From Candidatus Spechtbacteria bacterium RIFCSPHIGHO2_02_FULL_43_15b (GTDB taxonomy: Bacteria; Patescibacteriota; Minisyncoccia; Spechtbacterales; HO2-43-30): a stretch of DNA of 56,759 bases. Numbering within the stretch: position 1 is the stretch's first letter; each line of letters opens with the position of its first letter. The DNA lies in the NCBI GenBank assembly GCA_001819985.1, contig MHOE01000006.1, positions 25,934-82,692 of the forward strand, in the 5' to 3' direction. Position numbers and translations under genes: made by a program. Shown here piece after piece: positions 1 to 56,759 of the stretch. The notes below the pieces were generated by a model. That model did no database searches. It saw only the letters and a program-made list of their open reading frames with translations, and was not told the DNA's origin.

Positions 1-1
1 A

Positions 2-184
2 GAGGAAGCAATTGGCATCGGATTCGATAAAATATCGCGAGATCCAAAAGTTATAGTTGTTATAGAATGGGCAGAGAGAATAAAAGAGATAATTTCTAAG
101 CCCTATTTTAATGTTAAATTCGAGCACATAGACAAAGATAAAAGGAAGATTACGGTAGAGGAAATAAAAAATGAAAAATACTAA
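2..184 (+). CDS. tsaE: C-terminal fragment of tRNA t6A modification ATPase TsaE (partial, runs off 5' edge)
   Basis: The open frame enters from the window edge and stops at TAA 182-184. The tail ...KVIVVIEWAERIKEII...KITVEEIKNEKY resembles the (I/V)EWxE C-terminal segment of TsaE/YjeE. Only about 60 aa are visible. It overlaps the polA start by 14 nt. Confidence 0.4.
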   Translation, partial: EEAIGIGFDKISRDPKVIVVIEWAERIKEIISKPYFNVKFEHIDKDKRKITVEEIKNEKY

Positions 185-2429
185 AAAGTTAATTATTTTA
201 GATTCAAACGCCATAGTACACAGATCATTTCACGCACTCCCCAATTTAAGAACAGCGAAAGGCGAGCTTGTGAACGCGGCTTACGGTTTTACATCAATTT
301 TACTTAAGGTGCTTAGAGAATTTGATCCCGAGTATATGGCGGCATCTTTCGATGTCGCCGGCAAAACTTTTCGAGACGAAGAGTTTGAAGGGTATAAGGC
401 GAAAAGACAGAAAGCTCCGGATGAATTATACGCGCAGATCCCGTTGATAAAAGAAATCTTAAGAGCTTTTAATATCCCAATTTACGAGAAAGAGGGGTTT
501 GAAGCGGACGATGTAATAGGGACGATTTCGGAAGCGGTATCAAACGGCAAGGATTACCGAGGAGTAGAGACGATAATAGTCAGCGGCGATCTTGATACAT
601 TGCAATTAGTGAACAAAAATACGAAAGTTTACACGATGAGGAAGGGCCTTAAGGACACGATTCTTTATGATGAGGAAGCTGTGGCAAAGAGATTTAATGG
701 GCTTAAACCTAGCCAGATGACGGATTTCAAAGGATTAAGAGGAGACCCGTCGGATAATATACCGGGCGTTCCCGGGATAGGGGAGAAGACGGCGATACAA
801 TTACTCATGGATTTCAAATCATTAGAGCTTATTTATAAAAATTTAGAAAACAACACGGAGCGGGCAGGAAAAATAAAGCCAAAACTGCTCGAAAAACTTA
901 CAAAATTCAAAGACCAGGCGTTTTTCAGCCGAGAACTGGCTACAATCAGAAAGGATGTTCCAATAGAGTTTAATGAGGAAGATTTGAAATGGAAAAATTT
1001 TAACGAAGAAAGCGTAAGGGACATCTTTAATAAACTGGACTTCAGGGCTTTTTTAAGGAGATTACCGAGTAGCTACAAATCGAAAGAATATGGAGATATA
1101 CCGCTGGAAGATCAAAATAAAAGAGTGGAGGGGGCCGCTATTTTTTCAGACAAAAACGACGAAGTATTGAAAAAAATAGATAATTTGTATGAGGAAGGAG
1201 TATTTTCGGATGAAGTAAAAGCGTTTGAGGAGAAACTCGTACCGGTTTTAAGGTATATGGAGAACGCCGGTATAAAGATAAATAAAATTTACTTCGCCGA
1301 GCTTTCTAGGGGCATAGAAAAAGATATAGAAAAATGCGGCGGAAGCATCTACTCCATATCCGGAAAAGATTTTAATATAAATTCTCCGAGTCAACTTTCG
1401 CGAGTTTTATTCGAAGAATTAAATGTGCCAAAAAAGGGTTTGAAAAAAACTCCCGGAGGCGTGGTATCAACGGCGGCGCCGGAACTTGAAAAATTGCAAG
1501 GATGCCATCCCGTGATAGAGCACCTGCTTAAATATCGGGAACTTCAAAAATTGTATTCAACATACATAAAGCCGATACCGCAACTCGCGGATAAAGCGGA
1601 TAGGATCCATACGAGCTTTGACCAATTCGGAGCGTCCACGGGTAGAATTTCTTCGTCCAGTCCGAACCTTCAGAATATACCCGTAAAAGGAGATTGGGGC
1701 CGGAGGATACGGTCGGGATTTATAGCGGAAGACGGGTTCAAATTTTTAGCGTTCGATTATTCACAGATAGAGTTGAGAATAGCGGCCCACATATCGAAAG
1801 ATCTAAAAATGACAGAGTTTTTCAATATGAGTAAGGACATTCATAAAATGACCGCGGCTGAAGTGTTTGGCGTTAGAGTGGAGGATGTGTCGCAAGAAAT
1901 GAGATACAAGGCGAAAGCATTGAACTTCGGGGTTTTATACGGAATGGGAGTTTCGGGGTTTTCAAAGAGTGCGGGAATATCAAGGGAAGAAGCGCAGAGT
2001 TTTATAGAAGGTTACTTTACGCGGTTTCCGTCAATTCGCGATTACATAGAGAAAACTAAAGAGTTCGCTCGGAAACATGGATACACGGAGACGCTATTGG
2101 GCAGGAAGAGGTATATGCCGGAAATAAATTCTTCGAATCCGGGGTTAAGGGCGCAAGCGGAAAGAATGGCTATAAATCACCCGATTCAGGGAACTGGAGC
2201 CGATATAATAAAGCTGGCAATGATAAGAGTTTTTCAAAATTTGGAATCAATAAGAGATGAATGCAGGATTTTGCTTCAAATACACGACGAATTGCTATTT
2301 GAATGCAGGGATGATAAAATAGAAGAGGCAACTTACAGTATAAAAACTGCAATGGAGAATATTTTTAAGCTCGCGGTTCCGCTTATAGTGGATGTTAAGA
2401 AAGGGGGCAACTGGGGCGTTTTGGAATAG
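171..2429 (+). CDS. polA: DNA polymerase I, 5'-3' exonuclease plus family-A polymerase domain, without a 3'-5' exonuclease domain
   Basis: 752-aa ORF. The N-terminus carries FEN/5'-nuclease motifs (GFEADDVIGT, SGDLDTLQL, GVPGIGEKTA). Polymerase motifs A (FDYSQIELRIAAH), B (RYKAKALNFGVLYGM) and C (LQIHDELLFE) are present. Confidence 0.92.
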   Translation: MKNTKKLIILDSNAIVHRSFHALPNLRTAKGELVNAAYGFTSILLKVLREFDPEYMAASFDVAGKTFRDEEFEGYKAKRQKAPDELYAQIPLIKEILRAFNIPIYEKEGFEADDVIGTISEAVSNGKDYRGVETIIVSGDLDTLQLVNKNTKVYTMRKGLKDTILYDEEAVAKRFNGLKPSQMTDFKGLRGDPSDNIPGVPGIGEKTAIQLLMDFKSLELIYKNLENNTERAGKIKPKLLEKLTKFKDQAFFSRELATIRKDVPIEFNEEDLKWKNFNEESVRDIFNKLDFRAFLRRLPSSYKSKEYGDIPLEDQNKRVEGAAIFSDKNDEVLKKIDNLYEEGVFSDEVKAFEEKLVPVLRYMENAGIKINKIYFAELSRGIEKDIEKCGGSIYSISGKDFNINSPSQLSRVLFEELNVPKKGLKKTPGGVVSTAAPELEKLQGCHPVIEHLLKYRELQKLYSTYIKPIPQLADKADRIHTSFDQFGASTGRISSSSPNLQNIPVKGDWGRRIRSGFIAEDGFKFLAFDYSQIELRIAAHISKDLKMTEFFNMSKDIHKMTAAEVFGVRVEDVSQEMRYKAKALNFGVLYGMGVSGFSKSAGISREEAQSFIEGYFTRFPSIRDYIEKTKEFARKHGYTETLLGRKRYMPEINSSNPGLRAQAERMAINHPIQGTGADIIKLAMIRVFQNLESIRDECRILLQIHDELLFECRDDKIEEATYSIKTAMENIFKLAVPLIVDVKKGGNWGVLE

Positions 2430-2510
2430 TTAAGATTATGCACTGGCGGTAGCGGCAATTTAGTTATTTTAATGTTAGAATGTTAAATATACGATTCTTC
2501 ACAAAAACAC

Positions 2511-3401
2511 ATGAGAATTAAAAAAACAAAAGTTCTATTAGTCGAAGATGAAGCTGGACTGCTCGAAATATTGGCGAACAAATTAAAACAAGAGGGCTAC
2601 GATGTGGATACGGCGCAAGACGGAGAAGAAGGAATTAAGAAAATGACACAACACGCGCCAGATATTGTTTTACTCGATATAATAATGCCTAAAGTCGGAG
2701 GGTTCGAAGTATTGGAAACCATGCATACCGATAAAGCGCTGAGTAAAATACCCGTTATTATAATTTCCAATTCGGGCCAACCCGTAGAAATAGAAAGAGC
2801 GAAAGCTCTCGGGGCGAAAGATTACTTAGTTAAGGCGGAGTTTGACCCTCAAGAAGTGCTTCAGAAAATGGAAGCAGTTCTTAGGGGTGGCGTGACGGGC
2901 AGAGGGGATGCTGTAGATGAATTAGCCCGCACCATACAGGAATCAGAAAAAGGCGAAAAAAATTTTTCAAAAGAAAACAAGGATAAAAGCGGGAAGGACG
3001 AAAAAATTTCGAGTAGCAAATCTTTAGCGGGCAGGAAAATATTAGTTGTTGAAGATGACCAGTTTCTTAGAGATCTTATCGTGAGAAAATTAGAGGACGA
3101 ATCCTTTGAAGTGCTTCAGGCGGTTGACGGTGAGGAGGGTTTAAGAGACGCAAAGGAGAATAAACCCGATATGGTGTTATTGGACTTAATATTACCCGGA
3201 ATAGACGGTTTTGAAGTTTTAAGAAATATGAAATCAGATAAAGAAATATCCGATATTCCTATTATAATACTCTCAAACCTTGGCCAAAGAGACGATATAG
3301 AGCAGGGGCTTAAACTTGGCGCTAGGGATTACCTTATTAAAGCACACTTTACGCCAGGGGAAATCGTTGCTAGAGTAAAAGAGATTTTAAGTAAAGAATG
3401 A
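2511..3401 (+). CDS. Response regulator with two tandem receiver (REC) domains and no output domain
   Basis: Two CheY-like repeats are present (KVLLVEDE...DIVLLDIIMP...YLVKA and KILVVEDD...DMVLLDLILP...YLIKA). They are joined by a K/E/S-rich linker. Confidence 0.8.
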   Translation: MRIKKTKVLLVEDEAGLLEILANKLKQEGYDVDTAQDGEEGIKKMTQHAPDIVLLDIIMPKVGGFEVLETMHTDKALSKIPVIIISNSGQPVEIERAKALGAKDYLVKAEFDPQEVLQKMEAVLRGGVTGRGDAVDELARTIQESEKGEKNFSKENKDKSGKDEKISSSKSLAGRKILVVEDDQFLRDLIVRKLEDESFEVLQAVDGEEGLRDAKENKPDMVLLDLILPGIDGFEVLRNMKSDKEISDIPIIILSNLGQRDDIEQGLKLGARDYLIKAHFTPGEIVARVKEILSKE

Positions 3402-4510
3402 AGCCATATATAAATAAGCAAAACATTTTAGTATTTGCGTGTTTTTGTTTACTGTTTATAACGGGCGTGTTTTATTTTGCATTTACAAACGATTTTGGAT
3501 ATAGAACCACTACTATCATTGGCAGGGATAGTACAGATACAGAAAAAGAACAGCTCGAATCAAACGAAAATTCAGGTAAAAGCTTCAAATCCCCCCCAAA
3601 TACCATAAGTGGTACGGAATGTGAAAATTATAACAGGCGGCCTTTTGCCGTTATGATAGCTGAAGATGCGGAAGCTCGCGACCTTTCAGGCATTGGATCC
3701 GCGGATCTTGTTATAGAAATGCCGGTAGTGACAGGTTCTATAACAAGAATGATGGCATTATTCGTATGCGAAAATGTAAAAGAGATAGGGTCGGTTAGAT
3801 CCGCTCGTCATGATTTTGTACCTCTCGCTTTGGGTTATGACGCGATATTGGCTCATTGGGGGGGGTCGAATATGGCGCTGGCAGAAACGGATAAAATAGA
3901 CAATCTCGACGCGATGGTAAATTACTACGATAGTTTCTATAGAAAAAAATGGATTCCGGCGCCGCACAACGGTTTTACGGACACGGGAAGATTAACTAAT
4001 GCCGCTAGTAAATTGGGGTATAGATTAGTTAGTGAATTTAGCGGATACAAATTTTTAGAAAATCCAGAATCTCTCCAGTCCAGCAATGTTTCTGATGGCG
4101 GGGAAGTATCAAATCCCAAGCAAGCGCAAAACAAAAAGTTAAGCATAGGGTACCGTTCGCCTTATGATGTTATGTACGATTATGACTATAAAACCAATTC
4201 GTATTTAAGATGGCGCGATGGGAAGAAAGAGATTGACACTCTGACTGGTAGCCAAGTAGAAGTGAAAAATATTGCAGTTATGCGCGCGGCATCGAGGCAG
4301 ATCGGGGATGGTTATAACGATGTTGATGTTATTGGCAATGGGAAAGCCGTTGTTTACAGGAACGGCGATGAAATAGAAGGTACTTGGGTAAAAAAGACGG
4401 ACACCGATGTCTTAAAATTTTATAATAAAGAGGGCATGGAAGTAGAATTTGTTAAAGGTAAGATTTGGGTAAATGTAGCGGAATTGAACACGCGCGTCGT
4501 TTACGAGTAG
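3398..4510 (+). CDS. DUF3048 (YerB-like) membrane-anchored protein
   Basis: There is an N-terminal hydrophobic anchor. The segment RPFAVMIAEDAEARDLSGIGSADLVIEMPVVTGSITRMMALF matches my recollection of the DUF3048 N-domain signature. The ATGA start overlaps the stop of the upstream gene. Confidence 0.6.
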   Translation: MKPYINKQNILVFACFCLLFITGVFYFAFTNDFGYRTTTIIGRDSTDTEKEQLESNENSGKSFKSPPNTISGTECENYNRRPFAVMIAEDAEARDLSGIGSADLVIEMPVVTGSITRMMALFVCENVKEIGSVRSARHDFVPLALGYDAILAHWGGSNMALAETDKIDNLDAMVNYYDSFYRKKWIPAPHNGFTDTGRLTNAASKLGYRLVSEFSGYKFLENPESLQSSNVSDGGEVSNPKQAQNKKLSIGYRSPYDVMYDYDYKTNSYLRWRDGKKEIDTLTGSQVEVKNIAVMRAASRQIGDGYNDVDVIGNGKAVVYRNGDEIEGTWVKKTDTDVLKFYNKEGMEVEFVKGKIWVNVAELNTRVVYE

Positions 4511-4519
4511 TTTTAACTT

Positions 4520-5476
4520 ATGATAATTTTTCTCTATGGCCACGACACTTATAGGGCCGGACAAAAAGCAAAAGAGATTATAGCCGGGTACGAAGATATT
4601 CATAAAAGCGGCCTCAACCTGCGCTTTTTTGATTTCGAAGACAGCGCTTTCGGGGATTTCAAAAATGCGGCTGAATCAGTTTCTATGTTTAACGAAAAAA
4701 AACTTTTGGTTCTTAAAAACAGTTTTTGTTCAAAAGATTTTGTAAACGATTTTTTGTCATGGGGCGGGAAAGAAGGCATTGCGGTTTCAAAAGACATAAT
4801 TTGTTTATTTATGGAAGTAACAGCCGATAAGTCGAGCGACATATTCAAATGGCTTGCGGGTAACGCAAGGTGTCAGGAATTTAACGAGCTTAAAGGCACA
4901 AAATTAAAAAATTGGAGCGTGGATTTCGCGAAGCAAAAAGGAATCTTAATGGAATCTATCGTGGCGGAAAGATTGATTTTTTATACGGGCGGAGATTTAT
5001 ACGCCCTTCACAACGAAATTTCAAAAATAGCGTCTTATGTCTTAGAGAGGTCCGGATCTAAAACGGCGACAGAAGGCGACTTGAATATTTTAATAAAACC
5101 AAAGCTCGAGACCCACATATTTTCTCTCGTGGATTCGTTTGTGGAAAAAGACAAAAAGAAGGCGTTAAGGCTTTTGCACGGCCATATAGAGGCGGGGGAT
5201 AATGAGATGATGATTTTTTCAATGATTCAAACGCAATTTAGAAACATCGCCGCGATAAAAGATTTAATCGACGCGGGAGAAAAGGATTCTTACAGGATTT
5301 CAAAAATTTTAGGAATTCATCCCTATGTTGCGAAAAAAGGTATGTGGCAATCCGCGAGGATGGATAAACGGGAAATAAAAAATATCTACAAAAAATTTGT
5401 AGATACGGAGATAAAAGTAAAGACAAGTGAACTAAGTTTGAAATCGGGAATGGAGAATTTGTTGTTTGAGAGCTAG
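4520..5476 (+). CDS. holA: DNA polymerase III delta subunit
   Basis: 318 aa. It has the typical HolA N-terminus (MIIFLYGHDTYR...), an overall clamp-loader delta layout and a helical C-terminal domain. Confidence 0.7.
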   Translation: MIIFLYGHDTYRAGQKAKEIIAGYEDIHKSGLNLRFFDFEDSAFGDFKNAAESVSMFNEKKLLVLKNSFCSKDFVNDFLSWGGKEGIAVSKDIICLFMEVTADKSSDIFKWLAGNARCQEFNELKGTKLKNWSVDFAKQKGILMESIVAERLIFYTGGDLYALHNEISKIASYVLERSGSKTATEGDLNILIKPKLETHIFSLVDSFVEKDKKKALRLLHGHIEAGDNEMMIFSMIQTQFRNIAAIKDLIDAGEKDSYRISKILGIHPYVAKKGMWQSARMDKREIKNIYKKFVDTEIKVKTSELSLKSGMENLLFES

Positions 5477-5766
5477 TTTTTTGGAGTGTTTTTTGCCTCC
5501 GGAGCGGGTTTTGGATTAAGTTTTTTGGCGACTACGGATTTCCTTCTCGACGCGGTATTCTTTTTTATAACTCCGACCTTAGCGGCTTTATCCACCGCTT
5601 TATAAAATTTCGGCAGAATTTTTTTTAACTCTTCCTGATTTTTTTCTTTCGCGAAAGCAAGCGCTCTTTTCATAAGGGTTTTTATTTTGTCTTTATATTT
5701 GAGATTTCTTTTCTTTCTCGTCTTGCTTTGGCGCAGGGCCTTTTTAGCTGATTGCGTGATGGGCAT
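5473..5766 (-). CDS. rpsT: 30S ribosomal protein S20
   Basis: The MPITQSAKKALRQSKTRKKRN... N-terminus is a basic helical protein typical of bS20. Confidence 0.9.
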   Translation of the reverse strand: MPITQSAKKALRQSKTRKKRNLKYKDKIKTLMKRALAFAKEKNQEELKKILPKFYKAVDKAAKVGVIKKNTASRRKSVVAKKLNPKPAPEAKNTPKN

Positions 5767-5902
5767 ATATTTGTTTTTAGCAGAAAGTCCGATTTAAGTC
5801 AATGATTTGTGCATGTGGAAATATAGGAAACAGCATTTTACGGCTAATTACAACTAATATTGGCTTTTTAGAGCCATTTTTTGTGGTGAACTAAATTTTC
5901 CG

Positions 5903-5931
5903 TTGACATAATATCTTTTTTTTGGTATGAT
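5903..5931 (+). promoter_or_regulatory. Near-consensus sigma70-type promoter (TTGACA, 17-nt spacer, TATGAT, with TG at the extended -10 position)
   Basis: -35 TTGACA lies at 5903-5908. The spacer is 5909-5925 (17 nt). -10 TATGAT lies at 5926-5931 and is preceded by TGg. It sits about 29 nt upstream of the small ORF at 5960. Confidence 0.5.
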
Positions 5932-5959
5932 AGAGATATAAAATGTAAGGAGGGGAAAA

Positions 5960-6097
5960 ATGCGGATAGTTATTTTTTTCTCCACGCTGATTTTTTTGGT
6001 AGGCGTATGGCTGGCGACACCGGATACGGTGTACGCCCCCGCCACAGAAGATGACGCGGCGGTCACCGCCGCGGTAATGCTCGTCAACGACGAGTGA
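5960..6097 (+). CDS. 45-aa small hydrophobic/secreted peptide (hypothetical), below the ORF-track size cutoff
   Basis: ATG 5960 is preceded by SD AAGGAGG (5947-5953, 6-nt spacing). Translation: MRIVIFFSTLIFLVGVWLATPDTVYAPATEDDAAVTAAVMLVNDE. It has its own promoter upstream and a terminator hairpin directly after the TGA stop. Confidence 0.45.
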   Translation: MRIVIFFSTLIFLVGVWLATPDTVYAPATEDDAAVTAAVMLVNDE

Positions 6098-6128
6098 AAC
6101 CCCTGTTAATATACGGGGGTTTTGTTTT
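6097..6128 (+). terminator. Rho-independent terminator
   Basis: The stem ACCCCTG/CGGGGGT (with one G-U pair) encloses an 8-nt loop and is followed by TTTTGTTTT. It lies between the small ORF and the convergent truB stop. Confidence 0.5.
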
Positions 6129-6807
6129 ATTTCGCTATAAGTTCTTCTAAGTTTACGGCATCTTTCAAGACATACTTTCCGATTTTGGTGCGTATTAGCT
6201 TTTCCAAATATGCGCCACAGCCGTTTCGTTGGCGTGAGGATTTGGATGGCGCGGCAAGCTGTTTTCCAATGTCTCGTGCGAGCGCGCGAATATAAGTGCC
6301 GGAAGAACAATTTATTTTAAGCTGAAGCATGGGCCATTTATAATTTAGAACCTCAATGCCGTAAATCTTTATTTTTCTCGGCGCCAGTTTTACCTCCTTG
6401 CCGTCTCTTGCAAGTTCATACGCTTTCCTGCCGTGAATTTTAAGCGCGGAATATGCCGGAGGAACCTGATTGATTTCTCCGATAAAGTTTTTCAATATTC
6501 TCCGTATCAACACGGGTCGAACCTGTGTGGCGTTGGTAGGGACTATACTGCCAGTCAAATCCCCAGTATCACTTTCAGCCCCAAGCCGTAAGGTGGCTAT
6601 GTATTCTTTATCTAATTTTATAAATTCGACCTGCCTTTTTGTCGCTTCTCTGCCGACAAGTACTATCAAAAGCCCCTCGGCAAAAGGGTCTAGTGTTCCC
6701 GCGTGTCCCACTCGTTTTTCACCCGTGATTTTACGGACTTGGTCAACAATATCGTGCGAGGTTGGGCCGGAGGGTTTGAGAATAAGCAGGATATTATTTT
6801 TCACCAT
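6127..6807 (-). CDS. truB: tRNA pseudouridine-55 synthase
   Basis: It carries the GHAGTLDPFAEGLL catalytic Asp motif and the TruB family layout. Confidence 0.9.
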   Translation of the reverse strand: MVKNNILLILKPSGPTSHDIVDQVRKITGEKRVGHAGTLDPFAEGLLIVLVGREATKRQVEFIKLDKEYIATLRLGAESDTGDLTGSIVPTNATQVRPVLIRRILKNFIGEINQVPPAYSALKIHGRKAYELARDGKEVKLAPRKIKIYGIEVLNYKWPMLQLKINCSSGTYIRALARDIGKQLAAPSKSSRQRNGCGAYLEKLIRTKIGKYVLKDAVNLEELIAK

Positions 6808-8848
6808 AAAAATTTTTAATCTTATCTCTAAATTCAGCGGCTTTCTCGAAATCTAGATTTTTAGCCGCTTTTTTCATTTCTTTTTCAAGGTATTTTAATG
6901 AAGCGCTGTCAAGCTCTGTGAATTGACCCTTGCCTCTGGATACTAATTTGTAATTCGTCTCAGTTACGATATCCAGTTCTTCGAGCGGCTTCTCGATGGT
7001 TTTGGGCGTAATGCCGCGGTCCTTGTTGTATTTTTCTTGTATTTTTCTTCGCCTTTCAGTTTCTTTTATAGCCCGTTTCATCGATTCGGTAATATTGTCA
7101 GCGTACATTATGACTCGTCCTTCAATATGCCTCGCGGCTCGTCCCATTGTCTGAATTAGAGTGGTGTCGTTCCGCAAAAAACCCTCCTTGTCGGCATCTA
7201 ATATCGCGACTAGGGCGACTTCGGGCAAATCCAGCCCCTCTCTTAAAAGATTTATTCCAACAACAACATCATACTTTCCAGAACGCAAATCGTGAAGAAT
7301 TTTTGGGCGTTCGAGCGTATGAATTTCAGAATGAAGATAATACGCTTTGATACCCCGCTCCACAAAATATTCGGCTATGTCCTCAGCGAGGCGCTTCGTT
7401 ATAGTAGTCACAAGCACTCGCTGATTTTTAAGCACTCCTTTTTGTATCTCCTTAACTAAATCACCCATCTGATTTTTAGACGGCCGTATTTCTATTTGAG
7501 GATCAAGTAATCCCGTGGGCCTCACCAGTTGCTCGATTATGTGAGATTCCCGTCTTCCCACATGAGATTTGGAGATTTCACATTCATATTGCGCGGGGGT
7601 GGCGGAGACATAAATAGTTTGGCCGATTCTTTGCTGAAATTCATCGAAAGTGAGAGGTCTGTTGTCTAGGGCAGATGGGAGTCTGAAGCCGTAATCAACA
7701 AGCGCTTGTTTTCGAGATCTATCCCCAAAGTACATTCCTCTTATTTGAGGGATTGTCATATGAGATTCGTCTATAAAGGTTAAAAATCCTAAATCGTCGG
7801 CGGCGTATTGGGCGCGGTGGTCACGGTTTTCGGGAGACCCGAATTTTGATGAATTAGCGGCGTGGCCGAAATAATCAAGAAGCGTGTACGGCGCTTCGCC
7901 CGGATATCTTGCATCAAGATGGCGGGAGTAGTTTTCAATTCCATGACAAAAACCGGTCTGTTCTAAAAGTTCCAGGTCGAAATTCGTTCTCTGTTCGAGT
8001 CTTTGCGCTTCTAAAAGTTTTTTTTGCGAATTAAGCTGTTTGATATGCTGATGAAGTTCGTTTCTTATATTAGCTATAGCGATTTTTTGAGTATCGTCAG
8101 GCGTAGCCCAAAAGGATGCGGGGAATATAAGAACTGTGTTTACCGGATAGGATTTGGAGCCAAGCGACGGAACACTAAATCGTAAGTCCTGAATGCCAGA
8201 ACTGTTTAATTCAATACTTATAATTTTAGTTCCTGTAGTCGGGAAAATTTCTACAGTGCTTGTTCTCGACCGAAACTGGCCGGGCCTTAAATCTATCTGA
8301 TTTCTAGAATATCCGAGTAGCACCAAGTGATTCAGAAGTTCTTTTCTTGCTATGTTTTGTCCTTGAGATAACGCCAAGCTCAAGTTTTCATAGTTTGCGG
8401 GAGAGCCAATATTGTATATGCAGGATACGGAAGCTACTATTATAACATCACGCCTAGTTAGCAAATCTTGGGTCGCCGCGTGTCTCATTTGGTCTATCTT
8501 TTCGTTTATTTTAGCGTCCTTTTCTATATATGTGTCGGATTGAGGAATATACGCCTCCGGTTGATAGTAGTCATAGTAGCTTACGAAATAATGAACCGCG
8601 TTTTCCGGGAAGAATTCCTTAAACTCTTTATACAACTGCCAAGCTAGAGTTTTATTGTGCGAAATAACTAGGGCGGGGTGGTTTATCTTTTCTATAACAT
8701 TCGCCATAGTGAAGGTTTTTCCCGATCCGGTTACGCCCAAAAGCACCTGGTTTTTTGCGCCGGATAAAACGCCCTCGGACAATTTTTGTACGGCATCTGG
8801 TTGGTCGCCCGCAGGTACAAAGTTAGATTTTAGTTTGAATCTTGACAT
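6794..8848 (-). CDS. uvrB: Excinuclease ABC subunit B
   Basis: It has Walker A GVTGSGKTFT, helicase motifs, and the C-terminal UvrB motif LDFEKAAEFRDKI. Confidence 0.95.
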   Translation of the reverse strand: MSRFKLKSNFVPAGDQPDAVQKLSEGVLSGAKNQVLLGVTGSGKTFTMANVIEKINHPALVISHNKTLAWQLYKEFKEFFPENAVHYFVSYYDYYQPEAYIPQSDTYIEKDAKINEKIDQMRHAATQDLLTRRDVIIVASVSCIYNIGSPANYENLSLALSQGQNIARKELLNHLVLLGYSRNQIDLRPGQFRSRTSTVEIFPTTGTKIISIELNSSGIQDLRFSVPSLGSKSYPVNTVLIFPASFWATPDDTQKIAIANIRNELHQHIKQLNSQKKLLEAQRLEQRTNFDLELLEQTGFCHGIENYSRHLDARYPGEAPYTLLDYFGHAANSSKFGSPENRDHRAQYAADDLGFLTFIDESHMTIPQIRGMYFGDRSRKQALVDYGFRLPSALDNRPLTFDEFQQRIGQTIYVSATPAQYECEISKSHVGRRESHIIEQLVRPTGLLDPQIEIRPSKNQMGDLVKEIQKGVLKNQRVLVTTITKRLAEDIAEYFVERGIKAYYLHSEIHTLERPKILHDLRSGKYDVVVGINLLREGLDLPEVALVAILDADKEGFLRNDTTLIQTMGRAARHIEGRVIMYADNITESMKRAIKETERRRKIQEKYNKDRGITPKTIEKPLEELDIVTETNYKLVSRGKGQFTELDSASLKYLEKEMKKAAKNLDFEKAAEFRDKIKNFYGEK

Positions 8849-8925
8849 AACGGTTAGTTTGTTATTTTAGCAGATTACTTTGGAGCTTGCAATAAAATAA
8901 ATTCAACCAATAAAAATAATCTAAG

Positions 8926-8953
8926 ACAAAAAATACCCGAGAAAATCTCGGGT
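8926..8953 (-). terminator. Rho-independent terminator of the glycosidase operon
   Basis: The hairpin ACCCGAG-aaaat-CTCGGGT (8935-8953) is followed on the minus strand by a U-tract (forward aaaaaat, 8927-8933). Confidence 0.55.
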
Positions 8954-8987
8954 ATAATTCGATAGTATTTGCTTAAAATTATCAGTT

Positions 8988-10448
8988 TCAATAAAGAGCT
9001 ATTTGAAGCGGCGTTCCGTTCGCGGAAAAGGCGACAGGTTTCTTGTCGATGTAAACACGAAAAGAACCAGGCTCGACCAATACCAATATATCTCGCGAAT
9101 TCACGATAAGGTTTTCCAAAACAGTATGGGCGTTAAACGGAAATGGATTCATTATAGCCATATTTGGAGCATAGGGCCTGATACCCACGACATATTTAAT
9201 AATGAGGTCGTTTATCCATGAATGCAGATAATTATCAATTCCGTTAAATCCGTTTTCGGTTGTGCTGGCCGAATACCGTTTTAGCGGATGGTAATGCTCA
9301 AAACTGTTCGGCCTTAAAGGATCTCCCTCAAAGCTCATTGTTGCGAGCCATTTCTCAAAGAAACTGACAAATTCGCGGCGAAGGCGGTTGTCGTCAAATC
9401 TGATTGCTAAGTTAGCGATCGCTTCGGCTATATGCGAGTTTGTCATAGGCCACATCCTGCCGTTCCATGGGCACATTTCTTTTTTGCCCTTCCATATTCC
9501 ATCCGCGCTGAACTGTGGATCGTCCATGCTTAATGTGGGGAAGGGAACGGGCGTAAAAAATTCTTCGGAATTGAATAGGTGCTTCTTAAATCCTGCCAAG
9601 TGTTTTTTTGAAACAATATTGGTGAAGTAAGGATAAAAGCAAGTTAACGCTTTAACATCCGTTCTTCGCATTTGATTGGCGTCAAAGTCAAAAAACATTT
9701 CCTGAACTGGATCCCACATATATTTCAAGACGGCGTGTTTAACCTTTTGAGCTCTTCGGCTCCAGGCCTCGGCTGAAGCCGTCCCTCCTAAAAGTTGAGC
9801 CATTTTACGCAAGGATTCGTAAAGCTGATAAATATATACTGTGGCATCCACGCCTTTCAAGCAAAATACATTACCCCAACCGACAGAATCGGCCTTATCG
9901 CTTACGGTGGAGTACCTTGGAGAAAACTCCTGCCCGGTCTCGAAGTGATTGACGATGTCATACATATAGAACCGCTCACGGTCGCGTTGTCTCTCAAAGT
10001 ATTCCGCGTAGCGCGAAAGGCCATTATAACAGTATAAAAGGAAATCGCGGTCTGGATGCAACCAGTAAACTTCGAGCACGGATGTTCCCCAGTCGGCATG
10101 ATAAAATGTTTCAGGATTTGCGCCTTTTTCAGGATTAATGTGTCCCGGCAGGGAGCCATCCGCGGCTTGGTTTTCAATAAAGTTAACTATCGATCCTTGA
10201 GCGAGAAGGGGGTTTTCTAGCCACCTTAATTCTCGCATATGCGCCTGGGCGCTGTAAGAGATATGTTGCTGAAAAAAACTAGTCCCCTCGTAAACTCCGG
10301 GCGCGGGAAGATATTTAGCTTCTTGTTTTCTTTTACTAAAATCAAAACTCAAATCCTCCAGATTCTTCCAGCGATAGTTATAGAAGTTTTGAAAGTAGGG
10401 GTTTTGGCAGTCAAGCTTTGGTGGGTCTCCAAAAGGAAAAAAAGTCAT
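8988..10448 (-). CDS. (alpha/alpha)6-barrel glycoside hydrolase, GH63/GH37 (MGH1/trehalase)-like
   Basis: 486 aa. The segments ETGQEFSPRY and WNGRMWPMTNSHIAEAI resemble the acid/base regions of GH63/GH37-type glucosidases. The family assignment is from memory only. Confidence 0.5.
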   Translation of the reverse strand: MTFFPFGDPPKLDCQNPYFQNFYNYRWKNLEDLSFDFSKRKQEAKYLPAPGVYEGTSFFQQHISYSAQAHMRELRWLENPLLAQGSIVNFIENQAADGSLPGHINPEKGANPETFYHADWGTSVLEVYWLHPDRDFLLYCYNGLSRYAEYFERQRDRERFYMYDIVNHFETGQEFSPRYSTVSDKADSVGWGNVFCLKGVDATVYIYQLYESLRKMAQLLGGTASAEAWSRRAQKVKHAVLKYMWDPVQEMFFDFDANQMRRTDVKALTCFYPYFTNIVSKKHLAGFKKHLFNSEEFFTPVPFPTLSMDDPQFSADGIWKGKKEMCPWNGRMWPMTNSHIAEAIANLAIRFDDNRLRREFVSFFEKWLATMSFEGDPLRPNSFEHYHPLKRYSASTTENGFNGIDNYLHSWINDLIIKYVVGIRPYAPNMAIMNPFPFNAHTVLENLIVNSRDILVLVEPGSFRVYIDKKPVAFSANGTPLQIALY

Positions 10449-10464
10449 TTAGATGCCTCCTTGC

Positions 10465-11715
10465 TTAGATTACTATTCTTTTCCGTTCTTCTTCGGTGAG
10501 ATCCTCACATAAAAGATCAAGTATTGCCGCGGCTGACCATGCCTGAACATGATTCGCGGGTTTTGTGCCCCATCCAGCGACGGTATCGGTTGTTTTAAGC
10601 GTTCCGTTTACGGAAGCGTGAAGTTCGGGCGCGCCAGAAAGTAAACAAGCGGTGTTTAGCAAGCTTTCTTTAAGAAGACGGGCTTTTATCTTGCCGTTAA
10701 AATTTTTAGTTCTGTCAAAGGGATGAGTGTAAGCAAAATTTTTCAATCCATAATAAATCATCCAGTTGTCCATTATCCAGATAGATCCGAGGTGGTAGAG
10801 ATAATCGCCGAAGCACGGCTCTTTATCGGAAAGCGTTCTTATGCCATAAGGAGTGCACAAATCCGGCTGGAAAAGCCGTTCCGCGCAGGCATTCATTTTT
10901 TCGGGGTCGTTTATTATGCCGGTGAATAACAAATGACCCTGACTCGATGTCGCGGCATTTATCCGCTTCTTCTTCGCATCAAGAGCTAGAGCGAAAGCTC
11001 CAACATTTTCGTCCCAAAATCGGGCATTAAAGTTATATCTTATAGCTTCAGCGTTTTGATAATACTCCCTCCACTGTCCGTTAAAATGCGCGCTCATTTC
11101 AGACATAAATTTATAGGCAAGATAAGCGTATCCTTGCACTTCGACAAAATTTACCGGATATTCGGGTTCAAAACAGAATGGAGTATGGTCTTTCCAGCAT
11201 TGATTTCGTATGCCGCGGGGGTTCAAACTTTTACATTCTATGAAATAATCTCCGTCAGTATCCCCGTAATATTTCATCCAAGCCGCGGCCGCTTCAAGAT
11301 TGGGCCATATTTCTTCAACAAAATCCCAATCATCGGTAGCGGCGGCATATTTGTGGGCAAGTATTATAAACAGCGGAGTCGCATCAACGGTGCCGTAATA
11401 AGGGAATTCCCAGAATGGTATTTGGGAAACTTGCCATTCAAACTCTCGGTGCTCATGCAGTATTTTTCCAGGTTGCTCTTCGCTTTTCCAGTTGTGTCTT
11501 TTACCTTGCAAACTCGCAAGAATTTTGAGGGTGTTCCGAGCTATTTCGGGAGCATTGCCAATGCGAGCATTAAGAAGCATTAAGGAAGTGATGATCGAAT
11601 CTCGTCCAAAGAGCCATCGAAAGTCCTTGCCGCCCGCGAAAAGATAGCCGTATGTCGGATGCTTAAGGGATTCAAGGTCATTTATCATTTTTGCTAAAAG
11701 TTGAGTTTTGTCCAT
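10465..11715 (-). CDS. Amylo-alpha-1,6-glucosidase / glycogen-debranching-enzyme C-domain (GDE_C) family protein
   Basis: Motifs FGRDSIITS, GKILHE, YGTVDATPLF, NQCWKD, FVEVQGYAY, GIRTLS, YHLGSIW and QAWSAAA follow the GDE_C pattern. Confidence 0.7.
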   Translation of the reverse strand: MDKTQLLAKMINDLESLKHPTYGYLFAGGKDFRWLFGRDSIITSLMLLNARIGNAPEIARNTLKILASLQGKRHNWKSEEQPGKILHEHREFEWQVSQIPFWEFPYYGTVDATPLFIILAHKYAAATDDWDFVEEIWPNLEAAAAWMKYYGDTDGDYFIECKSLNPRGIRNQCWKDHTPFCFEPEYPVNFVEVQGYAYLAYKFMSEMSAHFNGQWREYYQNAEAIRYNFNARFWDENVGAFALALDAKKKRINAATSSQGHLLFTGIINDPEKMNACAERLFQPDLCTPYGIRTLSDKEPCFGDYLYHLGSIWIMDNWMIYYGLKNFAYTHPFDRTKNFNGKIKARLLKESLLNTACLLSGAPELHASVNGTLKTTDTVAGWGTKPANHVQAWSAAAILDLLCEDLTEEERKRIVI

Positions 11716-11778
11716 GCGGGCTCCTTTTGTATGAAATTTTTAAGGAAGTTTACCTATTATGTAAATTCTATACAGTTT

Positions 11779-11790
11779 GTCAATATTGAC
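11779..11790. promoter_or_regulatory. Perfect 12-bp palindrome GTCAATATTGAC in a divergent promoter region (candidate operator)
   Basis: Read directly from the sequence. It overlaps a TTGACT -35-like hexamer (11786-11791). TATATT/TATTGT -10-like hexamers lie 15-17 nt downstream. Confidence 0.25.
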
Positions 11791-11880
11791 TGTTTAGTAA
11801 CGCGCATATATTGTATGCGGTTGAACTTTGACAAATAAAAACCGAAAGCTAAGTTCAAACTTGGAAAACAGGAGGATGCT

Positions 11881-14616
11881 ATGGTATCTGGACGCGATGC
11901 GCCCTTACCTCAAAAGACCGGATTGGAGCTTATCGCGGGATTAATGGGAGCCCTGATTCCTATGATATCCGTACCGCTAATCGGGTTTTTCGTTTTCTTG
12001 ATGTTCACATGGTCGCCGTATTTTTCGACTTTTGCCGCGTTTATTTATGGCGCGCTCGCGTCATTTGTAGTCGGAGTTGTGATTTGTGTAATTCAGGGAC
12101 GCATTAACAAATATGTATCGAATTACTTCCTTTCAGAAGAATACGGCACGCTCAAAGGAAGTGAACGCAGAGCGATGGCGAGAAAGGCCGTTAGGGAAGT
12201 GCGGGAAGACTCGATACGAAAGCATGCTTGGCAGACAAGGTTCAACTTATACAGGCGCGGAGTAATAATCGTCGTCGCGCTTTTTGTTGTTGCGTATTTT
12301 GCGAATTCTCTATTTGGCATATACCCTAAAGATCTATTCAAAATTTCACCTTATCTGCTTATAGCTTTGTGGGTGATCCTTGTATTACTGCTTCCGGACA
12401 TCTTTCTTGTATTGCTAATCGTTACGCTTACCGGAATATCACTGTCGCTACACATACTCGGCCCGACGATACTGATGTATTTTATTCCGTTTTTGTTTTT
12501 GATGCCTATGAATTTTCTAATGATGTTTTTAGTGATGTTTGGACCCTTGATGATAATAAACATTGCGCAGATACAGACATTGAAACCCACAGACGCGAGA
12601 TGGGGCAACACGCCCGATGATGTTCGCGGGCAGAAAAGCGCTATGCGTCAGTTGCTTTTACAGATACGGATTATCGCTTCTGCCGAAGGGGACGAAATGG
12701 TTAAAAAAGTGGGCGAGCGAGGAAGGCCTAGGGGGATTTTGTTATTCGGTCCTCCGGGCGTTGGCAAAACTCACAGCATGAGAGCTATGGCTACAATCCT
12801 GAACGCGCCCATTATGATAATACCGGCGAGCGCTTTCAGCTCCGCGTTTATGGGTGTCGGCATCTGGACAATGTTTGTCGTTAAGATTTTAGCAGGGATT
12901 CTGCAAAAAAAATATAAATGCGTTATTCTGTTTTTCGACGAAGCGGAGCAGATCTTAATGCGCAGGCAAGGCGTGATGGGCGGGGAGTATGAAGCGAAGA
13001 ATATCGAAGCAAGACCTACGATTTTGAATATACTGGAAAGGGACAGTTATGGACGGGTGGCGAATTGCGGACTTGGGTTTATCGGGGCAAATGAGGACGA
13101 AATATCCCCGAGCTCATTTTCCGCGCCAAGAACTCATCGATTCATGTTTCCCGGGGGAATGGGAGGCATGGGCGGAGGAGGCGCTATGGTTCAGCCGGTG
13201 CTTTTGAACTGGATGGACGGAATGAGAACCCCGCCATTGCTTTCCAGAATATGGAGAGGCAAAGTTAATGATCTGGCTACGGCGTTCTGGATACCGCCAA
13301 TGACTAAATTCGGAGGCAAAACTATTCATTTTCGCGTTCCTCCGGCGGATCCTCCTCCGGATAACGCGGTATTTGTTGCGGCTACAAATATGCCGCACAT
13401 GATTGATCCGGCTTTTCAGCGTTATGGACGCTTTGGCTTAAAAATTCATTTTTCGAAGCCGAGCGAGGAAGACAGAGAAGATCTTATCGATTTATTCTTC
13501 TCGCGTCTTAAGGAAAAGGGCATATTGGATCCGGATCTTGACCAGCCCGATCGGAAAAAAGAATTCGCTAGAGCCACAGTTGGGCTTTCTCATGTGGAAA
13601 TAGAACAGGTTACCATGGATGCTTATATGTTGCGCAATGTCCATATTCAGCGTGTTCGCGAATTAAAGCGCAGATTAGATTCAAAAGATGAGTTGGACCA
13701 ATATGAAAAACGGTTTTGGGAAAGGTTTAAGGGGGAGATGGAGCAAAGCGGCTGGGATCGAATGATTGTTAACTGGGAGTCGCTTTCAGAGGCGCTTATG
13801 AATATCCGTTCCGGTGAGGCAAACCCCGCTATTACATCGCCTCGTCACAGAAAAACTACAGCTTACCACGAGTTTATGGGTCATATGCTTCCTCTTGGTT
13901 ACTTCTGCCAAGATGTGATGCGGCCAGTAGCTCTGTCTGTTATGCCAAGAGGCGGAGCTTTGGGTATGGTGATACATGTACCCATAGAGGAACGCGATCC
14001 AGAACCGCAACGGGTGTTTGACGGACTTTTACGAGTGATGGTCGGTTCGGTCATCGCGGAACGCGTATTTTTTGGAGATAACCAGCCCGGGGTAAGCGGT
14101 GATTTGGATCAAGCAACTAGCCTTTCCGCGTCTATGGTGGGCAGGCTGGCAATGGGTCCAAGAAATTGTTCAGAAGACGAAGAAGAGATATACGCGAATA
14201 TGGGGAAAGGATTCTTCACGCTAAAGGGAGCGGCCATGTTTTCCGCTGAATCCGGAGGATCCGGAGCATCTTCGCTTCAAGACCCCGATAAGCGTCATAA
14301 GATGCTCGTTTTATTGGGGCAGGCAGTCGTAGATGTGTGGCGATTAATAGACAAGAATAGAACATTGGCAGATGACGACACGCTAATCAGGGGCGGTGTG
14401 TGTAATAAATTACTGGAAGTGGACGAAATAACGGGCAGTGAACTCGAGGAACTATGGTCTAATCTTGGTAAATCGGTAAAGCCGTTAACTAACGAAGACA
14501 AGATAAAGTGGCCGCCAAAAGAAATATTCGCGTCGGAAAACCCGTTCTACGAAAACAATAACGGAGAGGATATATGGAGCACTCCCGAATATATGTACGG
14601 TATGGACGACTGCTAG
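11881..14616 (+). CDS. FtsH-like membrane AAA+ protein with a degenerate M41 zinc motif (HEFMGH)
   Basis: SD AGGAGG lies 5 nt upstream of the start. There are 6-7 N-terminal hydrophobic segments. AAA+ elements present: Walker A GPPGVGKTH, FMG pore loop, Walker B FFDEAE, AATN sensor-1 and RYGRF. The C-terminal half follows FtsH protease blocks (TAYHEFMGH, MPRGGALGMV, VIAERVFFG, SGDLDQAT). Confidence 0.75.
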   Translation: MVSGRDAPLPQKTGLELIAGLMGALIPMISVPLIGFFVFLMFTWSPYFSTFAAFIYGALASFVVGVVICVIQGRINKYVSNYFLSEEYGTLKGSERRAMARKAVREVREDSIRKHAWQTRFNLYRRGVIIVVALFVVAYFANSLFGIYPKDLFKISPYLLIALWVILVLLLPDIFLVLLIVTLTGISLSLHILGPTILMYFIPFLFLMPMNFLMMFLVMFGPLMIINIAQIQTLKPTDARWGNTPDDVRGQKSAMRQLLLQIRIIASAEGDEMVKKVGERGRPRGILLFGPPGVGKTHSMRAMATILNAPIMIIPASAFSSAFMGVGIWTMFVVKILAGILQKKYKCVILFFDEAEQILMRRQGVMGGEYEAKNIEARPTILNILERDSYGRVANCGLGFIGANEDEISPSSFSAPRTHRFMFPGGMGGMGGGGAMVQPVLLNWMDGMRTPPLLSRIWRGKVNDLATAFWIPPMTKFGGKTIHFRVPPADPPPDNAVFVAATNMPHMIDPAFQRYGRFGLKIHFSKPSEEDREDLIDLFFSRLKEKGILDPDLDQPDRKKEFARATVGLSHVEIEQVTMDAYMLRNVHIQRVRELKRRLDSKDELDQYEKRFWERFKGEMEQSGWDRMIVNWESLSEALMNIRSGEANPAITSPRHRKTTAYHEFMGHMLPLGYFCQDVMRPVALSVMPRGGALGMVIHVPIEERDPEPQRVFDGLLRVMVGSVIAERVFFGDNQPGVSGDLDQATSLSASMVGRLAMGPRNCSEDEEEIYANMGKGFFTLKGAAMFSAESGGSGASSLQDPDKRHKMLVLLGQAVVDVWRLIDKNRTLADDDTLIRGGVCNKLLEVDEITGSELEELWSNLGKSVKPLTNEDKIKWPPKEIFASENPFYENNNGEDIWSTPEYMYGMDDC

Positions 14617-14618
14617 AA

Positions 14619-15197
14619 ATGAACACTTCAAAACTTACCGTTTTGGCGCTATCGGTAGCATTGTTTCTAGCCGTTTTTGTTGCCGGTTGCGCTATGGAAT
14701 GGAGCGAACCGGAAGGCAAGGTAAGGGGCGACTCGACAACTGAAAGGGTCGGTTCGCTTGTCGAGATACTAAATAGTGAGAATGAGAACTTCGCGTATGT
14801 GTATTATGTTAAGTACAACACAAAGGACAACGCATGGGAATTTATGATTTTTGTGAAAGAGCCGTTCGGCAAAGTTTTTAGTAGTGGAGCGAGTGCGCCT
14901 CCGCTAGGCATAGATGACAGCGCTTCCTTGATAAATAGATACGACGGTTTAATAAAAGATCTATTCGTAGGGGTAAGCAAAGAATCGTCGGGGAAATCCG
15001 GAGAGATAAGGGCAAAGGTAATTTTTAGCGATTCGGTTGGGTGGGTTGAGTCCACAGATGAGATGGCTAAAATTTCGGCTCGGCCGCGGGAATGGCAGTT
15101 ATACATGGAAGATAGGACTGGGGGTAAGGAGATAATACTAGAGCCAATCGAGGAGTTGGAAAAACAGTTTAGAAAACGCTACGGAATACCTGAATAA
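14619..15197 (+). CDS. Hypothetical lipoprotein
   Basis: The signal peptide MNTSKLTVLALSVALFLAVFVAGC ends in a lipobox (VAG-C). Its ATG lies 2 nt after the upstream stop. An alternative upstream in-frame ATG at 14574 with a GGAGAGG SD is also possible. I recognised no family. Confidence 0.55.
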   Translation: MNTSKLTVLALSVALFLAVFVAGCAMEWSEPEGKVRGDSTTERVGSLVEILNSENENFAYVYYVKYNTKDNAWEFMIFVKEPFGKVFSSGASAPPLGIDDSASLINRYDGLIKDLFVGVSKESSGKSGEIRAKVIFSDSVGWVESTDEMAKISARPREWQLYMEDRTGGKEIILEPIEELEKQFRKRYGIPE

Positions 15198-15211
15198 TAA
15201 AGGAGGATGAC

Positions 15212-16147
15212 TTGAAAAAGAGATTTGCTTTTTCGAAATTTTTATTTGCGGTGATAGCGGCTGGCGTATTGGCGACGACGGCATGCGGCACAAGAAACGA
15301 ACCGCCCGTTGAGCAAATCACGCCCGAACAGGTTTTAGAAAATAAGATAAAGGACCTCAAAGGGCTAAACTACGGAGCATACGACAAAACACTTCTTTAT
15401 TATGAAATACGCGGAGAAACGGTTGCCGGTTCCTCGCAGTTGCTGGCGGAAAACTTTTTAGTTCCGTCAATGGTGATTCTTGGAGTTGGAAATCCTCCGT
15501 TAGCTTTTCAGCAGGAAGTGTTATTTTCTTTTGCGTGCGGTTCGGAGTTGATGGTTCCGAACCCGATAGATATGATTGATGAAGCATTGCTTAGTGCGGC
15601 CGTCGAGAAAAGTTTAAGCAAAGGTGAAATCTTCGATCCTCCAAAGGACGCGTCCTACGATGTATCAGCAGTTCTTATCGTAGGAAAGGATTTTAATGAA
15701 ATGGCCGCGGGGAAAAATTTAGGAACCGTGGACTTGGCGGATGCAAGGCACACGATAGGCGGCAAGTTTGTAGCGGCGCAAGCCCCGGTAGGATTTAATT
15801 TTACCGCAATTCAGAATAAGTGTGATTTCCCCAGAGGCGACCCAAGGAGATTGGACGCGTTTGACACGGTCTATGTGCACTCTGGTCGTTTGCCGGAAAT
15901 TCGTCCAATAGTGGAACCGGCTAGCGTATCATTCATGAAAGACCTTGATGCCGGGATATTTTACGCGGTAGCGAATTCGTCAAACGGTATAGTTTTTGCG
16001 GGGGGAATGGTTTTTGGATTTCGGGATGGTTTGCCCGAAGTACTCGGGCTTGTTCAAGGCCAGCCGACAAGCGGGGTCGCTATCGTAGCGGATATCAACG
16101 GCATTGTTACCAACGAAAATGCCATACTTAGCTTATTGGCTAAATAG
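15212..16147 (+). CDS. Hypothetical lipoprotein
   Basis: The TTG start has AGGAGG 5 nt upstream. The signal peptide MKKRFAFSKFLFAVIAAGVLATTAC ends in a Cys after a hydrophobic stretch. I recognised no family. Confidence 0.5.
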   Translation: MKKRFAFSKFLFAVIAAGVLATTACGTRNEPPVEQITPEQVLENKIKDLKGLNYGAYDKTLLYYEIRGETVAGSSQLLAENFLVPSMVILGVGNPPLAFQQEVLFSFACGSELMVPNPIDMIDEALLSAAVEKSLSKGEIFDPPKDASYDVSAVLIVGKDFNEMAAGKNLGTVDLADARHTIGGKFVAAQAPVGFNFTAIQNKCDFPRGDPRRLDAFDTVYVHSGRLPEIRPIVEPASVSFMKDLDAGIFYAVANSSNGIVFAGGMVFGFRDGLPEVLGLVQGQPTSGVAIVADINGIVTNENAILSLLAK

Positions 16148-16167
16148 AATCAATTGATAGAAATTAA

Positions 16168-16195
16168 AACACCGGAAAATCCGGTGTTTTGTTTA
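16168..16195. terminator. Rho-independent terminator (usable from both strands)
   Basis: The hairpin AACACCGG-aaaat-CCGGTGTT is followed by TTTGTTT and preceded by an A-run. Confidence 0.65.
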
Positions 16196-16370
16196 CCTCG
16201 ACATTGATTAGTTTTTAACCAGCTTCGATTTAAGAGATTCAATCCTTTTGTAAAATCCCTTTGCGCGCATGGAGTTAAGTGTAAGTTTTTGAAAATCGTA
16301 ATGATGCGTCCATTTGTGAAGGTTTGTCATTTACTTCCTATTGTAGCCGTTTCATAATATAATCAAACCA

Positions 16371-16940
16371 ATGATAATTTTTGTGAAGGGCAATATTCAA
16401 TACATAGGCAAGGACTTTGTGGAAGTTTTTTGCGGAAATATCGGGTATAAAGTATTTTGCCCAGCCAAAAGTTTAAGCAAATTTTCCAAAGGCGAAAGTC
16501 TGGAATTGTTTACGCATCTTCATATAAGAGAAGATGCTCACAATATTTATGGATTCACAACCCGCGAAGAAAGAGATTTTTTTGAAGTGCTTCTCAATAT
16601 TTCAGGCATAGGCCCAAAGAGCGCTCTGGGTATTTTGAACGCGGCTCCTCTGGATATGCTTAAAAATGCGATCGCTTCGGGAGATATGTCCATATTAACT
16701 CGTGTTTCGGGAATAGGCCAAAAAATAGCGCAGAGAATTATACTCGAGCTGAAAGGTAAACTGGAAGTTTTGCCCGGAAAGGCGGGGGATAATGTGCGCG
16801 AGGGCGGAGATGTTATAGAAGCGCTTGTGGGGCTTGGCTACTCTCGCGTTCAAGCGCAGGGCGCGGTAAGCTCAATACCTTCAGCGATTAAGGGTGTGGA
16901 AAACAAGGTCAAAGAAGCTCTGAAAATTTTAGCTTCATAG
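16371..16940 (+). CDS. ruvA: Holliday junction DNA helicase subunit RuvA
   Basis: It has the N-terminal OB fold (MIIFVKGNI...GIGYKVF), HhH motifs (ISGIGPKSA, VSGIGQKIAQRI) and C-terminal domain III. Confidence 0.9.
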   Translation: MIIFVKGNIQYIGKDFVEVFCGNIGYKVFCPAKSLSKFSKGESLELFTHLHIREDAHNIYGFTTREERDFFEVLLNISGIGPKSALGILNAAPLDMLKNAIASGDMSILTRVSGIGQKIAQRIILELKGKLEVLPGKAGDNVREGGDVIEALVGLGYSRVQAQGAVSSIPSAIKGVENKVKEALKILAS

Positions 16941-16961
16941 TATGATGGCGCGAGTATTCAT

Positions 16962-17696
16962 ATGAAGGAAACATTAAAAGCGCTTGGGTTAGAGCCAAAG
17001 GAAGCAAGTATTTACATTGCCCTGCTTGAATTAGGTGAGGCGACGGTTCTTCAAGTTTCAAAGAAAGCAAGGATAAAGCGCCCCACGGCTTATGTGGTTT
17101 TGCAATCACTTGAAATGAAAGGGTTTGCGGCCAGGGTTTTAAGAGAAAAAAGAACATTTTATACTCCCGAACACCCGGAGAAATTGGTGATAGAATCAGA
17201 ACTTAGAACAGAGGAGCTTAAAAAGGCGCTTCCGCAATTTGAGGCTCTTATGAAAAAGGAAACCGGGCCAAGGGTTATGATTTACGAAGGCAAGGAAGAT
17301 GTTGACAGAGCATACGATGATGTATTCATACAAAAAGGCGAAATGCTTGTTATTAGAGTTATTAAAGTTTCCAAGGAATTATTTCCTGGAAGTTTTAAAA
17401 AATTTGAGTACAAAACATTTTCACCCGAATACAGGGCAAGGGAGATTTTAGATAATAGCGATGAGGCAAGGAGCTACGCGGAGGATATTTGGAAAAAGCA
17501 CGGCAAAACATATCGGGGCATCCGTTTCATACCGAAAGAGTTTCTGCCCATCGAAGGGGATATCGGTATTTTCGGTAATAATGTGGTTATAACCTCTCCG
17601 GGAAAGAAATATTTTACAGCGAGAATCGATAGTGAGGAAATAGCTCGCGCATTCCGAGTAATTTTTGAAATGGCATGGCAATCCGCAAAAGAGTAA
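16962..17696 (+). CDS. TrmB-family winged-helix transcriptional regulator
   Basis: The N-terminus LGLEPKEASIYIALLELGEATVLQVSKKARIKRPTAYVVLQSLEMKGF matches the TrmB HTH pattern. Confidence 0.65.
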   Translation: MKETLKALGLEPKEASIYIALLELGEATVLQVSKKARIKRPTAYVVLQSLEMKGFAARVLREKRTFYTPEHPEKLVIESELRTEELKKALPQFEALMKKETGPRVMIYEGKEDVDRAYDDVFIQKGEMLVIRVIKVSKELFPGSFKKFEYKTFSPEYRAREILDNSDEARSYAEDIWKKHGKTYRGIRFIPKEFLPIEGDIGIFGNNVVITSPGKKYFTARIDSEEIARAFRVIFEMAWQSAKE

Positions 17697-17768
17697 TTGC
17701 GGTTGGATGGTAAAGGTGGTAAAATTTCGATGCTTGGATATAGGAAGATAACGAGATTTGTATAAACA

Positions 17769-18662
17769 ATGGAACACTTTTTACAATCCCCAGAATGGGA
17801 GGAATTTCAAAAATCCATAGGCAGAAAGACATTAAGAGTTGAGGGACTGCTTGTTATAAAGTTGCCTTTAATTTTGGATAAAAGCTATCTTTACGCGGCG
17901 GGTACGCGCGTCGCGGACTCAAAGCCAATAACTAAAGGTTTAGTAAACGGACTAGCCGGCATATCTAAAAACGAGAACGCGATTTTTTTTAAATTTGAAC
18001 CAATGGTGAGTCAAGGCGAGTTAGCAAAGGAACTGACGAAAAGCGGATTAAAGAAATCCGATAAACATATCCAGCCGCAAAGAACAGTTATTCTCGATTT
18101 AATAAAGAGCGATGAAGAATTGCTAGGGGATATGCGCGAAAAAGCGAGGTATAATTTGCGGCTCGCAAGTCGCAAGGATTTGAAATTTGATATTCAAGTT
18201 TGGAGCGCAAATGAGCCGATATTCGAAGAATTTTGGAGGATTTTAGAGAAAACAGCCGAAAGGGACGCCTTTCATACTCATACAAAAGATTATTATCAAA
18301 AACTTCTCGAAATGCCGCTGACTAAACTTTTCAAAGTGCGGCACGACGGTAAATTAATATCGGCAAGTATAGTTTTGTTTTATGGCGATAGAGCTTATTA
18401 CCTTCATGGCGCTTCCGATTACGAATACAGAAATTTAATGGCTCCGTATTTGCTTCATTGGGAAACGATAAAGTACGCGAAATCTAAAGGTTTTAGAGAA
18501 TATGATTTTTGGGGAGTAGACGATGCGAAATGGCCTGGAGTGACGAGATTTAAGAGAGGTTTCGGCGGTAAGGAAATCGAGTACGCGGGATCATATGATT
18601 ATATTTTCCAGCCGTTATGGCATAAACTATACGATTTCAGAGATAAAATTCGCAAAAGATAG
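17769..18662 (+). CDS. FemAB-family peptidoglycan interpeptide-bridge aminoacyltransferase
   Basis: The FLQSPEWEEFQ N-terminus and the segment YYLHGASDYEYRNLMAPYLLHWETIKYAK..YDFWG are typical of FemA/FemB/FemX-like proteins. Confidence 0.65.
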   Translation: MEHFLQSPEWEEFQKSIGRKTLRVEGLLVIKLPLILDKSYLYAAGTRVADSKPITKGLVNGLAGISKNENAIFFKFEPMVSQGELAKELTKSGLKKSDKHIQPQRTVILDLIKSDEELLGDMREKARYNLRLASRKDLKFDIQVWSANEPIFEEFWRILEKTAERDAFHTHTKDYYQKLLEMPLTKLFKVRHDGKLISASIVLFYGDRAYYLHGASDYEYRNLMAPYLLHWETIKYAKSKGFREYDFWGVDDAKWPGVTRFKRGFGGKEIEYAGSYDYIFQPLWHKLYDFRDKIRKR

Positions 18663-18686
18663 GCGACTGGCTAAAACGCATTGTAA

Positions 18687-19940
18687 ATGGGAGCGAAGGG
18701 AATAATAAAAAAAGCAACACCCAATTTTTTACTTAATCTATATTACGAGATATGGCCATTTTTTGGAGCTTTAATATACAGATTCCCATCAAAAAGCATA
18801 AAAGTAATCGGCGTTACAGGCACTAACGGGAAAACTACAGTAACGCATCTTACTACTGAAATTTTCGAAGAAGCGGGTTACAAAGTCGGGTCTATTTCAT
18901 CTTTGAGGTTCAAGGTGGGGGATAAAGAACGGAAGAATGAGCTTAAAATGACAATGCCGGGAAGAATGACAATACAAAAAATTTTAAGAGAAGCGGTTGA
19001 TGTCGGATGCGAGTATTTTATACTCGAGGTTACATCGGAAGGAATTAGGCAAGCTAGGCATAAGTTTATAAATTTTGACATCGCGGTATTCACTAATTTA
19101 ACGCCGGAGCATATCGAGTCCCACGGATCATTTGAGAATTATAAGCGAGCTAAAGGCGAACTTTTTAAGATAGCAAAAAGAGCCGTGGTAAATTTAGATG
19201 ACGAAAATGCGGAGTATTTTTCCGAGCTTTGTAGAGGCGAAGTATATTTCTACAAAATGAAAAGCCAATCCTTACCTCAATATAAGATCAAGGAAATGAC
19301 AAAAGTCGTAAGCAGTGAAGACGCGAACCTAAGTTTGTCATTACTTGGAGAATTTAATTTGTATAACGCCCTAGCTTCGGTATGCGCGGGGTTATTGGAG
19401 GGAATAAGCATGACCATTATAAGACGGGCACTCGAAAAGTCGAAATGTGTACCCGGCCGCATGGAGATAGTTTTGAAAACTCCGTTTACTGTTGTAGTTG
19501 ATTACGCCCATACGCCGGATAGTTTAAGGAAGGTATATGAAACTATGCTGTCAAACTACGAGGTGCGAGAAACTGGCGGTAAGAAATTGATCTGCGTGCT
19601 CGGATCGGCCGGAGGCGGACGGGATAAGTGGAAGCGTCCGGAGATGGGAAAAATCGCGCAGGAATATTGCGACGAAATAATACTTACAGACGAAGATCCT
19701 TATAATGAAAATCCGGATTCTATACTTAATGAAATTGAGTCGGGATTTTCAAAAAATATAAAACATAAAAGAATACTAGATAGGCGGACTGCGATACGCG
19801 AAGCAATAAAATCCGCGAAAACAGGCGATACGGTTGTTATAACCGGCAAAGGCGCGGAACCATGGATGATGAAGAAAGAGGGTAGGGTTCGCTGGGATGA
19901 CAGGGATGTGGCAAGAGAAGAAATCAAAAAACTCGCGTAA
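18687..19940 (+). CDS. murE: Mur ligase, MurE-like, lacking the usual N-terminal domain
   Basis: It has the ATP-binding loop VIGVTGTNGKTT, FTNLTPEHIESHG and DYAHTPDSL (MurE-type). Only about 35 aa precede the P-loop. Confidence 0.65.
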   Translation: MGAKGIIKKATPNFLLNLYYEIWPFFGALIYRFPSKSIKVIGVTGTNGKTTVTHLTTEIFEEAGYKVGSISSLRFKVGDKERKNELKMTMPGRMTIQKILREAVDVGCEYFILEVTSEGIRQARHKFINFDIAVFTNLTPEHIESHGSFENYKRAKGELFKIAKRAVVNLDDENAEYFSELCRGEVYFYKMKSQSLPQYKIKEMTKVVSSEDANLSLSLLGEFNLYNALASVCAGLLEGISMTIIRRALEKSKCVPGRMEIVLKTPFTVVVDYAHTPDSLRKVYETMLSNYEVRETGGKKLICVLGSAGGGRDKWKRPEMGKIAQEYCDEIILTDEDPYNENPDSILNEIESGFSKNIKHKRILDRRTAIREAIKSAKTGDTVVITGKGAEPWMMKKEGRVRWDDRDVAREEIKKLA

Positions 19941-19952
19941 CGCGAGTTTTTT
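19926..19952. terminator. Bidirectional rho-independent terminator between murE-like and hsp20
   Basis: The structure is AAAAAACTCGCG-taa-CGCGAGTTTTTT. The murE stop codon forms the loop. A/T runs lie on both sides. Confidence 0.65.
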
Positions 19953-19967
19953 GATTTCTTGGAGTTA

Positions 19968-20768
19968 CTATAGTATTTTGATTTTTTTCTCTTTCTCTTT
20001 TATTATTTTTGGCAAAGTTATGGTTAGTATCCCATCGTTTAAGCTGGCTTCTGCTTTGTCGCTGTCAACTTCCACTGGGAGTATTATTGATCTAGAAAAT
20101 GTACCCCAGTAGCATTCCTGATAGAAATAATCTTGGGATTTTATCTTTTCTTGAGTATGACGCGATCCTCGTATATTCACGGTGTTATCTTCTATGCCTA
20201 TATCCAAATCAGTAGATTTAACCCCGGCTATAGTTGACTTTATAACAATATCTGTCGGAGTTTCATATACATCTATAGCTAGCTGTCCTTCGGGCATTCT
20301 GCTCGACATAAAATCCTGTTGTTTTTGAATCTTTTCTTTGGCAACATTAAGAGAAGGGAAGCGTTTTTTGGTTTTATGAGAGCTGACTCTTGCGGTGGTA
20401 GCCTTTGCTAATTGAGCTATTGTGTAGGTTCCTTCGCCTTGACCGGGTAATTCCGGGTCTTGCTCGTCACCTTCACTTTCGGGTGTTGCTGGGGGTAGTT
20501 CTTCTCCATCCTCGCCTACTTCATCTTCCTCCCCTTCTTCATCAACGCTATCGTCCTCGGAAGAGGTAAGGGACGCATTTTCATCCGAATCATCTTGGAT
20601 TGCCGCGTCGTCATCTGCCTGTCCGTCGCTAGTCATACCACCTTGTTCTTCAGTTTCGGTTTGCGTATCATCGAGTCGCTCTTCTTCAGTAATATCTTCC
20701 TTCGCCGTGTTATCGTCATCGTCTTGTACATTGAGAGACCCCGTAAGTTTTTGAAAAAAATTTGGCAT
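19968..20768 (-). CDS. Hsp20/alpha-crystallin small heat-shock protein with a long acidic N-terminal extension
   Basis: The C-terminal alpha-crystallin domain reads LAIDVYETPTDIVIKSTIAGV...NGILTITLPKI. The N-terminal ~120 aa are rich in D, E, S and T. Confidence 0.85.
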   Translation of the reverse strand: MPNFFQKLTGSLNVQDDDDNTAKEDITEEERLDDTQTETEEQGGMTSDGQADDDAAIQDDSDENASLTSSEDDSVDEEGEEDEVGEDGEELPPATPESEGDEQDPELPGQGEGTYTIAQLAKATTARVSSHKTKKRFPSLNVAKEKIQKQQDFMSSRMPEGQLAIDVYETPTDIVIKSTIAGVKSTDLDIGIEDNTVNIRGSRHTQEKIKSQDYFYQECYWGTFSRSIILPVEVDSDKAEASLNDGILTITLPKIIKEKEKKIKIL

Positions 20769-20846
20769 ATAAACTGTATAAAAGTCCCGATACCATGCAA
20801 ATCCTGTAGAATCTTAACGGATTTGTATTTTATCAGAGGACTATTG

Positions 20847-21560
20847 TTATATTTGCGTTATGGATTTCATACTCGAAACCTTTTGAAAATATTTTGAGAT
20901 CATGTAAGCGGAGAAGCCTATGATTATAACTACCGCTACAAATAGATAGGGCTGGCTTACCGCCTTGGTTACAAATATATTATAAAATCCATGCATCAAT
21001 ATAGCAATCAAAAAACCGTGGATAAGTAAGCGAGTTTTTTTATGAGGTTTGTACAGCGAGAGGGCTATGTAATACCCGATGGTTGCAGACGCAAGAACAT
21101 GAAGAAAAGTGGCTCCTATAAATCTCGAGAAGGCAAGGTTAAGAGTAGGGACGAATTGGCTGTCAAAAAGCGGTGTTAACAGAAAGATATTTTCGATGGC
21201 TGCGAATCCAAGGGCGGAAATTATCATATATTCCATAGCATCAACCGGCTCGTCTAATTGAATGGTCCTGTCGATAACCCTGAATTTAACGACAAGATAT
21301 TTTGCTATTTCCTCCGCGACGGAAACTACAAAAAGGTATTTTACGATGTCGGCTATTATAGAAGGAACGGAAACTATCGGAAGCAGTATTTCTATGGCAA
21401 TACTTTCAACAATAAGCGCCGGAAAGGCTACGAGCATACCCCAGATGAACACCATTAAGACCATAAGCCTTGGTTCGGGATGCTTGTCTTTTCTAAGAAA
21501 GTATAGAAGCCATATTAAACTTGGAATTAGAGCTATTGCTGTGTAGAATATGTATTGCAT
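20847..21560 (-). CDS. PrsW-family intramembrane metalloprotease
   Basis: It is a polytopic membrane protein carrying the EEIAKY (EExxK), FLHVLAS and HGFYN motifs. Confidence 0.65.
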   Translation of the reverse strand: MQYIFYTAIALIPSLIWLLYFLRKDKHPEPRLMVLMVFIWGMLVAFPALIVESIAIEILLPIVSVPSIIADIVKYLFVVSVAEEIAKYLVVKFRVIDRTIQLDEPVDAMEYMIISALGFAAIENIFLLTPLFDSQFVPTLNLAFSRFIGATFLHVLASATIGYYIALSLYKPHKKTRLLIHGFLIAILMHGFYNIFVTKAVSQPYLFVAVVIIIGFSAYMISKYFQKVSSMKSITQI

Positions 21561-21650
21561 ATTTCAAGTTGTAGTTTGGCTATTGGAGCGCGGCTGAACA
21601 AACGCACGGAATAATTAGAGTTCAGGTTTAACAAAATTTAGCGTTATAAG

Positions 21651-23918
21651 TTACTTGGATTTTACCGGCCAGCTCTCCACTATTAAGAGTTTTTTATCCT
21701 TAATAGGCAAGGTACTGTAAATTTCTTCGGTTATAAACGGCGTAAACGGATGCAAGAGTTTTAATGTTTGAGTCAGAATGTAAAGAAGAATCGTCTTTGT
21801 AATCTCTGCCTGTTTTTTCGTTTCGGCTCGGGCAATTTGTTTTTTGCTTTCTTCTAAATACACATCCGCGAAATCATGCCAAACAAAATCATAAAGCGCG
21901 TGGGCGGCGTGTCCGAATTGGTATTGTTCCAAGTACTTATCCGCGAGTTTAGACATTTTATTGAATTGGGATAGGATTTTTTTGTCGCTTTGGGATTTTG
22001 GTTTTGGAATTCGATTAGTCATCGGGGATTCGTCTTTGGTCGTTTGGAGCAATACAAAGCGGCTTATGTTCCATAGTTTGTTGCAAAATTTTTTCCCCGC
22101 CATTATGTGTTCTTCAGCAAAACGGATATCCTGCCCGCCCATTGCCTGATACGCTATGCCAAAACGAGTTGCGTCGGCTCCGTATTTATCTATCAATTGC
22201 AGTGGGTCTATGCCGGTACCTAAAGATTTACTCATCCGTCTGCCGTCTTTTGTTAGAACTGTCGCGTGTATTATAACATTGTCGAACGGTTTTTGGCCTG
22301 TAAATTCATAGGAAGAAAAAATCATCCTCGCAACCCATAAGTTTATTATACCGCGGTCAGTAGACAGAACCTGAGTCGGGTAAAATGTTTTCAAATCTTT
22401 GGATTTTTTATCAGGCCAACCTAATGTGGCGAACGGCCAAAGCGCGCTCGAGAACCAAGTGTCAAGAACATCTTCGCTTTGTTTGAGATTTGTTCCTTTG
22501 CACGACGGGCAATTTCTGGGCTTTTCGCCGGAAACGATAATTTGGCCGCATCCGACTTTTATGTCTTCATCAAGATCCATTCTTTCCTGAAAACCGTCTG
22601 ATTTACCGCAGAACCATACCGGAAGCCGGTGGCCCCACCAAATCTGCCTCGATACGCACCAGTCCCTCACATTTTTAAGCCAGTCAATATAAATTTCATC
22701 CCACCTTTTTGGCACAAATTTTACTTCGCGTTTTTTAACGGCGCGCATCGCTGTTTTTGCGAGTTGGTCCATTTTTAAGAACCATTGCAAATTCGCAAGC
22801 GGTTCAATTATCGAGTCGCACCTGTAGCAGTGAGGGACTTGATGCGCGAAATCTTCAGTTTTTTCAAGAAGGTTTTGTTTTGCTAGTTCTTCAAGCACTT
22901 TTTCTCTGCACTCGTTTATTTTCAGTCCCTCGCATACTGCTCCCGCTCCTTTTGTCATTCTTCCCCGCTCGTTAATTATTTTGTATTGTGGCAAATTGTG
23001 TCTTTGCGCTATTTCCCAGTCATTAAAATCGTGAAGGGGCGTAACTTTCACCGCTCCGGTTCCAAAGCTTGGATCAACGGCATAGTCGGCAATTATAGGT
23101 ATGTTTCGATTTTGAATCGGCAGCACAACATTTTTTCCGATTAAGTCCTTGTATCTTTCGTCTTTTGGATTAACAGCAACCGCCGCGTCCCCAAGCATGG
23201 TTTCGGGTCTTGTAGTCGCGACAATAATGTAGCGAACTTCGGAAATTTTTGAATTTTGAATTTCAGTTTTTTTCGGCAAGTGTTGATTCTCAAGTTTGTA
23301 ACGAATATGCCACAACTTTCCATTTTCTCCCTTGTATTCGAGCTCCAAATCAGATAAAGATGTTCCGCAACGGATACACCAGTTCACAACCCTCAAGGCC
23401 CTGTAAAGCCAGCCCTTGTTGTAATATTTTACAAACGCTTCAGAAACGGAGTTTGCATATCCGTCGTCCATAGTGAAACGAGCGCGCGACCAGTCACACG
23501 ACGCGCCTATTTGTTTGAGCTGATGGAGTATTATATTTCCATACTGCTCTTTCCATTTCCATACTTCTTCGATGAATTTATCCCGTCCCAGATCAAATCT
23601 GGATAGGTTCTCTTTTTTCAGTTTTTGCTCAACTTTATTTTGCGTGGCAATCCCCGCGTGGTCTGTGCCTGGGATCCAAAGCGTTTTATAACCCTGCATT
23701 CTTTTTCTGCGGATTATGGCATCTTGGATTACCGCATTCAGCGCGTGTCCCATATGAAGTTCTCCCGTGACATTCGGAGGTGGAATGGTTATGGTAAATG
23801 TTTTCTTGTGCGTCTTAGGGAGTTTATCGGGATTAAAAAAACCGCTCTTTTCCCAGAGTTCGTAAATTTTCGATTCTGTTGTTTTGGGGTCGTAGGCCGA
23901 GGGCAGTTCTTTTTGCAT
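21651..23918 (-). CDS. valS: Valyl-tRNA synthetase (short form without C-terminal coiled coil)
   Basis: It has the HIGH region PPPNVTGELHMGHAL, the editing-domain motif ATTRPETMLGD and KMSKSLGT. Confidence 0.95.
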   Translation of the reverse strand: MQKELPSAYDPKTTESKIYELWEKSGFFNPDKLPKTHKKTFTITIPPPNVTGELHMGHALNAVIQDAIIRRKRMQGYKTLWIPGTDHAGIATQNKVEQKLKKENLSRFDLGRDKFIEEVWKWKEQYGNIILHQLKQIGASCDWSRARFTMDDGYANSVSEAFVKYYNKGWLYRALRVVNWCIRCGTSLSDLELEYKGENGKLWHIRYKLENQHLPKKTEIQNSKISEVRYIIVATTRPETMLGDAAVAVNPKDERYKDLIGKNVVLPIQNRNIPIIADYAVDPSFGTGAVKVTPLHDFNDWEIAQRHNLPQYKIINERGRMTKGAGAVCEGLKINECREKVLEELAKQNLLEKTEDFAHQVPHCYRCDSIIEPLANLQWFLKMDQLAKTAMRAVKKREVKFVPKRWDEIYIDWLKNVRDWCVSRQIWWGHRLPVWFCGKSDGFQERMDLDEDIKVGCGQIIVSGEKPRNCPSCKGTNLKQSEDVLDTWFSSALWPFATLGWPDKKSKDLKTFYPTQVLSTDRGIINLWVARMIFSSYEFTGQKPFDNVIIHATVLTKDGRRMSKSLGTGIDPLQLIDKYGADATRFGIAYQAMGGQDIRFAEEHIMAGKKFCNKLWNISRFVLLQTTKDESPMTNRIPKPKSQSDKKILSQFNKMSKLADKYLEQYQFGHAAHALYDFVWHDFADVYLEESKKQIARAETKKQAEITKTILLYILTQTLKLLHPFTPFITEEIYSTLPIKDKKLLIVESWPVKSK

Positions 23919-23945
23919 AGTTTGTGCGTTTATTATTGCAGGTTT

Positions 23946-25175
23946 TTAGCTAATTTTCAAATTGCCATCCGCTGTCAGCGTTTTCCATTTATCGATACGA
24001 GCTCGGTTTTTTCTAAAGTACGCGGCCGCGGCTATCATAGCCGCGTTGTCGGTTGCAAGCTCGGCAGTGAGTAGTTGGTAATTGACAGCATAAAGTTCGG
24101 ATTTTATTTTACTTCCCAATTGATCTCGCAGTTTTTTATTTGCGGCGACGCCTCCGGCAAGCATGACTGTTTTTACTCTATAATCCCTAGCCGCCCTGAT
24201 TGTTTTTGAAATTAAAACATCAACCGCCGCTTGCTGAAATGAAGCGGCTATGTCGGCTTTTGTTTGTTTGCTTAGTTTTGCGAAATCGTTTTTCTCGAGA
24301 GTTTGGTCTAGTTTTTTTCCTACGAGTTTTTTAATTCCGTATAAAACCGAAGTTTTAAGTCCGGAGAAGCTGAAGTTGTAGTTTTTAGAATTTATCATCG
24401 GCCTCGCGAAGTTAAAAGCTCTCGCATCGCCAGTTGCCGCAAGGCGGGCAATTTGAGGTCCGCCCGGGAATGAAAGCCCAAGCAAACGCGCCACCTTGTC
24501 GAATCCTTCGCCTGCGGCATCATCAACTGTTTCCCCGATAAGTTCGTATTTGTTTATATTTTTTACAATCAATAATTGAGTATGCCCTCCCGATACGGCA
24601 AGGCAAAGCGCGGGAAAGTTGATTATAGGAAGTTGGTCGTTGGTCATTTTGCCGATTTTTGGAAGGAAATTAGCGGATATGTGTCCTTCCATGTGGTCAA
24701 CTCCCAGCAGAGGGATACTCCACCAAAAAGAAAGCGCTCTTGCGAAATTAACTCCGGCCCAAAGCGCGGGTTCAAGCCCGGGTCCGTATGTAACTGCGAT
24801 AATGTCAATTCCAGGTTTTTCTATTTTCGTTATGTAAGGTAAAAATTTTTCCATCAGCACCGGCTCTTTATCGAAAATTGATTCCAGGATTTTGAATTTG
24901 GATTTGTCATTTTGATTTTTGATTCTTGATTTTTTATTTTTTAACACACCCGCTTCGCCTAAACTTTTTTTCAGCACGGTTACCAGATTATTTTCATGGG
25001 CTCTTTTTGCCAATGTTGGCACTACGCCTCCGTAATGTTTATGTATTTTTATTTGTGACGATGTTATGTTTGAGAGTATTCGAAAAGAAGGGACTTTAGA
25101 CCCTTTTATAGGAGTAGCTTCTACTATGGATACGCAGGTATCGTCACAACTCGTTTCAACGGCAAGAATTTTCAT
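23946..25175 (-). CDS. tsaD: tRNA N6-adenosine threonylcarbamoyltransferase TsaD
   Basis: It has MKILAVETSCDDT, GVDHMEGHI, SGGHTQL and GGVAANKKLR. I place the start at the internal Met (MKILAVE), 25 codons into the 434-aa ORF, where family conservation begins. Confidence 0.88.
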   Translation of the reverse strand: MKILAVETSCDDTCVSIVEATPIKGSKVPSFRILSNITSSQIKIHKHYGGVVPTLAKRAHENNLVTVLKKSLGEAGVLKNKKSRIKNQNDKSKFKILESIFDKEPVLMEKFLPYITKIEKPGIDIIAVTYGPGLEPALWAGVNFARALSFWWSIPLLGVDHMEGHISANFLPKIGKMTNDQLPIINFPALCLAVSGGHTQLLIVKNINKYELIGETVDDAAGEGFDKVARLLGLSFPGGPQIARLAATGDARAFNFARPMINSKNYNFSFSGLKTSVLYGIKKLVGKKLDQTLEKNDFAKLSKQTKADIAASFQQAAVDVLISKTIRAARDYRVKTVMLAGGVAANKKLRDQLGSKIKSELYAVNYQLLTAELATDNAAMIAAAAYFRKNRARIDKWKTLTADGNLKIS

Positions 25176-25403
25176 GCGGTTATTATACAAAAAATTGGCA
25201 AAAATAATACCCCCCGTCAAATCAGCCGAACTTAGTTGTAATTCATTCAATAGTAGTGATTATTGCGTTTTTGCCGAAAAAATGTCAAAATACCAGCAGA
25301 TTTTAGCAAAAATTGAGAGTTAAGTTTAGTATAAGCCGCACGAAATCCATAAATTGACAGTTATAGATCAGCGGCGGAAATTAAATTTTTTAAGTAGTCC
25401 TAT

Positions 25404-25475
25404 GGCCCCGTCGTCTAACGGTTAGGACGCTACCCTTTCACGGTGGAAAAAGGGGTTCGATTCCCCTCGGGGCTA
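25404..25475 (+). tRNA. tRNA-Glu (anticodon UUC)
   Basis: I folded the 72-nt cloverleaf by hand. Acceptor GGCCCCG/CGGGGCT (G1-U71 wobble); D arm GTCT/GGAC; anticodon stem CTACC/GGTGG with loop CTTTCAC; T arm AGGGG-TTCGATT-CCCCT; discriminator A. CCA is not encoded. Confidence 0.9.
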
Positions 25476-25660
25476 CACGAATTTTTGTTCTCGCGAGAAT
25501 TTGAGAATTGAGTACTTAGTATTGGTAATTAAGATAAGAAAAACTATACAAGCGTTCCTCGAATAGAAAACGGATTGGTAGCTCGTTTTTCCTTGCGTTA
25601 TCTCAATAAGTGTGTTATGGCTTAAGAAAGAGAATGGCGGAGTTGTAAAGGAGTGAATTT

Positions 25661-26092
25661 ATGGATAGCGGTTATGTGTTTATTATTGAAACGGACAAAT
25701 TTGCTGGGAATTTTAATAGGAAGATGTGCGCTTATGCTACCGGCGTACTAGGAGCTTCTCGCGGTGGCGAAGCTGAAGCACGGGAATTTTATAATCATAG
25801 AGGTCTTGCGTGGCCGCCGGAATATGGCTATCCAGACCCAAATCCCTTTTGTGATATTATCGCAGAAATCCCCGATAGTGAATGTTGCCACGAACCTTCC
25901 GCGATATGGAGTCCGGGTAACACAAATGTAGGCATCTTTTTTTCGGAGAGGCCCTCGAATGAGCTGATGACATTAATGCAAGAGAGAATTTTTGTTTTTG
26001 CGCAGAGACATAATATCCAAATCAAACATTTTCGGTTGTTAAAGAAAGAAACCGCGTACACCGAGCAACACATATTTATGTCAGAATCGTAA
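25661..26092 (+). CDS. Hypothetical protein (143 aa)
   Basis: SD AAGGAG lies 7 nt upstream of the ATG, and a terminator follows. I recognised no family. Confidence 0.5.
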   Translation: MDSGYVFIIETDKFAGNFNRKMCAYATGVLGASRGGEAEAREFYNHRGLAWPPEYGYPDPNPFCDIIAEIPDSECCHEPSAIWSPGNTNVGIFFSERPSNELMTLMQERIFVFAQRHNIQIKHFRLLKKETAYTEQHIFMSES

Positions 26093-26096
26093 TATA

Positions 26097-26120
26097 GGCG
26101 AGTAACCCTCGCCTTTTTTT
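26097..26120 (+). terminator. Rho-independent terminator
   Basis: The hairpin GGCGAG-taacc-CTCGCC is followed by TTTTTTT. Confidence 0.6.
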
Positions 26121-26139
26121 ATGCTTTAAGGATTTTGCG

Positions 26140-26166
26140 AAAAAAAGAAGGCCGTTTAAGGCCTTC
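26140..26166 (-). terminator. Rho-independent terminator of the minus-strand M50 gene
   Basis: The hairpin GAAGGCC-gtttaa-GGCCTTC has a U-tract on the minus strand (forward aaaaaaa, 26140-26146). Confidence 0.6.
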
Positions 26167-26179
26167 GCTAACTGGATCT

Positions 26180-27046
26180 CTAGCTAAATATCTGAACTGG
26201 GTTTCCAGCGCCAGGTACTCCAGAACCAGCAGTCATTATTAGGTATAAGAAAATTGCCACAATACTGTACACGCCAAGCGACCCAAAGATGCCGTGTTTC
26301 CCCATGGGGGTTTGAGTTGTCGTAGTACTAGAAATAATATCATACTTGCCAAGATTCCCTGGTCTATTATTTACATTTCTTTTGCGTCTATGCGCTTCAA
26401 GTTCGAACACAAATTCAAGCATTCCGAATACGAGAAGGATCGAAAACAGCAACAGATGCAAATGTAACATAAGGTATGCCGCGACAACTAAACTTAGGCC
26501 GAGGAAAACAATTCCAATCCTTGAATCTATCGAGAAAACCACCGATTTTAAGATCCTGCCCCCGTCTAACGGGCTGATAGGCAAAAGATTAAAAAGGTTT
26601 ACCGTGGCCATCCATGCGGCCGCCGCTACAAAATGAGGCCAGCCAAGCGCATACCATAAAAGCAAAGCTATTGCGGAAAGCGCAAGGCCCCATATTGGAC
26701 CCATGATAGCAACAAACACTTCCACTTGTCTACTTGGGAACATACCATCTGGTACCGCCGCTGCACCAAGAAATGGGATAAAGTAAATACCTTTTGTTTT
26801 CATGCCGCTTCTTTTCATAGCCCACACATGGCCGCTTTCGTGGACAACGAGTAGTAACATAATAAGAAGCGCAAACTGCCAGCTAAACATAAGAGACCAT
26901 GCGCCCATTGCTATACCCGCAGAACCTACCTGAAAAACTTTTCCGCCCTTTAGCAATTTTGGAGTTGCCTTCACAAGAAGGTATATAAATTTCGGAAGGA
27001 GCTTACCTAGTAATACAAGTAGTCCATACGATATTTTATTTGGCAT
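26180..27046 (-). CDS. M50-family (site-2-protease-like) membrane metalloprotease, no PDZ domain
   Basis: It is polytopic, with HESGH (HExxH) in a TM segment and NLFNLLPISPLDGGRIL (NxxPxxxLDG). Confidence 0.75.
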   Translation of the reverse strand: MPNKISYGLLVLLGKLLPKFIYLLVKATPKLLKGGKVFQVGSAGIAMGAWSLMFSWQFALLIMLLLVVHESGHVWAMKRSGMKTKGIYFIPFLGAAAVPDGMFPSRQVEVFVAIMGPIWGLALSAIALLLWYALGWPHFVAAAAWMATVNLFNLLPISPLDGGRILKSVVFSIDSRIGIVFLGLSLVVAAYLMLHLHLLLFSILLVFGMLEFVFELEAHRRKRNVNNRPGNLGKYDIISSTTTTQTPMGKHGIFGSLGVYSIVAIFLYLIMTAGSGVPGAGNPVQIFS

Positions 27047-27182
27047 TACTTCCTCACTCGCGTGTCAGATTTTTCGAATATAACATAAATTTTCGAGTAT
27101 GAAAAGTGCATCGTATTTCTGTAAGTCGAAATAGTGAATATCGGGGCGAAGCGAATTTTTAAGTTTACACACAAAAAATAGC

Positions 27183-27210
27183 TTGACTATTCTTTATTTT
27201 GTTGTATATT
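27183..27210 (+). promoter_or_regulatory. Sigma70-like promoter (TTGACT, 16-nt spacer, TATATT)
   Basis: -35 lies at 27183-27188 and -10 at 27205-27210, about 30 nt upstream of ATG 27241. Confidence 0.45.
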
Positions 27211-27240
27211 ATAGGATAGTTACGATCAAAGGGGGACTAT

Positions 27241-27900
27241 ATGAGGATAGGGCTGTTCATATTACTTCTAGGGGCGTATTTGGTTTGTTTAATTGCGTGT
27301 CCATTCGTGGCGTTCTCGGCGTTCGTAAGAAGAATAATAGGAAAAGGCAGAAATAATGCCGCAAAATCCCCAACCGTTGAAGTGGGGCGCGAGATAAGAA
27401 TAGATGGAATGTGGAATCTGCCAAAATATCGCAATTCACGCATTCCGACCGTAGCAATAAATTGGTTCTTTTTGAAGCTTCTGCTGGATCTTTTACAAAA
27501 TAAACACGGAGTTAAATTCCTCAGCGAGGAAGCGCGCGTTTGTCAGAAATGCGGGACAGGAAGAGGATTCTACGCGATTATAGGGATCGGGGAAGCATCT
27601 TTACTGGTAAGAGTGTTTTGGCTTGCCACGGGAGAAGGTTTTGAATTTGACAACAAAATTTTTTTATCAACGGAAGCAGGTAATGCTTTAGGAATTCGCG
27701 ATCCGCAAAATTTGCCGTACAGCGTAAGAATTAAAAGTTTTTTGGTTTTGTGTGAGGAAGAAGCGGAGACGCTAGCTTTAATCGGAAGATTGCCGGACGA
27801 AACCGAGCATCGGACTCCAGCGGTTCTTAGTGGTAGATTAAAGGAAGAACTCGAAGAAATTTTGTCAGGCAGTAATGGAGGTGATCAGTGCGAGGCATAA
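27241..27900 (+). CDS. Hypothetical single-pass membrane protein
   Basis: It has an N-terminal TM helix (IGLFILLLGAYLVCLIACPFVAFSAFV) and a soluble ~180-aa remainder. Its 3' end overlaps the next gene by 13 nt. Confidence 0.5.
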   Translation: MRIGLFILLLGAYLVCLIACPFVAFSAFVRRIIGKGRNNAAKSPTVEVGREIRIDGMWNLPKYRNSRIPTVAINWFFLKLLLDLLQNKHGVKFLSEEARVCQKCGTGRGFYAIIGIGEASLLVRVFWLATGEGFEFDNKIFLSTEAGNALGIRDPQNLPYSVRIKSFLVLCEEEAETLALIGRLPDETEHRTPAVLSGRLKEELEEILSGSNGGDQCEA

Positions 27901-28637
27901 AAATTTACATAGGCAGTTTAAGGATAGAAGTCCATTTTACAGTTGCATTTTTATTTTTGTTAGCAGTACTTGGTGCGAAAGTTATATTTGATTCAAAAAT
28001 CTACGAATCCGGATTTGTTCCAGAAATACTCATGTGGGCTTTTGGACTTGTTTATGCCGTGGGGGTTATTTGGTCATTTCTCGTTCACGAGTTAAGCCAC
28101 TATTTAGTGGCAAAATGGTTTGGTGGTGACGCTGAAAGCGTGAACCTGTATTTTTTCGGCGGGTTTTCTGTGATTAATTTGGAAGATTCGCCAGGGCGTA
28201 TATTTCTAATAATGGTTGCGGGTCCGGTGTCGAATCTTTTATTGAGTTTGGTGTTCTTTGCTATCCTATCATTGACCCACCTTCAGTTCTTGCAAGAAGA
28301 GCAGATCGCGATAGTTACAATGCGCGTTTTATTTTGGTATCTTGTGAAGTTGAATTTAATACTGGCAGTACTTAATCTCATACCCGCACCTCCTCTAGAT
28401 GGAGGAAACGCGCTGATGTCTGCTTTGGAATTTTTCAAAGTAGGAAAAATAAAATCGGCTACCATAGCATTGATAGCGACATTTATACTTTTTTTAATCG
28501 TCCTTTTTTTTGCGTTTATGACCATAAACCCTCTGCTTGCGTTATCTGTGTTCTTGTTTGGGTTATTTTGCCTATCTAAGGCAAAGAAAAATTTAAGGAA
28601 TTTAAGAATCGAAGAGAGGATTAGTCGAGAGAAATAA
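27888..28637 (+). CDS. M50-family (site-2-protease-like) membrane metalloprotease, no PDZ domain
   Basis: It uses a GTG start and has HELSH (HExxH) and LNLIPAPPLDGGNAL motifs. It is polytopic. Confidence 0.75.
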   Translation: MRGIKIYIGSLRIEVHFTVAFLFLLAVLGAKVIFDSKIYESGFVPEILMWAFGLVYAVGVIWSFLVHELSHYLVAKWFGGDAESVNLYFFGGFSVINLEDSPGRIFLIMVAGPVSNLLLSLVFFAILSLTHLQFLQEEQIAIVTMRVLFWYLVKLNLILAVLNLIPAPPLDGGNALMSALEFFKVGKIKSATIALIATFILFLIVLFFAFMTINPLLALSVFLFGLFCLSKAKKNLRNLRIEERISREK

Positions 28638-28640
28638 ACA

Positions 28641-28662
28641 AAACCGCTACGGCGGTTTTTTA
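28641..28662 (+). terminator. Rho-independent terminator
   Basis: The hairpin AAACCGC-tacg-GCGGTTT is followed by TTTT. Confidence 0.55.
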
Positions 28663-28691
28663 TTGACTTTTTTCATTTAGTGTTTTAATAT
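28663..28691 (+). promoter_or_regulatory. Sigma70-like promoter (TTGACT, 17-nt spacer, TAATAT)
   Basis: -35 lies at 28663-28668 and -10 at 28686-28691, 45 nt upstream of ATG 28736. Confidence 0.45.
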
Positions 28692-28735
28692 AAAAAATTA
28701 TGAACCTTGCCAATTCAAATTATATGGAGGTCTAA

Positions 28736-31231
28736 ATGACGGAGCGCACGGCAGATACAGTGGTATTTGAAGTACCTTTAAGCGATATTGAATGGACATG
28801 CAAAATGCCAAATTTCGATACGACCAAAGATATACTTCCGATAAGCAGGGATGTTCTTATTGGTCAGGGAAGGGCGGTTATGGCGCTTAAGTTGGCGCTT
28901 GGAACCCCGGGACACATATATACAAATTCGCCGTTGAATTCGGCGCTTGTCGGAAAAATAAGGAAACTACTTAGCGCGGTCGTCGGAGACAGCGGGGGTA
29001 AAGATGTATCTGATATTATTTGCGTGTATAATTTCCAAAAGCCAGACAACCCCCGCTTAATAAAAATAGGCAGGGGTCAGGGTGTTATTTTGAAAGAGGA
29101 GCTATCTAAGCTTCTAACGCGACTGAAGGAAGAAGTTCCTAGCGGTATAAGTGATGAATCCTTTGATATCCGAAGACAGAAGCTTTTAAGGGAATACGAA
29201 CATAGGTTAAGTATAATTTGCGCCGCGAAAGTAGAAACAAAGTCGTTAGGAGCACTCTCTTTTACATGGGCATGGGAAAACGCTCCTGAAGGCCTCAAGC
29301 TTGGCCTGGTTAAAGTTCAAGAAAGAGCGCGGCAAGTTTCTTTAACGGATTCTACGGAAGGTAACGCGTTAGTGCCGACATCCATGGAATTATCCGGGCT
29401 TTCCCCGGAGGAGCAGGGTGATTTAATTAGGACCCAGAATGAAATACTCCGTAGCATAGGGGAAGCGCGTAACCTCCTAAACGAACGCGTTCGTAAGTTA
29501 GAGGAAGAGGCCTGCGCGGCGGTATTTTCCAATAAAGGGGCAATCCTTTGGAAATCATACGCAGGAAACCAGAAAGTATTGGATTTCCTGAATGACCTTA
29601 AAGAATACAGCATTCGCCATCTGGATATTTTCTTAGACAACGGACCAGTAAGTCAGCAAATCCCGTTTTTTCCAAATCCGAATACGATGCGTGACCCGTT
29701 TGTCCAGTTCGATGTTAATGTGGTTGTGGACAGCACGGGCGTAAAGGAAGTGCCGGTTTTTATCGAAGGAAATCCGACAGCCTCTCGGCTTTTTGGTCAG
29801 GTTCTTAGAAAAGGCGCTTCTCCGTTCGGAGCGGGTTTGGATGACCACACAATGGTGAGAGCCGGAGCGTTGGCTAAAGCGAACGGCGGGATTCTTATAG
29901 TTCCGATAATCGAATTGTTTAAGAACGACACATTCGCGCGGCTCCTATCGGTTCTTTCAATGGGGCGGTTGGACTTGGGAGAAGTGCCGGATCTTTTAGG
30001 AGCATTCGGGAGCAATATAAAGCCCGAGTCGTTAGAAATAAGCACGAAAATTGTTTTTGTGGGTCCTATGCTGTGGTACAACTTACTGTCGGAAAATATC
30101 GTGTTTCAAGGTCAAGTCCGTGATGTTATAAAAACTGTCGCGGAATTCGAGTCGGAAGTTCTACAGACCCCGGAATCTGTCGAACAGATATTGGCTTTGC
30201 TTGCAATGTTTTCCGAAAGTCCGGAGGTGAATATGCCTACGGACAGAGAGGGAGCGCATCGTCTTTTGAGATACTCTTCCCGGATGTCGGGGGATAAGGG
30301 AAAATTCTCCCTCGACATGAGTCCCGTTAAGAGATTACTGGTGGAAGCGGCATTTTGGGCAAGGGAAGAGGGCGTCAGCATAATAGGCGCGAAACACATA
30401 AGAAGTGCCCTAGATGCCCAGGCGTTTATGAGAGGCGGCATCAGAGATAGGATGCTGTCTTTAATAAAAAACGGCACTCTTATAGTGGACATCGAGGGAT
30501 TAAAAGTGGGAGAGGTAAACGCTCTTGTCGTTTATGGTGGAATGCAGGAAAGTTTCGGATTGCCCATGAAGGTTACGGTTCAGACCTTCGCTGGCGGCAA
30601 GGGAGTAATAAGTATCGAAGCTTTGGTCGGCCAGTCAGGGCCAAGCCATCAAAAAAGCTTCAAGATATTAGAAGGGTTTTTTAATAAAAGGTATGGCGGG
30701 ATTTCCCCGTTAAATTTTGTAGCATCTGTCGCATTCGAGCAGAGCTATAGGGGAGTTGACGGGGATAGCGCAACCCTAGCGCAATTATGCGGAATAGTTT
30801 CTTCTCTTTCAGGTCTTCCCTTGAGACAAGACATTGCTATAACTGGCTCAATGAACCAGACAGGTCTTGTTCAGGCGATCGGCGGGGAAGAAGAGAAGAT
30901 CGAGGGATTTTACAGGACTTGTTGCTTAGTAGGTCCCCTCACAGGAACGCAGGGAGTGGTGATTCCACGGCGAAACCTCCAAGGCCTTGTGCTGGGTGAC
31001 GATGTGACAGAAGCGGTGAGAGAAAAAAAATTCCATCTCTATGCCGTGGAACATGTCGACGAGGCGATGGAAATTTTAACAGGCGTAATCGCGGGTAAAT
31101 TTAGCCATACGGGCAGGAAAGGTTCCAAGGACGCGGGCTTGCCGGTATTTCCGGCAGGCACGCTTAACTCGATGGTTATGGAAGGATTAAAACTGATGAA
31201 TGCATTTGGGGTTTCAAAGAAAAATAATTAG
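28736..31231 (+). CDS. LonC-like Lon-family serine protease with degenerate AAA-like module
   Basis: SD GGAGG is present. The C-terminal S16 domain carries Ser in VDGDSATLA (30767-30769) and Lys in GGEEEKIEGF (30896-30898). The N-terminal Lon-related module (LIGQGRAVMAL...) has no P-loop: GTPGHIYTNSPLNSALVGKI sits where GxxGxGK[ST] is expected, and ILIVPIIE sits where Walker B is expected. A long helical insertion is present. Confidence 0.8.
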   Translation: MTERTADTVVFEVPLSDIEWTCKMPNFDTTKDILPISRDVLIGQGRAVMALKLALGTPGHIYTNSPLNSALVGKIRKLLSAVVGDSGGKDVSDIICVYNFQKPDNPRLIKIGRGQGVILKEELSKLLTRLKEEVPSGISDESFDIRRQKLLREYEHRLSIICAAKVETKSLGALSFTWAWENAPEGLKLGLVKVQERARQVSLTDSTEGNALVPTSMELSGLSPEEQGDLIRTQNEILRSIGEARNLLNERVRKLEEEACAAVFSNKGAILWKSYAGNQKVLDFLNDLKEYSIRHLDIFLDNGPVSQQIPFFPNPNTMRDPFVQFDVNVVVDSTGVKEVPVFIEGNPTASRLFGQVLRKGASPFGAGLDDHTMVRAGALAKANGGILIVPIIELFKNDTFARLLSVLSMGRLDLGEVPDLLGAFGSNIKPESLEISTKIVFVGPMLWYNLLSENIVFQGQVRDVIKTVAEFESEVLQTPESVEQILALLAMFSESPEVNMPTDREGAHRLLRYSSRMSGDKGKFSLDMSPVKRLLVEAAFWAREEGVSIIGAKHIRSALDAQAFMRGGIRDRMLSLIKNGTLIVDIEGLKVGEVNALVVYGGMQESFGLPMKVTVQTFAGGKGVISIEALVGQSGPSHQKSFKILEGFFNKRYGGISPLNFVASVAFEQSYRGVDGDSATLAQLCGIVSSLSGLPLRQDIAITGSMNQTGLVQAIGGEEEKIEGFYRTCCLVGPLTGTQGVVIPRRNLQGLVLGDDVTEAVREKKFHLYAVEHVDEAMEILTGVIAGKFSHTGRKGSKDAGLPVFPAGTLNSMVMEGLKLMNAFGVSKKNN

Positions 31232-31232
31232 T

Positions 31233-31258
31233 AAAACGGGCAATCGCCCGTTTTTTAT
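31233..31258 (+). terminator. Rho-independent terminator
   Basis: The hairpin AAAACGGGC-aatc-GCCCGTTTT is followed by TTTATTT. Confidence 0.65.
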
Positions 31259-31315
31259 TTGCGGTAATCGTGGAGCTGTTTATAATAGTATAAGCAGTTT
31301 CAAAAAGGAGTGTTT

Positions 31316-32608
31316 ATGCCAAGAAAAAAAGTAGTTCTTGCGTACTCCGGAGGATTGGACACTTCGGTGATTTGCCATTGGTTGGCATCCAGAGGATACG
31401 AAGTTATTTGCTGTGTCGTGGATGTCGGGCAGGGTGATTTATTTGGACTTAAAGAAAAAGCTTTAGCGTCCGGAGCTTATGATTTTGTGTTGCGCGACGC
31501 AAAATACGAGTTTATAAAATCAGGTCTTTTCCAGTGTCTTAGGGTGCAGGCAAGATACGAAGGAGAATATTTGCTTGGGACGGCCATAGCCAGGCCTTTC
31601 ATTGCAAAGAAAGTGATAGATGTAGCAAAAGAGCGCGGAGCCGTAGCTGTAGCGCACGGAGCTACGGGGAAAGGAAATGACCAGGTGCGATTTGAGCTCG
31701 CGGTATGTTCTATTGACGATTCTCTGATGGTCATAGCGCCGTGGCGCGATAAGCAATTCAGAAAAGCAATACCCGGAAGAAAAGAGGCGATAGAATACGC
31801 TTCGAAAAATAACATACCGATTTCAAATACGCAAAGCAAGCCATGGAGCACGGATAAGAACATAGGTCATACAAGTCACGAGGCTGGAAGGCTTGAAGAT
31901 CCTTGGCAGAGTCCTCCGGACGATATTTTTGAGATGAGTTATTGCCCATGGATAAAGGAAGAATATTTGGACATTAGTTTGATATTTAAGGACGGGGAAG
32001 TGAGTGGTGTAAGGTCGCAAAACAACAAAGATTCGGTGGAAATAATTATAAGTTTTGAAGACGGATTTCCGGTTTGCGTGAATTATTTTGGCAATGATGA
32101 TTTGACAATCATTAAAACACTCAACGCGTGCGCGGGAGCGAGAGGCATAGGGGTTATCGATACAGTAGAAGACAGGATTGTCGGGATGAAGGCAAGGGGA
32201 GTATATGAAGCGCCTGGAATGACACTTTTATACGCGGCGCATTTAGCGCTTCTAAAACTTTGCCTTTCAAAAGAGGATTTGCATCATTTGCTTCACGCTT
32301 CAATAGATTATGGTCGGCTTGTATATGAAGGCAGATGGTTTAGCGACGAGAAAGAATCAATGGATTCAATTATTGATACATGGAACAAGAAAGTTACTGG
32401 AGATGTGCGCTTGCTATTGCATAAAGGAGGTTTTAGAATAGCAGGGAGGAGGTCGCCCTACTCTTTATACAGCGAAGGTCTCGCGACAATGGAAGGCGGT
32501 GAGGAATTTTTCAATCAGGATGATGCGAGCGGTTTTTTGAAAATTTCAGGGATTGAAGCAAAAATTCAAGCGAAGAGAAGGAGGATGATATATGGCAGAG
32601 CAGAGTGA
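31316..32608 (+). CDS. argG: Argininosuccinate synthase
   Basis: It has AYSGGLDTS, AHGATGKGNDQVRFE and WSTDKNIGHTSHEAGRLEDP. I chose ATG 31316 (AAGGAG 5 nt upstream) over GTG 31310. Confidence 0.9.
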   Translation: MPRKKVVLAYSGGLDTSVICHWLASRGYEVICCVVDVGQGDLFGLKEKALASGAYDFVLRDAKYEFIKSGLFQCLRVQARYEGEYLLGTAIARPFIAKKVIDVAKERGAVAVAHGATGKGNDQVRFELAVCSIDDSLMVIAPWRDKQFRKAIPGRKEAIEYASKNNIPISNTQSKPWSTDKNIGHTSHEAGRLEDPWQSPPDDIFEMSYCPWIKEEYLDISLIFKDGEVSGVRSQNNKDSVEIIISFEDGFPVCVNYFGNDDLTIIKTLNACAGARGIGVIDTVEDRIVGMKARGVYEAPGMTLLYAAHLALLKLCLSKEDLHHLLHASIDYGRLVYEGRWFSDEKESMDSIIDTWNKKVTGDVRLLLHKGGFRIAGRRSPYSLYSEGLATMEGGEEFFNQDDASGFLKISGIEAKIQAKRRRMIYGRAE

Positions 32609-32888
32609 ATATATGAATGACGAAGGTTTATCCAGTAGTCAAGAAGAGCGGGACGAATTAGCGAGATGCATCAAGGAGCTCGGCGAAAATGAAAATTCGG
32701 GATTGAGCATACCCGCGGTAGCGGAGTTATTGGTGGAAGACGACACAGCTATCGGCGAAGCGATGCTGGACATGATGGTTTACGCATGCAAAAGGTGGAG
32801 AATTTCTGCTAGAGAATACCTGGAAAGTCCTAGAAGTGATTTATTAAGAGAAACCTGCCATGATTTCTTAAAGTTTAAGTTGATATAG
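32592..32888 (+). CDS. Hypothetical acidic protein (98 aa)
   Basis: A strong SD (AGGAGG, 7 nt upstream) is embedded in the argG 3' end, and the gene overlaps argG by 17 nt. I recognised no family. Confidence 0.5.
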   Translation: MAEQSEYMNDEGLSSSQEERDELARCIKELGENENSGLSIPAVAELLVEDDTAIGEAMLDMMVYACKRWRISAREYLESPRSDLLRETCHDFLKFKLI

Positions 32889-32903
32889 CCCACAAAACGA
32901 CTT

Positions 32904-32960
32904 GTCCTTCGGCAAGCTCGGGATAAACCCCGAAGCTAGTCGAAGGGCTTTTATTTTAGC
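32904..32960 (+). terminator. Compound stem-loop followed by a U-tract (probable terminator of argG operon)
   Basis: The outer stem GTCCTTCG (32904-32911) pairs with CGAAGGGC (32941-32948). It encloses an inner hairpin GCTCGGG-ataaa-CCCCGAAGC and is followed by TTTTATTTTA. Confidence 0.4.
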
Positions 32961-33012
32961 CAAAAATAAGTTATTGTGAGTGTTATAGTAGCGTAGCGTT
33001 TCATAAAATTAT

Positions 33013-36000
33013 ATGGATTTAATTAAGCAAGAAAAGAGAATATTAAAGTTTTGGAAAGAGTCCGAAGTTTTCGAAAGAAGCGTAAAAAACCGGATAAAAT
33101 CTCAGGAATTTGTTTTTTACGAGGGACCTCCGACAGCAAACGCGCGACCCGGCATACACCATGTTTTATCGCGGTCATTCAAGGATGTTTTGTTAAGGTA
33201 TAAAACTATGCGCGGATATAGGGTGGAAAGAAGGGCTGGTTGGGATACTCACGGTCTGCCGGTTGAAATAGAAGTGGAGAAATCGTTAGGTCTTAAAAAT
33301 AAAAAAGATGTGGAAAAATACGGAGTTTCAAAGTTTAACGAAAAGTGCAGAGAGTCCGTGTGGAAGTACAAGGCGGAGTGGGAATATCTTACGGAGCGCA
33401 TAGGTTTTTGGCTGGATATGAAAAATCCGTACATAACTTACGACCCTATGTATATGGAAAGTTTATGGTGGATTATCAAGAGAGCATACGATAAAGGATT
33501 GCTTTATGAGGGTCATCGCGTAGCTCCATATTGTCCAAGATGCGGGACTTCGGTTTCTTCACACGAAGTTGCTCAAGGTTATGAAGATGTGGTTGATAAA
33601 TCGGTTTTTGTAAAATTCGAAATTCGTTTGTTTGATCAATGGTTAGGAAAAAATACTGGAAATTCCGAATCTGGGGTAAATTCAAAATCAAAAATCAAAA
33701 ATTCAAAAACATATCTGCTTGCATGGACAACAACACCGTGGACATTAGCGGGTAATGTGGCTTTGGCGGTAGGGCCTGATATTGTTTATGTTTTAGCGGA
33801 GGGTGACGGTAATGAGCGGTATATTTTAGCTAAAGACAGGGTAGAGGAAGTTTTCAAAAAAAACAATCCTAAAATCATACGCGAGATGAAGGGGAAAGAT
33901 CTTGATGGAATAGAATATGAGCCAGTTTTTGATTCCCTCAAAAATCAAAAAGGTAAAAAGTATTATGTTTGTCTCGCGGATTTTGTGACGACTAAAGAAG
34001 GTACGGGTATTGTTCATACGGCGGTGATGTACGGCGAAGATGATTATAATATTGGGGAAAAACTTGGGCTTCCAAAGGTTCATACCGTAGATAAAGAAGG
34101 AAAGTTCAACAACCTTGTTCCGCAATGGGCTGGAATATTCGTGAAAGACGCAGAAAAAGATATTATAGCGGATCTTAAGAAAAGAAACTTTATTTTCGGA
34201 GACATTTTGCCGTATAAGCACTCTTATCCTTTTTGTTGGAGGTGTAAAACCCCTCTATTGTATTACGCGATGGATTCGTGGTTTTTAATGATGAGTTCGC
34301 TTAGGGATATACTGATAAAAAGTAACGACAAAGTAAACTGGATACCGCCGCACATAAAAAACGGCAGATTTGGCGAATGGCTCGTTGAGTTAAAGGATTG
34401 GAATTTTTCAAGAAACAGATACTGGGGCACTCCTTTGCCCGTGTGGAAATGCGAAAAATGTTCAAACATCGAAGTTATCGGTTCTCGTGATGATTTGTAT
34501 GCTCAAAATTTTAGCACGAACGCGTTTTTTATAATGAGGCACGGCGAGTCGGAAAAAAACAATCGTCCGAATCCCGTATTGTCAACTAAATGGCCGGAGA
34601 CAATAAAATATCATTTGACCGAAAAAGGAAAAGAGGATGTTGTTAAATCCGTGAGATTGATAAGAAATAAAGGTGGAGTGGATTTAATATTCGCGTCAGA
34701 TTTCACAAGAACAAAAGAAACCGCGGAGATTTTGGCAAAAGAACTTGGAGCAAAACTTTATTTTGATAAGAGGATCAGAGAAATTGATCTTGGGACATAC
34801 GATGGTCGTACGGAGCAGGATTTCAAGATAAATTTTCCGGACTTTGCGAAAAGGTTTGAAAAGTGCGCTCCAGAGGGAGAAAATTACACAAAATTGCGCA
34901 AGCGGATGTTTTCCTTTATGCATTTTGTAAACAAAAAATACAAAAATAAAAGAATTTTAATTGTAAGTCATGGGGACCCGCTGGTTATTCTCCAATCAGC
35001 GCTAAGAGGTTTAACGATTAAAGAAACGGCTGAGGAAAAAAGCAAGAATTATATAGAAGTCGGAGAGGTGAGGGATGCTATTTTCAAGCACTTTCCTTAC
35101 GGGAAAAGAGGCGAGCTGGATTTGCATAGGCCCTATGTGGATGAAGTGAGATTCCAGTGTTCAAAGTGCAAAGACGAGTTATGCGATTATATGAAGAGAG
35201 TAGAGGATCTTGTGGATGTTTGGTTTGATTCCGGGAGTATGCCATTTGCGCAGGGTTACTGGCCATTTTGCCACGGGAAAACAAAACGCGAGTCGGTTCC
35301 TGAAAAATTTCCAGCGGATTACATTTGCGAAGGCATAGACCAGACGCGCGGATGGTTTTACACTTTATTTGGGGTTTCCGCTCTGCTTGGTTTCGGAGCG
35401 CCTTATAAGAATGTTATTTCCCTAGCCCATGTGCTTGATAAAAATGGAAAGAAAATGTCAAAGTCGAAGGGTAATACAGTGGATCCGCAGGTAATTATTG
35501 ATAAATACGGCGCAGATTCTCTTAGGTGGTATTTTTACACCGTGAATCAGCCGGGAGATTATAAGCGGTTTGACGAAAGAGATATTCAAAAATCTTACAG
35601 GAAATTTATATCAACTCTTTACAATACTTACATTTTTTACGCGACATATAAAATTAAGGTTCCGAGTTCTTACAAGACAAGATCGACGGAATATCTGGAT
35701 GAGTGGATTTTGTCTAAATTGAACAAGCTTATAGACGAAGCGTCAAAAAAACTCGATAGCTACGATGTAACAGGCGCGGCGAGGAGCATGGAATCATTTG
35801 TTATAGACGATTTGTCGAACTGGTATGTGCGCCGTTCGAGAAAGAGATTCCAGAACCCAAATTCAGAGAAAGAAAAGAAAGATGCGGCTTACACTTTGCG
35901 TCATGTGCTTTTCGAGGTGAGCAAGTTATGCGCGCCTTTCGTGCCATTTTTAAGCGAGCATATATACTTGGGGCTACAATCTGATGCGAATAGGCAAAGC

Positions 36001-36624
36001 TCAAAATCCGTACACTTGGAGGATTATCCGGAAGCGGATAAAAAAAGCATTGATCCGGTCGTGGAAGAAGCGATGAAAAGCGCAAGAAAAATCGTGGAGA
36101 TGGCGCATGAATTGAGATCTAGAAACGGTATGAAAGTTCGCCAGACGCTTTCAGTGGTAGAAACAAACGCTGTAATACCGGAAAAATTAAGAGAAGTCGT
36201 AGCGGAGGAGATAAATGTTAAACGAGTAGTTTATAAAAGCAGTCCGCAAAAAGGGGGAAATTGGGCAGAAACATCAGAGGGCAATATTACGGTGTCTTTG
36301 AACATCGAGCTTACTCCGGAGCTTAAGAAAGAAGGTTTTATGAACGAGTTTACGCGAAGAATTCAAGAGCTTAGGAAGTCGGCAGGGCTAAAATCTCATC
36401 AGAAAATAAGTTTATATTATTCGGGAAGCGTGGATTTGAAAGATATAGTAAGTAAGCGGTATGATGATGTAAGGAGTCAAAATAACACAGCTTTTATTTT
36501 TGAATCAGGAGGCAAAAAAGAAGCGTTTAATGCGGAAGGAGAATTTGAATGGGAAGGGAAAAAAATATGGATAGGCATTAAGGTAAATAAAAAAGCAAGA
36601 TCTAAAGTTAAAGGCAAGAAATAG
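33013..36624 (+). CDS. ileS: Isoleucyl-tRNA synthetase (type 2) carrying an inserted histidine-phosphatase domain
   Basis: It has PPTANARPGIHHV, WTTTPWTL, KMSKSKGN and a strong Thermus-type IleRS pattern throughout. The ~200-aa insert at 34501-35112 carries RHGES...SHGD motifs. Confidence 0.95.
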   Translation: MDLIKQEKRILKFWKESEVFERSVKNRIKSQEFVFYEGPPTANARPGIHHVLSRSFKDVLLRYKTMRGYRVERRAGWDTHGLPVEIEVEKSLGLKNKKDVEKYGVSKFNEKCRESVWKYKAEWEYLTERIGFWLDMKNPYITYDPMYMESLWWIIKRAYDKGLLYEGHRVAPYCPRCGTSVSSHEVAQGYEDVVDKSVFVKFEIRLFDQWLGKNTGNSESGVNSKSKIKNSKTYLLAWTTTPWTLAGNVALAVGPDIVYVLAEGDGNERYILAKDRVEEVFKKNNPKIIREMKGKDLDGIEYEPVFDSLKNQKGKKYYVCLADFVTTKEGTGIVHTAVMYGEDDYNIGEKLGLPKVHTVDKEGKFNNLVPQWAGIFVKDAEKDIIADLKKRNFIFGDILPYKHSYPFCWRCKTPLLYYAMDSWFLMMSSLRDILIKSNDKVNWIPPHIKNGRFGEWLVELKDWNFSRNRYWGTPLPVWKCEKCSNIEVIGSRDDLYAQNFSTNAFFIMRHGESEKNNRPNPVLSTKWPETIKYHLTEKGKEDVVKSVRLIRNKGGVDLIFASDFTRTKETAEILAKELGAKLYFDKRIREIDLGTYDGRTEQDFKINFPDFAKRFEKCAPEGENYTKLRKRMFSFMHFVNKKYKNKRILIVSHGDPLVILQSALRGLTIKETAEEKSKNYIEVGEVRDAIFKHFPYGKRGELDLHRPYVDEVRFQCSKCKDELCDYMKRVEDLVDVWFDSGSMPFAQGYWPFCHGKTKRESVPEKFPADYICEGIDQTRGWFYTLFGVSALLGFGAPYKNVISLAHVLDKNGKKMSKSKGNTVDPQVIIDKYGADSLRWYFYTVNQPGDYKRFDERDIQKSYRKFISTLYNTYIFYATYKIKVPSSYKTRSTEYLDEWILSKLNKLIDEASKKLDSYDVTGAARSMESFVIDDLSNWYVRRSRKRFQNPNSEKEKKDAAYTLRHVLFEVSKLCAPFVPFLSEHIYLGLQSDANRQSSKSVHLEDYPEADKKSIDPVVEEAMKSARKIVEMAHELRSRNGMKVRQTLSVVETNAVIPEKLREVVAEEINVKRVVYKSSPQKGGNWAETSEGNITVSLNIELTPELKKEGFMNEFTRRIQELRKSAGLKSHQKISLYYSGSVDLKDIVSKRYDDVRSQNNTAFIFESGGKKEAFNAEGEFEWEGKKIWIGIKVNKKARSKVKGKK

Positions 36625-36687
36625 CAATAACGGTTTACAATTAATATGAAACTTCTGACTTTTATCTTATGGATTTTGAATTAAAAT

Positions 36688-37149
36688 ATGGCGACTAAAA
36701 TAACAAAAGAAGAGCGCGATAAACTTAGCGTGGAACTTGAAAAGCTAAAAAAGAAAGATCGCCCGCAGGTTGCTAGGGATCTAAAAGAGGCGATATCTCA
36801 AGGGGATCTGTCCGAAAACGCGGCATACTCTGAAGCCAAGGAAAGGCAGTCCGAAATTGAGACGCGGGTAAGGGAGATTGAGCAGAAGCTAGCTAACGCG
36901 GAAATCATAGAAGAAGGCGAGGGGTCGGACGGCATCGAAGTCGGGTCATTATTTAAGGTTATCGATGAGGACACTAAGCAGGAGCGGAGCTTTTCTATAG
37001 TAGGCCCTGAAGTGTCTTCGCCTAGCGATGGAAAAGTTTCTTTCGATTCTCCCATAGGTAGCGCCTTTTTAGGCCGAAAAGAGGGTGATCTGGTGGAAGT
37101 GACAACGCCCGGAGGAAAAAGAAAGTACAGGGTATTAAAAGTTAAGTAA
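36688..37149 (+). CDS. greA: Transcription elongation factor GreA
   Basis: It has the coiled-coil N-domain with DLSENAAYSEAKERQ and the C-terminal globular domain ...GGKRKYRVLKV. Confidence 0.9.
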   Translation: MATKITKEERDKLSVELEKLKKKDRPQVARDLKEAISQGDLSENAAYSEAKERQSEIETRVREIEQKLANAEIIEEGEGSDGIEVGSLFKVIDEDTKQERSFSIVGPEVSSPSDGKVSFDSPIGSAFLGRKEGDLVEVTTPGGKRKYRVLKVK

Positions 37150-37178
37150 GCTTTTAGGAATTTCGCGAATCGAAAAGT

Positions 37179-37868
37179 ATGCATTCAACTCAAGGTATAA
37201 TATTGAAAATCCATAATTTTCGCGAACACGATGAACGCGTGATTCTATACACAAAGGATGCGGGCAAGCTTTCGGTAGTGGCCAAAGGCGCCAAAAAAAT
37301 AGAGGCCAAGCTTAGGGGGAATCTTGACTTGTTTAACTTAGTGGATGTAAGTTTTGTGCCCGGGGTAAATTTCAATATCCTTACAAGCGTTGATTTAACT
37401 AAAAAATTTTTATCAATAGGATCAAATGTCGACACATATAAAAGCGCGCTGTCAATGAGTTATATCACGGATAACATTTTTGACGAGAACGCGAAGGACG
37501 AAGAATTTTTCGATATGCTTAAATATTCGATGGAGAAACTTAATGAATACGGCAAAGAATCGGAATATTTAGCCAGTTTGTATTCCTGGCTTTTGCTTAA
37601 AAAATTCCAGATGAAAATTTTAGAAACAGAGGGGTACGAAGACAATTTGTTTACCGGACACGCTCGCGCAAATCTCGGGGAAGAACTGGCCGGCAAATTC
37701 AAATTATCAGGTAATTCGCTCCTTCTTATGGATATGCTTAGAGGCAAAACGGTTAAAAGCGTGACATTATCAAAAAACGATATGCGTAATATAGAAAATA
37801 TTTTTACCCGTCTATTCGCGTATATATTCAGCTGTAAATTAAATCCATGGATGCCAATAATGAATTAG
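37179..37868 (+). CDS. recO: DNA repair protein RecO
   Basis: It has the N-terminal OB fold GIILKIHNFREHDERVILYTKDAGKLSVVAKGAKK and a helical C-terminal region. Confidence 0.8.
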   Translation: MHSTQGIILKIHNFREHDERVILYTKDAGKLSVVAKGAKKIEAKLRGNLDLFNLVDVSFVPGVNFNILTSVDLTKKFLSIGSNVDTYKSALSMSYITDNIFDENAKDEEFFDMLKYSMEKLNEYGKESEYLASLYSWLLLKKFQMKILETEGYEDNLFTGHARANLGEELAGKFKLSGNSLLLMDMLRGKTVKSVTLSKNDMRNIENIFTRLFAYIFSCKLNPWMPIMN

Positions 37869-39658
37869 AGAAGAGTTTAGAAAACGACACTACAAATCAA
37901 ATCATGGAGGGTCCTAGAGATGAGGGCGAAAGAAAAAATATTATTGACCGGGTTTTTTCATGGAAAATTTTATCCGCCGTTATGGTTATTTTTGCGGGAA
38001 TCATCGGGTATCTTATTCTCGAACGGGCAAATTTTTCTTCAGCTAAAGTAGATATACTGGTTGAGGGCCCCGAACAGTTCAAGGCTCAAGAAAGAACGGA
38101 ATTTAAGATCGGTTTCGTTAATAATTCTGAAGCAGAATTAGATAAGGGAATTTTGTATGTAACCGTTCCGGAATTTTTAGAAGTCGAAGGGAATGACGGA
38201 GTGGAGTCAAAGTTCGAATTTTCAAATGTAGGTAGCAAAGAAAAATTTTTTGAATCTCTAAGCGTCGTATCAAAAGAAAGCAATGTCGATGGAGCTATTA
38301 AAGTGCGGGTTGAATATACGCCGTCAAACCTAAATAAAATTTTTTCAAATGAAAAACAAGTTAATTTCAAGGTTGAATCTCTGCCCCTCACGGTTATTTT
38401 TACTATGCCGGATAAAGTAGTAAATGGGCAGGTTTTGGAGGGGTCTTTTGATTTTGTCGCGGATAAAAATCTGGATGGAGGCGAAGTGTACGCGAAACTC
38501 GAATTACCGGAAGGGTTTGTACTTGAAGATTCGGAGCCGCGCCCATCAGACGACGGGGTATGGAAATTTGAAGGCGTAAATCCGCAGGATAATTACCGGG
38601 TGGATTTCGAAGGCAGTATAAGGGGGAAAGAAGGGGAGATAAAAAACTTTAAATTAATGTTCGGAAAGTTGGACGACTCTGGCGCATTCGCGTCGCAATA
38701 CGAAATATCCAAGTCGGTGAGTATGTCTTCTTCCCCGCTAAGATTTGATGTGAAAATCAACGGAAGAGACGGCGACTATTCGGTATCGCCCGGAGACAAG
38801 CTAAGAATTGCAGTATCTTATGAGAATAAAAGCGGAGTGGACATAGAGGATTTAAGTATTAGGGGGCAGTTCATAGGCGACATATTTGATTTCGGGACGC
38901 TAAGCGAGGGCGTCGGGTACTTCAACGAGAATAATAAAACAGTTTTATGGAATCAAAATTTTTTGCCAGACCTCGCAGAGTTGAAAGACGGCGAGATGGG
39001 TTCTATAGATTTGTCGGTATCTATCACGAATAGGATTTTACCCAAAAATTCAAAAGATAAAAACAAATCAGGAGCCGTAGTTTTTATTATGGAGTCGGGA
39101 AAAGCCCCCCTTTCCCTAAGGGGATTGTCGGTAATGTCTGAAAGCGAAATCAAGATGAAGTTAAATAGCGTACTTGAAATATCGAGTAAGGGGTATTACT
39201 ATGAAGGTCCGATGACTAATTCTGGCCCGGTGCCTCCAGTATTGGGGGACAAGACCACATATACCATAACATGGCTGGTCACCAACACTACAAACGACAT
39301 TAACGAAGTTCAAGTTGTGGCGGCATTGTCGAGCGATATAAAATTTGAAAATAAAGCGTATCCAGCGGGAGCCGTTTTGGATTACGATGCGTCAACGCAT
39401 ACTATCGTATGGAGTATAGGCAGTTTAGCCGCTGGAGTCGGAACGATTTTTCCGGCAGAATCAGCTTCTTTTCAGATATCGTTGACGCCCGATCGGGATG
39501 CTGTGGGGAAAACAGTCGAACTTATGGAAGGCGTAAAAGTGATAGGTCTAGACGGATTTACGGGAGAATTTCTTGAAGGATTTTCGGACTATGTAGATAC
39601 CGCGTTGTCAGATGATTTCGGTGTAGGCGAAGGAGACGGAGTGGTGCGGGGCAATTAA
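37847..39658 (+). CDS. Hypothetical membrane-anchored protein with repeated beta-sandwich-like segments
   Basis: It has an N-terminal cytoplasmic tail and one TM helix (ILSAVMVIFAGIIGYLIL). A long beta-rich ectodomain with repeated V/E/G/S-rich modules follows. It overlaps the recO end by 22 nt. Confidence 0.45.
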   Translation: MDANNELEKSLENDTTNQIMEGPRDEGERKNIIDRVFSWKILSAVMVIFAGIIGYLILERANFSSAKVDILVEGPEQFKAQERTEFKIGFVNNSEAELDKGILYVTVPEFLEVEGNDGVESKFEFSNVGSKEKFFESLSVVSKESNVDGAIKVRVEYTPSNLNKIFSNEKQVNFKVESLPLTVIFTMPDKVVNGQVLEGSFDFVADKNLDGGEVYAKLELPEGFVLEDSEPRPSDDGVWKFEGVNPQDNYRVDFEGSIRGKEGEIKNFKLMFGKLDDSGAFASQYEISKSVSMSSSPLRFDVKINGRDGDYSVSPGDKLRIAVSYENKSGVDIEDLSIRGQFIGDIFDFGTLSEGVGYFNENNKTVLWNQNFLPDLAELKDGEMGSIDLSVSITNRILPKNSKDKNKSGAVVFIMESGKAPLSLRGLSVMSESEIKMKLNSVLEISSKGYYYEGPMTNSGPVPPVLGDKTTYTITWLVTNTTNDINEVQVVAALSSDIKFENKAYPAGAVLDYDASTHTIVWSIGSLAAGVGTIFPAESASFQISLTPDRDAVGKTVELMEGVKVIGLDGFTGEFLEGFSDYVDTALSDDFGVGEGDGVVRGN

Positions 39659-39695
39659 AAATCATAAGAAAAAATTTGAAACTTACAGTGCGAAG

Positions 39696-39722
39696 CGCGT
39701 AAACTCAAGCAAAGTTTACGCG
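39696..39722 (+). other. Perfect 10-bp stem hairpin in the glyQS upstream region
   Basis: CGCGTAAACT (39696-39705) pairs with AGTTTACGCG (39713-39722) across the loop caagcaa. No U-tract follows. Confidence 0.4.
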
Positions 39723-39767
39723 AGCGCGAAGTATTGAAATACGCAATTTTTAATATTTAGATTTTTT

Positions 39768-41117
39768 ATGTCATCAGATAACTTAGACGCGATTTTATCA
39801 CTAGCAAAACGCCGAGGATTTATATTTCCGTCATCTTCTATTTACGGCGGATTTTCCAGTGTTTACGACTACGGTCCCTTGGGGGCGGAACTTAAAAATA
39901 ACATAAAAAAAGAATGGTGGAGGCGCGTTGTTCAGACGAATGAAGATATTGTCGGAGTGGACTCCGCGATATTAATGTCTCCAAAAGTTTGGGAAGCGTC
40001 GGGGCATTTGTCTGCGGGATTTGCGGATCCGTTGGTTGAATGCAAGAAGTGTCATGAGAGATTTCGTTCGGATAAAAGCAGGGAAGAAGGTGGGGCTATG
40101 GGAGAGAAGGAATGTCCGAAATGCAAAGGCGAGCTTACGGAATCCAGAAAGTTTAACTTAATGATGAAAACATTTGTTGGCCCGGTGGAAGACGACAGCG
40201 CGGCGGCTTATCTTAGAGCGGAAACCGCTCAAGGAATCTTTATGAATTACAAGAATGTCTTGGACACTTCGCGGGTTAAAGTGCCTTTCGGAATAGCTCA
40301 AATCGGCAAGGCGTTTAGAAATGAAATAACTCCCGGAAATTTTATCTTCAGGACTCGCGAATTCGAGCAAATGGAGCTTGAATATTTCGTAAAACCGGAG
40401 AAAGCAGAACAAGTTTTTGAATACTGGAAGAAGGAAAGGATGAAGTGGTATTTGGATATGGGGCTTAAAGAAGAGAATTTAAGGTTTAGAGATCATGAAA
40501 AAACAGAACTCGCTCATTACGCAAGAAGCGCTACGGATATCGAATACAAATTTCCATTCGGATGGAAAGAGATAGAAGGGATACACGACAGGGGGGATTG
40601 GGATCTTTCCAATCACGCTAAGCACAGCGGCGAAGAATTAAAATATAGAGATCCGGATACGGGAGAGGAATATTATCCTTATGTTATAGAAACTTCTGCG
40701 GGAGCGGACAGAAGCGTTTTGGTATTTTTAGCCGATTCACTCGAGAGGGTTTCGGGTGGTAGGACTATGACTACGGAATCATCCAGGGACGAAGAGATAG
40801 TTTTGAATATCGCGGCAAATTTGGCTCCTATAAAAGTGGCAATTTTGCCGCTGGTAAAAAACAAGCTGGAAATAACAAGTAAAGCGAGGAATATATTTGA
40901 GGCGCTGAAAAACAATTTTATGGCGCGCTATGACGAGCAGGGGTCTATCGGTAGAAGGTATAGGAGACAAGACGAGATAGGAACCCCATACTGCGTAACA
41001 GTTGACTTCGACAGTTTATCGGATAATACCGTTACTTTGCGTGACAGAAAAACAATGACGCAGGAGAGGATTGCCTCGGACGATATCCCAAAGTATTTAC
41101 TTTGTAAATTATACTAA
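39768..41117 (+). CDS. glyQS: Glycyl-tRNA synthetase (homodimeric class II type)
   Basis: The motif 2 region is FRNEITPGNFIFRTREFEQME and the motif 3 region is ETSAGADRS. A C-terminal anticodon-binding domain is present. Confidence 0.9.
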   Translation: MSSDNLDAILSLAKRRGFIFPSSSIYGGFSSVYDYGPLGAELKNNIKKEWWRRVVQTNEDIVGVDSAILMSPKVWEASGHLSAGFADPLVECKKCHERFRSDKSREEGGAMGEKECPKCKGELTESRKFNLMMKTFVGPVEDDSAAAYLRAETAQGIFMNYKNVLDTSRVKVPFGIAQIGKAFRNEITPGNFIFRTREFEQMELEYFVKPEKAEQVFEYWKKERMKWYLDMGLKEENLRFRDHEKTELAHYARSATDIEYKFPFGWKEIEGIHDRGDWDLSNHAKHSGEELKYRDPDTGEEYYPYVIETSAGADRSVLVFLADSLERVSGGRTMTTESSRDEEIVLNIAANLAPIKVAILPLVKNKLEITSKARNIFEALKNNFMARYDEQGSIGRRYRRQDEIGTPYCVTVDFDSLSDNTVTLRDRKTMTQERIASDDIPKYLLCKLY

Positions 41118-41267
41118 TCTAATAAGCAAGAGTATTCTCTAGATGCCGACACCTCAAGTATTGGGCGTATTTAGGTATTGGATTAAAGGCGTATGCGTGT
41201 GCGCTTTCCTCTTGATTTTTATGATATTTATGTTATTATTTTCACATTGCGCTTTAAGGAGATGCTA

Positions 41268-41915
41268 ATGGATAAGTTTTGGAGGAAAATTGGCCGGGGA
41301 TATCCAGGGGAATCCCTAGGAGTTTTAGTTTTCGTGATGGTCGGAGGAGGAGCGGCGATTCACGCGGATAATTTAGGTCCGGTTGGCGTTTCGCTTGCTC
41401 ACGGGTTATCGCTGGCTTTTATGATCTGGGCTACGGGCGGCGGTCACTTAAATCCCGCTGTTACTCTAGGAATATTTTTTAGACACAAAATAAGCGCCAT
41501 TAAAGCTATAAGTTACATAGCGTGTCAGCTTGTAGGCGCAATATTGGGAGCTGGATTTCTTCGAGTGTTATACCCCATTTCTTTCAGCTCGGCTACACCC
41601 GCGCTTGGACCTGGCGTCAATGTCATATTGGGAATGGTCCTCGAAAGTATTTTTACGGGAGTTCTTGTTTGGGTTGTATTGGTAACAGCCGTTGATAGAA
41701 AAATCAAATGGGCGCCCCTTATGATCGGGCTAACCGTAGCGGGCGTGGCTATTGTTTTAGGTTCTTCTACGGGAGCGTCAATAAATCTGGCGCGGTGGTT
41801 TGGGCCGGCGATAATGTCAGGATCAACGGCAAATCACTGGGCGTATTGGCTGTCGCCTTTTGCAGGAGCATTTGCGGGATTTGCTTTGAGTAAGCTCAAA
41901 GTAAGCGGTAAATAA
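41268..41915 (+). CDS. MIP-family channel (aquaporin/glycerol facilitator-like)
   Basis: The first NPA box is HLNPAVTLG. The second box reads SINLARWFGPA (NLA). There are six hydrophobic segments. The start is set at MDKFW, with AAGGAG 6 nt upstream. Confidence 0.8.
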   Translation: MDKFWRKIGRGYPGESLGVLVFVMVGGGAAIHADNLGPVGVSLAHGLSLAFMIWATGGGHLNPAVTLGIFFRHKISAIKAISYIACQLVGAILGAGFLRVLYPISFSSATPALGPGVNVILGMVLESIFTGVLVWVVLVTAVDRKIKWAPLMIGLTVAGVAIVLGSSTGASINLARWFGPAIMSGSTANHWAYWLSPFAGAFAGFALSKLKVSGK

Positions 41916-41931
41916 GACCAATTCAGCGAAT

Positions 41932-41965
41932 AAAGACCCCTAATATTAAAGGGGTCTTTTAATTT
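41932..41965 (+). terminator. Rho-independent terminator
   Basis: The 10-bp stem AAAGACCCCT/AGGGGTCTTT encloses an 8-nt loop and is followed by TTAATTT. Confidence 0.7.
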
Positions 41966-42014
41966 AAGCTATTTTTGCTATAATTACACAAAAGCGGATA
42001 AGGCATTTAGAATA

Positions 42015-43295
42015 ATGGAAACTATATCTTATTTAAAATCAACGCTAAAAAACGGGGCAAAACTTATAGTGGCTCCAATGAAAAACACTCGAGCTGTTAC
42101 AGTTCTTGTTTTGGTTCGCACAGGTTCTAAGTATGAGACAAGAAATACAAATGGGGTTTCACATTTTCTTGAGCATATGTTTTTCAAGGGTACTGAAAAG
42201 CGCCCGAGGGCTGTGGATATAAGTTCTCTTCTGGATGGAGTCGGGGGAGAATTCAACGCTTTTACCTCCGAAGAGTTTACGGGTTATTATGTCAAAGTGG
42301 CAACTTCTCACTTTGAGCTCGCATTGGATGTGGTATCGGATATACTTCTCCATTCGAAGTTTGATCCAAAAGAGGTGGACAGGGAAAGAGGGGTTATAAT
42401 AGAAGAAATAAACATGAACAACGACAACCCAATGAGAAAGGTGTCCGAATTGTGGGGGGAGGCATTATACGGGGATCAGCCGGCTGGATGGCCGATAGCT
42501 GGAACCAAGAAAACAATGGGCGGCATAACCCGCGATGATATATTTGGATATTTCAGCAGGCAATATGTTGGGGAGAGTATTGTTATAACTATAGCTGGGA
42601 ATACAAATGATGCCGATGTGCGAAAAGAAATAGACAAATATTTTTCCAAACTAAAAAAGGGAAGTCCCAAGGATAAGGAAAAAGTTGTCGAAATGCAAAA
42701 AGAGCCCAAAGTCCTCATTTATACGAAAAACACCGACCAAACCCACATAGTTTTGGGAGCTAGACTTTTTGGCACATTCGACAAGAGAAAATACGTCGCA
42801 GAAGTGATGGCTACAATCCTTGGAGGCGGGATGAGTTCCCGTATGTTCATAAGCGTCAGGGAAAGAAAGGGGCTCGTTTATTACATTTCCAGTATGTCGG
42901 ATTTCGACACGGATAGCGGGTCGCTTTTCACCCGCGCGGGAATAGATAATAAGAAAGTTGAACTTGCGGTAAGGACGATAATATCGGAATATGGGAAATT
43001 GAAGACGACAAAGATTTCAGAGAAAGAATTGAACAAAGCGAAAAATTATCTTAGGGGTAAGACATATCTGGGGCTTGAAGCATCCGATGATGTGGCGGAA
43101 TTTTTGGGAGGGCAGGAAGTGATAGAGGGAAATGTGCTTTCGCCGGAAGATATCCTGGATAAAATCGACAAAGTTACGGCAGGTGAAATACAGGAACTGG
43201 CGCGAGAGGTATTTTTGCCGGAAAATATGAATCTTGCCATAGTTGGCCCGTTTGAGAATAAAGAGAAGTTTGAAAAATTGTTAAGTAATATTTAA
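42015..43295 (+). CDS. M16-family (pitrilysin-like) zinc peptidase
   Basis: It has the inverted zinc motif HFLEHMFFKGT (HxxEH) and a two-domain length of 426 aa. Confidence 0.85.
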   Translation: METISYLKSTLKNGAKLIVAPMKNTRAVTVLVLVRTGSKYETRNTNGVSHFLEHMFFKGTEKRPRAVDISSLLDGVGGEFNAFTSEEFTGYYVKVATSHFELALDVVSDILLHSKFDPKEVDRERGVIIEEINMNNDNPMRKVSELWGEALYGDQPAGWPIAGTKKTMGGITRDDIFGYFSRQYVGESIVITIAGNTNDADVRKEIDKYFSKLKKGSPKDKEKVVEMQKEPKVLIYTKNTDQTHIVLGARLFGTFDKRKYVAEVMATILGGGMSSRMFISVRERKGLVYYISSMSDFDTDSGSLFTRAGIDNKKVELAVRTIISEYGKLKTTKISEKELNKAKNYLRGKTYLGLEASDDVAEFLGGQEVIEGNVLSPEDILDKIDKVTAGEIQELAREVFLPENMNLAIVGPFENKEKFEKLLSNI

Positions 43296-43348
43296 GCCAG
43301 TCGGCATAGGATAAGAAATGTGCCGGCTAGCTTGTCTTAATTTTATCA

Positions 43349-44362
43349 ATGCCCAATCAAGTTCTTGAAATATCAACATCCAGCATATTAAGGGTTTTTG
43401 TGGTTTTGCTTGGAATAGCTTTCGTATTTTCGGTTTGGCAGATCATAGCTAGCGTTTTTTTGGCGGTGGTAATAGCGTCTGGCGTAGAACCCGCGGTAAA
43501 CGCTTTATCCAAAGCGAAAATTCCCCGGCTTTTGGCCGCGATTATTATTTATGTCGCAGGTTTTTTGATTTTAGCTTCGGTTTTTTCAACGGTGTTGCCG
43601 GTTCTTATAAGTGAAACAAGGCAACTGTCCGTAGAGTTTCCTTCGATATATGATGATTTTGTGGGCGGAGTAGAAAATTTCTTAGGACTATCCGCGGAGG
43701 ATGAAACCACAAAAAAACAGATCGAGAAAATATTAGCAGGCGCGCAGAAAACCCTTTCAGAAAATGCTTCAAATATATTCACTTTTACATTCAACATATT
43801 TGGCGGAATCCTATCTTTTATGCTTGTTGTGGTCATATCCTTTTATTTAGTCATTCAGAAAGACGGAATTGAAAACTTTTTGAAATCTATAATTCCGGGA
43901 GGGCACCATGAATACGCGCTAAATTTATGGCACAGAGTAGAAAAACGGCTCGGCAGATGGTTTCAATACCAGATGCTGATGGGTGTTTCAGTCGGGTTTA
44001 TTTTTTTCATCGCGCTTTGGCTTATGGGAGTTGAATATGCCTTGACGCTTGCGTTAGTGGCGGGAGTTTTTGAGGTAATACCTATGATCGGGCCGATAAT
44101 AGTCGGCATGATATCTTTTACGCTTACATCCTTTCAATCTTTTATGCTGGCTTTGGGAGTGGTAGCGGTCTATATTTTAATAGAGCAGATTCAACAGCAG
44201 TTTCTTATGCCTTCAATAATGTCAAAGGCGATAGGATTAAACCCTATAATTATAATAGTAACCTTGCTTGTAGCGGCAAACCTTATAGGATTTTGGGGAA
44301 TTGTATTAGCTATACCTTTCGCGGTGGTATTATCCGAGTTCGCAAAAGATTTCAAGAGATAG
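43349..44362 (+). CDS. AI-2E family transporter (PerM/UPF0118)
   Basis: It is a polytopic membrane protein with the conserved ...FEVIPMIGPIIV... segment and the family-typical length. Confidence 0.7.
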   Translation: MPNQVLEISTSSILRVFVVLLGIAFVFSVWQIIASVFLAVVIASGVEPAVNALSKAKIPRLLAAIIIYVAGFLILASVFSTVLPVLISETRQLSVEFPSIYDDFVGGVENFLGLSAEDETTKKQIEKILAGAQKTLSENASNIFTFTFNIFGGILSFMLVVVISFYLVIQKDGIENFLKSIIPGGHHEYALNLWHRVEKRLGRWFQYQMLMGVSVGFIFFIALWLMGVEYALTLALVAGVFEVIPMIGPIIVGMISFTLTSFQSFMLALGVVAVYILIEQIQQQFLMPSIMSKAIGLNPIIIIVTLLVAANLIGFWGIVLAIPFAVVLSEFAKDFKR

Positions 44363-44368
44363 CTTTAA

Positions 44369-44848
44369 TCAAAACACTATAAAATACAAAGCGACTGCCG
44401 AAGCGACTATTTGCGACGCAATCCCGACTCTTAAGGCGGGGCGGTGTTTACCTTTCGGGAAGTGTATTTTTCTATGGATATCGAAAACGGTTTTCAAGAT
44501 TTTGTTTCCGGGCATTAAGAAATAAACCGCGCTTAATCCATCGGGCAATATTCCTAGAAATCCTCCTAGAGCCAATATTGAAAAGTCAGGTTGGCCTTCG
44601 CCGATAATAGCCGATGTTATAAGTATCAGACATCCGGCGAATATGTCTAACAGCACGATGCGGAGTGTCGGAGTCGATTTTTTTAGATTTGTTATTTTGG
44701 CATTCCGTAACGATTCTATTGAATACTCCGAGTGAGGTATCCTATCAAGGGCGAAGTGCGATAAAAAAGCCAAAAACAGTCCGGCTATCGGATTTGATAT
44801 ATTCGCGGCTATAGCCGCGCCTACAAGTATGTGCGGAGCTAATGTCAT
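44369..44848 (-). CDS. DUF457/YdjM-like membrane-bound metal-dependent hydrolase
   Basis: It has the N-terminal HILVG, SHFALDRIPH, and four hydrophobic segments. Confidence 0.45.
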   Translation of the reverse strand: MTLAPHILVGAAIAANISNPIAGLFLAFLSHFALDRIPHSEYSIESLRNAKITNLKKSTPTLRIVLLDIFAGCLILITSAIIGEGQPDFSILALGGFLGILPDGLSAVYFLMPGNKILKTVFDIHRKIHFPKGKHRPALRVGIASQIVASAVALYFIVF

Positions 44849-44892
44849 AAAGATTTACAACGGTTATTATAGCATCTCGCGGATAAAAATAT

Positions 44893-46410
44893 ATGAGTAA
44901 TAAATTCTACATAACAACCGCAATAGATTATGTGAACGGGAATCCGCACATAGGCCACGCGTTTGAAAAAATTTTTGCGGATGTGCTCGCAAGATATCAT
45001 AGAGATACGGGAGATAATGTTTTTTTTCTGACGGGAACGGATGAGCACGGAGTTAAAAATGTAAAATCGGCGGAGGCGGCAGGTATTCCAGTTCGAGAGT
45101 TTACGAAAAAAAATAGTGACAAGTTCAAAGAGCTTGCCAAGACGCTTAACATCTCAAACGATTTCTTCATACGCACGACAGACAAAGAAATCCACTGGCC
45201 GGCGGTGGAAAAAATGTGGAGGGTTCTCGATAAAGCAGGGGACATTTACAAGAAAAAATATCAGGGACTCTACTGCGTCGGCCATGAAGCGTTTGTAACA
45301 AGGAAAGATTTGACCGATGGGAAATGCGCGCTCCATAAAAAAGCGCCGGATATGGTGGAAGAGGAAAATTATTTTTTTCGGCTGTCCAAGTACACCCCAA
45401 AAATAAAAGAAGCCGTGACAAGCAAAAAGTTAAGAATAGTCCCGGATTCATCGTTAAATGAGCTTATGAATCTTTTGGAAGATGGCTTGGAAGATGTAAG
45501 CTTTTCAAGGCCAAGCAAGGACTTGAAGTGGGGAGTGCCTGTCCCGGGAGACCCATCGCAGACAATTTATGTATGGTGTGACGCCCTGGTGAACTATATA
45601 TCGGCAATCGGCTACGGTTCGGAAGATTCCGGATCAAAAACCTCAAATTTCAATAAATTTTGGCCGGCAGATCTGCAGGTTATAGGAAAGGATATACTAA
45701 GATTCCATGCCGCGATATGGCCCGGTATGCTTATGTCGGCAGGACTTGCTCTGCCAAAAGTATTGTTCGCGCACGGATTTATAAGTGTTGGCGGTGAAAA
45801 GATATCAAAATCCGTAGGCAATGTCATTGACCCGTTTGAGCTAATTGAAAAGTACGCGCGTCTAGGCCCCTCCGAATTAATAGCCGATGCAATGCGCTAT
45901 TATCTTCTTCGCGAAATTCCTTCAACGCGCGACGGCGATTTTACCATTGAGAGATTTGAAGAGAGATATAACGCGGATCTCGCAAGCGGGCTTGGAAATT
46001 TCGTATCGCGAGTTGTGACTGTCGGCGCGAAGTGCATATCTGGTGAGTTTGACGGCGCGGAGTCGGAAGATGTTAAACGGCAAATCAAAAAAGTTTGGGC
46101 TGAGTATAGAGAATTTGTTGAAAGTTTTAGATTCGATGAAGCGCTCCAAGCCGTATGGGGTCTTATAAGCTACGGAGATAAATTCGTGGACAGCGAGAAG
46201 ATCTGGGAGCTCGCGAAAAGCGATCCCAAAAGATTTCAGAGCGATATTTTTGAATTGTGCGTTATTTTGGCGAATGTCGCGAAAATGCTTGGGCCATTTC
46301 TTCCGAGGACTTCCGAAAAGATATTTGACCAGCTGGGAGCAAAGCCGAGCGGCGATAATTGGAAATTTCAATTAAAAAAAGGCGAAGCGATGTTTCCGCG
46401 AATAAAATAA
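44893..46410 (+). CDS. metG: Methionyl-tRNA synthetase (minimal form)
   Basis: HIGH is NGNPHIGHAFE and KMSKS is KISKSVGN. The anticodon-binding helical domain is present. There is no C-terminal EMAP/Trbp111 extension. Confidence 0.95.
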   Translation: MSNKFYITTAIDYVNGNPHIGHAFEKIFADVLARYHRDTGDNVFFLTGTDEHGVKNVKSAEAAGIPVREFTKKNSDKFKELAKTLNISNDFFIRTTDKEIHWPAVEKMWRVLDKAGDIYKKKYQGLYCVGHEAFVTRKDLTDGKCALHKKAPDMVEEENYFFRLSKYTPKIKEAVTSKKLRIVPDSSLNELMNLLEDGLEDVSFSRPSKDLKWGVPVPGDPSQTIYVWCDALVNYISAIGYGSEDSGSKTSNFNKFWPADLQVIGKDILRFHAAIWPGMLMSAGLALPKVLFAHGFISVGGEKISKSVGNVIDPFELIEKYARLGPSELIADAMRYYLLREIPSTRDGDFTIERFEERYNADLASGLGNFVSRVVTVGAKCISGEFDGAESEDVKRQIKKVWAEYREFVESFRFDEALQAVWGLISYGDKFVDSEKIWELAKSDPKRFQSDIFELCVILANVAKMLGPFLPRTSEKIFDQLGAKPSGDNWKFQLKKGEAMFPRIK

Positions 46411-46411
46411 C

Positions 46412-47305
46412 ATGAGTGAAGAAAAAATTCGTTTCATAGATACACACGGTCATGTTAACTTCAGCGCGTTCAAAGACGACGGTTTTAATGTCATAGAAAG
46501 GGCGCTTACCGGAGGCGTGGGGGTAATAATGCCGGGGTCGCAAATAGACACATCGCGAAGAGCTGTTGAATACGCGGAGAAGTTGAATCATCCATATATC
46601 CGCGCGGCAGTAGGGCTTCATCCGATACACCTCGAAGATATAGAAGTGGATAGTGACGAAGTCGAGAATCAGCCGAAATTTCATACAAGAAAAGAGGAGT
46701 TCAGAGAAGCGTCCTATGAGGATTTAATAAAATCTTCAGACAAAATAGTCGCGATTGGAGAAGTGGGCCTCGACTACTGGCGGTTGTCTAAAGACGAAAA
46801 GGAAAGCTCTGTTTATAAGGCAAGGCAAATCGATGTCTTAAATAGCCAGTTAGAGTTGGCGAGCCAATATGGTTTGCCAGCTATTTTACACTGCAGAAAA
46901 GCGCACGACGATCTTTTATCGGTGCTGGAAGACGCCGATATCATAAAAGAAGTGTTTCCTCCTGGAGTGATACATTGCTATACCGGAGGCAAAAAACAGT
47001 TGAAAGCGTTTCTTTCGCTAGGTTTTTATATTGGGTATAACGGTATTATTTTCAAAATGAATCTGGACGATGTGATAAAAGCGACTCCCCTTGATAGAAT
47101 TTTACTCGAGACGGATTCGCCGTATCTTACGCCTCCATTTTTGGGCAATGCCAGAAACGAGCCGATGAATGTGAAATATGTGGCGGAAAAAATTGCGGAA
47201 ATTAAGGGAGTTTTAGTTGAGGAAGTGGCGAATCAAACGACGGATAACGCGGCGAAAGTATTTAAGCTAAACGCAAAGCCGCTTCACTTATCCACATCCG
47301 GATAA
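46412..47305 (+). CDS. TatD-family metal-dependent hydrolase/DNase
   Basis: It has FIDTHGHVNF, GEVGLDY, ILHCRKAHDD and ETDSPYLTP. Confidence 0.85.
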   Translation: MSEEKIRFIDTHGHVNFSAFKDDGFNVIERALTGGVGVIMPGSQIDTSRRAVEYAEKLNHPYIRAAVGLHPIHLEDIEVDSDEVENQPKFHTRKEEFREASYEDLIKSSDKIVAIGEVGLDYWRLSKDEKESSVYKARQIDVLNSQLELASQYGLPAILHCRKAHDDLLSVLEDADIIKEVFPPGVIHCYTGGKKQLKAFLSLGFYIGYNGIIFKMNLDDVIKATPLDRILLETDSPYLTPPFLGNARNEPMNVKYVAEKIAEIKGVLVEEVANQTTDNAAKVFKLNAKPLHLSTSG

Positions 47306-47353
47306 CCATTTTTTATGGGATAATAAAAAATAAACGGGTTTATATTTCTAAGG

Positions 47354-49936
47354 GTGAAGAAAAAAATAAAGAAAAATATCAGGAACCTCAAACCTAGCGG
47401 ATTTTTTTTACTGGCGATTGGATTAATATGCGTGTCGATAACGCTGTTTTATGTTTTAGAGATAAAATCTATCGGCGCGGCGGCAGGGTCGCAACTTACG
47501 CAGTTTTCAGTTCAAAACAGCAGTATAAACGCGTGGGTGATGCGGGGACAGATATGCACAGCGACAGCCACGCTTAAGGATCTGTTTGGAAATACGATAC
47601 CAAACGAAGGGCCTGTAGAATTGCAGTTTAAAGTCGGTTCTAGCTGGTTCTTTGAGGGGGCTAAAGACAATCTGACAGATGCGTCCGGATTTGCGCAAAT
47701 TCCGTGGAATGTGGATTCGGGAAATATTAATGCGGATTATAGAGTGCGGTTCCCCGGGTCGGTCAACTGGAATCCGAGCCAAAGCAATGTCATAGCTATC
47801 AGCATTGATGACACCTTGCCGACAAATGTCGCGATTTCCCATACCGGAGGGCAAAATCCGCCTCCGGGTAATGTGACCATCAGCTTAACCGCTCAAGATC
47901 AGCAATCAGGAATTCGATCGCTTTTAATACTTTCGAGCGTTAACGGAAATCCTTTTAATGGAATTCAAACTTGTTCATTCAGTTCTCCGTTTCCGACAAC
48001 CACGCAAACTTGTAATGCAACAAAAACATACAATAACGGCGATCATGTGGAATACTATGGCGTAGTATTTTCCGGCGCGGATTGTAGTTCTACGGGCGTA
48101 AGCACTTTAGTGGGAGTCGCTGTGCCAGCGGCTAATATTTTTAATGTAGGCGGTACCGCAATTACTCTAAACCTTAAGGGTTATCAGGGAAGCTCTTTTC
48201 CTTCCTGCTCCTCTTCTTCGTTTAGTGATCCAGTTAGCGCGAGTTCGGGCCAAGATATAAATTTTTGCTATAGCTATACGGGAGTAACTCCCGGAGTAAG
48301 CTCTACTATTAGAATAGATTGCAATAACGATTCTACATACGACAATAGCGTCACCCACACGCCATCATCGGCGAGCGGTAGTACGCAGGTTTGGGCACCT
48401 GTTTTTTGCAGTGGACAATTTACTTCGGGAAATTATATTGTGGGGGGTAAAATCGAGCAGGGAGCAAATTCCGCGCAGGACACAGTTAATATAAATGTAT
48501 CGGCGCCGGCATCTTTTAACCTCGCGCTTAGCGGAAATCCTATATCCAGCATATCGCCCGGGACTGCCGTAAGTTTTACCTTCAATGTCACGGGCGCATC
48601 GGCCGGAGCTTTAGCGTACGAGATAGATTGCGATTACACCGGAACTTTTTCCGCGAATACTACAGTAAGTTCTCCAAACAATCCTCATACGCTCAACTCA
48701 TTATGTGGAGGCGTGTATAGCACGGGAGGCGCGACATATACCGCGGCGGGTCGCGCGAGCCAGGGGTCGAATAGCGATACGGAGTTTGTGACAATAACCA
48801 CAAGCGGCTCGACGCCTAAACCGACGGCAAATTTTCAGATAACAAACGCGTCGAATAATCCTATAACATCCGTGACTGTGGGAACTCCGGCAAAATTTTG
48901 GGATTCGTCTACGGCTTCTTCCGGGCAAACCTTGATTTCCTGGATTTGGAATTTCGGTTCGGGCGCTTCCCCGAGTTCAGCGAGTGGCGCGGGACCTCAT
49001 AATGTGACTTACGGCAATCCCGGGACAAAAACAATAACGCTTACGGTATCCCAAAGTAATGGCGCGGCCGATACGATATCAAAAATATTAACCGTTTCAG
49101 CCGGATCAACCTTTTCAATAACGGCGACGCCGGTTCCCGCGTCCGGAGCCGCGGGGATGAATGTAGCATTTAATCTTCAGGCATTCAATGAAACCGGCCC
49201 GATAAATTTTTCCGCGGATTGTAACGCAGATGGCACAATAAACAATATCCTATCAAACACTTCAGGCCCATGGCCTAAATCGTGGGTTGGCCCATGCAAC
49301 TCATTCTATACATCCGCGGGCATATATGCAGGAATTATGCGCGCTATCGACATTAATAGCGGCGATACAGCCCAAGCGCCAATAACGGTTGTGGTAACCG
49401 GAGTTTCCGCGGCGGATTTTTCGTTTTCCGTAAACGATTTTACGGTTAGCTTTAACGGTTCGGCTTCAGGCGGTTCGCCGCCATATACCGAATGGTGCTG
49501 GAATTTCGGAGACGGTACGCCTGTTCAATGCGGGATAACTTCGAATCCTTCTCATGTGTATAATACCGGAGGCGGCGCGGGAACATTCACAGTAACGCTA
49601 ACGGTTAAAGATTCAAATAATGTGACGAGCGCGCCTGTTTCAAAGAGCGTTTCTGTGGGACCTCCTATTTCATTGTTCAGCATTTCTTTCCTAAATCCAA
49701 TAAACGCGACAAATATAAGCGAGCTTGTTGATGCGATTATAAATTTCTTCGCTTTAATAGTTATTCCTATAGGGGTCGGGCTTATAGTATATGCGGCGTT
49801 GAAGTACATAATATCAGGGGCGCTTCCCGAAGAACGGCAAAAATCCATAAAAACCATACAATACGCGTTAATGGGTATAGTCGTGGTGCTTATGGCGAAA
49901 GTCGCGATAAACATTCTCGAATTTTTGTTATCGTAA
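47354..49936 (+). CDS. Large surface protein: N-terminal TM/signal, Ig-like and PKD repeats, C-terminal two-helix pilin-like module
   Basis: It uses a GTG start. PKD signatures are WIWNFGSGAS...TITLTV and WCWNFGDGTP...TVTLTVKD. The repeats are rich in S, T, G and N. The C-terminus is NISELVDAIINFFALIVIPIGVGLIVYAALKYIISG...QYALMGIVVVLMA. Confidence 0.6.
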   Translation: MKKKIKKNIRNLKPSGFFLLAIGLICVSITLFYVLEIKSIGAAAGSQLTQFSVQNSSINAWVMRGQICTATATLKDLFGNTIPNEGPVELQFKVGSSWFFEGAKDNLTDASGFAQIPWNVDSGNINADYRVRFPGSVNWNPSQSNVIAISIDDTLPTNVAISHTGGQNPPPGNVTISLTAQDQQSGIRSLLILSSVNGNPFNGIQTCSFSSPFPTTTQTCNATKTYNNGDHVEYYGVVFSGADCSSTGVSTLVGVAVPAANIFNVGGTAITLNLKGYQGSSFPSCSSSSFSDPVSASSGQDINFCYSYTGVTPGVSSTIRIDCNNDSTYDNSVTHTPSSASGSTQVWAPVFCSGQFTSGNYIVGGKIEQGANSAQDTVNINVSAPASFNLALSGNPISSISPGTAVSFTFNVTGASAGALAYEIDCDYTGTFSANTTVSSPNNPHTLNSLCGGVYSTGGATYTAAGRASQGSNSDTEFVTITTSGSTPKPTANFQITNASNNPITSVTVGTPAKFWDSSTASSGQTLISWIWNFGSGASPSSASGAGPHNVTYGNPGTKTITLTVSQSNGAADTISKILTVSAGSTFSITATPVPASGAAGMNVAFNLQAFNETGPINFSADCNADGTINNILSNTSGPWPKSWVGPCNSFYTSAGIYAGIMRAIDINSGDTAQAPITVVVTGVSAADFSFSVNDFTVSFNGSASGGSPPYTEWCWNFGDGTPVQCGITSNPSHVYNTGGGAGTFTVTLTVKDSNNVTSAPVSKSVSVGPPISLFSISFLNPINATNISELVDAIINFFALIVIPIGVGLIVYAALKYIISGALPEERQKSIKTIQYALMGIVVVLMAKVAINILEFLLS

Positions 49937-49969
49937 TTTTGGGCCTGAATTTATACTTATTTTTATTTT

Positions 49970-51715
49970 ATGAGCTTTAGGATATCAAATATTGCAATAT
50001 TCATTTTTATTGTCGCCGGAAGTTTTTTAGTGTCTGGAGGTTTTGTTTTTGCGGCATCTCCGCAGTATGCCTGCAATACAACAGAATACACATCATGCGC
50101 GAAGACCACAATATTAAGTTCAATCAACCAGTGTTCGGCAAGCAATATCGCGAGCGCGTGCGCGCTTAATCCAAGTTCCGGCACTTTTTTTCAAACAAAT
50201 TGCGTTGATTGTTCCGTTGCCGGATCCGAATTCGGCTGTTATCCGTTTATAACTCCGCCAATTTGCAAGGATATAACAAAGCCAAGCGTTACGGTTGATT
50301 ACACTCAAAATTCGGAGGATACCGTGACAATTACATCAGCCGCTTTTGATTCGGGAAGCGGCATGGGCGAGATCACGGTGTTCATAGACCTCAACAGGAA
50401 CGATTTTTTCGCAGACCCGGGAGAAACTAAAAAATGCTTTAATGTCAATTCGTGCAGTTTTCCGATAAACGGACTAAGCGCGGGGCAAAGTTACCAATAT
50501 TACGCGACAGCCAAAGATAAAAGCGATAACGGATCGAATACCCTTCCGGTGAAAACCTTTACAGTACAAGCTCAAGGCATAGGCTTTACCGTTGGTCCGA
50601 TAAAACAGAAATCCGTAACAGAGGGCGTTGCCACGAATTTTACGGCAGATGTTGTGGTTGCCGGAAGTTTTGATGTTGTTTCTTGCGTTTTGGTTGTAGA
50701 TACCGCTACTGCGGGATCTATGGTAAATCAAAGCGCGGGTGGGGCGTTTTTTTCTTCGGCTGGCGGGCAATGCAGTCCGGGTAGCACATGCATAGCGAAA
50801 TACGCGACAGGATACACATTTATTGCCGGAAGCGCGGGACAGCATACTGTTTCAGCTCGTTGCGCGGATTCCAATAGCAATATTGACGAGGATCCGACAA
50901 CCGTCATGGTTCAAGAAGCGGCTGTATGTGATCCGAGCCCGTTCGATCCCGTGTTTGGAGTGGGTTGCGATGATTCGCCCGGAGGATGTTGCAATGGAAC
51001 ATCTTGCGTTGACGACGAGAGTTGCTTTAGTGGATTTTGTGACAGTATATGCAAAAATCCGCTAAAAGCAAATGGAGAGGCCTGTTCATCGGGAAATGAA
51101 TGTCAAAGCGGCGTTTGTTCAAGTAATATCTGTAGCGCCCCTCCTTTAGGATTTGCTCCGGAAGTCGATTTTTTATGTTCATTCGCGGGCGATGGAGTAA
51201 CGGCGACATTTATTCCGAAATGGAACGGCGGAGGTTCTCCCGTGTACTACGGCTGGAAGTTTGGAGACGGGGCTTCTTTACCAAATGCTCCGATGACCAA
51301 TCCTCCTAACCCCGATCCTGTAACTCATAGATACGAGCATTCGGATAGATATACAGTAACTCTGACAGCCATAGATATCGCGGGCAGGAGCGGCCAAGCC
51401 AGTCATGTATGCGACTCTCTTTTTGAAGACAATACGCCAAATCCTTCTTTGTCCGTGTTTAAAAATTTATTGCCGCCTCTTGTCATAACAAATATTTCAG
51501 ATCTGCTTAACACTTTCATCACTTTTATATTGTTTATCGCGACTCCCATTCTGGCCCTCCTTATAATTTATTCCGGCGTAACGCTTATGGTTAGCGGGTC
51601 ATCTCCACAGAACAAGCTCAACGCAATGCGTATTTTGCAGTACGGAATCATAGGATACGGTATAATCCTTCTCTCAAAAGTTCTTCTCGGAGTTATAACG
51701 GGGATACTGTTTTAG
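49970..51715 (+). CDS. Large surface protein: signal peptide, Ig-like region, Cys-rich module, PKD domain, C-terminal two-helix pilin-like module
   Basis: The signal peptide ends ...GGFVFAAS. The PKD signature is YYGWKFGDGAS...YTVTLTAID. The C-terminus NISDLLNTFITFILFIATPILALLIIYSGVTLMVSG...QYGIIGYGIILLS is paralogous to the previous gene. Confidence 0.6.
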   Translation: MSFRISNIAIFIFIVAGSFLVSGGFVFAASPQYACNTTEYTSCAKTTILSSINQCSASNIASACALNPSSGTFFQTNCVDCSVAGSEFGCYPFITPPICKDITKPSVTVDYTQNSEDTVTITSAAFDSGSGMGEITVFIDLNRNDFFADPGETKKCFNVNSCSFPINGLSAGQSYQYYATAKDKSDNGSNTLPVKTFTVQAQGIGFTVGPIKQKSVTEGVATNFTADVVVAGSFDVVSCVLVVDTATAGSMVNQSAGGAFFSSAGGQCSPGSTCIAKYATGYTFIAGSAGQHTVSARCADSNSNIDEDPTTVMVQEAAVCDPSPFDPVFGVGCDDSPGGCCNGTSCVDDESCFSGFCDSICKNPLKANGEACSSGNECQSGVCSSNICSAPPLGFAPEVDFLCSFAGDGVTATFIPKWNGGGSPVYYGWKFGDGASLPNAPMTNPPNPDPVTHRYEHSDRYTVTLTAIDIAGRSGQASHVCDSLFEDNTPNPSLSVFKNLLPPLVITNISDLLNTFITFILFIATPILALLIIYSGVTLMVSGSSPQNKLNAMRILQYGIIGYGIILLSKVLLGVITGILF

Positions 51716-51753
51716 CGGCCAGGACGCTATAGCTTGAATTCAAAATAAACAAA

Positions 51754-51774
51754 ATAAGCCGCTTTGCGGCTTAT
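51754..51774. terminator. Bidirectional terminator hairpin between convergent genes
   Basis: The 9-bp stem ATAAGCCGC-ttt-GCGGCTTAT is flanked by an A-run and a T-run. The right arm overlaps the stop codon of the minus-strand gene. Confidence 0.6.
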
Positions 51775-53006
51775 TTGTAATCTATAATATACTTTTTAGT
51801 TTCCTCGATCAGTTTTTCCAGCCAATCGAGCGGCGGTTTTCCGGTGCCATGCGTTTCCCCATAAGTTTTTATGTAATCTCTGACAAGAAACAGATGTTCG
51901 ATGCGCCAATCTACAAATGCTTGGATAAGCGAGTTATGCGCTCGTAAAAGCGCGCTATTGTCTCCATGCTCGAGGACATACCGTCTTATATTTGAGTCGG
52001 AGATAATGTCGAGCAACTCTTGGTGTTTGGCCGACATATGCAGACGCATTCTGGGAAAATATGCGTCAGTCGAATGCGTTATGTCCATTATCATAAGACG
52101 GAAATGCCGCGAAGGGCTTTGTCCGCCGGTCTCCCCTAGAATTTCCATAGGTTTTCCTTCGAGTTCCGCAACATTCTCGAATATGATTTTTTTTGGTAAT
52201 GTATAGAACAGACGCACTTGGTCAAAATAGGTTTTATAGTCGCATTTTTCGCGCATTCTTTGGAGTATATCCACGGCCCTGTTTTCTGTTCGCGCGGCAG
52301 TTTGAAGGAGCGGAGTAATCATTTCTGGCGCGGGGTCGTGTTTAGCGAGGAAGTAGGCCTTTAGCAAGGCCTCTATGCCCGTTGCCACAGTAGCTTCTAT
52401 CACCTGGTGTATCCAAACAAACCATTTTTCATCAACCGTTCCGGTGAAAGAATATGGCATTTCAACATTGGCTAGAGTGAGGGGCTTTAGAGGATTTTTC
52501 TTCTTCCAGTTCCATAGTGCGTATAATGAATAGGACATACTGGGCTGAATTCCCGTGGCTTTGCTAAGTTCCCACATTGGTATCGCGATGGCGGAGCATA
52601 ATGTCTTTGGCTCATCATCTTTCATCAGTTCAGACACATTTTTGTAGGGGTATTTTTCCTTAAGATACGCGTGCATGATCATTGCCAGCCGCAACATAAA
52701 AGCGTGTTGAAAGTTTCTCGACAGATTTCCGTAATCAAGGGAAGTCGGGGATGGCGGATTTGCCAGGTTATCATTTACAAAATGTTCAACTTCACGGTGA
52801 GTTATTATCCATACTATATTCCTGGATAGGGTTTCGAGATTATAAAAATAACTAGCGTATCTGTTAGAAGAAACGGAATTTTCCCGTAATTCTTGAAGCA
52901 AATCAGTAGGTGGAGACAGGAATCCTTCGGTACCGGACACGAAATGATTCCGCATAAGTTGGCGCGTTTGTTCGCCAGCTTTCCTTGCGAGTTCGGCGTT
53001 TTTCAT
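51771..53006 (-). CDS. Indoleamine 2,3-dioxygenase (IDO) family heme dioxygenase
   Basis: Several blocks match my recollection of human IDO1: ALWNWKKKNPLKPLTLANV..SF (IDO1 LANWKKKDPNKPLTYENM..SF), GETGGQSP (GGSAGQSS), MRLHMSAKHQELL (MRRYMPPAHRNFL), WRIEHLFLV (RSYHLQIV, proximal His) and GTGKPPLDWLEK (GTGGTDLMNFLK). The start is set at the second Met, with GGAGG 4 nt upstream. Confidence 0.8.
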   Translation of the reverse strand: MKNAELARKAGEQTRQLMRNHFVSGTEGFLSPPTDLLQELRENSVSSNRYASYFYNLETLSRNIVWIITHREVEHFVNDNLANPPSPTSLDYGNLSRNFQHAFMLRLAMIMHAYLKEKYPYKNVSELMKDDEPKTLCSAIAIPMWELSKATGIQPSMSYSLYALWNWKKKNPLKPLTLANVEMPYSFTGTVDEKWFVWIHQVIEATVATGIEALLKAYFLAKHDPAPEMITPLLQTAARTENRAVDILQRMREKCDYKTYFDQVRLFYTLPKKIIFENVAELEGKPMEILGETGGQSPSRHFRLMIMDITHSTDAYFPRMRLHMSAKHQELLDIISDSNIRRYVLEHGDNSALLRAHNSLIQAFVDWRIEHLFLVRDYIKTYGETHGTGKPPLDWLEKLIEETKKYIIDYK

Positions 53007-53092
53007 TTGACCTCCAGATTGGATTTTCAAAGTGCAAATTTTTGTACTTTATCATACAACATTTTTTCCAATAAGGCAATCTCGAGTGAAAT

Positions 53093-53119
53093 AAAAACTC
53101 CTATCGTGATTGGAGTTTT
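53093..53119 (-). terminator. Rho-independent terminator
   Basis: The hairpin AAAACTCC/GGAGTTTT has a 10-nt loop. On the minus strand it is followed by TTTTTATTT. It overlaps the stop of the 75-aa ORF. Confidence 0.55.
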
Positions 53120-53345
53120 ACAGATAGGAGCTGGATTTTTTTAGAATAATTTCCGCAAGTTTCCATTCAAGATCCGCGGCCAGTTTTTTAGCGGCCGGAT
53201 CCCATTCGGTTGTGGTGAACTTTAATCTTTCCGCCATAGTCAGCTTTCTGAATATGCGTGGGAAATTTTCTTCAAGATGCCTAATTATACGAGGCAGTAT
53301 GTAATTTGCGACATCGTTTAAGTCGTCGCTGGATAGGTTCGTCAT
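53118..53345 (-). CDS. Hypothetical small protein (75 aa)
   Basis: The ORF is packed between the ald-like gene and the terminator, with a 12-nt gap to the upstream gene. It is predicted helical. I recognised no family. Confidence 0.4.
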   Translation of the reverse strand: MTNLSSDDLNDVANYILPRIIRHLEENFPRIFRKLTMAERLKFTTTEWDPAAKKLAADLEWKLAEIILKKSSSYL

Positions 53346-53357
53346 TTAACCCCCCTT

Positions 53358-54500
53358 TTAAATGAGCTGTTCTAATGGAGAGTATTTAGCCCCTATGCTA
53401 TCGGCAAGTCCTTTGTGGGTTATCTTTCCGTTATACACATTTACGCCCGCGGCAAGCGCGGAGTTTTCACGAACCGCCCTTAGAAATCCATTTGCGGATA
53501 GTTCGGCAATGTACGAGAATGTTTCCGCTGTTAGAGCGTTAGTTGATTCGCGAGGCACAATTCCGGGCATATTAGGCACGCAATAATGCGTGACTCCGTA
53601 TTTTTCAAAAGTACGCACCGCTATGGAAGTGGGCATGGATGTTTCAAAGCACCCGCCTTGGTCTATGGATATGTCAACGACTACCGATCCGGGAGTCATT
53701 GACTGGATCATTTTCTTAGTAATCAGTTTCTGCTGGAGTTGTCCTGGAATATGGGTAGTGCCTATTAGAAGATCAATTCTTGGAAGTATCGAAGATATAG
53801 CCCGCGGGTTATACTGGATGCATTGAATTTTCGTGTAGTCGAAATGAGGGTGAAATATTTTTCTGAAGTTTTCGAGTTTTTCGGGATTCGAGTCAACCGC
53901 GAATAGGTTAGCCGGAACACCTTCGGGATTAAGGGGGTTTAGAATTTGTTTGGCGGCGGCAAGTCCAGCATTTCCAAGGCCAAGTATCATCACATTCGCG
54001 TGCGAGCCGAGGAGAATGCCTTTATTTTCCATGAGAATTCTTTTGCCTTCTTCACATCCCACTCTGCCCGCTATATTTGACATACTTTTTAGTATGGGGG
54101 TTAGGCCGTCCAATCCCACTGTTTCATAAGCGATTGCGGTAACTCCGCTTCGGATCAGAGCGTTTACAAGATTTCTGTTAGGCGCGAGATGAAAAAAGCA
54201 AAATATAAAAAGACCGCTTCTGAAGTATCGGAATTCTTCCGGCAACGGCTCCTTTACTTTAACTATCAGATCTGCTTCCGTCCAAACTTTATGGGCGGCG
54301 GCTATCTTAGCTCCGGAATCAATGTATTGCTTGTCTTTAAACCCGCTTCCTTGTCCGGCAGATTTTTCCACTAGAACGCTAAAACCCTTTCTTGAAAGTT
54401 CCGCCGCTCCTTTTTTTGACGGCTTCATTCCCACCCGCTTTTCACCCTGCTTTATTTCTTTAGGAACGCCTATTATTGTTTGCGTCGTTTGTTTTGTCAT
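53358..54500 (-). CDS. ald: Alanine dehydrogenase / AlaDH-PNT family NAD-dependent dehydrogenase
   Basis: It has IGVPKEIKQGEKRV, KVKEP, FFHLAP, AYETV, SMSNIAGR, LGLGNAG, VVDISIDQGGCFETS and HYCVPNMPG. The start is set at MTKQT, with GGAGG 4 nt upstream. Confidence 0.72.
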   Translation of the reverse strand: MTKQTTQTIIGVPKEIKQGEKRVGMKPSKKGAAELSRKGFSVLVEKSAGQGSGFKDKQYIDSGAKIAAAHKVWTEADLIVKVKEPLPEEFRYFRSGLFIFCFFHLAPNRNLVNALIRSGVTAIAYETVGLDGLTPILKSMSNIAGRVGCEEGKRILMENKGILLGSHANVMILGLGNAGLAAAKQILNPLNPEGVPANLFAVDSNPEKLENFRKIFHPHFDYTKIQCIQYNPRAISSILPRIDLLIGTTHIPGQLQQKLITKKMIQSMTPGSVVVDISIDQGGCFETSMPTSIAVRTFEKYGVTHYCVPNMPGIVPRESTNALTAETFSYIAELSANGFLRAVRENSALAAGVNVYNGKITHKGLADSIGAKYSPLEQLI

Positions 54501-54663
54501 ATATCCTCCATTATACACACCGTTCGAATAGATTTTCAAGGTGCGCGACTTTTAACTTGATAATAAAGCATAACTGCTAAAGCTACGCAATAGTAGTAAG
54601 GCATTGTTTAAGTTATATTTTTATGGTACTACGGAAAAATCAGTACATTAAAAAGGTGGCAGT

Positions 54664-55596
54664 ATGAGTATGTTGCGGAGGATTTTCGATGAAGTAGGAT
54701 GCCGTTTGCTTGGACGGATGTTTGTTGGCGGTCGTAGCATAGAGGATGTGTTAAAAACAGGGGAGCGTCTAAAAAAGGAAGGTTACAAAGTGACTTATAA
54801 CCTTCTTGGCGAGCATCAGGGCGACTCCGTTTTCGTGGATTACGCGTTGCGTACGACACTCGAACTTATCGGAAAAATGAGCGAAAGAAATCAAGGCAAT
54901 GTCGCTATAAAGCCGAGTTTATATGGACTTCAAATTTCTCCGGATAGTTTTCTGGCAAATGCAAAATTTATTGTTGAACGCGCGAAAAGTCAAGGAATAT
55001 CCGTAGAGTTTGACGCGGAACAACAGAGTTTTACAAATGATACCTTTAAGGTTTTTAATTTTTTTGCGTCAAGGATGGAATATAGGGGTTTTGTGGCGCA
55101 GTGCGTTCAGGCGCACGCGAGAAACATAATGAGCGTTATGACAAAATACGGATTGTGGAACAAGCGTATCCGCGTGGTAAAAGGCGCGGGTGTTTATAAA
55201 GAAAACGCGGATCGAGTTATCGGAGACGAGAAAGATATTTTGGTAAGGTACAAACAAATAGCGATCCTAAATCGCGACAATTGGCAAGCGCCCCTTATAG
55301 CGACGGTAAGAGACAGAACGCTCGCGTATGAAATGGCGAAAATTTTCAGAAATCCCAATACTTTTGAATTCGAGATGCTTTACGGGCCGATTGGGAAGCG
55401 TCTTTCAAGGGAACTTTTAGAAAAAGGTTATTCGGTGCGCATATACATTCCGTTTACTGATATTTGGTGCAAAGACGCGTGGATAGAATACGGCATCCGA
55501 AGAAGCGCTATGATGAGGAGGTTGGCATTAGGGGAAGTTAAAAGAATAATCGGCAAGGTATTTTTTAGGCATCACGATTCTTTCGAAAACAATTAA
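54664..55596 (+). CDS. Proline dehydrogenase (monofunctional PutB-like)
   Basis: It has YNLLGEH, VAIKPSLYG, RVVKGAGVYKE, EMLYGP and RIYIPF...WIEYGIRR. This follows the PRODH TIM-barrel pattern. Confidence 0.72.
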   Translation: MSMLRRIFDEVGCRLLGRMFVGGRSIEDVLKTGERLKKEGYKVTYNLLGEHQGDSVFVDYALRTTLELIGKMSERNQGNVAIKPSLYGLQISPDSFLANAKFIVERAKSQGISVEFDAEQQSFTNDTFKVFNFFASRMEYRGFVAQCVQAHARNIMSVMTKYGLWNKRIRVVKGAGVYKENADRVIGDEKDILVRYKQIAILNRDNWQAPLIATVRDRTLAYEMAKIFRNPNTFEFEMLYGPIGKRLSRELLEKGYSVRIYIPFTDIWCKDAWIEYGIRRSAMMRRLALGEVKRIIGKVFFRHHDSFENN

Positions 55597-55635
55597 CAGC
55601 ATACGGAAATCAAATACAAAGGAGGAAGACGAAAT

Positions 55636-56759
55636 ATGACAAGTATAGTAGTACGGTTACGCAATTATATCGGAGGGCATTGGGTTGATGGCGAGGGAGA
55701 TTGGTTTTCCAGCGTAAATCCAACAGTCCGAACATCAGAACTTGGCAGGGGCAACGCCGCTTCTAGCGAGCAGGTTAAAGCGGCGATTCTGGCGGCGTCA
55801 GGAGCTTATGATAATTGGCGCAATATGCCTCGTCCAAAAAAAGAAGAATATTTCTATCGCCTCCTATTAAAGTTTGGGGACCCCGAAGATCCAAGCAATG
55901 TGCGAATAAACGCGCTTGCGCGTCTCATTACAAACGAATGCGGAAAAACTTTGAACGAAGCGCGGGCGGATGTTGTGGAAGGAATACACATGATTCGGCT
56001 TTGCGCCGGTATGGGTCGCCGTCCTATCGGCGATGTGATTCCGTCAGAATTTCCGGAAAAGTTAATTTATACAGAACGAGACCCGAGGGGAGTCACAGCG
56101 GTTATATCGCCGTGGAATTTTCCGTTTGCTATTCCGTGGTGGATGATGGGCCCGGCTCTTATGATGGGTAATACCGTTGTTTTGAAGCCGGCGGAACAAA
56201 CCGCGGTCGTCGGTCAAAAAATAGTAGAGATGTGCGAGGAAGTCGGATTTCCTGCGGGAGTCGTGAATTTAGTTCACGGGATGGCAGAAACAGGCAAAAC
56301 TTTAGTGTCCGACGAAAGAGTGCGGCTAGTTTTGTTTACTGGTTCGTACGAAGTGGGCCGAAGCATAAAGCAGGTTTGCGCCGAAGATTCGGAGCTCGAC
56401 AAAATGGTGGTCGCGGAAACAGGTTCAAAAAGTGCGTTAATCGTCCTTCCGGACGCGGATTTGCTTCTGGCCGCGGAGGCGACTTCGAAAAGCGCATTTA
56501 AGACAACTGGCCAGCGGTGCGTATCGGCCGGAAGAGTGTTTGTTCCTGAAAGATTGTTATCACATTTTTGCGATCTTGTTATGGATTGGGTTGCGCAAAA
56601 TGTGCGTACCGGCAATCCCCTTAACGAGTCCACATTTATGGGTCCGCTGATTGACAAAGAGGGGGCGGAGAAAGTTTTGCGGTATAACGATATGGTAAGG
56701 GAAGCTGATTCTATAGGCGAAAGAAATGTGTCTATACTGATGGAAGCGAAAGCGGATAT
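55636..56759 (+). CDS. Aldehyde dehydrogenase, probable 1-pyrroline-5-carboxylate dehydrogenase (partial, runs off 3' edge)
   Basis: This frame is not in the ORF track because it has no stop in the window. SD AAAGGAGGA lies upstream. Read from the DNA: MTSIVVRLRNYIGGHWVDG..., VISPWNFPFAIPWWMMGPALMMGNTVVLKPAEQT, AETGSKSALIV and TGQRCVSAGRVFV (catalytic Cys). Confidence 0.85.
   Translation, partial: MTSIVVRLRNYIGGHWVDGEGDWFSSVNPTVRTSELGRGNAASSEQVKAAILAASGAYDNWRNMPRPKKEEYFYRLLLKFGDPEDPSNVRINALARLITNECGKTLNEARADVVEGIHMIRLCAGMGRRPIGDVIPSEFPEKLIYTERDPRGVTAVISPWNFPFAIPWWMMGPALMMGNTVVLKPAEQTAVVGQKIVEMCEEVGFPAGVVNLVHGMAETGKTLVSDERVRLVLFTGSYEVGRSIKQVCAEDSELDKMVVAETGSKSALIVLPDADLLLAAEATSKSAFKTTGQRCVSAGRVFVPERLLSHFCDLVMDWVAQNVRTGNPLNESTFMGPLIDKEGAEKVLRYNDMVREADSIGERNVSILMEAKAD

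Follow-up and report, generated by a model that had tools for sequence, protein, structure and literature searches.

The locus and its transcription unit

The window (the whole 56.8-kb stretch of Candidatus Spechtbacteria DNA that was analysed) contains three closely spaced genes on the plus strand, encoding an FtsH-family protein followed by two lipoproteins, LP1 and LP2. A glycoside hydrolase-like gene lies upstream in divergent orientation. This upstream neighbour is conserved in related CPR loci, with 60-71% identical counterparts likewise placed in L125 and L127.

10465-11715, minus strand: GDE_C / MGH1-like glycoside hydrolase gene (Pfam), divergent from the protease gene; context, not a proven part of the unit
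11870-11875, plus strand: Shine-Dalgarno sequence AGGAGG, 5 nt upstream of the ATG (read off the sequence)
11881-14616, plus strand: gene for the 911-aa FtsH-family AAA+ / M41 membrane protease, HExxGH clade (ORF, Pfam, AF2, Foldseek)
14619-15197, plus strand: LP1, 192-aa lipoprotein; lipobox VAGC, with Cys24 at 14688-14690
15201-15206, plus strand: Shine-Dalgarno sequence AGGAGG of LP2 (read off the sequence)
15212-16147, plus strand: LP2, 311-aa lipoprotein; TTG start; lipobox TTAC, with Cys25 at 15284-15286
16166-16194, strand not assigned: intrinsic terminator closing the three-gene unit, hairpin AAAACACCGGA-AAA-TCCGGTGTTTT then GTTT

An earlier sequence-only reading of this DNA had described the 911-aa reading frame with AGGAGG 5 nt ahead of its ATG, and both were verified. 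The TAG stop codon of the protease gene (14614-14616) lies 2 nt before the ATG of LP1 at 14619, and the LP1 stop codon (15195-15197) is followed 14 nt further on by the start of LP2 at 15212. A T-tract adjoins the hairpin 3' of LP2. The spacing and terminator confirm the proposal of a tight operon of protease and two lipoprotein genes; the start codon of LP2 is TTG rather than ATG. Nearly all of the sequence-level statements made in that reading hold.

The neighbours of the protease gene in the window are core genes (ruvA, femAB-like, murE, uvrB and polA). Its synteny with ruvA or parB is kept in other CPR genomes, and the gene order flanking the cassette is conserved between CPR lineages. No canonical ftsH was found within the 56.8-kb window; a canonical FtsH-like gene is seen at L042, and so in at least one genome of the Patescibacteria, though this finding does not extend to the genome of the window. 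The suggestion of a higher G+C content in the cassette is borne out in that its value, 0.467, exceeds the mean for the window (0.427, sd 0.018) and no other 4.3-kb stretch there scores higher, but the hint is weak because single genes elsewhere in the window reach equal values (LonB-like 0.470, PKD protein 0.467).

An FtsH-type AAA+ protein with a polytopic anchor

The 911-aa protein matches Pfam AAA (E = 2.8e-16) and, over residues 651-760, Peptidase_M41 (E = 2e-17; 64 bits, where 29.9 is the cut-off); Pfam gave no match to FtsH_ext. FtsH chains lead the PDB sequence search and align motif by motif, while Foldseek matches FtsH, AFG3L2 and YME1, with TM-scores over the target of at most 0.80, and also lists Ycf2-FtsHi motor subunits. 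The claimed derivation from FtsH is thus upheld by the Pfam and Foldseek matches, and the absence of an M41 domain, earlier named as a ground for rejecting it, fails as an objection. The mean pLDDT of the AF2 model is 77, and exceeds 90 in the M41 domain. The protein scores 131.8 bits against TIGR01241, where the cut-off is 600, which is too low for orthology to be a basis for transferring function.

11920-12573, plus strand: residues 14-231, polytopic membrane domain with about six helices (hydropathy, AF2)
12748-12771, plus strand: Walker A GPPGVGKT; K296 invariant in the alignment
12844-12861, plus strand: pore-loop-1 equivalent AFMGVG, in which G325 is invariant and F323 nearly so
12937-12942, plus strand: Walker B D353-E354, invariant
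12964-13176, plus strand: glycine-rich family-specific insertion, residues 362-432, ending FMFPGGMGGMGGGG (alignment A1)
13387-13431, plus strand: N503 of sensor-1 and two arginines of the second region of homology, R514 and R517, each invariant (alignment A3)
13636-13767, plus strand: clade-specific helical insertion of ~40 aa behind the AAA lid, residues 586-629 (alignments A1, A4)
13867-13884, plus strand: zinc motif HEFMGH (H663, E664, G667, H668), one residue beyond the HEAGH of FtsH
14059-14103, plus strand: AERVFFG...SGDLDQAT block with E727 and D741, both invariant

As judged from its sequence the AAA+ motor is complete, with Walker A and B, an aromatic pore loop, sensor-1 and arginine fingers. 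The core motifs lie where they had been placed, except that the His given as the ninth residue of Walker A falls outside 12748-12771. AFMGVG aligns with the segment FVGVG of A. aeolicus FtsH; the codon of N503 is at 13387-13389 and RYGR is encoded at 13420-13431. The glycine-rich insertion following Walker B (~50-65 aa) breaks the Pfam AAA match into two stretches and is predicted to be disordered (pLDDT <50 for residues 366-430 in AF2). At this site FtsH has a short glycine-rich segment, which we take to be the pore-loop-2 region, and a disordered insert there could alter the handling of substrate unpredictably. A hairpin is inserted ahead of sensor-1. AF2 models helices at residues 571-600 and 607-621 for the insertion behind the lid, which has no counterpart in the family of Thermoleophilia and Dormibacterota discussed below (alignments A1 and A4). 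The C-terminal tail WPD...NPFY is conserved.

Hydropathy and AF2 place membrane helices at residues 14-44, 50-73, 126-144, 157-169, 171-192 and 196-229, in agreement with the polytopic anchor described previously, with about six helices for the 6-7 segments then counted. Most simply, the domain would have six spans with both N- and C-terminus inside. The external loops are very short (residues 45-49, 145-156 and 193-195), and a cytoplasmic basic helix (residues 74-125) contains 13 K/R. The last membrane helix carries the family motif FGPLxxxNxxQI, conserved in alignments A1 and A4, and the linker from the membrane domain to the AAA module is short. The usual anchor of FtsH is one or two helices (PMC9020784). 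In place of two helices and a periplasmic domain, the model here has a six-helix anchor with nearly no external loops.

The zinc site

Alignment with A. aeolicus FtsH reproduces the earlier observation that the M41 protease blocks occur in FtsH order. The segment ayHEfmGH is aligned to aiHE-aGH of that protein, and lies on a helix (residues 654-675) modelled with a pLDDT of 97 (AF2). D741 is aligned to the Asp of the NDL segment of the same protein, an Asp that we take to bind zinc as third ligand in FtsH. HEFMGH is present in each of the seven full-length copies of the 90% cluster to which the window belongs, which come from separate assemblies and several public sources. An indel from sequencing or assembly was considered and rejected, as these near-identical copies and diverged clusters of the clade share the extra residue; the additional residue noted in the sequence-only reading is real.

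The clade was delimited by an exhaustive profile search, in which its representatives score 390-1137 bits, and comprises at least 15 clusters at the 50% identity level. Among these representatives 11 clusters have HExxGH and four have HExGH, and the middle residues of the longer motif vary (FM, VA, FA, TE, LG, YW, LY, FR, VG, LM). H663, E664, G667, H668, E727 and D741 are invariant across the clade, at an overall identity of ~30-40%. The HExGH members are nested within the HExxGH clade in an NJ tree, and the two forms interchange inside the clade with no other change in the site. By comparison of sequences, the M41 fold keeps every catalytic and metal-binding residue, with HExxGH on the zinc helix in place of HExGH. 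One member (P0118) has an intein-like insert within Walker A. Inteins as a rule occupy functional sites of proteins in use, and we count this in favour of an active protease.

The spacing has precedents. In DPP III (MEROPS M49) the motif HELLGH binds zinc and is catalytic, with five residues per helical turn there (PMC3268031). Both spacings coexist in M49, because natural members bearing HEXXH occur, with zinc geometry unchanged (PMC3268031, PMC5805324). TldD with HExxxH is active (PMC3497727, PMC5810440). The likeness to DPP III, an identical His-Glu-x-x-Gly-His pattern on a helix, is an analogy of metal sites alone and not family membership: DPP III is a soluble exopeptidase of unrelated fold, and its third ligand is a Glu in EEXR(K)AE(D), where the clade has the Asp of SGDLDQAT. 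Of the proposal that the proteolytic site is altered or dead, as in plastid FtsHi, we retain the first part and not the second, because the M49 zinc hexapeptide is identical in pattern and active, and the ligands are invariant. Conservation and analogy together suggest that the HExxGH protease is probably still active.

The lipoproteins and downstream partner genes

Signal peptides and lipobox cysteines occur in both LP1 and LP2. LP1 has a novel exported domain of ~150 aa for which no similarity to known families was detected. The domain is present in L003, L125, L127, L130, L131, L133 and L134, and LP1 is 34% identical to the product of the gene following P0002. Any role ascribed to LP1 is guesswork, because its AF2 model is poor (pLDDT 61) and no structural match to it was found.

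A gene for an exported, membrane-anchored protein lies directly 3' of the protease gene in 13 of 13 clade loci, though the other neighbours vary (ruvA, parB, clpP/tig, mreB). The two genes usually overlap or lie 2 nt apart, and are often translationally coupled. The downstream gene is of LP1 type in nine loci from four subclades, in accord with the expected conservation of the neighbour, and the other four have a different exported protein of ~180 aa in the same position, often overlapping. A profile search with LP1 returned 12 lipoproteins, and in a reverse test from LP1 homologues three of the four loci examined had a gene for an AAA-M41 protein of 888-963 aa just upstream, reading HEVAGH or HELGGH. 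No mutual homology was found by hhalign among the three kinds of downstream partner, and therefore one can speak of one conserved partner only within subclades. LP2 has no match in Pfam, NCBIfam or PDB, and the only homologue found for it is syntenic and 31% identical, in L001, the window's 61%-identical relative. As read from these gene neighbourhoods, LP1 is the putative conserved partner of the clade and LP2 is lineage-specific, so that the earlier idea of two lipoprotein partners survives for LP1 but not for LP2.

Relationship to known systems

The protein appears to be an undescribed branch of the FtsH family, found so far in CPR/Patescibacteria, which are ultra-small bacteria. A literature search found no paper describing such an architecture, as the sequence-only reading had supposed. 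FtsH (MEROPS M41; TIGR01241), AFG3L2 (m-AAA) and YME1 (i-AAA) share with the clade the order of membrane anchor, classic-clade AAA+ and C-terminal M41, the AAA+ motifs (Walker A, Walker B, an aromatic pore loop, sensor-1 and the arginines of the SRH), the active-site residues (both His, the catalytic Glu and an Asp that matches the third ligand of FtsH in the alignment), and the fold (Foldseek). The clade protein differs in its six helices rather than one or two, its lack of FtsH_ext or a periplasmic domain, its short membrane-to-AAA linker, HExxGH rather than HExGH, its inserts (~65 aa following Walker B, a hairpin before sensor-1 and ~40 helical aa behind the lid), its conserved WPD...NPFY tail, and its low TIGR01241 score.

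The sister group is a family of 700-830 aa, four-helix HEAGH proteins in Thermoleophilia (Gaiellales, Solirubrobacterales) and Dormibacterota, annotated merely as 'ATP-dependent Zn protease' or 'AAA family ATPase'. At ~30% identity, the two have in common a polytopic anchor with FGPLxxxNxxQI in the last helix, the FMFPGGMGGMGG and hairpin inserts, and translational coupling to a downstream gene for an exported or anchored protein. The sister family has four helices against six, HEAGH or HELGH, and no post-lid insert. Its partner is a single-span protein of ~290 aa together with a small HELCH-motif protein, and hhalign detected no similarity between that partner and LP1.

Plastid FtsHi and Ycf2-FtsHi are also FtsH-derived AAA+ proteins with a non-canonical HEXXH, and are among the Foldseek matches. 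In FtsHi, however, HEXXH is wholly lost and the proteins are proteolytically inactive (PMC9020784), whereas the clade keeps the ligands and catalytic Glu; in contrast to the Ycf2-FtsHi import motor it is bacterial, without a Ycf2 or TIC partner. HflK/HflC, the membrane-anchored and externally exposed modulators that are coupled in function to FtsH (PMC9020784), are the nearest known analogy for a candidate role of LP1. They are SPFH-domain proteins, whereas LP1 has no detectable similarity to known families.

Interpretation

In an ideal α-helix, His residues at i and i+5 face ~140 degrees apart, and it can be argued that the extra residue has destroyed the zinc site, leaving a motor for unfolding or translocation by which the lipoproteins are moved or extracted undegraded, in the manner of FtsHi/Ycf2. 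The Ycf2-FtsHi subunits among the Foldseek matches point the same way, and a large membrane domain with a short linker to the AAA module would suit a translocase. We nevertheless consider a pseudo-protease unlikely. FtsHi proteins lack HEXXH (PMC9020784), whereas here all catalytic and metal-binding residues are invariant at ~30% identity; M49 enzymes use HExxGH as a functional zinc site (PMC3268031, PMC5805324); and HExGH and HExxGH are swapped inside the clade with the rest of the site unchanged.

It is quite unlikely that the gene is the organism's sole, fast-evolving housekeeping FtsH with incidental lipoprotein neighbours. Against its core-gene setting, the ruvA/parB synteny in other CPR genomes and the absence of a canonical ftsH from the 56.8-kb window must be set the exported-protein gene that comes next in all 13 loci despite changing neighbours, the closest relatives, which form the separate Thermoleophilia/Dormibacterota family and not canonical FtsH, and the canonical FtsH-like gene of at least one genome of the Patescibacteria (L042). 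That HExxxH is an indel, or that the cassette is foreign DNA recently acquired, a defence island for instance, seems to us very improbable: the extra residue is present in seven full-length copies and at least ten diverged clusters, and the flanking order is conserved among CPR lineages. The high G+C of this 4.3-kb stretch is equalled in other native genes, and weak PADLOC matches to IetA span the generic AAA core only.

On balance we favour, with some confidence, an active membrane-embedded ATP-dependent FtsH-type zinc metalloprotease with an extracytoplasmic partner. The protease would assemble as FtsH-like hexamers. We predict that the zinc helix accommodates the extra residue in a widened, pi-like turn, as DPP III of M49 does, and zinc binding and proteolysis would therefore be retained. 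The motor would extract membrane or envelope proteins from the bilayer, through or beside its own large membrane ring, and degrade them. LP1, anchored in the outer leaflet, may supply the missing extracytoplasmic module in trans; it could serve as adaptor, sensor or regulator, or perhaps be a dedicated substrate. LP2 would be a lineage-specific addition.

Domain organization of the protease

The gene at 11881-14616 encodes a 911-residue AAA+/M41 protein (the protease). It is followed by genes for two lipoproteins, LP1 and LP2, and the three genes together are termed the cassette. Re-reading of the DNA gave the same motif coordinates for the protease as the sequence-only reading.

Features of the cassette
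11870-11875, +, Shine-Dalgarno sequence AGGAGG, 5 bases 5' of the protease ATG
11881-14616, +, protease ORF, 911 aa
12748-12771, +, Walker A GPPGVGKT of the protease
12844-12861, +, AFMGVG of the protease
12937-12942, +, Walker B DE of the protease
13387-13389, +, sensor-1 Asn503 of the protease
13420-13431, +, RYGR of the protease
13867-13884, +, zinc motif HEFMGH of the protease
14614-14616, +, protease stop TAG
14619-15197, +, LP1, from ATG to the end of the stop codon, 192 aa; starts two bases after the protease TAG
15212-16147, +, LP2, TTG start, 311 aa; 14 bases after the LP1 stop, with its own AGGAGG
16166-16194, hairpin and T-tract 3' of LP2

Within the protease there is a clear match to Peptidase_M41 (Pfam PF01434; residues 651-760, E 2e-17, 64.1 bits against a cut-off of 29.9), bearing out the M41 assignment first made from the sequence, and a match to AAA (PF00004; E 2.8e-16, 60.6 bits) that is split into two stretches. 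The AAA+ module of the classic clade is complete, with Walker A, Walker B, sensor-1 and the SRH arginines, and residues K296, D353, E354, N503, R514 and R517 are invariant in an alignment of 57 sequences. An AlphaFold2 model was built on 57 sequences with a mean pLDDT of 77, and is read as secondary structure and pLDDT only. When the model was compared with the PDB using Foldseek, FtsH, AFG3L2, YME1 and the Ycf2-FtsHi subunits were returned; the M41 domain was superposed in full, and the TM-score reached 0.80 over FtsH cytosolic regions. Judged by sequence and model, the protease is a member of the M41/AAA+ superfamily, and should work like FtsH. The AAA+ motor is intact, and the M41 fold has the full set of catalytic residues together with a stretched zinc helix.

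The zinc-binding motif

The pentapeptide HEXXH is absent throughout the protease, and the motif reads HEFMGH. The additional residue between the glutamate and the second histidine, noted in the sequence-only reading, is confirmed in close copies and in diverged homologues. The 90%-identity cluster that holds the protease comprises eight sequences (from NCBI, ENA, JGI, Logan and other sources), seven of them full-length, and HEFMGH is present in all seven. A Candidatus Saccharibacteria MAG encodes a relative of 61% identity in which HEFMGH is found again; a 37%-identical relative has HEVAGH. A profile of the protease and these two relatives was run with HMMER exhaustively against 1.84 billion cluster representatives. 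At least 15 of these, scoring 390-1137 bits, stand apart as a group, to which we refer as the clade. Eleven have HExxGH (HEVAGH, HEFAGH, HETEGH, HELGGH, HEYWGH, HELYGH, HEFRGH, HEFMGH twice, HEVGGH and HELMGH), and four have the usual HExGH spacing (HETGH twice, HEFGH and HEVGH). The seven full-length copies of multiple origin and the many diverged homologues rule out an indel artefact as the source of HExxxH.

Residues H663, E664, G667, H668, E727 and D741 are invariant in the clade alignment. On comparison with Aquifex aeolicus FtsH, 'ayHEfmGH' aligns on 'aiHE-aGH', E727 (the glutamate of AE..(F/Y)G) aligns with the FtsH position, and D741 falls on the aspartate of 'NDLQRAT', which we take to be the third zinc ligand of FtsH. 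In a rough neighbour-joining tree the HExxGH sequences make up one clade, sister to an HEAGH protein, and the four HExGH sequences are nested inside it at two or three places. The extra residue is therefore old and heritable, and has been lost again a few times. As far as the alignment reveals, the remainder of the zinc site never decays across the clade.

The sequence-only reading had proposed an altered or dead proteolytic site, citing plastid FtsHi. FtsHi proteins are without HEXXH altogether (PMC9020784). Pseudo-proteases of this type are marked by loss of the zinc-binding histidines and/or the catalytic glutamate, whereas the clade proteases keep both histidines and the glutamate without exception. 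By its residues the protease is not a pseudo-protease of the FtsHi type, and every catalytic residue in the clade is obviously constrained.

The longer spelling is functional elsewhere. In HELLGH of dipeptidyl peptidase III (family M49) both histidines bind zinc, the site is catalytic and the helix has five residues per turn at this point (PMC3268031); in M49 members with a natural HEXXH the metal geometry is unchanged (PMC5805324). TldD is an active protease with HExxxH (PMC3497727, PMC5810440). HEFMGH matches the HEXXGH hexapeptide of M49, but M49 enzymes are further defined by their fold and by a second motif, EEXR(K)AE(D). The protease has neither; its fold is that of M41, at the third-ligand position it has the aspartate of SGDLDQAT, and Pfam gave no match to the M49 domain. 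The likeness is thus an analogy at the metal site alone. In the AlphaFold2 model an unbroken helix runs through HEFMGH, with pLDDT 97. Because of the conservation of its residues and the precedents of M49 and TldD, the protease is probably active, and the proposal of a dead site is not upheld.

The membrane anchor and the wider family

Hydropathy and AlphaFold2 together predict membrane helices at residues 14-44, 50-73, 126-144, 157-169, 171-192 and 196-229, in agreement with the polytopic anchor of the sequence-only reading. Residues 74-125 form a strongly basic helix with 13 Lys or Arg, and the external loops are very short, at 3 to 12 residues. In the simplest topology compatible with the model there are six predicted spans, and both termini are in the cytoplasm. 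FtsH typically has one or two helices, and in bacterial FtsH the N-terminal helices flank the periplasmic FtsH_ext domain (PMC9020784). In the protease there are about six, and no match to FtsH_ext (PF06480) was found in Pfam. It thus has a large membrane domain and a short linker, without an ectodomain. Three features that define FtsH proper are missing from the protease, namely the HEXXH spelling, the one- or two-helix anchor with its ectodomain, and the equivalog score, scoring 131.8 bits against TIGR01241 (the NCBIfam FtsH equivalog) where 600 are required.

The next relatives are about 30% identical, 700-830 aa in length, and have canonical HEAGH or HELGH. They come from Gaiellales, Solirubrobacterales, other Thermoleophilia and Dormibacterota. 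Their anchor is polytopic like that of the protease, but with four helices. Common to both are the last helix, FGPLxxxNxxQI, some 15 residues ahead of the AAA module, a Gly-rich insertion (FMFPGGMGGMGG) following Walker B, and a helix-hairpin insertion 5' of sensor-1. The Gly-rich insertion is disordered in the AlphaFold2 model and lies at what is presumably the pore-loop-2 region. The CPR clade differs from this family in having two more membrane helices, a helical stretch of about 40 aa inserted beyond the AAA lid, the additional residue in the zinc helix and, at the C-terminus, a WPD...NPFY tail. In one clade member of 1200 aa (P0118) an intein-like insert of about 330 aa splits Walker A as GPPG/TGKT (columns ~516-857 of the clade alignment A4).

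An alignment-driven genome scan keyed on the Walker A and B peptides was dominated by canonical FtsH and gave three useful Thermoleophilia loci; a DNA pattern written by hand to match the last membrane helix gave a better yield, and a metagenome scan with an M41-block pattern gave a single locus (L134). Searches of the open-access literature turned up no account of the subfamily, of the LP1 domain or of any M41 protein carrying HExxGH. The protease does not overturn the known logic of its family, and is unexpected to those who work on AAA+ proteases and zincins.

Exported partner proteins

At the N-terminus of both downstream products a basic segment is followed by a hydrophobic one and then by a lipobox cysteine (FVAGC, Cys24 in LP1; ATTAC, Cys25 in LP2), consistent with their earlier description as lipoproteins. 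LP1 is 34% identical to the product of the gene after the Saccharibacteria homologue (locus L001), and LP2 31% to that of the next gene there, which has the lipobox SLAAC. The LP1 domain of about 150 aa recurs 3' of clade proteases, as one copy in L003, L130 and L131, in each of two genes in L133, as a tandem pair within a single protein in L125, and in L127 as a tandem pair within a single protein with a third copy in the next gene; L134 has a weak match. In a reverse test, an LP1-domain profile search independent of the protease picked out 12 proteins, in each of which the lipobox cysteine is present. Four were looked up, and three are encoded 0 or 1 gene 3' of an AAA-M41 gene of 888-963 aa with HEVAGH or HELGGH; the fourth lies on a short contig beside a transposase.

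Four further clade loci (L128, L135, L136 and L137) have, 3' of the protease, a signal-anchored protein of another kind, about 180 aa long and with CG...C as a conserved segment. Its gene overlaps the protease stop codon or begins no more than a few bases from it. In the Thermoleophilia family the protease gene is followed, with a four-base overlap, by that of a single-span protein of about 290 aa and then by that of a small HELCH-motif protein. No relationship beyond signal peptides was detected by hhalign between LP1, LP2, the ~180-aa CPR partner and the ~290-aa Thermoleophilia partner. A membrane-anchored exported protein is encoded directly after the protease in all 13 clade loci, and the genetic coupling of the protease to an exported, membrane-tethered protein is obligatory. 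The suggestion that the two lipoproteins are conserved neighbours holds for LP1, whose type is present in 9/13 of these loci, but not for LP2, which was found only in the window and L001.

LP1 and LP2 have no relatives in Pfam, NCBIfam, PADLOC or the PDB. LP1 was considered as a possible FtsH_ext-like domain acting in trans; its AlphaFold2 model is too poor for classification (pLDDT 61.5), with no Foldseek match at E <0.01, and a PDB profile search was empty. A G-x-S/G-M-V-F-G segment seen by eye had suggested that LP2 might be a trypsin-like protein in degenerate form; the idea was dropped as Pfam and the PDB gave no support. Among the scanned window ORFs of at least 150 aa there were no lipoprotein processing genes (Lgt or LspA).

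Several smaller features were seen at these loci. The third gene of the Thermoleophilia operons (L004 9392-9673; L006 9446-9733; L008 9305-9658) encodes 93-117 aa with a conserved HELCHVWQMQH, a motif that suggests a minimal metallopeptidase; its YgjP-like and eCIS_core matches in Pfam are sub-threshold only. Between the protease and the LP1-type lipoprotein, L130 (5295-6008) and L131 (5160-5975) encode a polytopic membrane protein, 237-271 aa long, that has no known domain. In L003 two ORFs of about 85-100 aa (1-258 and 5363-5674), which share 56% identity, lie on either side of a group of genes for the AAA-M41 protein, the lipoprotein and a Trypsin_2 protein.

Genomic context

The protease and LP2 are identical to OGZ58125.1 and OGZ58127.1, hypothetical proteins of a Candidatus Spechtbacteria MAG; in UniProt the former is named simply 'AAA+ ATPase domain-containing protein'. 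The window has the make-up of ordinary core genome, with polA, uvrB, truB, ruvA, a femAB-like gene, murE, several tRNA synthetase genes, greA and recO, and it also encodes PKD/T4SS-pilin proteins. The higher G+C suspected in the cassette is real, at 0.467 compared with 0.427 for the window and the highest of any 4.3-kb stretch, but the excess is modest, and two native genes, one LonB-like and one for a PKD protein, equal it. The gene order, in which a divergent GDE_C-like glycoside hydrolase is followed by the protease, exported proteins, ruvA and femAB-like, recurs in other CPR genomes, and for this reason we do not read the cassette as foreign DNA. Horizontal transfer or a defence island is rejected in view of the native G+C matches, the retained flanking synteny and the PADLOC matches, which cover only the generic AAA core.

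GDE_C/MGH1-like hydrolase genes are divergent from and directly adjacent to the protease gene in the CPR loci (window 8988-11715, -; L125 398-1645; L127 149-1414), their products being 60-71% identical, and lie about 1.5 kb upstream in two Thermoleophilia loci (L004 2519-4582; L006 2530-4530). This proximity may reflect a functional link, or may be coincidental. In L137 the AAA-M41 gene (2518-6867) is directly 3' of trigger factor and clpP, a position taken by clpX in many bacteria.

Possible function

We think it probable that the active protease extracts and degrades membrane or envelope proteins, with LP1 as a partner in trans or as a substrate. The protease would form a hexamer, extracting these proteins and then degrading them. 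LP1 on the outer leaflet might provide recognition or regulation in trans, a role played for FtsH by its periplasmic domain and HflK/C; alternatively LP1 might itself be the substrate. An alternative is an inactive translocase, a motor with a pseudo-protease domain, but the catalytic and zinc residues are conserved, and we consider this unlikely. No canonical ftsH is present in the 56.8-kb window, and the protease could be the sole, divergent housekeeping FtsH with incidental neighbours; we regard this as rather unlikely, given the exported protein encoded after the protease in all 13 clade loci. To an artefactual HExxxH or a foreign island we attach hardly any weight.

A more specific form of the favoured extraction model, which we offer as quite speculative, is that a ring of some 36 helices in the hexamer and outer-leaflet LP1 constitute a dedicated envelope-protein dislocase-protease. 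LP1 would sense or capture surface proteins outside the cell, and the AAA+ motor, held near the membrane by its short linker, would pull them back inward, through or along its own membrane domain and into the HExxGH protease chamber. If so, this would be a retro-translocation route for surface remodelling in wall-attached episymbiotic CPR cells, one that is not provided by ordinary FtsH with its two helices and periplasmic domain.

The clade would be the first lineage of M41 proteases in which the zinc helix is naturally expanded. The interconversion of HExGH and HExxGH in one clade is a natural experiment on stretching of the zincin helix, paralleling that in the unrelated M49 family. The range of architectures known for membrane AAA+ proteases becomes wider: the FtsH scaffold has been re-anchored on membrane domains of four and six helices, and its extracytoplasmic part has moved to an exported protein of its own, which is co-translated. 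An anonymous CPR lipoprotein family gains its first functional context. Because the cassette is kept beside core genes despite the tiny genomes, it suggests a role that matters in CPR envelope biology.

Other genes in the window

Membrane and proteostasis genes are clustered near the cassette, at 19968-31231.

Membrane and proteostasis genes
19968-20768, -, HSP20
20847-21560, -, PrsW intramembrane protease
26180-27046, -, and 27888-28637, +, Peptidase_M50 paralogues
28736-31231, +, LonB-like protease

In a 1203-aa class I tRNA synthetase of the isoleucyl/valyl type (33013-36624, +) the catalytic core is divided in two by an inserted His_Phos_1 histidine-phosphatase domain (residues 506-672). 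Two adjacent large proteins (47354-51715, +) have PKD domains and a C-terminal T4SS_pilin domain (PF18895), a combination that typifies CPR surface structures. Genes for indoleamine 2,3-dioxygenase-like, alanine dehydrogenase and proline dehydrogenase proteins lie together at 51771-55596, an unexpected amount of amino acid catabolism for a CPR genome.

Follow-up and report, generated by a model that had tools for sequence, protein, structure and literature searches.

The ileS gene of the window (the whole 56,759-nucleotide stretch of DNA analysed here) encodes a type-2 isoleucyl-tRNA synthetase (IleRS) in which a histidine phosphatase (His_Phos) domain is nested within the CP3 connective-peptide subdomain, an identity and architecture of which we are very nearly certain. 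The inserted segment contains a complete branch-1 histidine phosphatase of approximately 185 aa, which belongs with the small PhoE/PspA/CobC-like enzymes. IleRS with a nested phosphatase is inherited and widespread in Patescibacteria/Parcubacteria, and the fusion is the common form of IleRS across much of Patescibacteria. The arrangement is of interest as a second enzyme with a conserved active site, lodged in an essential synthetase throughout a large radiation of bacteria that are ultra-small and host-dependent. Few enzymes have been studied as closely as the aminoacyl-tRNA synthetases, whose accessory domains (editing domains and eukaryotic appendages, for example) have time and again exposed new biology.

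A synthetase with a histidine-phosphatase insert was not found described in the full-text literature searched, in which subscription journals are thinly covered, and two recent papers on IleRS evolution make no mention of a phosphatase insert (PMC10485003 is one of the two). An earlier note on this DNA, made from the sequence alone, had been aware of no described IleRS of this kind; this stands as regards publication, but the hundreds of database occurrences leave no room for rarity. New here are the stand-alone homologues upstream of ileS, a fusion to ArgRS, IleRS with multiple or second-site copies, and the clean loss of the insert in the nearest relatives.

The synthetase and its insert

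The features of the gene and of the insertion site are the following.

33013..36624, + strand: ileS, a single 1203-aa ORF, type-2 IleRS with nested histidine phosphatase (TIGR00392, Pfam)
33151..33162, + strand: class I signature motif in the non-canonical form GIHH, aa 47-50 (sequence)
33724..33744, + strand: CP1 editing-domain motif WTTTPWT, intact, aa 238-244 (sequence)
34450..34461, + strand: first CxxC of the CP3 zinc knuckle (C480, C483), just 5′ of the insert (alignment)
34501..35112, + strand: inserted segment, aa 497-700, comprising N-linker, full His_Phos_1 domain and C-linker (Pfam, AlphaFold)
34528..35028, + strand: Pfam His_Phos_1 envelope, aa 506-672 (PF00300 match)
35092..35103, + strand: C-terminal junction motif FPYG, consensus F/L-P-x-N (alignment of fusion clusters)
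35158..35169, + strand: second CxxC of the CP3 zinc knuckle (C716, C719), just 3′ of the insert (alignment)
35452..35466, + strand: KMSKS loop, intact, aa 814-818 (sequence)

The ORF is uninterrupted, which bears out the earlier reading of one polypeptide with neither stop nor frameshift. In an NCBIfam profile search the protein scored 875 bits with the TIGR00392 equivalog model (cut-off 621.4), and outside the insert its Pfam domains are tRNA-synt_1, Anticodon_1 and DUF5915. The TIGR00392 match, the class I motifs, the CP1 motif, the C-terminal DUF5915 and the fold all identify it as a type-2 IleRS. Residues K814, M815, S816 and K817 are invariant in alignment A2, in which the WTTTPWT columns are at least 90% conserved to invariant; C480 and C483 are invariant across 85 sequences. 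The GxHH form of the signature motif is present in 102 of 106 close homologues, and the G/AXHH motif is a functional non-canonical form in IleRS2 that is associated with mupirocin hyper-resistance (PMC10485003). The window protein is an otherwise intact type-2 IleRS, for which aminoacylation of tRNA-Ile is predicted. Neither a second ileS nor a second His_Phos was found within the window. The public sequence P0180, labelled in the database as Candidatus Spechtbacteria bacterium RIFCSPHIGHO2_01_FULL, matches the window protein with a displayed identity of 100% (99.5% across the insert columns).

The PF00300 profile, which has a curated (gathering) cut-off of 21.7 bits, matched the whole protein with E 2.7e-28 (99.4 bits) and the insert alone with E 7.3e-30 (104.5 bits). 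This strong match is the check that the earlier note had proposed, and it upholds the claim of a full His_Phos domain within IleRS. Aligned with the structure 8C8W (P. megaterium IleRS2), query residues 5-485 correspond to chain residues 12-464 and query residues 692-1072 to chain residues 476-847, with approximately 11 residues in 8C8W where the window IleRS has approximately 204; in type-2 IleRS of known structure the flanking blocks are nearly contiguous. Insert-less close relatives, P0188 among them, have 14 residues at the same site. The insertion splits the CP3 zinc knuckle, with one CxxC half on either side of it. The earlier description of a domain ‘embedded in the catalytic core’ is right in that the domain is nested in the IleRS, but the site is in CP3 and not in the Rossmann beta-sheet core.

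AlphaFold modelled the insert alone as an independently folding domain (pLDDT 92.6, pTM 0.89), as the structure-prediction check put forward earlier had envisaged. The model of aa 1-1060 had a pLDDT of 89.5 and a pTM of 0.86, and matched 1ILE with a target-normalised TM-score (TMt) of 0.86 (range 0.86-0.88 over 1ILE and 6LDK); in this model the IleRS core remains intact around the insert. Beyond the last strand of the domain (aa 686-689) the chain re-enters the IleRS directly via FPYGKRGELDLHRPY. Across 121 fusion clusters the junction motif is conserved at 79% for P695 and 60% for N697. Because the junction columns of these clusters are almost free of gaps and pLDDT is above 90 across both junctions, the phosphatase would sit at a fixed position in CP3, tethered on each side by a short linker whose length is conserved.

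The protein is matched over its full length by the type-2 IleRS of known structure (T. thermophilus 1ILE; P. megaterium 8C8U-8C9D; E 2e-252 to 8C8W), IleRS2 and the T. thermophilus enzyme being its top PDB hits, and it shares with IleRS2 the C-terminal DUF5915 and, in GIHH, a signature of the G/AXHH class (PMC10485003). It differs from 8C8W in the replacement of an approximately 11-residue CP3 loop by a 204-residue enzyme domain. A parallel within class Ia is the CP1 editing domain, likewise a hydrolase nested in a connective polypeptide of the Rossmann fold, which indicates that the synthetase scaffold can accommodate one enzyme within another and put it to use. CP1 is present in all IleRS, ValRS and LeuRS, where it hydrolyses mis-acylated tRNA, whereas the CP3 insert is lineage-restricted and has an unrelated fold and chemistry, the latter predicted to proceed through a phospho-histidine intermediate.

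Distribution and history of the domain

A protein cluster search returned 175 representatives at E<=1e-30, and when proteins are clustered at 50% identity, at least 121 clusters carry the in-frame insertion with both IleRS flanks. PF00300 is present in 114 of the 120 best homologues. There are at least 516 species-genome hits, among the 80 best genome loci at species level 67-68 are fusions, and the hosts, where named, belong to Patescibacteria/Parcubacteria lineages. How widely the fusion is spread was among the questions raised earlier, and the same in-frame junctions are shared by the 121 clusters and by 67 species-representative assemblies that are independent of one another. Because of this recurrence, and with a single ORF and an insert whose base composition equals that of its flanks, a chimeric assembly, mis-joined contig or frameshift is excluded, having in its favour only the prior possibility common to any metagenome-assembled genome.

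The phosphatase family also occurs in other arrangements. The closest free-standing homologues are separate genes directly upstream of ileS, often overlapping its start (stop-to-start spacing of -7 to +74 nt in four measurable pairs), and all of the 80 best genome loci lie inside ileS or adjoin its upstream side. One His_Phos copy is found at the C-terminus of ArgRS, in a gene block that lacks ileS. In some IleRS the His_Phos domain is present two or three times; one of them (P0149) has a second, divergent copy at aa 871-1061 that keeps the catalytic motifs, and in at least one case the second-site copy is located between the catalytic and anticodon-binding domains. A tandem IleRS paralogue (locus L041) has a degenerate insert in which RHG is replaced by RPG, and has lost the editing domain, the HIGH motif and the KMSKS loop. 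The insert is equally present in HxGH-type and GxHH-type IleRS. A recurrent combination of IleRS with NUDIX was considered and set aside, as the one instance (P0146), with a generic NUDIX domain of the MutT-like sort, appears to be a singleton.

The closest relatives of the window protein, with 64-67% identity in the IleRS body and the same synteny, have cleanly lost the insert while keeping an I/V-P-R/K-N remnant of the junction motif, which implies that the domain is dispensable for IleRS function. A recent horizontal gain of the window insert was rejected: its GC content is 38.4% against 39-41% in the flanks, GC3 is equal, and the inserts most similar to it are those of the nearest insert-bearing IleRS relatives.

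In a neighbour-joining tree of the phosphatase domain (without bootstrap), the stand-alone genes form one tight cluster among far more diverse inserts, and in the IleRS tree the synthetases beside stand-alone phosphatases are scattered through both major clades. With the stand-alone genes nested among the inserts and their IleRS so scattered, the proposal that an upstream gene was copied once into ileS could not be sustained. Co-divergence of the stand-alone phosphatases with the adjoining IleRS clade was not seen. Because ileS alleles have been exchanged by recombination among these bacteria, the IleRS tree cannot be used to count fusion or fission events. Given how closely the stand-alone genes cluster, their position beside ileS may go back to a small number of inherited events and not to numerous independent ones.

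Catalytic residues and class of enzyme

The residues of the putative active site are located as follows.

34537..34545, + strand: RHG motif, R509, H510 (presumed phospho-accepting nucleophile) and G511 (sequence)
34708..34710, + strand: R566, second phosphate-binding arginine (alignment)
34780..34782, + strand: E590, presumed proton donor, in the REIDLG motif (aligns with LREIHLG of PhoE)
34969..34971, + strand: H653 in SHGDP, second catalytic histidine (sequence, alignment)

All of the motifs quoted in the earlier note, RHG and the second catalytic histidine included, are at the positions it gave. The PF00300 match, the RHG motif, the R/E/H pocket and the alpha/beta/alpha fold together place the domain in branch 1 of the histidine phosphatases, and R566, E590 and H653 align with their PhoE equivalents. 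Within the 121 fusion clusters R509, E623 and H653 are conserved at 100%, H510 and R566 at 99%, and G511 and E590 at 90%, so that the R/H/R/E/H set, whose conservation among orthologous inserts had been named as a point to check, stands at 90-100%. The catalytic set is also essentially invariant in 30 stand-alone homologues (R566 100%), the exception being the proton-donor position, which is mostly D.

Because the catalytic residues are conserved and the His_Phos fold is confidently predicted, we consider that the domain is probably a catalytically active phosphatase. The opposite reading, that of a catalytically dead structural module serving in tRNA binding, oligomerisation or scaffolding, to which the chemistry is irrelevant, finds a precedent in the RPG-bearing insert of the tandem paralogue, which shows that pseudo-enzyme versions arise; it is nevertheless most improbable, as outside the catalytic residues the domain is only approximately 33-54% identical.

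The label ‘PGAM-type’ given in the earlier note proved too strong. The phosphoglycerate mutase models score far below their cut-offs (TIGR01258, 34.7 against 81.7; dPGM_arch, 73.6 against 225; PRK14115-14120, 17-30 against 305-421). In dPGM, mutase rather than phosphatase activity depends on a free C-terminal tail lying over the active site as a cap; no such tail exists here, the chain returning into the IleRS. A true phosphoglycerate mutase was rejected on both counts, and the domain, a small PhoE/PspA/CobC-like phosphatase, would act as a phosphomonoesterase.

The best structural neighbours of the insert are PspA (4IJ5/4IJ6), 9MMH, 4PZ9 and PhoE (1H2E), with query-normalised TM-scores (TMq) of approximately 0.71-0.74; against 4IJ5, 4PZ9 and 1H2E the Foldseek probability is 1.00 and TM-scores are 0.70-0.74. 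The substrates of the nearest of these are small metabolites, namely phosphoserine, glucosyl-3-phosphoglycerate and a riboflavin intermediate; 9MMH is the HFP of the riboflavin pathway. PhoE of G. stearothermophilus (1EBB/1H2E), PspA/iPSP1 (4IJ5), CobC, Rv2419c GpgP and HFP (9MMH) have the same fold as the insert, the common RHG...R...E...H set and comparable lengths (approximately 190-210 aa), but they are free-standing and 17-25% identical to the nested domain. Given this level of identity, and as the insert reaches no NCBIfam equivalog cut-off, substrate specificity is not transferable from these enzymes. The best NCBIfam match of the insert is the Rv2228c-type RNase H/acid phosphatase (NF005567; 76.5 bits against a cut-off of 326), in which a CobC-like histidine phosphatase is likewise fused to a nucleic-acid enzyme, although end to end and with a different partner, whereas the window fusion is nested.

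Possible role in aminoacylation

We favour an explanation in which an active phosphomonoesterase works with the synthetase on a nucleotide-type substrate, and as a whole give it about an even chance. Functional coupling of the phosphatase to class I synthetases, by which the two would work together beyond sharing a polypeptide, is marginally the better bet, because all of the best loci lie in or beside ileS, because of the ArgRS::His_Phos fusion and because of the multi-copy IleRS. The link to ileS and the ArgRS fusion together constitute a ‘Rosetta-stone’ signal connecting a phosphomonoesterase with class I aminoacylation. If the connection is real, it points to a new phosphorylated substrate in translation, for which a tRNA end, a by-product of nucleotide type and the synthetase itself are candidates; if not, the family still offers a clean natural case of domain insertion, duplication, fission and precise loss in an essential gene. 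Against coupling, the closest relatives that lost the insert have no phosphatase gene beside ileS. The genome GCA_964504205.1 is one example of an insert-less IleRS with no phosphatase as its neighbour.

The main alternative, less probable than coupling but a serious contender, is an active housekeeping enzyme of unrelated metabolism with no mechanistic tie to aminoacylation, taken up into a surface loop that tolerates insertion, in an essential and constitutively expressed enzyme, and kept since only a precise deletion spares the IleRS. The closest neighbours in sequence and structure are indeed metabolite phosphatases, CP3 varies more than any other IleRS subdomain and accommodates different folds, clean loss is possible, the ArgRS fusion could be explained by loss of a stop codon between neighbouring genes, and a GC and GC3 equal to those of the flanks suggest an old resident rather than an adaptive recent gain. 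What such capture does not readily account for is that the class I linkage takes several forms (CP3 insert, divergent second-site insert, tandem copies and ArgRS fusion), that it holds at all 80 of the best loci, and that linker lengths are conserved and the junctions confidently modelled.

Under the coupled reading, the phosphatase would dephosphorylate a nucleotide-type substrate that is dealt with at the synthetase, and would be a second nested hydrolase beside the CP1 editing domain. That the substrate is a nucleotide or tRNA-end phosphate is a guess, held tentatively, the favoured candidate being a tRNA whose acceptor end is 2′/3′-phosphorylated, or else a related adenine nucleotide. More specifically, and in our estimate improbably, the CP3 phosphatase may be a second repair or proofreading site that unblocks the tRNA acceptor end before charging by the same enzyme. 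Its target would be a blocking 2′/3′-phosphate, or the phosphate remaining after a pyrophosphate block; such blocks could be the work of RelA/SpoT-like toxins pyrophosphorylating the CCA end of tRNA, or the result of damage by ribonucleases. We know of no histidine phosphatase that acts on tRNA ends, and the small-metabolite substrates of the nearest structural neighbours speak against this proposal. If true, an aminoacyl-tRNA synthetase would have its own means of repairing tRNA ends, and a histidine phosphatase would for the first time be known to act on RNA.

A phosphoprotein phosphatase or regulatory switch, dephosphorylating IleRS or another translation protein and, for example, reversing HipA-type inhibition, is quite unlikely. 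The histidine phosphatase superfamily includes the protein phosphatases SixA, PGAM5 and Sts-1, HipA and HipT phosphorylate the class I synthetases GluRS and TrpRS, and the insert is a small domain with a weak partial match to SixA. However, that match (28.6 bits) is far below the cut-off of 74.5, neither the window nor the related loci examined showed a kinase partner, and to our knowledge neither IleRS nor ArgRS is a target of HipA-type kinases.

Less likely still is a role as a resistance domain, detoxifying an IleRS inhibitor or analogue that is phosphorylated. The G/AXHH motif of the host IleRS is tied to mupirocin hyper-resistance and the swapping of ileS alleles suggests antibiotic-type selection, but the insert is equally common to the two signature types, and none of the natural IleRS inhibitors known to us contains a hydrolysable phosphomonoester. 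A partial precedent is NCBIfam NF040702 (ileS_w_GNAT; ‘isoleucine--tRNA ligase, N-acetyltransferase domain-containing’), a curated IleRS class that also has an added enzyme domain; this domain is GNAT rather than His_Phos, and the window protein scores 298 bits with the model against a cut-off of 1999.

A complete histidine-phosphatase domain in the CP3 subdomain of an intact IleRS

The type-2 isoleucyl-tRNA synthetase (IleRS) of the window contains a complete histidine-phosphatase domain whose active site is conserved and whose place, in the connective-peptide subdomain CP3, is fixed. An earlier note had claimed a single unbroken polypeptide with a PGAM-type histidine-phosphatase domain embedded in the catalytic core; the reading frame is indeed continuous, and the phosphatase motifs that were quoted were all found where the note had placed them.

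33013..36624, + strand: ileS, one ORF of 1203 aa without stop or frameshift
33151-33162 (aa 47-50), + strand: class I signature motif, GIHH and not HxGH in the sequence
33625-33708 (aa 205-232), + strand: low-complexity Ser/Lys/Asn-rich stretch GKNTGNSESGVNSKSKIKNSK, directly before the WTTTPWT editing motif
21651-23918, - strand: class I synthetase-like ORF, 755 aa, weak tblastn match to parts of IleRS
44893-46410, + strand: class I synthetase-like ORF, 505 aa, weak tblastn match to parts of IleRS
25404-25476: tRNA-Glu(UUC), one tRNA gene in the window

Pfam places His_Phos_1 (PF00300) at aa 506-672, flanked by tRNA-synt_1, Anticodon_1 and DUF5915, with E-values of 2.7e-28 when the whole protein is searched and 7.3e-30 when the insert (aa 497-700) is searched alone, bearing out the assignment to the histidine phosphatases. 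The whole protein scores 875 bits against the NCBIfam IleRS equivalog TIGR00392 (cut-off 621), and its two halves align next to each other on P. megaterium IleRS2: residues 5-485 match chain 12-464, residues 692-1072 match chain 476-847, and ~204 residues stand where the latter has ~11. Conserved CxxC pairs, C480/C483 and C716/C719, bracket the insert, which therefore lies in CP3, a subdomain that binds zinc in T. thermophilus IleRS and differs in structure in each IleRS studied (PMC7191050). The insert is thus embedded in the catalytic core in primary sequence, but in the structure it sits on a knuckle that is peripheral and variable.

AlphaFold2 upheld independent folding of the insert (pLDDT 92.6, pTM 0.89). 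The first Foldseek matches were small histidine phosphatases (TM-scores ~0.70-0.74), the fold resembling those of PspA (4IJ5/4IJ6), the riboflavin-pathway HFP (9MMH), GpgP (4PZ9), PhoE (1H2E), Rv3214 and CobC; PhoE is the closest solved relative by sequence (E 6e-12). When aa 1-1060 were modelled from an 85-homologue alignment (pLDDT 89.5, pTM 0.86), the model fitted T. thermophilus and C. albicans IleRS with target-normalised TM-scores (TMt) of 0.86-0.88 and exceeded pLDDT 90 across both junctions; its sole disordered, poorly modelled stretch is aa 218-227, within the low-complexity region at aa 205-232.

The catalytic residues proved to be conserved among orthologous inserts. Across 121 fusion clusters, conservation was 100% for R509, 99% for H510, 90% for G511, 87% for N516, 99% for R566, 90% for E590, 100% for E623, 98% for R631 and 100% for H653, while elsewhere in the domain identity to the window falls to ~33-54%. 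The junction columns of these clusters are almost without gaps, so linker lengths are fixed. All NCBIfam mutase models score far under their cut-offs for the insert, and the domain's C-terminus passes directly back into IleRS; we therefore read the domain as a phosphomonoesterase, and not as a PGAM-type mutase. The insert is probably an active enzyme.

Spread and probable secondary loss of the insert

The phosphatase-in-IleRS architecture is neither an artefact nor rare, and is widespread beyond the window. A profile-free exhaustive search of 1.84 billion cluster representatives with aa 460-740 returned 175 matches at E<=1e-30; 121 of the best 150 run in a single alignment through the insert and the IleRS flank on either side, and another 26 are fragments covering one junction. 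PF00300 is present in 114 of the 120 best full-length homologues, among which Candidatus Spechtbacteria/Spechtbacterales, Wildermuthbacteria, Nealsonbacteria, Parcubacteria and Patescibacteria are named; P0180, from Candidatus Spechtbacteria bacterium RIFCSPHIGHO2_01_FULL, is shown as 100% identical to the window IleRS. Insert and flanks share the same base composition. When GTDB species were scanned, each represented by a single genome, at least 516 loci proved to encode relatives of the insert; 67-68 of the best 80 are in-frame fusions inside ileS. Fusion genomes are also labelled Vogel-, Yanofsky-, Uhr-, Lipton-, Kaiser-, Azam-, Doudna- and Nomurabacteria and Paceibacterota; automatic labels of Saccharibacteria, Gammaproteobacteria and Pacearchaeota on some are probably wrong. 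Public databases already contain these sequences together with a precomputed Pfam architecture; no mention of a phosphatase insert turned up in the full-text literature searched or in recent comprehensive papers on IleRS evolution and structure. We class it as an accessory enzyme domain of a synthetase, a known kind, here nested in CP3.

The six nearest relatives of the window IleRS (64-67% identical in the body) all lack the insert. In a neighbour-joining (NJ) tree they fall inside the insert-bearing Spechtbacterales, supported at two levels by bootstrap values of 100/100. A vestige of the C-terminal junction motif survives in them, mostly as (I/V/L)P(R/K)N, before an acidic residue and DLHRPYVD. 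At three loci examined, the order argG-small ORF-ileS-greA-recO is common to the window and these relatives, and no phosphatase gene stands beside ileS in these three insert-less loci. We read this pattern as clean secondary loss. At one locus of an insert-less Spechtbacterales relative (L015, 8513-10269), HicA/HicB and Phd-like toxin-antitoxin genes separate greA from recO, which are adjacent in the window.

Several kinds of link between phosphatase and class I synthetase genes

Links between the phosphatase family and class I synthetase genes, physical or translational, take several forms. The closest free-standing homologues (~190 aa, Patescibacteria) are ~40% identical to the insert, and four of the five genes examined lie directly upstream of an insert-less type-2 ileS, with which they overlap by up to 7 nt or from which they stand up to 74 nt apart; the fifth lies elsewhere in its genome. 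Among the best 80 loci, none was unlinked to ileS: in all 12 non-fusion loci the phosphatase gene is upstream, directly adjoining ileS in 11 and ~0.9 kb away in one. Where upstream DNA sufficed, the usual block was smpB-infC-rpmI-rpmT-argS-[phosphatase]-ileS-recO, from which the upstream gene order of L007 departs.

An ArgRS, P0176, has the same family fused at its C-terminus in two independent 70-kb contigs (L096 and L097, 5001-7070), in a block reading smpB, argS::phosphatase-recO-DUF7619 with ileS missing from its usual place. Five IleRS (P0121, P0127, P0149, P0154 and P0174) hold two or three His_Phos_1 domains; P0149 has one copy at the CP3 site (an RHA variant) and a second, divergent one, its catalytic motifs kept, between the catalytic and anticodon-binding domains (aa 871-1061). 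The two synthetase-like ORFs of the window, 25-31% identical to parts of IleRS, have no His_Phos match.

Stand-alone phosphatase genes fall into a single tight group amid inserts of much greater diversity (NJ tree without bootstrap). At L003 (615-3374) and L069 (~5050 onward), two of them are 85% identical, whereas the ileS genes downstream are only 53% identical and differ in type (HYGH versus GIHH); the IleRS proteins are nearly identical over the first ~38 residues and divergent beyond. The pattern implies that recombination has replaced the body of ileS, and such swapping of alleles among these bacteria scrambles the IleRS tree.

In contig CAYUUM010000002.1 (L041, 6598-9597), a tandem IleRS paralogue directly follows a normal fusion ileS; it has lost the CP1 editing domain and KMSKS, has NINH in place of HIGH and RPG in place of the insert's RHG, and appears to be a pseudo-enzyme copy, doubly dead. 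At L001 (4419-6705), frameshifts split an insert-bearing ileS, adjoining PemK toxin and Pif1 helicase genes, into three gene calls, reflecting either a pseudogene or long-read assembly errors.

Possible functions and other features of the IleRS

Distinct fusion forms recur, the free gene is translationally coupled and the junctions are rigid, and for these reasons we lean slightly towards a function shared by phosphatase and synthetase. Against this, the insert is cleanly lost in close relatives, its structural neighbours are of the metabolite type and the adjacency may be inherited synteny. As substrate we propose, with low confidence, a nucleotide-type phosphomonoester at the synthetase, the most attractive candidate being a 2'/3'-phosphorylated tRNA acceptor end; the proposal draws on an analogy with the editing domain CP1, likewise a hydrolase nested in that connective polypeptide. 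Its main rival, given slightly more weight but still low confidence, would be a housekeeping metabolite phosphatase merely hitch-hiking in a permissive loop; a protein phosphatase, a dead scaffold and inhibitor detoxification are lesser alternatives.

The GIHH signature motif is of the non-canonical G/AXHH form, which in IleRS2 goes with mupirocin resistance raised as much as 1000-fold (PMC10485003). GxHH occurs in 102 of 106 close homologues of the window IleRS, and the phosphatase insert is found in GxHH-type and HxGH-type enzymes alike. One insert-bearing IleRS, P0146 (aa 226-343 and 642-819), apparently a singleton, as no further IleRS with a NUDIX domain was found, combines the CP3 phosphatase with a MutT-like NUDIX domain, matching no specific subfamily, near the start of CP1. 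The NUDIX domain occupies the same site as aa 205-232 of the window protein, which may thus be a second permissive insertion point.

Follow-up and report, generated by a model that had tools for sequence, protein, structure and literature searches.

The window analysed here is a stretch of 56,759 nucleotides from a 939 kb Candidatus Spechtbacteria (CPR) assembly estimated to be 100% complete, a genome as reduced as the original prediction had supposed. Toward one end of the window, the minus strand carries a gene of the indoleamine 2,3-dioxygenase (IDO) family that follows an L-alanine dehydrogenase (AlaDH) gene and a small open reading frame, with proline and aldehyde dehydrogenase genes on the opposite strand beyond them. 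Table 1 lists these genes together with the sequence signals around them, the codons of active-site residues and one gene of relevance on another contig.

Table 1. Features of the IDO locus, in window coordinates unless a contig is given.
Feature	Position	Strand	Basis and remarks
11-bp GC-cored hairpin overlapping the IDO stop codon, between convergent genes	51752..51776	both	terminator scan and folding
IDO-family CDS, type B subclade	51771..53006	-	411 aa; ATG 53006, stop TAA 51771-51773; public gene call P0002
G-T-G, residues 387-389 (IDO1 G378-T379-G380, JK loop end)	51840..51848	-	alignment; Thr contacts Trp ammonium
His371 codon, proximal haem ligand (IDO1 His346)	51894..51896	-	invariant in 56/56 type B and 110/110 other IDO homologues
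G-E-T-G-G-Q loop, residues 291-296 (IDO1 G261-Q266, distal loop over haem)	52119..52136	-	alignment
Arg265 codon (IDO1 Arg231, Trp carboxylate binding)	52212..52214	-	invariant in type B, 108/110 others
His200 codon, distal-pocket residue at IDO1 Ser167 position	52407..52409	-	alignment
Shine-Dalgarno GGAGG, 4 nt before IDO ATG	53011..53015	-	read in sequence
Promoter-like site TTGCCT-17-TATGAT (9 of 12), spacer before IDO	53051..53079	-	promoter-site scan
Weak hairpin (8 bp, 10-nt loop) then UUUUUAUUU, just past small ORF stop	53095..53118	-	folding
75-aa orphan protein, predicted two-helix hairpin, upstream of IDO	53118..53345	-	homologues in same position in G002, G005, G006
AlaDH gene, first of AlaDH-small ORF-IDO unit	53358..54500	-	PF05222 and PF01262; ATG 54500, GGAGG upstream
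Proline dehydrogenase gene, divergent	54664..55596	+	PF01619 E 3.8e-19; same arrangement in relatives
Aldehyde dehydrogenase gene, runs off window	55636..56757	+	PF00171 E 6e-91
Putative KynB-type arylformamidase, 208-aa cyclase-family protein	G000:C25:2010-2636		PF04199 77.6 bits, above cut-off

The IDO reading frame reaches 51771..53030 (-) if begun at a TTG codon, and the ATG used in the public call is backed by the N-termini of aligned homologues. The encoded protein matches the Pfam IDO profile PF01231 at 156.2 bits, where the curated cut-off is 26 (E 1.4e-45), over positions 65-358 of the 412-position profile, a six-frame search of the genome with this profile returned 155.7 bits for the same frame, and a sequence search of the PDB returned IDO1 and IDO2 chains at E 1e-20, all of which places the match far above chance. 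In a phmmer alignment with human IDO1, each of the three blocks on which the family assignment had originally been based was present and aligned, NWKKKNPLKPLT pairing with NWKKKDPNKPLT, MRLHMSAKHQELL with MRRYMPPAHRNFL and WRIEHLFLV with LRSYHLQIV. The histidine in the last of these (RIEHLFL) is His371, encoded exactly where the original prediction had placed the proximal ligand, and it is retained opposite His346 of IDO1. Membership among PrnB-type enzymes, which had been raised as an option, found no support, as PF01231 was the only Pfam family at E <= 0.01; neither PrnB (PF08933) nor TDO (PF03301) gave a Pfam match at that level, and there was no TDO or PrnB chain among the PDB sequence matches. 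Judged by these sequence comparisons, the gene encodes an intact, real relative of human IDO.

Modelling of the protein with AF2 gave a confident structure (pLDDT 89.5, pTM 0.90) that Foldseek aligned with IDO1 and IDO2 at TM 0.80 over about 405 columns, and the 50 matches listed were all IDO1 or IDO2 (TM 0.75-0.80, normalised by query length). The two-domain, mostly helical IDO fold is present in this model, and the human enzymes (PDB 2D0T, 5WMU, 6CXU, 9UYY) share both it and the Pfam family with a query that is merely 24% identical to them. The likeness to human IDO1 takes in the proximal His, Arg231, Phe163, Tyr126, Thr379 and the G-x-x-G-x-Q distal loop. Residues Y126, F163, R231, G261, Q266, R343, H346 and T379 of IDO1 correspond to Y159, F196, R265, G291, Q296, R368, H371 and T388 of the query, every one of them the consensus residue among 167 homologues, and the G-T-G of residues 387-389 is invariant in a smaller alignment (A4) and nearly so in the 167-sequence alignment. 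Human IDO1 differs from the query in having Ser167 where the query has a histidine, the state of the engineered S167H IDO1 (6CXU), and the distal pocket of TDO also has a histidine at this position. We rejected this histidine as a special trait, as it is the norm among homologues outside the IDO1-like clade (56/56 type B, 84/110 other homologues). Compared with IDO1, some 12-16 residues are missing from the JK loop, and the type B pocket has residues of its own, with V at the IDO1 F164 position, Y or F at L234 and G at the usual A265. The shortened loop, together with the Tyr or Phe at the L234 position, could shift substrate preference.

Of the genes around IDO, the upstream dehydrogenase scored 334 bits with TIGR00518, below the cut-off of 392, and matched AlaDH chains in the PDB at E 7e-83; the aligned blocks have Arg, Lys and His at what we take to be the catalytic positions. 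For the divergent aldehyde dehydrogenase, the best NCBIfam matches were all under their cut-offs; it is a candidate partner, of the glutamate-semialdehyde type, for the proline dehydrogenase. Directly upstream of the IDO gene in every locus examined is the small ORF, which belongs to an orphan family of 28 members of 63-79 aa, the few named ones all from Spechtbacteria; in the family-wide unit with AlaDH and IDO the protein measures 67-79 aa. It had no Pfam match at E < 0.1, and comparing its AF2 model (pLDDT 84) with the PDB turned up no similar structure (best E 5.7).

The original prediction had described the IDO gene as monocistronic, with its own Shine-Dalgarno sequence, a terminator separating it from the upstream operon and a bidirectional terminator at its end. 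The Shine-Dalgarno sequence is there ahead of the ATG, and the gene does end at a hairpin that folds stably in either orientation (minus -15.9 kcal/mol, plus -15.3 kcal/mol, 0/200 shuffles as good); a proper U-tract follows on the minus strand only. By its structure this hairpin is a terminator for the IDO strand, and it could serve the plus-strand surface-protein gene too. Upstream, the supposed separating terminator amounts to the weak hairpin just past the small ORF (-7.7 kcal/mol, z -2.4, 7/200 shuffles as good), which was not called by the terminator scan and is a possible partial terminator. This hairpin and the promoter-like site lie in a 111-nt spacer between the small ORF and IDO, and the latter site is a weak candidate since such sites are no commoner in the region than in shuffles. 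In relatives, AlaDH, the small ORF and IDO stand in a row, separated by 1-15 nt and 9-11 nt. This tight spacing, set against a spacer with weak signals here, makes the monocistronic reading doubtful; IDO is probably the last gene of a family-wide AlaDH-small ORF-IDO unit.

In order to place the gene among its relatives, additional genomes and protein collections were searched. All seven genomes of its own family of ultra-small groundwater bacteria (6 genera) carry IDO as an intact gene, compared to 2 of 54 other relatives (G056 and G060), none of 400 other Patescibacteria sampled and none of 14 control genomes, in keeping with the expected rarity of such enzymes in bacteria of this kind. A phylogeny, which had been proposed as a follow-up, places the query in a separate subclade, here termed type B, which has 100% support and a stem length near 1 substitution per site. 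Among 1.84 billion proteins, type B comprised only about 23 clusters at 50% identity. Mean column identity within the subclade is about 61%, which, with the intact genes of all seven family genomes, speaks for selection on the protein. Most members come from unnamed metagenome contigs; the named ones belong to uncultured Spechtbacteria, Sungbacteria, Saccharibacteria, Melainabacteria, Methylomirabilota and one MAG labelled Kofleriaceae, and none among the sequences retrieved was a characterised enzyme. The bacterial IDOs of Yuasa, Ushigoe and Ball 2011 (Gene 485:22), in so far as they are summarised in PMC4191572, resemble the query as stand-alone, sporadically distributed bacterial homologues and differ from it in lying outside type B. 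By sequence and phylogeny, the Spechtbacteria protein thus adds a member to a familiar enzyme family, in a subclade with no characterised representative among the sequences retrieved.

The locus appears to have been refilled over time. Sister Spechtbacteria (G001, G003, G005, G006) have, in the identical slot after the small ORF and before a convergent TatD gene, type A IDOs that belong to a different major IDO clade and are only 24-27% identical to the query. At least four IDO lineages occupy this one slot, with flanks that are 73-94% identical and IDO genes that have no detectable nucleotide similarity, and this pattern indicates that the slot is refilled in situ by deeply different IDO lineages. 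Such a swap of IDO types amounts to a natural experiment on functional equivalence. Two candidates were rejected along the way: an apparent tandem of type A and type B IDO in G004, where the two contigs represent the same locus in different versions, and an apparently split IDO in G005, where masked bases were the cause and there is no frameshift. Loci from Patescibacteria AH-259-L05, an ENA metagenome contig and Methylomirabilis had no neighbours in common with the Spechtbacteria IDO locus.

Given the absence from 400 sampled Patescibacteria and closest relatives that include Melainabacteria and Methylomirabilota sequences, the gene might be thought foreign, whether through contamination during assembly or binning or through very recent transfer. 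That explanation is vanishingly improbable, as the gene sits within a 93-kb contig amid typical CPR genes, its GC (0.439 versus 0.427 for the window) and GC3 are like those of its neighbours, the same locus and flanks recur throughout the seven family genomes and on independent metagenome contigs, and sequencing runs of six groundwater or soil studies contain the sequence. These observations refute contamination, and an ancient transfer into the ancestor of the family is likely.

Neither formamidase nor kynureninase had been seen near the gene, and none is encoded within 47354-56759. The original prediction had accordingly left the pathway context open, which is not wholly the case: the proposed check for kynurenine genes elsewhere found a KynB-like arylformamidase on contig C25 that is co-distributed with IDO in the family, and no kynureninase in any of the seven family genomes. 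This hydrolase scored 149 bits with TIGR03035 (E 1.7e-43), below the 223-bit equivalog cut-off, matched the solved kynurenine formamidases 4cz1, 4co9, 4cog and 4cob at E 3e-29 to 5e-24, and has a readable HxGTHxDxPxH metal motif. Its family also contains other hydrolases. The putative arylformamidase occurs in 6/7 family genomes versus 0/54 relatives, with the IDO-bearing G056 and G060 lacking it, a co-distribution that counts as roughly one evolutionary event because it rests essentially on one clade. The kynureninase model TIGR01814 had no match in the same genome and, across about 60 relatives, only one 36-bit match. Formate-THF ligase was absent from all family members. ALAD, a universal step of tetrapyrrole synthesis, was found in 0/21 genomes versus 11/14 control genomes, and TrpA was not detected by tblastn; by gene content, the family is unable to make haem and apparently unable to make tryptophan.

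We consider it probable that these genes form a truncated kynurenine branch running on scavenged haem (Trp to N-formylkynurenine to kynurenine and formate), in which the query protein is predicted to act as an IDO-type dioxygenase with haem b and full catalytic ability, a judgement that applies to enzyme and pathway jointly. This is the most likely reading because IDO and a formamidase-like enzyme are retained together while kynureninase, formate-THF ligase and ALAD are absent. With L-tryptophan or a close indoleamine as substrate, IDO would open the pyrrole ring by means of O2; the metal-dependent C25 enzyme would hydrolyse the resulting N-formylkynurenine to L-kynurenine and formate, and the pathway would end at kynurenine. 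As ALAD is missing, haem must come from outside, from a host or the environment, and tryptophan is probably imported as well. IDO would be expressed as the tail of an amino-acid-oxidising cluster of AlaDH, the small orphan and IDO, beside the proline and aldehyde dehydrogenases, and its place there suggests part of an oxygen-linked catabolic module that sets this family apart from its relatives. Candidate pay-offs are export or hand-off of kynurenine, local removal of tryptophan and consumption of O2. Two steps ending in kynurenine bring no obvious gain of carbon, nitrogen or energy, and the missing formate-THF ligase, a formate user, counts against such a branch. The KynA(TDO)-KynB-KynU pathway of Pseudomonas, Bacillus and Burkholderia (KynB 4CO9, 4COB, 4COG) couples a ring-opening dioxygenase to a cyclase-family arylformamidase, as the two Spechtbacteria enzymes would, whereas in Spechtbacteria IDO replaces TDO and the genes are unlinked on separate contigs; without kynureninase, the anthranilate, alanine and NAD branches are lacking.

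The linkage to AlaDH would be explained if IDO were the first step of a full conversion of tryptophan to anthranilate and alanine, with the alanine oxidised by the AlaDH of the same unit, whose gene sits immediately upstream in the same orientation in each family member examined. This is extremely doubtful, and the idea was dropped when no kynureninase was found; among the fold-type-I PLP ORFs of the genome there was no candidate either, the PF00266-like ones resembling, to judge from their sequences, NifS/IscS-like, DegT-like, GlyA or Kbl-like proteins. In a sister family, moreover, AlaDH abuts TatD without IDO, so that the AlaDH-IDO linkage resembles an insertion site rather than a pathway.

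It is also conceivable, though rather unlikely, that the protein does function as an IDO-family haem oxygenase, but on a natural substrate other than free L-tryptophan (candidates being D-Trp, tryptamine, 5-hydroxy-Trp, indole and host-released 3-substituted indoles), or that it carries out peroxide-driven indole oxidation. The deep separation of type B, its short JK loop and distinct pocket, and the missing downstream kynurenine enzyme are compatible with this, and ancestral IDOs have been hypothesised to be broad indole oxidisers, with low-efficiency IDOs known (PMC4191572); some bacterial and fungal IDOs have poor Trp affinity according to the account given there of Yuasa, Ushigoe and Ball 2011. 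However, the invariant Arg265 (carboxylate) and Thr388 (ammonium) argue for an alpha-amino-acid substrate, and a kynurenine-formamidase-like enzyme has been retained alongside. The latter, and the conservation of the full substrate-binding residue set beyond the haem ligand, also make a non-catalytic haem protein that captures or stores scavenged haem, or that binds or senses O2 or NO, very unlikely, even though the organism cannot make haem, the pathway has no clear metabolic gain, and IDO-like myoglobins exist (PMC4191572), that of abalone being the precedent.

A quite improbable further reading is that the small orphan protein and IDO form a dedicated two-gene Spechtbacteria cassette whose enzyme part has repeatedly been swapped in situ. 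If true, a minimal genome that keeps exchanging such an enzyme would suggest that the cassette acts where the cell meets its host rather than in housekeeping, for example in tryptophan removal, in releasing kynurenine as a signal or hand-off metabolite, or in shielding against oxygen with haem from the host. A haem-loading or regulatory role beside IDO is conceivable for the small helical protein.

Full-text searches of the literature on IDO or kynurenine in Patescibacteria, Parcubacteria and CPR returned nothing on a Spechtbacteria IDO enzyme, and one paper that mentions kynurenine 3-monooxygenase in CPR MAGs. IDO requires O2 and haem, and CPR/Patescibacteria are usually pictured as haem-less anaerobic fermenters. 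Family genomes of about 0.6-1.0 Mb nevertheless keep an intact IDO and a matching putative formamidase without ALAD, which is concrete evidence, at the genome level, that this Spechtbacteria family scavenges cofactors and carries out amino-acid chemistry dependent on oxygen, and the type B protein would be easy to test as a representative of a hitherto uncharacterised IDO branch. Human IDO1 and IDO2 stand apart from the query in this respect, its Spechtbacteria host making no haem. Oxic adaptations have been reported in groundwater CPR (PMC12577380), and the Spechtbacteria IDO fits with these.

The open reading frame (ORF) under study resembles the indoleamine 2,3-dioxygenase (IDO) family far above chance. 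In the public gene call P0002, an identical protein of 411 aa, translation starts at ATG 53006, a start with which the N-termini of 35 homologues line up in the alignment and which has a GGAGG 4 nt to its 5' side. The 411-aa protein has PF01231 (IDO) as its sole Pfam match (156 bits, E 1.4e-45, cut-off 26), bearing out the family membership put forward in the original prediction, and its PDB phmmer matches are IDO1 and IDO2 chains only (E 1e-20 and 2.6e-20). All three blocks that had been read as IDO1-like recur in the printed phmmer alignment, including RIEH against RSYH, and the codon proposed for the proximal histidine does lie where claimed, encoding residue 371. The GC content of the gene is 0.439, and both GC and GC3 are like those of neighbouring genes.

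In an alignment with human IDO1 and relatives, Y126, F163, S167, F226/F227, R231, G261-Q266, R343, H346 and G378-T379-G380 of the human enzyme correspond to Y159, F196, H200, Y260/F261, R265, G291-E-T-G-G-Q296, R368, H371 and G387-T388-G389 of the window IDO, respectively. In the human sequence used, Y126, F163, S167, R231, H346 and T379 fall on the right letters, and the sequence agrees with the PDB alignment. At these positions the window IDO carries the consensus residues of a 167-sequence alignment. H200 was considered as a peculiarity of this protein and rejected, since in that alignment homologues beyond the IDO1-like clade as a rule have histidine in place of Ser167. The JK loop before G-T-G is about 12-16 residues longer in human IDO1. 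An AlphaFold2 model built from a 36-sequence input had a pLDDT of 89.5 and a pTM of 0.90, and all 50 of the Foldseek matches listed against the PDB were IDO1 or IDO2 (TM 0.75-0.80 over about 405 columns). The window gene is a genuine IDO, probably an active one, and its subclade is uncharacterised.

The phylogenetic placement proposed originally put the window IDO in a clade that we call type B (100% support, with a stem length near 1 substitution per site), apart from human IDO1 and from a third clade, type A, that holds most other bacterial homologues. Type B is marked by the motifs DEKWFVWIHQ, GETGGQ and HGTGKPPL, and its members come mostly from unnamed metagenome contigs; named sources are Spechtbacteria, Sungbacteria, Saccharibacteria, other Patescibacteria, Melainabacteria, Methylomirabilota and one Kofleriaceae-labelled MAG. 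None of the type B sequences retrieved has been characterised or has a solved structure. Among 1.84 billion representative proteins, only 1202 clusters matched the window IDO at E < 1e-3, and a limit of E < 1e-30 left 27. The source genome (939 kb, 34 contigs, estimated 100% complete) belongs to a family of 6 genera in which 7/7 genomes carry PF01231, compared with 0/9 in the rest of the order, 2/45 in the rest of the class, 0/400 evenly drawn genomes of other Patescibacteria and 0/14 control genomes. IDO is thus rare in the phylum yet a fixed trait of one Spechtbacteria family. Six studies of groundwater and soil contributed metagenome runs in which the window stretch occurs.

A search for kynurenine-pathway genes elsewhere in the genome succeeded in part. 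The single cyclase-family protein, a KynB-like hydrolase on contig C25 with an HxGTHxDxPxH motif, matched arylformamidase TIGR03035 (E 1.7e-43, 149 bits, below the 223-bit equivalog cut-off) and solved kynurenine formamidases in the PDB (E 3e-29 to 5e-24). Kynureninase was not found in genome searches of the source or any family member; the four PF00266-like ORFs of the source genome resemble, by sequence, NifS/IscS-like, DegT-like, GlyA and Kbl-like proteins. The hydrolase occurs in 6/7 family genomes, the seventh being an 82%-complete genome, and in 0/54 other relatives, the IDO-bearing genomes G056 and G060 also lacking it, a co-distribution that is suggestive but comes from one clade. In the first 6737 nt of C25 (locus L003), its gene has no tryptophan-related neighbour; it adjoins a PpaX-like HAD phosphatase gene, and farther along lie ORFs resembling, from sequence, 6-phosphogluconate dehydrogenase, glucose-6-phosphate dehydrogenase and a sugar-phosphate isomerase.

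ALAD was found in 0/21 genomes searched, and a control search found it in 11/14 named genomes; the organism with the window IDO must therefore acquire its haem. TrpA was undetected by tblastn, and from this single marker we infer tryptophan auxotrophy. Formate-THF ligase was not found in any family genome. The most likely chemistry would be oxidation of Trp with O2 to N-formylkynurenine by IDO, with scavenged haem as cofactor, and hydrolysis to kynurenine and formate by the unlinked formamidase, with no further catabolism predicted after kynurenine.

Coordinates of the IDO gene, its neighbours and related features
Feature	Location	Strand	Remark
IDO ORF	window 51771-53030	-	
Proximal His codon	window 51894-51896	-	
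75-aa ORF (sORF)	window 53118-53345	-	upstream of IDO, same strand
Alanine dehydrogenase (AlaDH)	window 53358-54500	-	PDB AlaDH chains, E 7e-83
Proline dehydrogenase (ProDH)	window 54664-55596	+	divergent
Aldehyde dehydrogenase (ALDH)	window 55636-56757	+	divergent
sORF copy	L023 7306-7509		
sORF copy	L024 2557-2760		
sORF copy	L027 9037-9243		
sORF copy	L040 1224-1463		
sORF copy	L041 6001-6204		
Replaced IDO locus	L022 (G004:C15) 6277-7611		
Replaced IDO locus	L017 (G004:C50) 91-1376		
Arginase-family gene	L026 (G003:C6) 7599-8612		PF00491, E 5e-56; between AlaDH and IDO
KynB-like hydrolase	G000:C25:2010-2636		208 aa

The order ALDH< ProDH< AlaDH> sORF> IDO> <TatD is common to the family genomes G002, G005 and G006 and to independent metagenome contigs; G003 keeps this order but has an arginase-family gene at the sORF place. 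In G002, G005, G006 and locus L041, the gap from AlaDH to sORF is 1-15 nt and that from sORF to IDO 9-11 nt; in L040 the sORF and IDO are 122 nt apart. In relatives with short gaps, the IDO gene ends an operon, making doubtful the earlier view that it is monocistronic. In the window, a weak hairpin (-7.7 kcal/mol) lies in the 111-nt spacer between sORF and IDO, together with a promoter-like site (9/12 match). Homologues of the sORF form a family of 28 proteins, 63-79 aa long; three of them carry a taxon name, in each case Spechtbacteria or Spechtbacterales. The protein has neither a Pfam match nor a PDB structural neighbour, and its predicted structure is a two-helix hairpin (pLDDT 84).

At every locus examined, the sORF lies directly 5' of an IDO gene, whichever its type. 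The slot holds type B in G000 (the source genome), G002 and G004:C15, type A in G001, G005, G006 and G004:C50, and a type A variant in G003 and L040; the two types, from different deep clades, share just 24-27% amino acid identity. G004:C15 and G004:C50 carry one and the same locus in two versions, with flanks 94% and 85% identical and no nucleotide similarity over the IDO ORF; the G004 MAG is therefore a mixture of two populations. G002 and G006 likewise have similar flanks and no nucleotide similarity over the IDO ORF, and flank identity across the pairs L022/L017 and L023/L027 is 73-94%. Similar flanks around unlike IDO types indicate that the gene has been exchanged in place more than once with its partner sORF retained, which argues that the two types have one and the same job and that this job is under selection. 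Type B itself is split: the G002 gene belongs to one subclade and the genes of G000 and G004 to another, with weak support for the deep forks.

IDOs have been described from bacteria before (Yuasa, Ushigoe and Ball 2011, cited in PMC4191572) and one close relative, in a Patescibacteria genome, is already annotated as IDO, so the window IDO is an addition to a known enzyme family. Its moderate interest comes from the haem-less CPR family setting, the conserved orphan partner and the in-situ cassette replacement. Oxygen-using genes, including tryptophan-metabolism genes, have been reported in groundwater CPR, in a report with no description of this IDO enzyme (PMC12577380).

In the sister family genome G007 (TatD> <AlaDH ProDH>), the AlaDH-TatD interval is without any gene, which indicates that the sORF-IDO pair entered this site in the ancestor of the family; its linkage to AlaDH thus looks positional, not biochemical. 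AlaDH occurs in 7/7 family genomes vs 4/54 other relatives, and ProDH in 7/7 vs 7/54. Proline dehydrogenase is a flavoenzyme needing an electron acceptor; a CPR organism of this kind is expected to be without a respiratory chain. The start of the NAD-binding domain is divergent in family AlaDHs, whose alignment to Pfam AlaDh_PNT_C does not begin until profile position 27-29 (131-183 bits); AlaDHs of relatives without the IDO cassette match from position 1 (177-230 bits).
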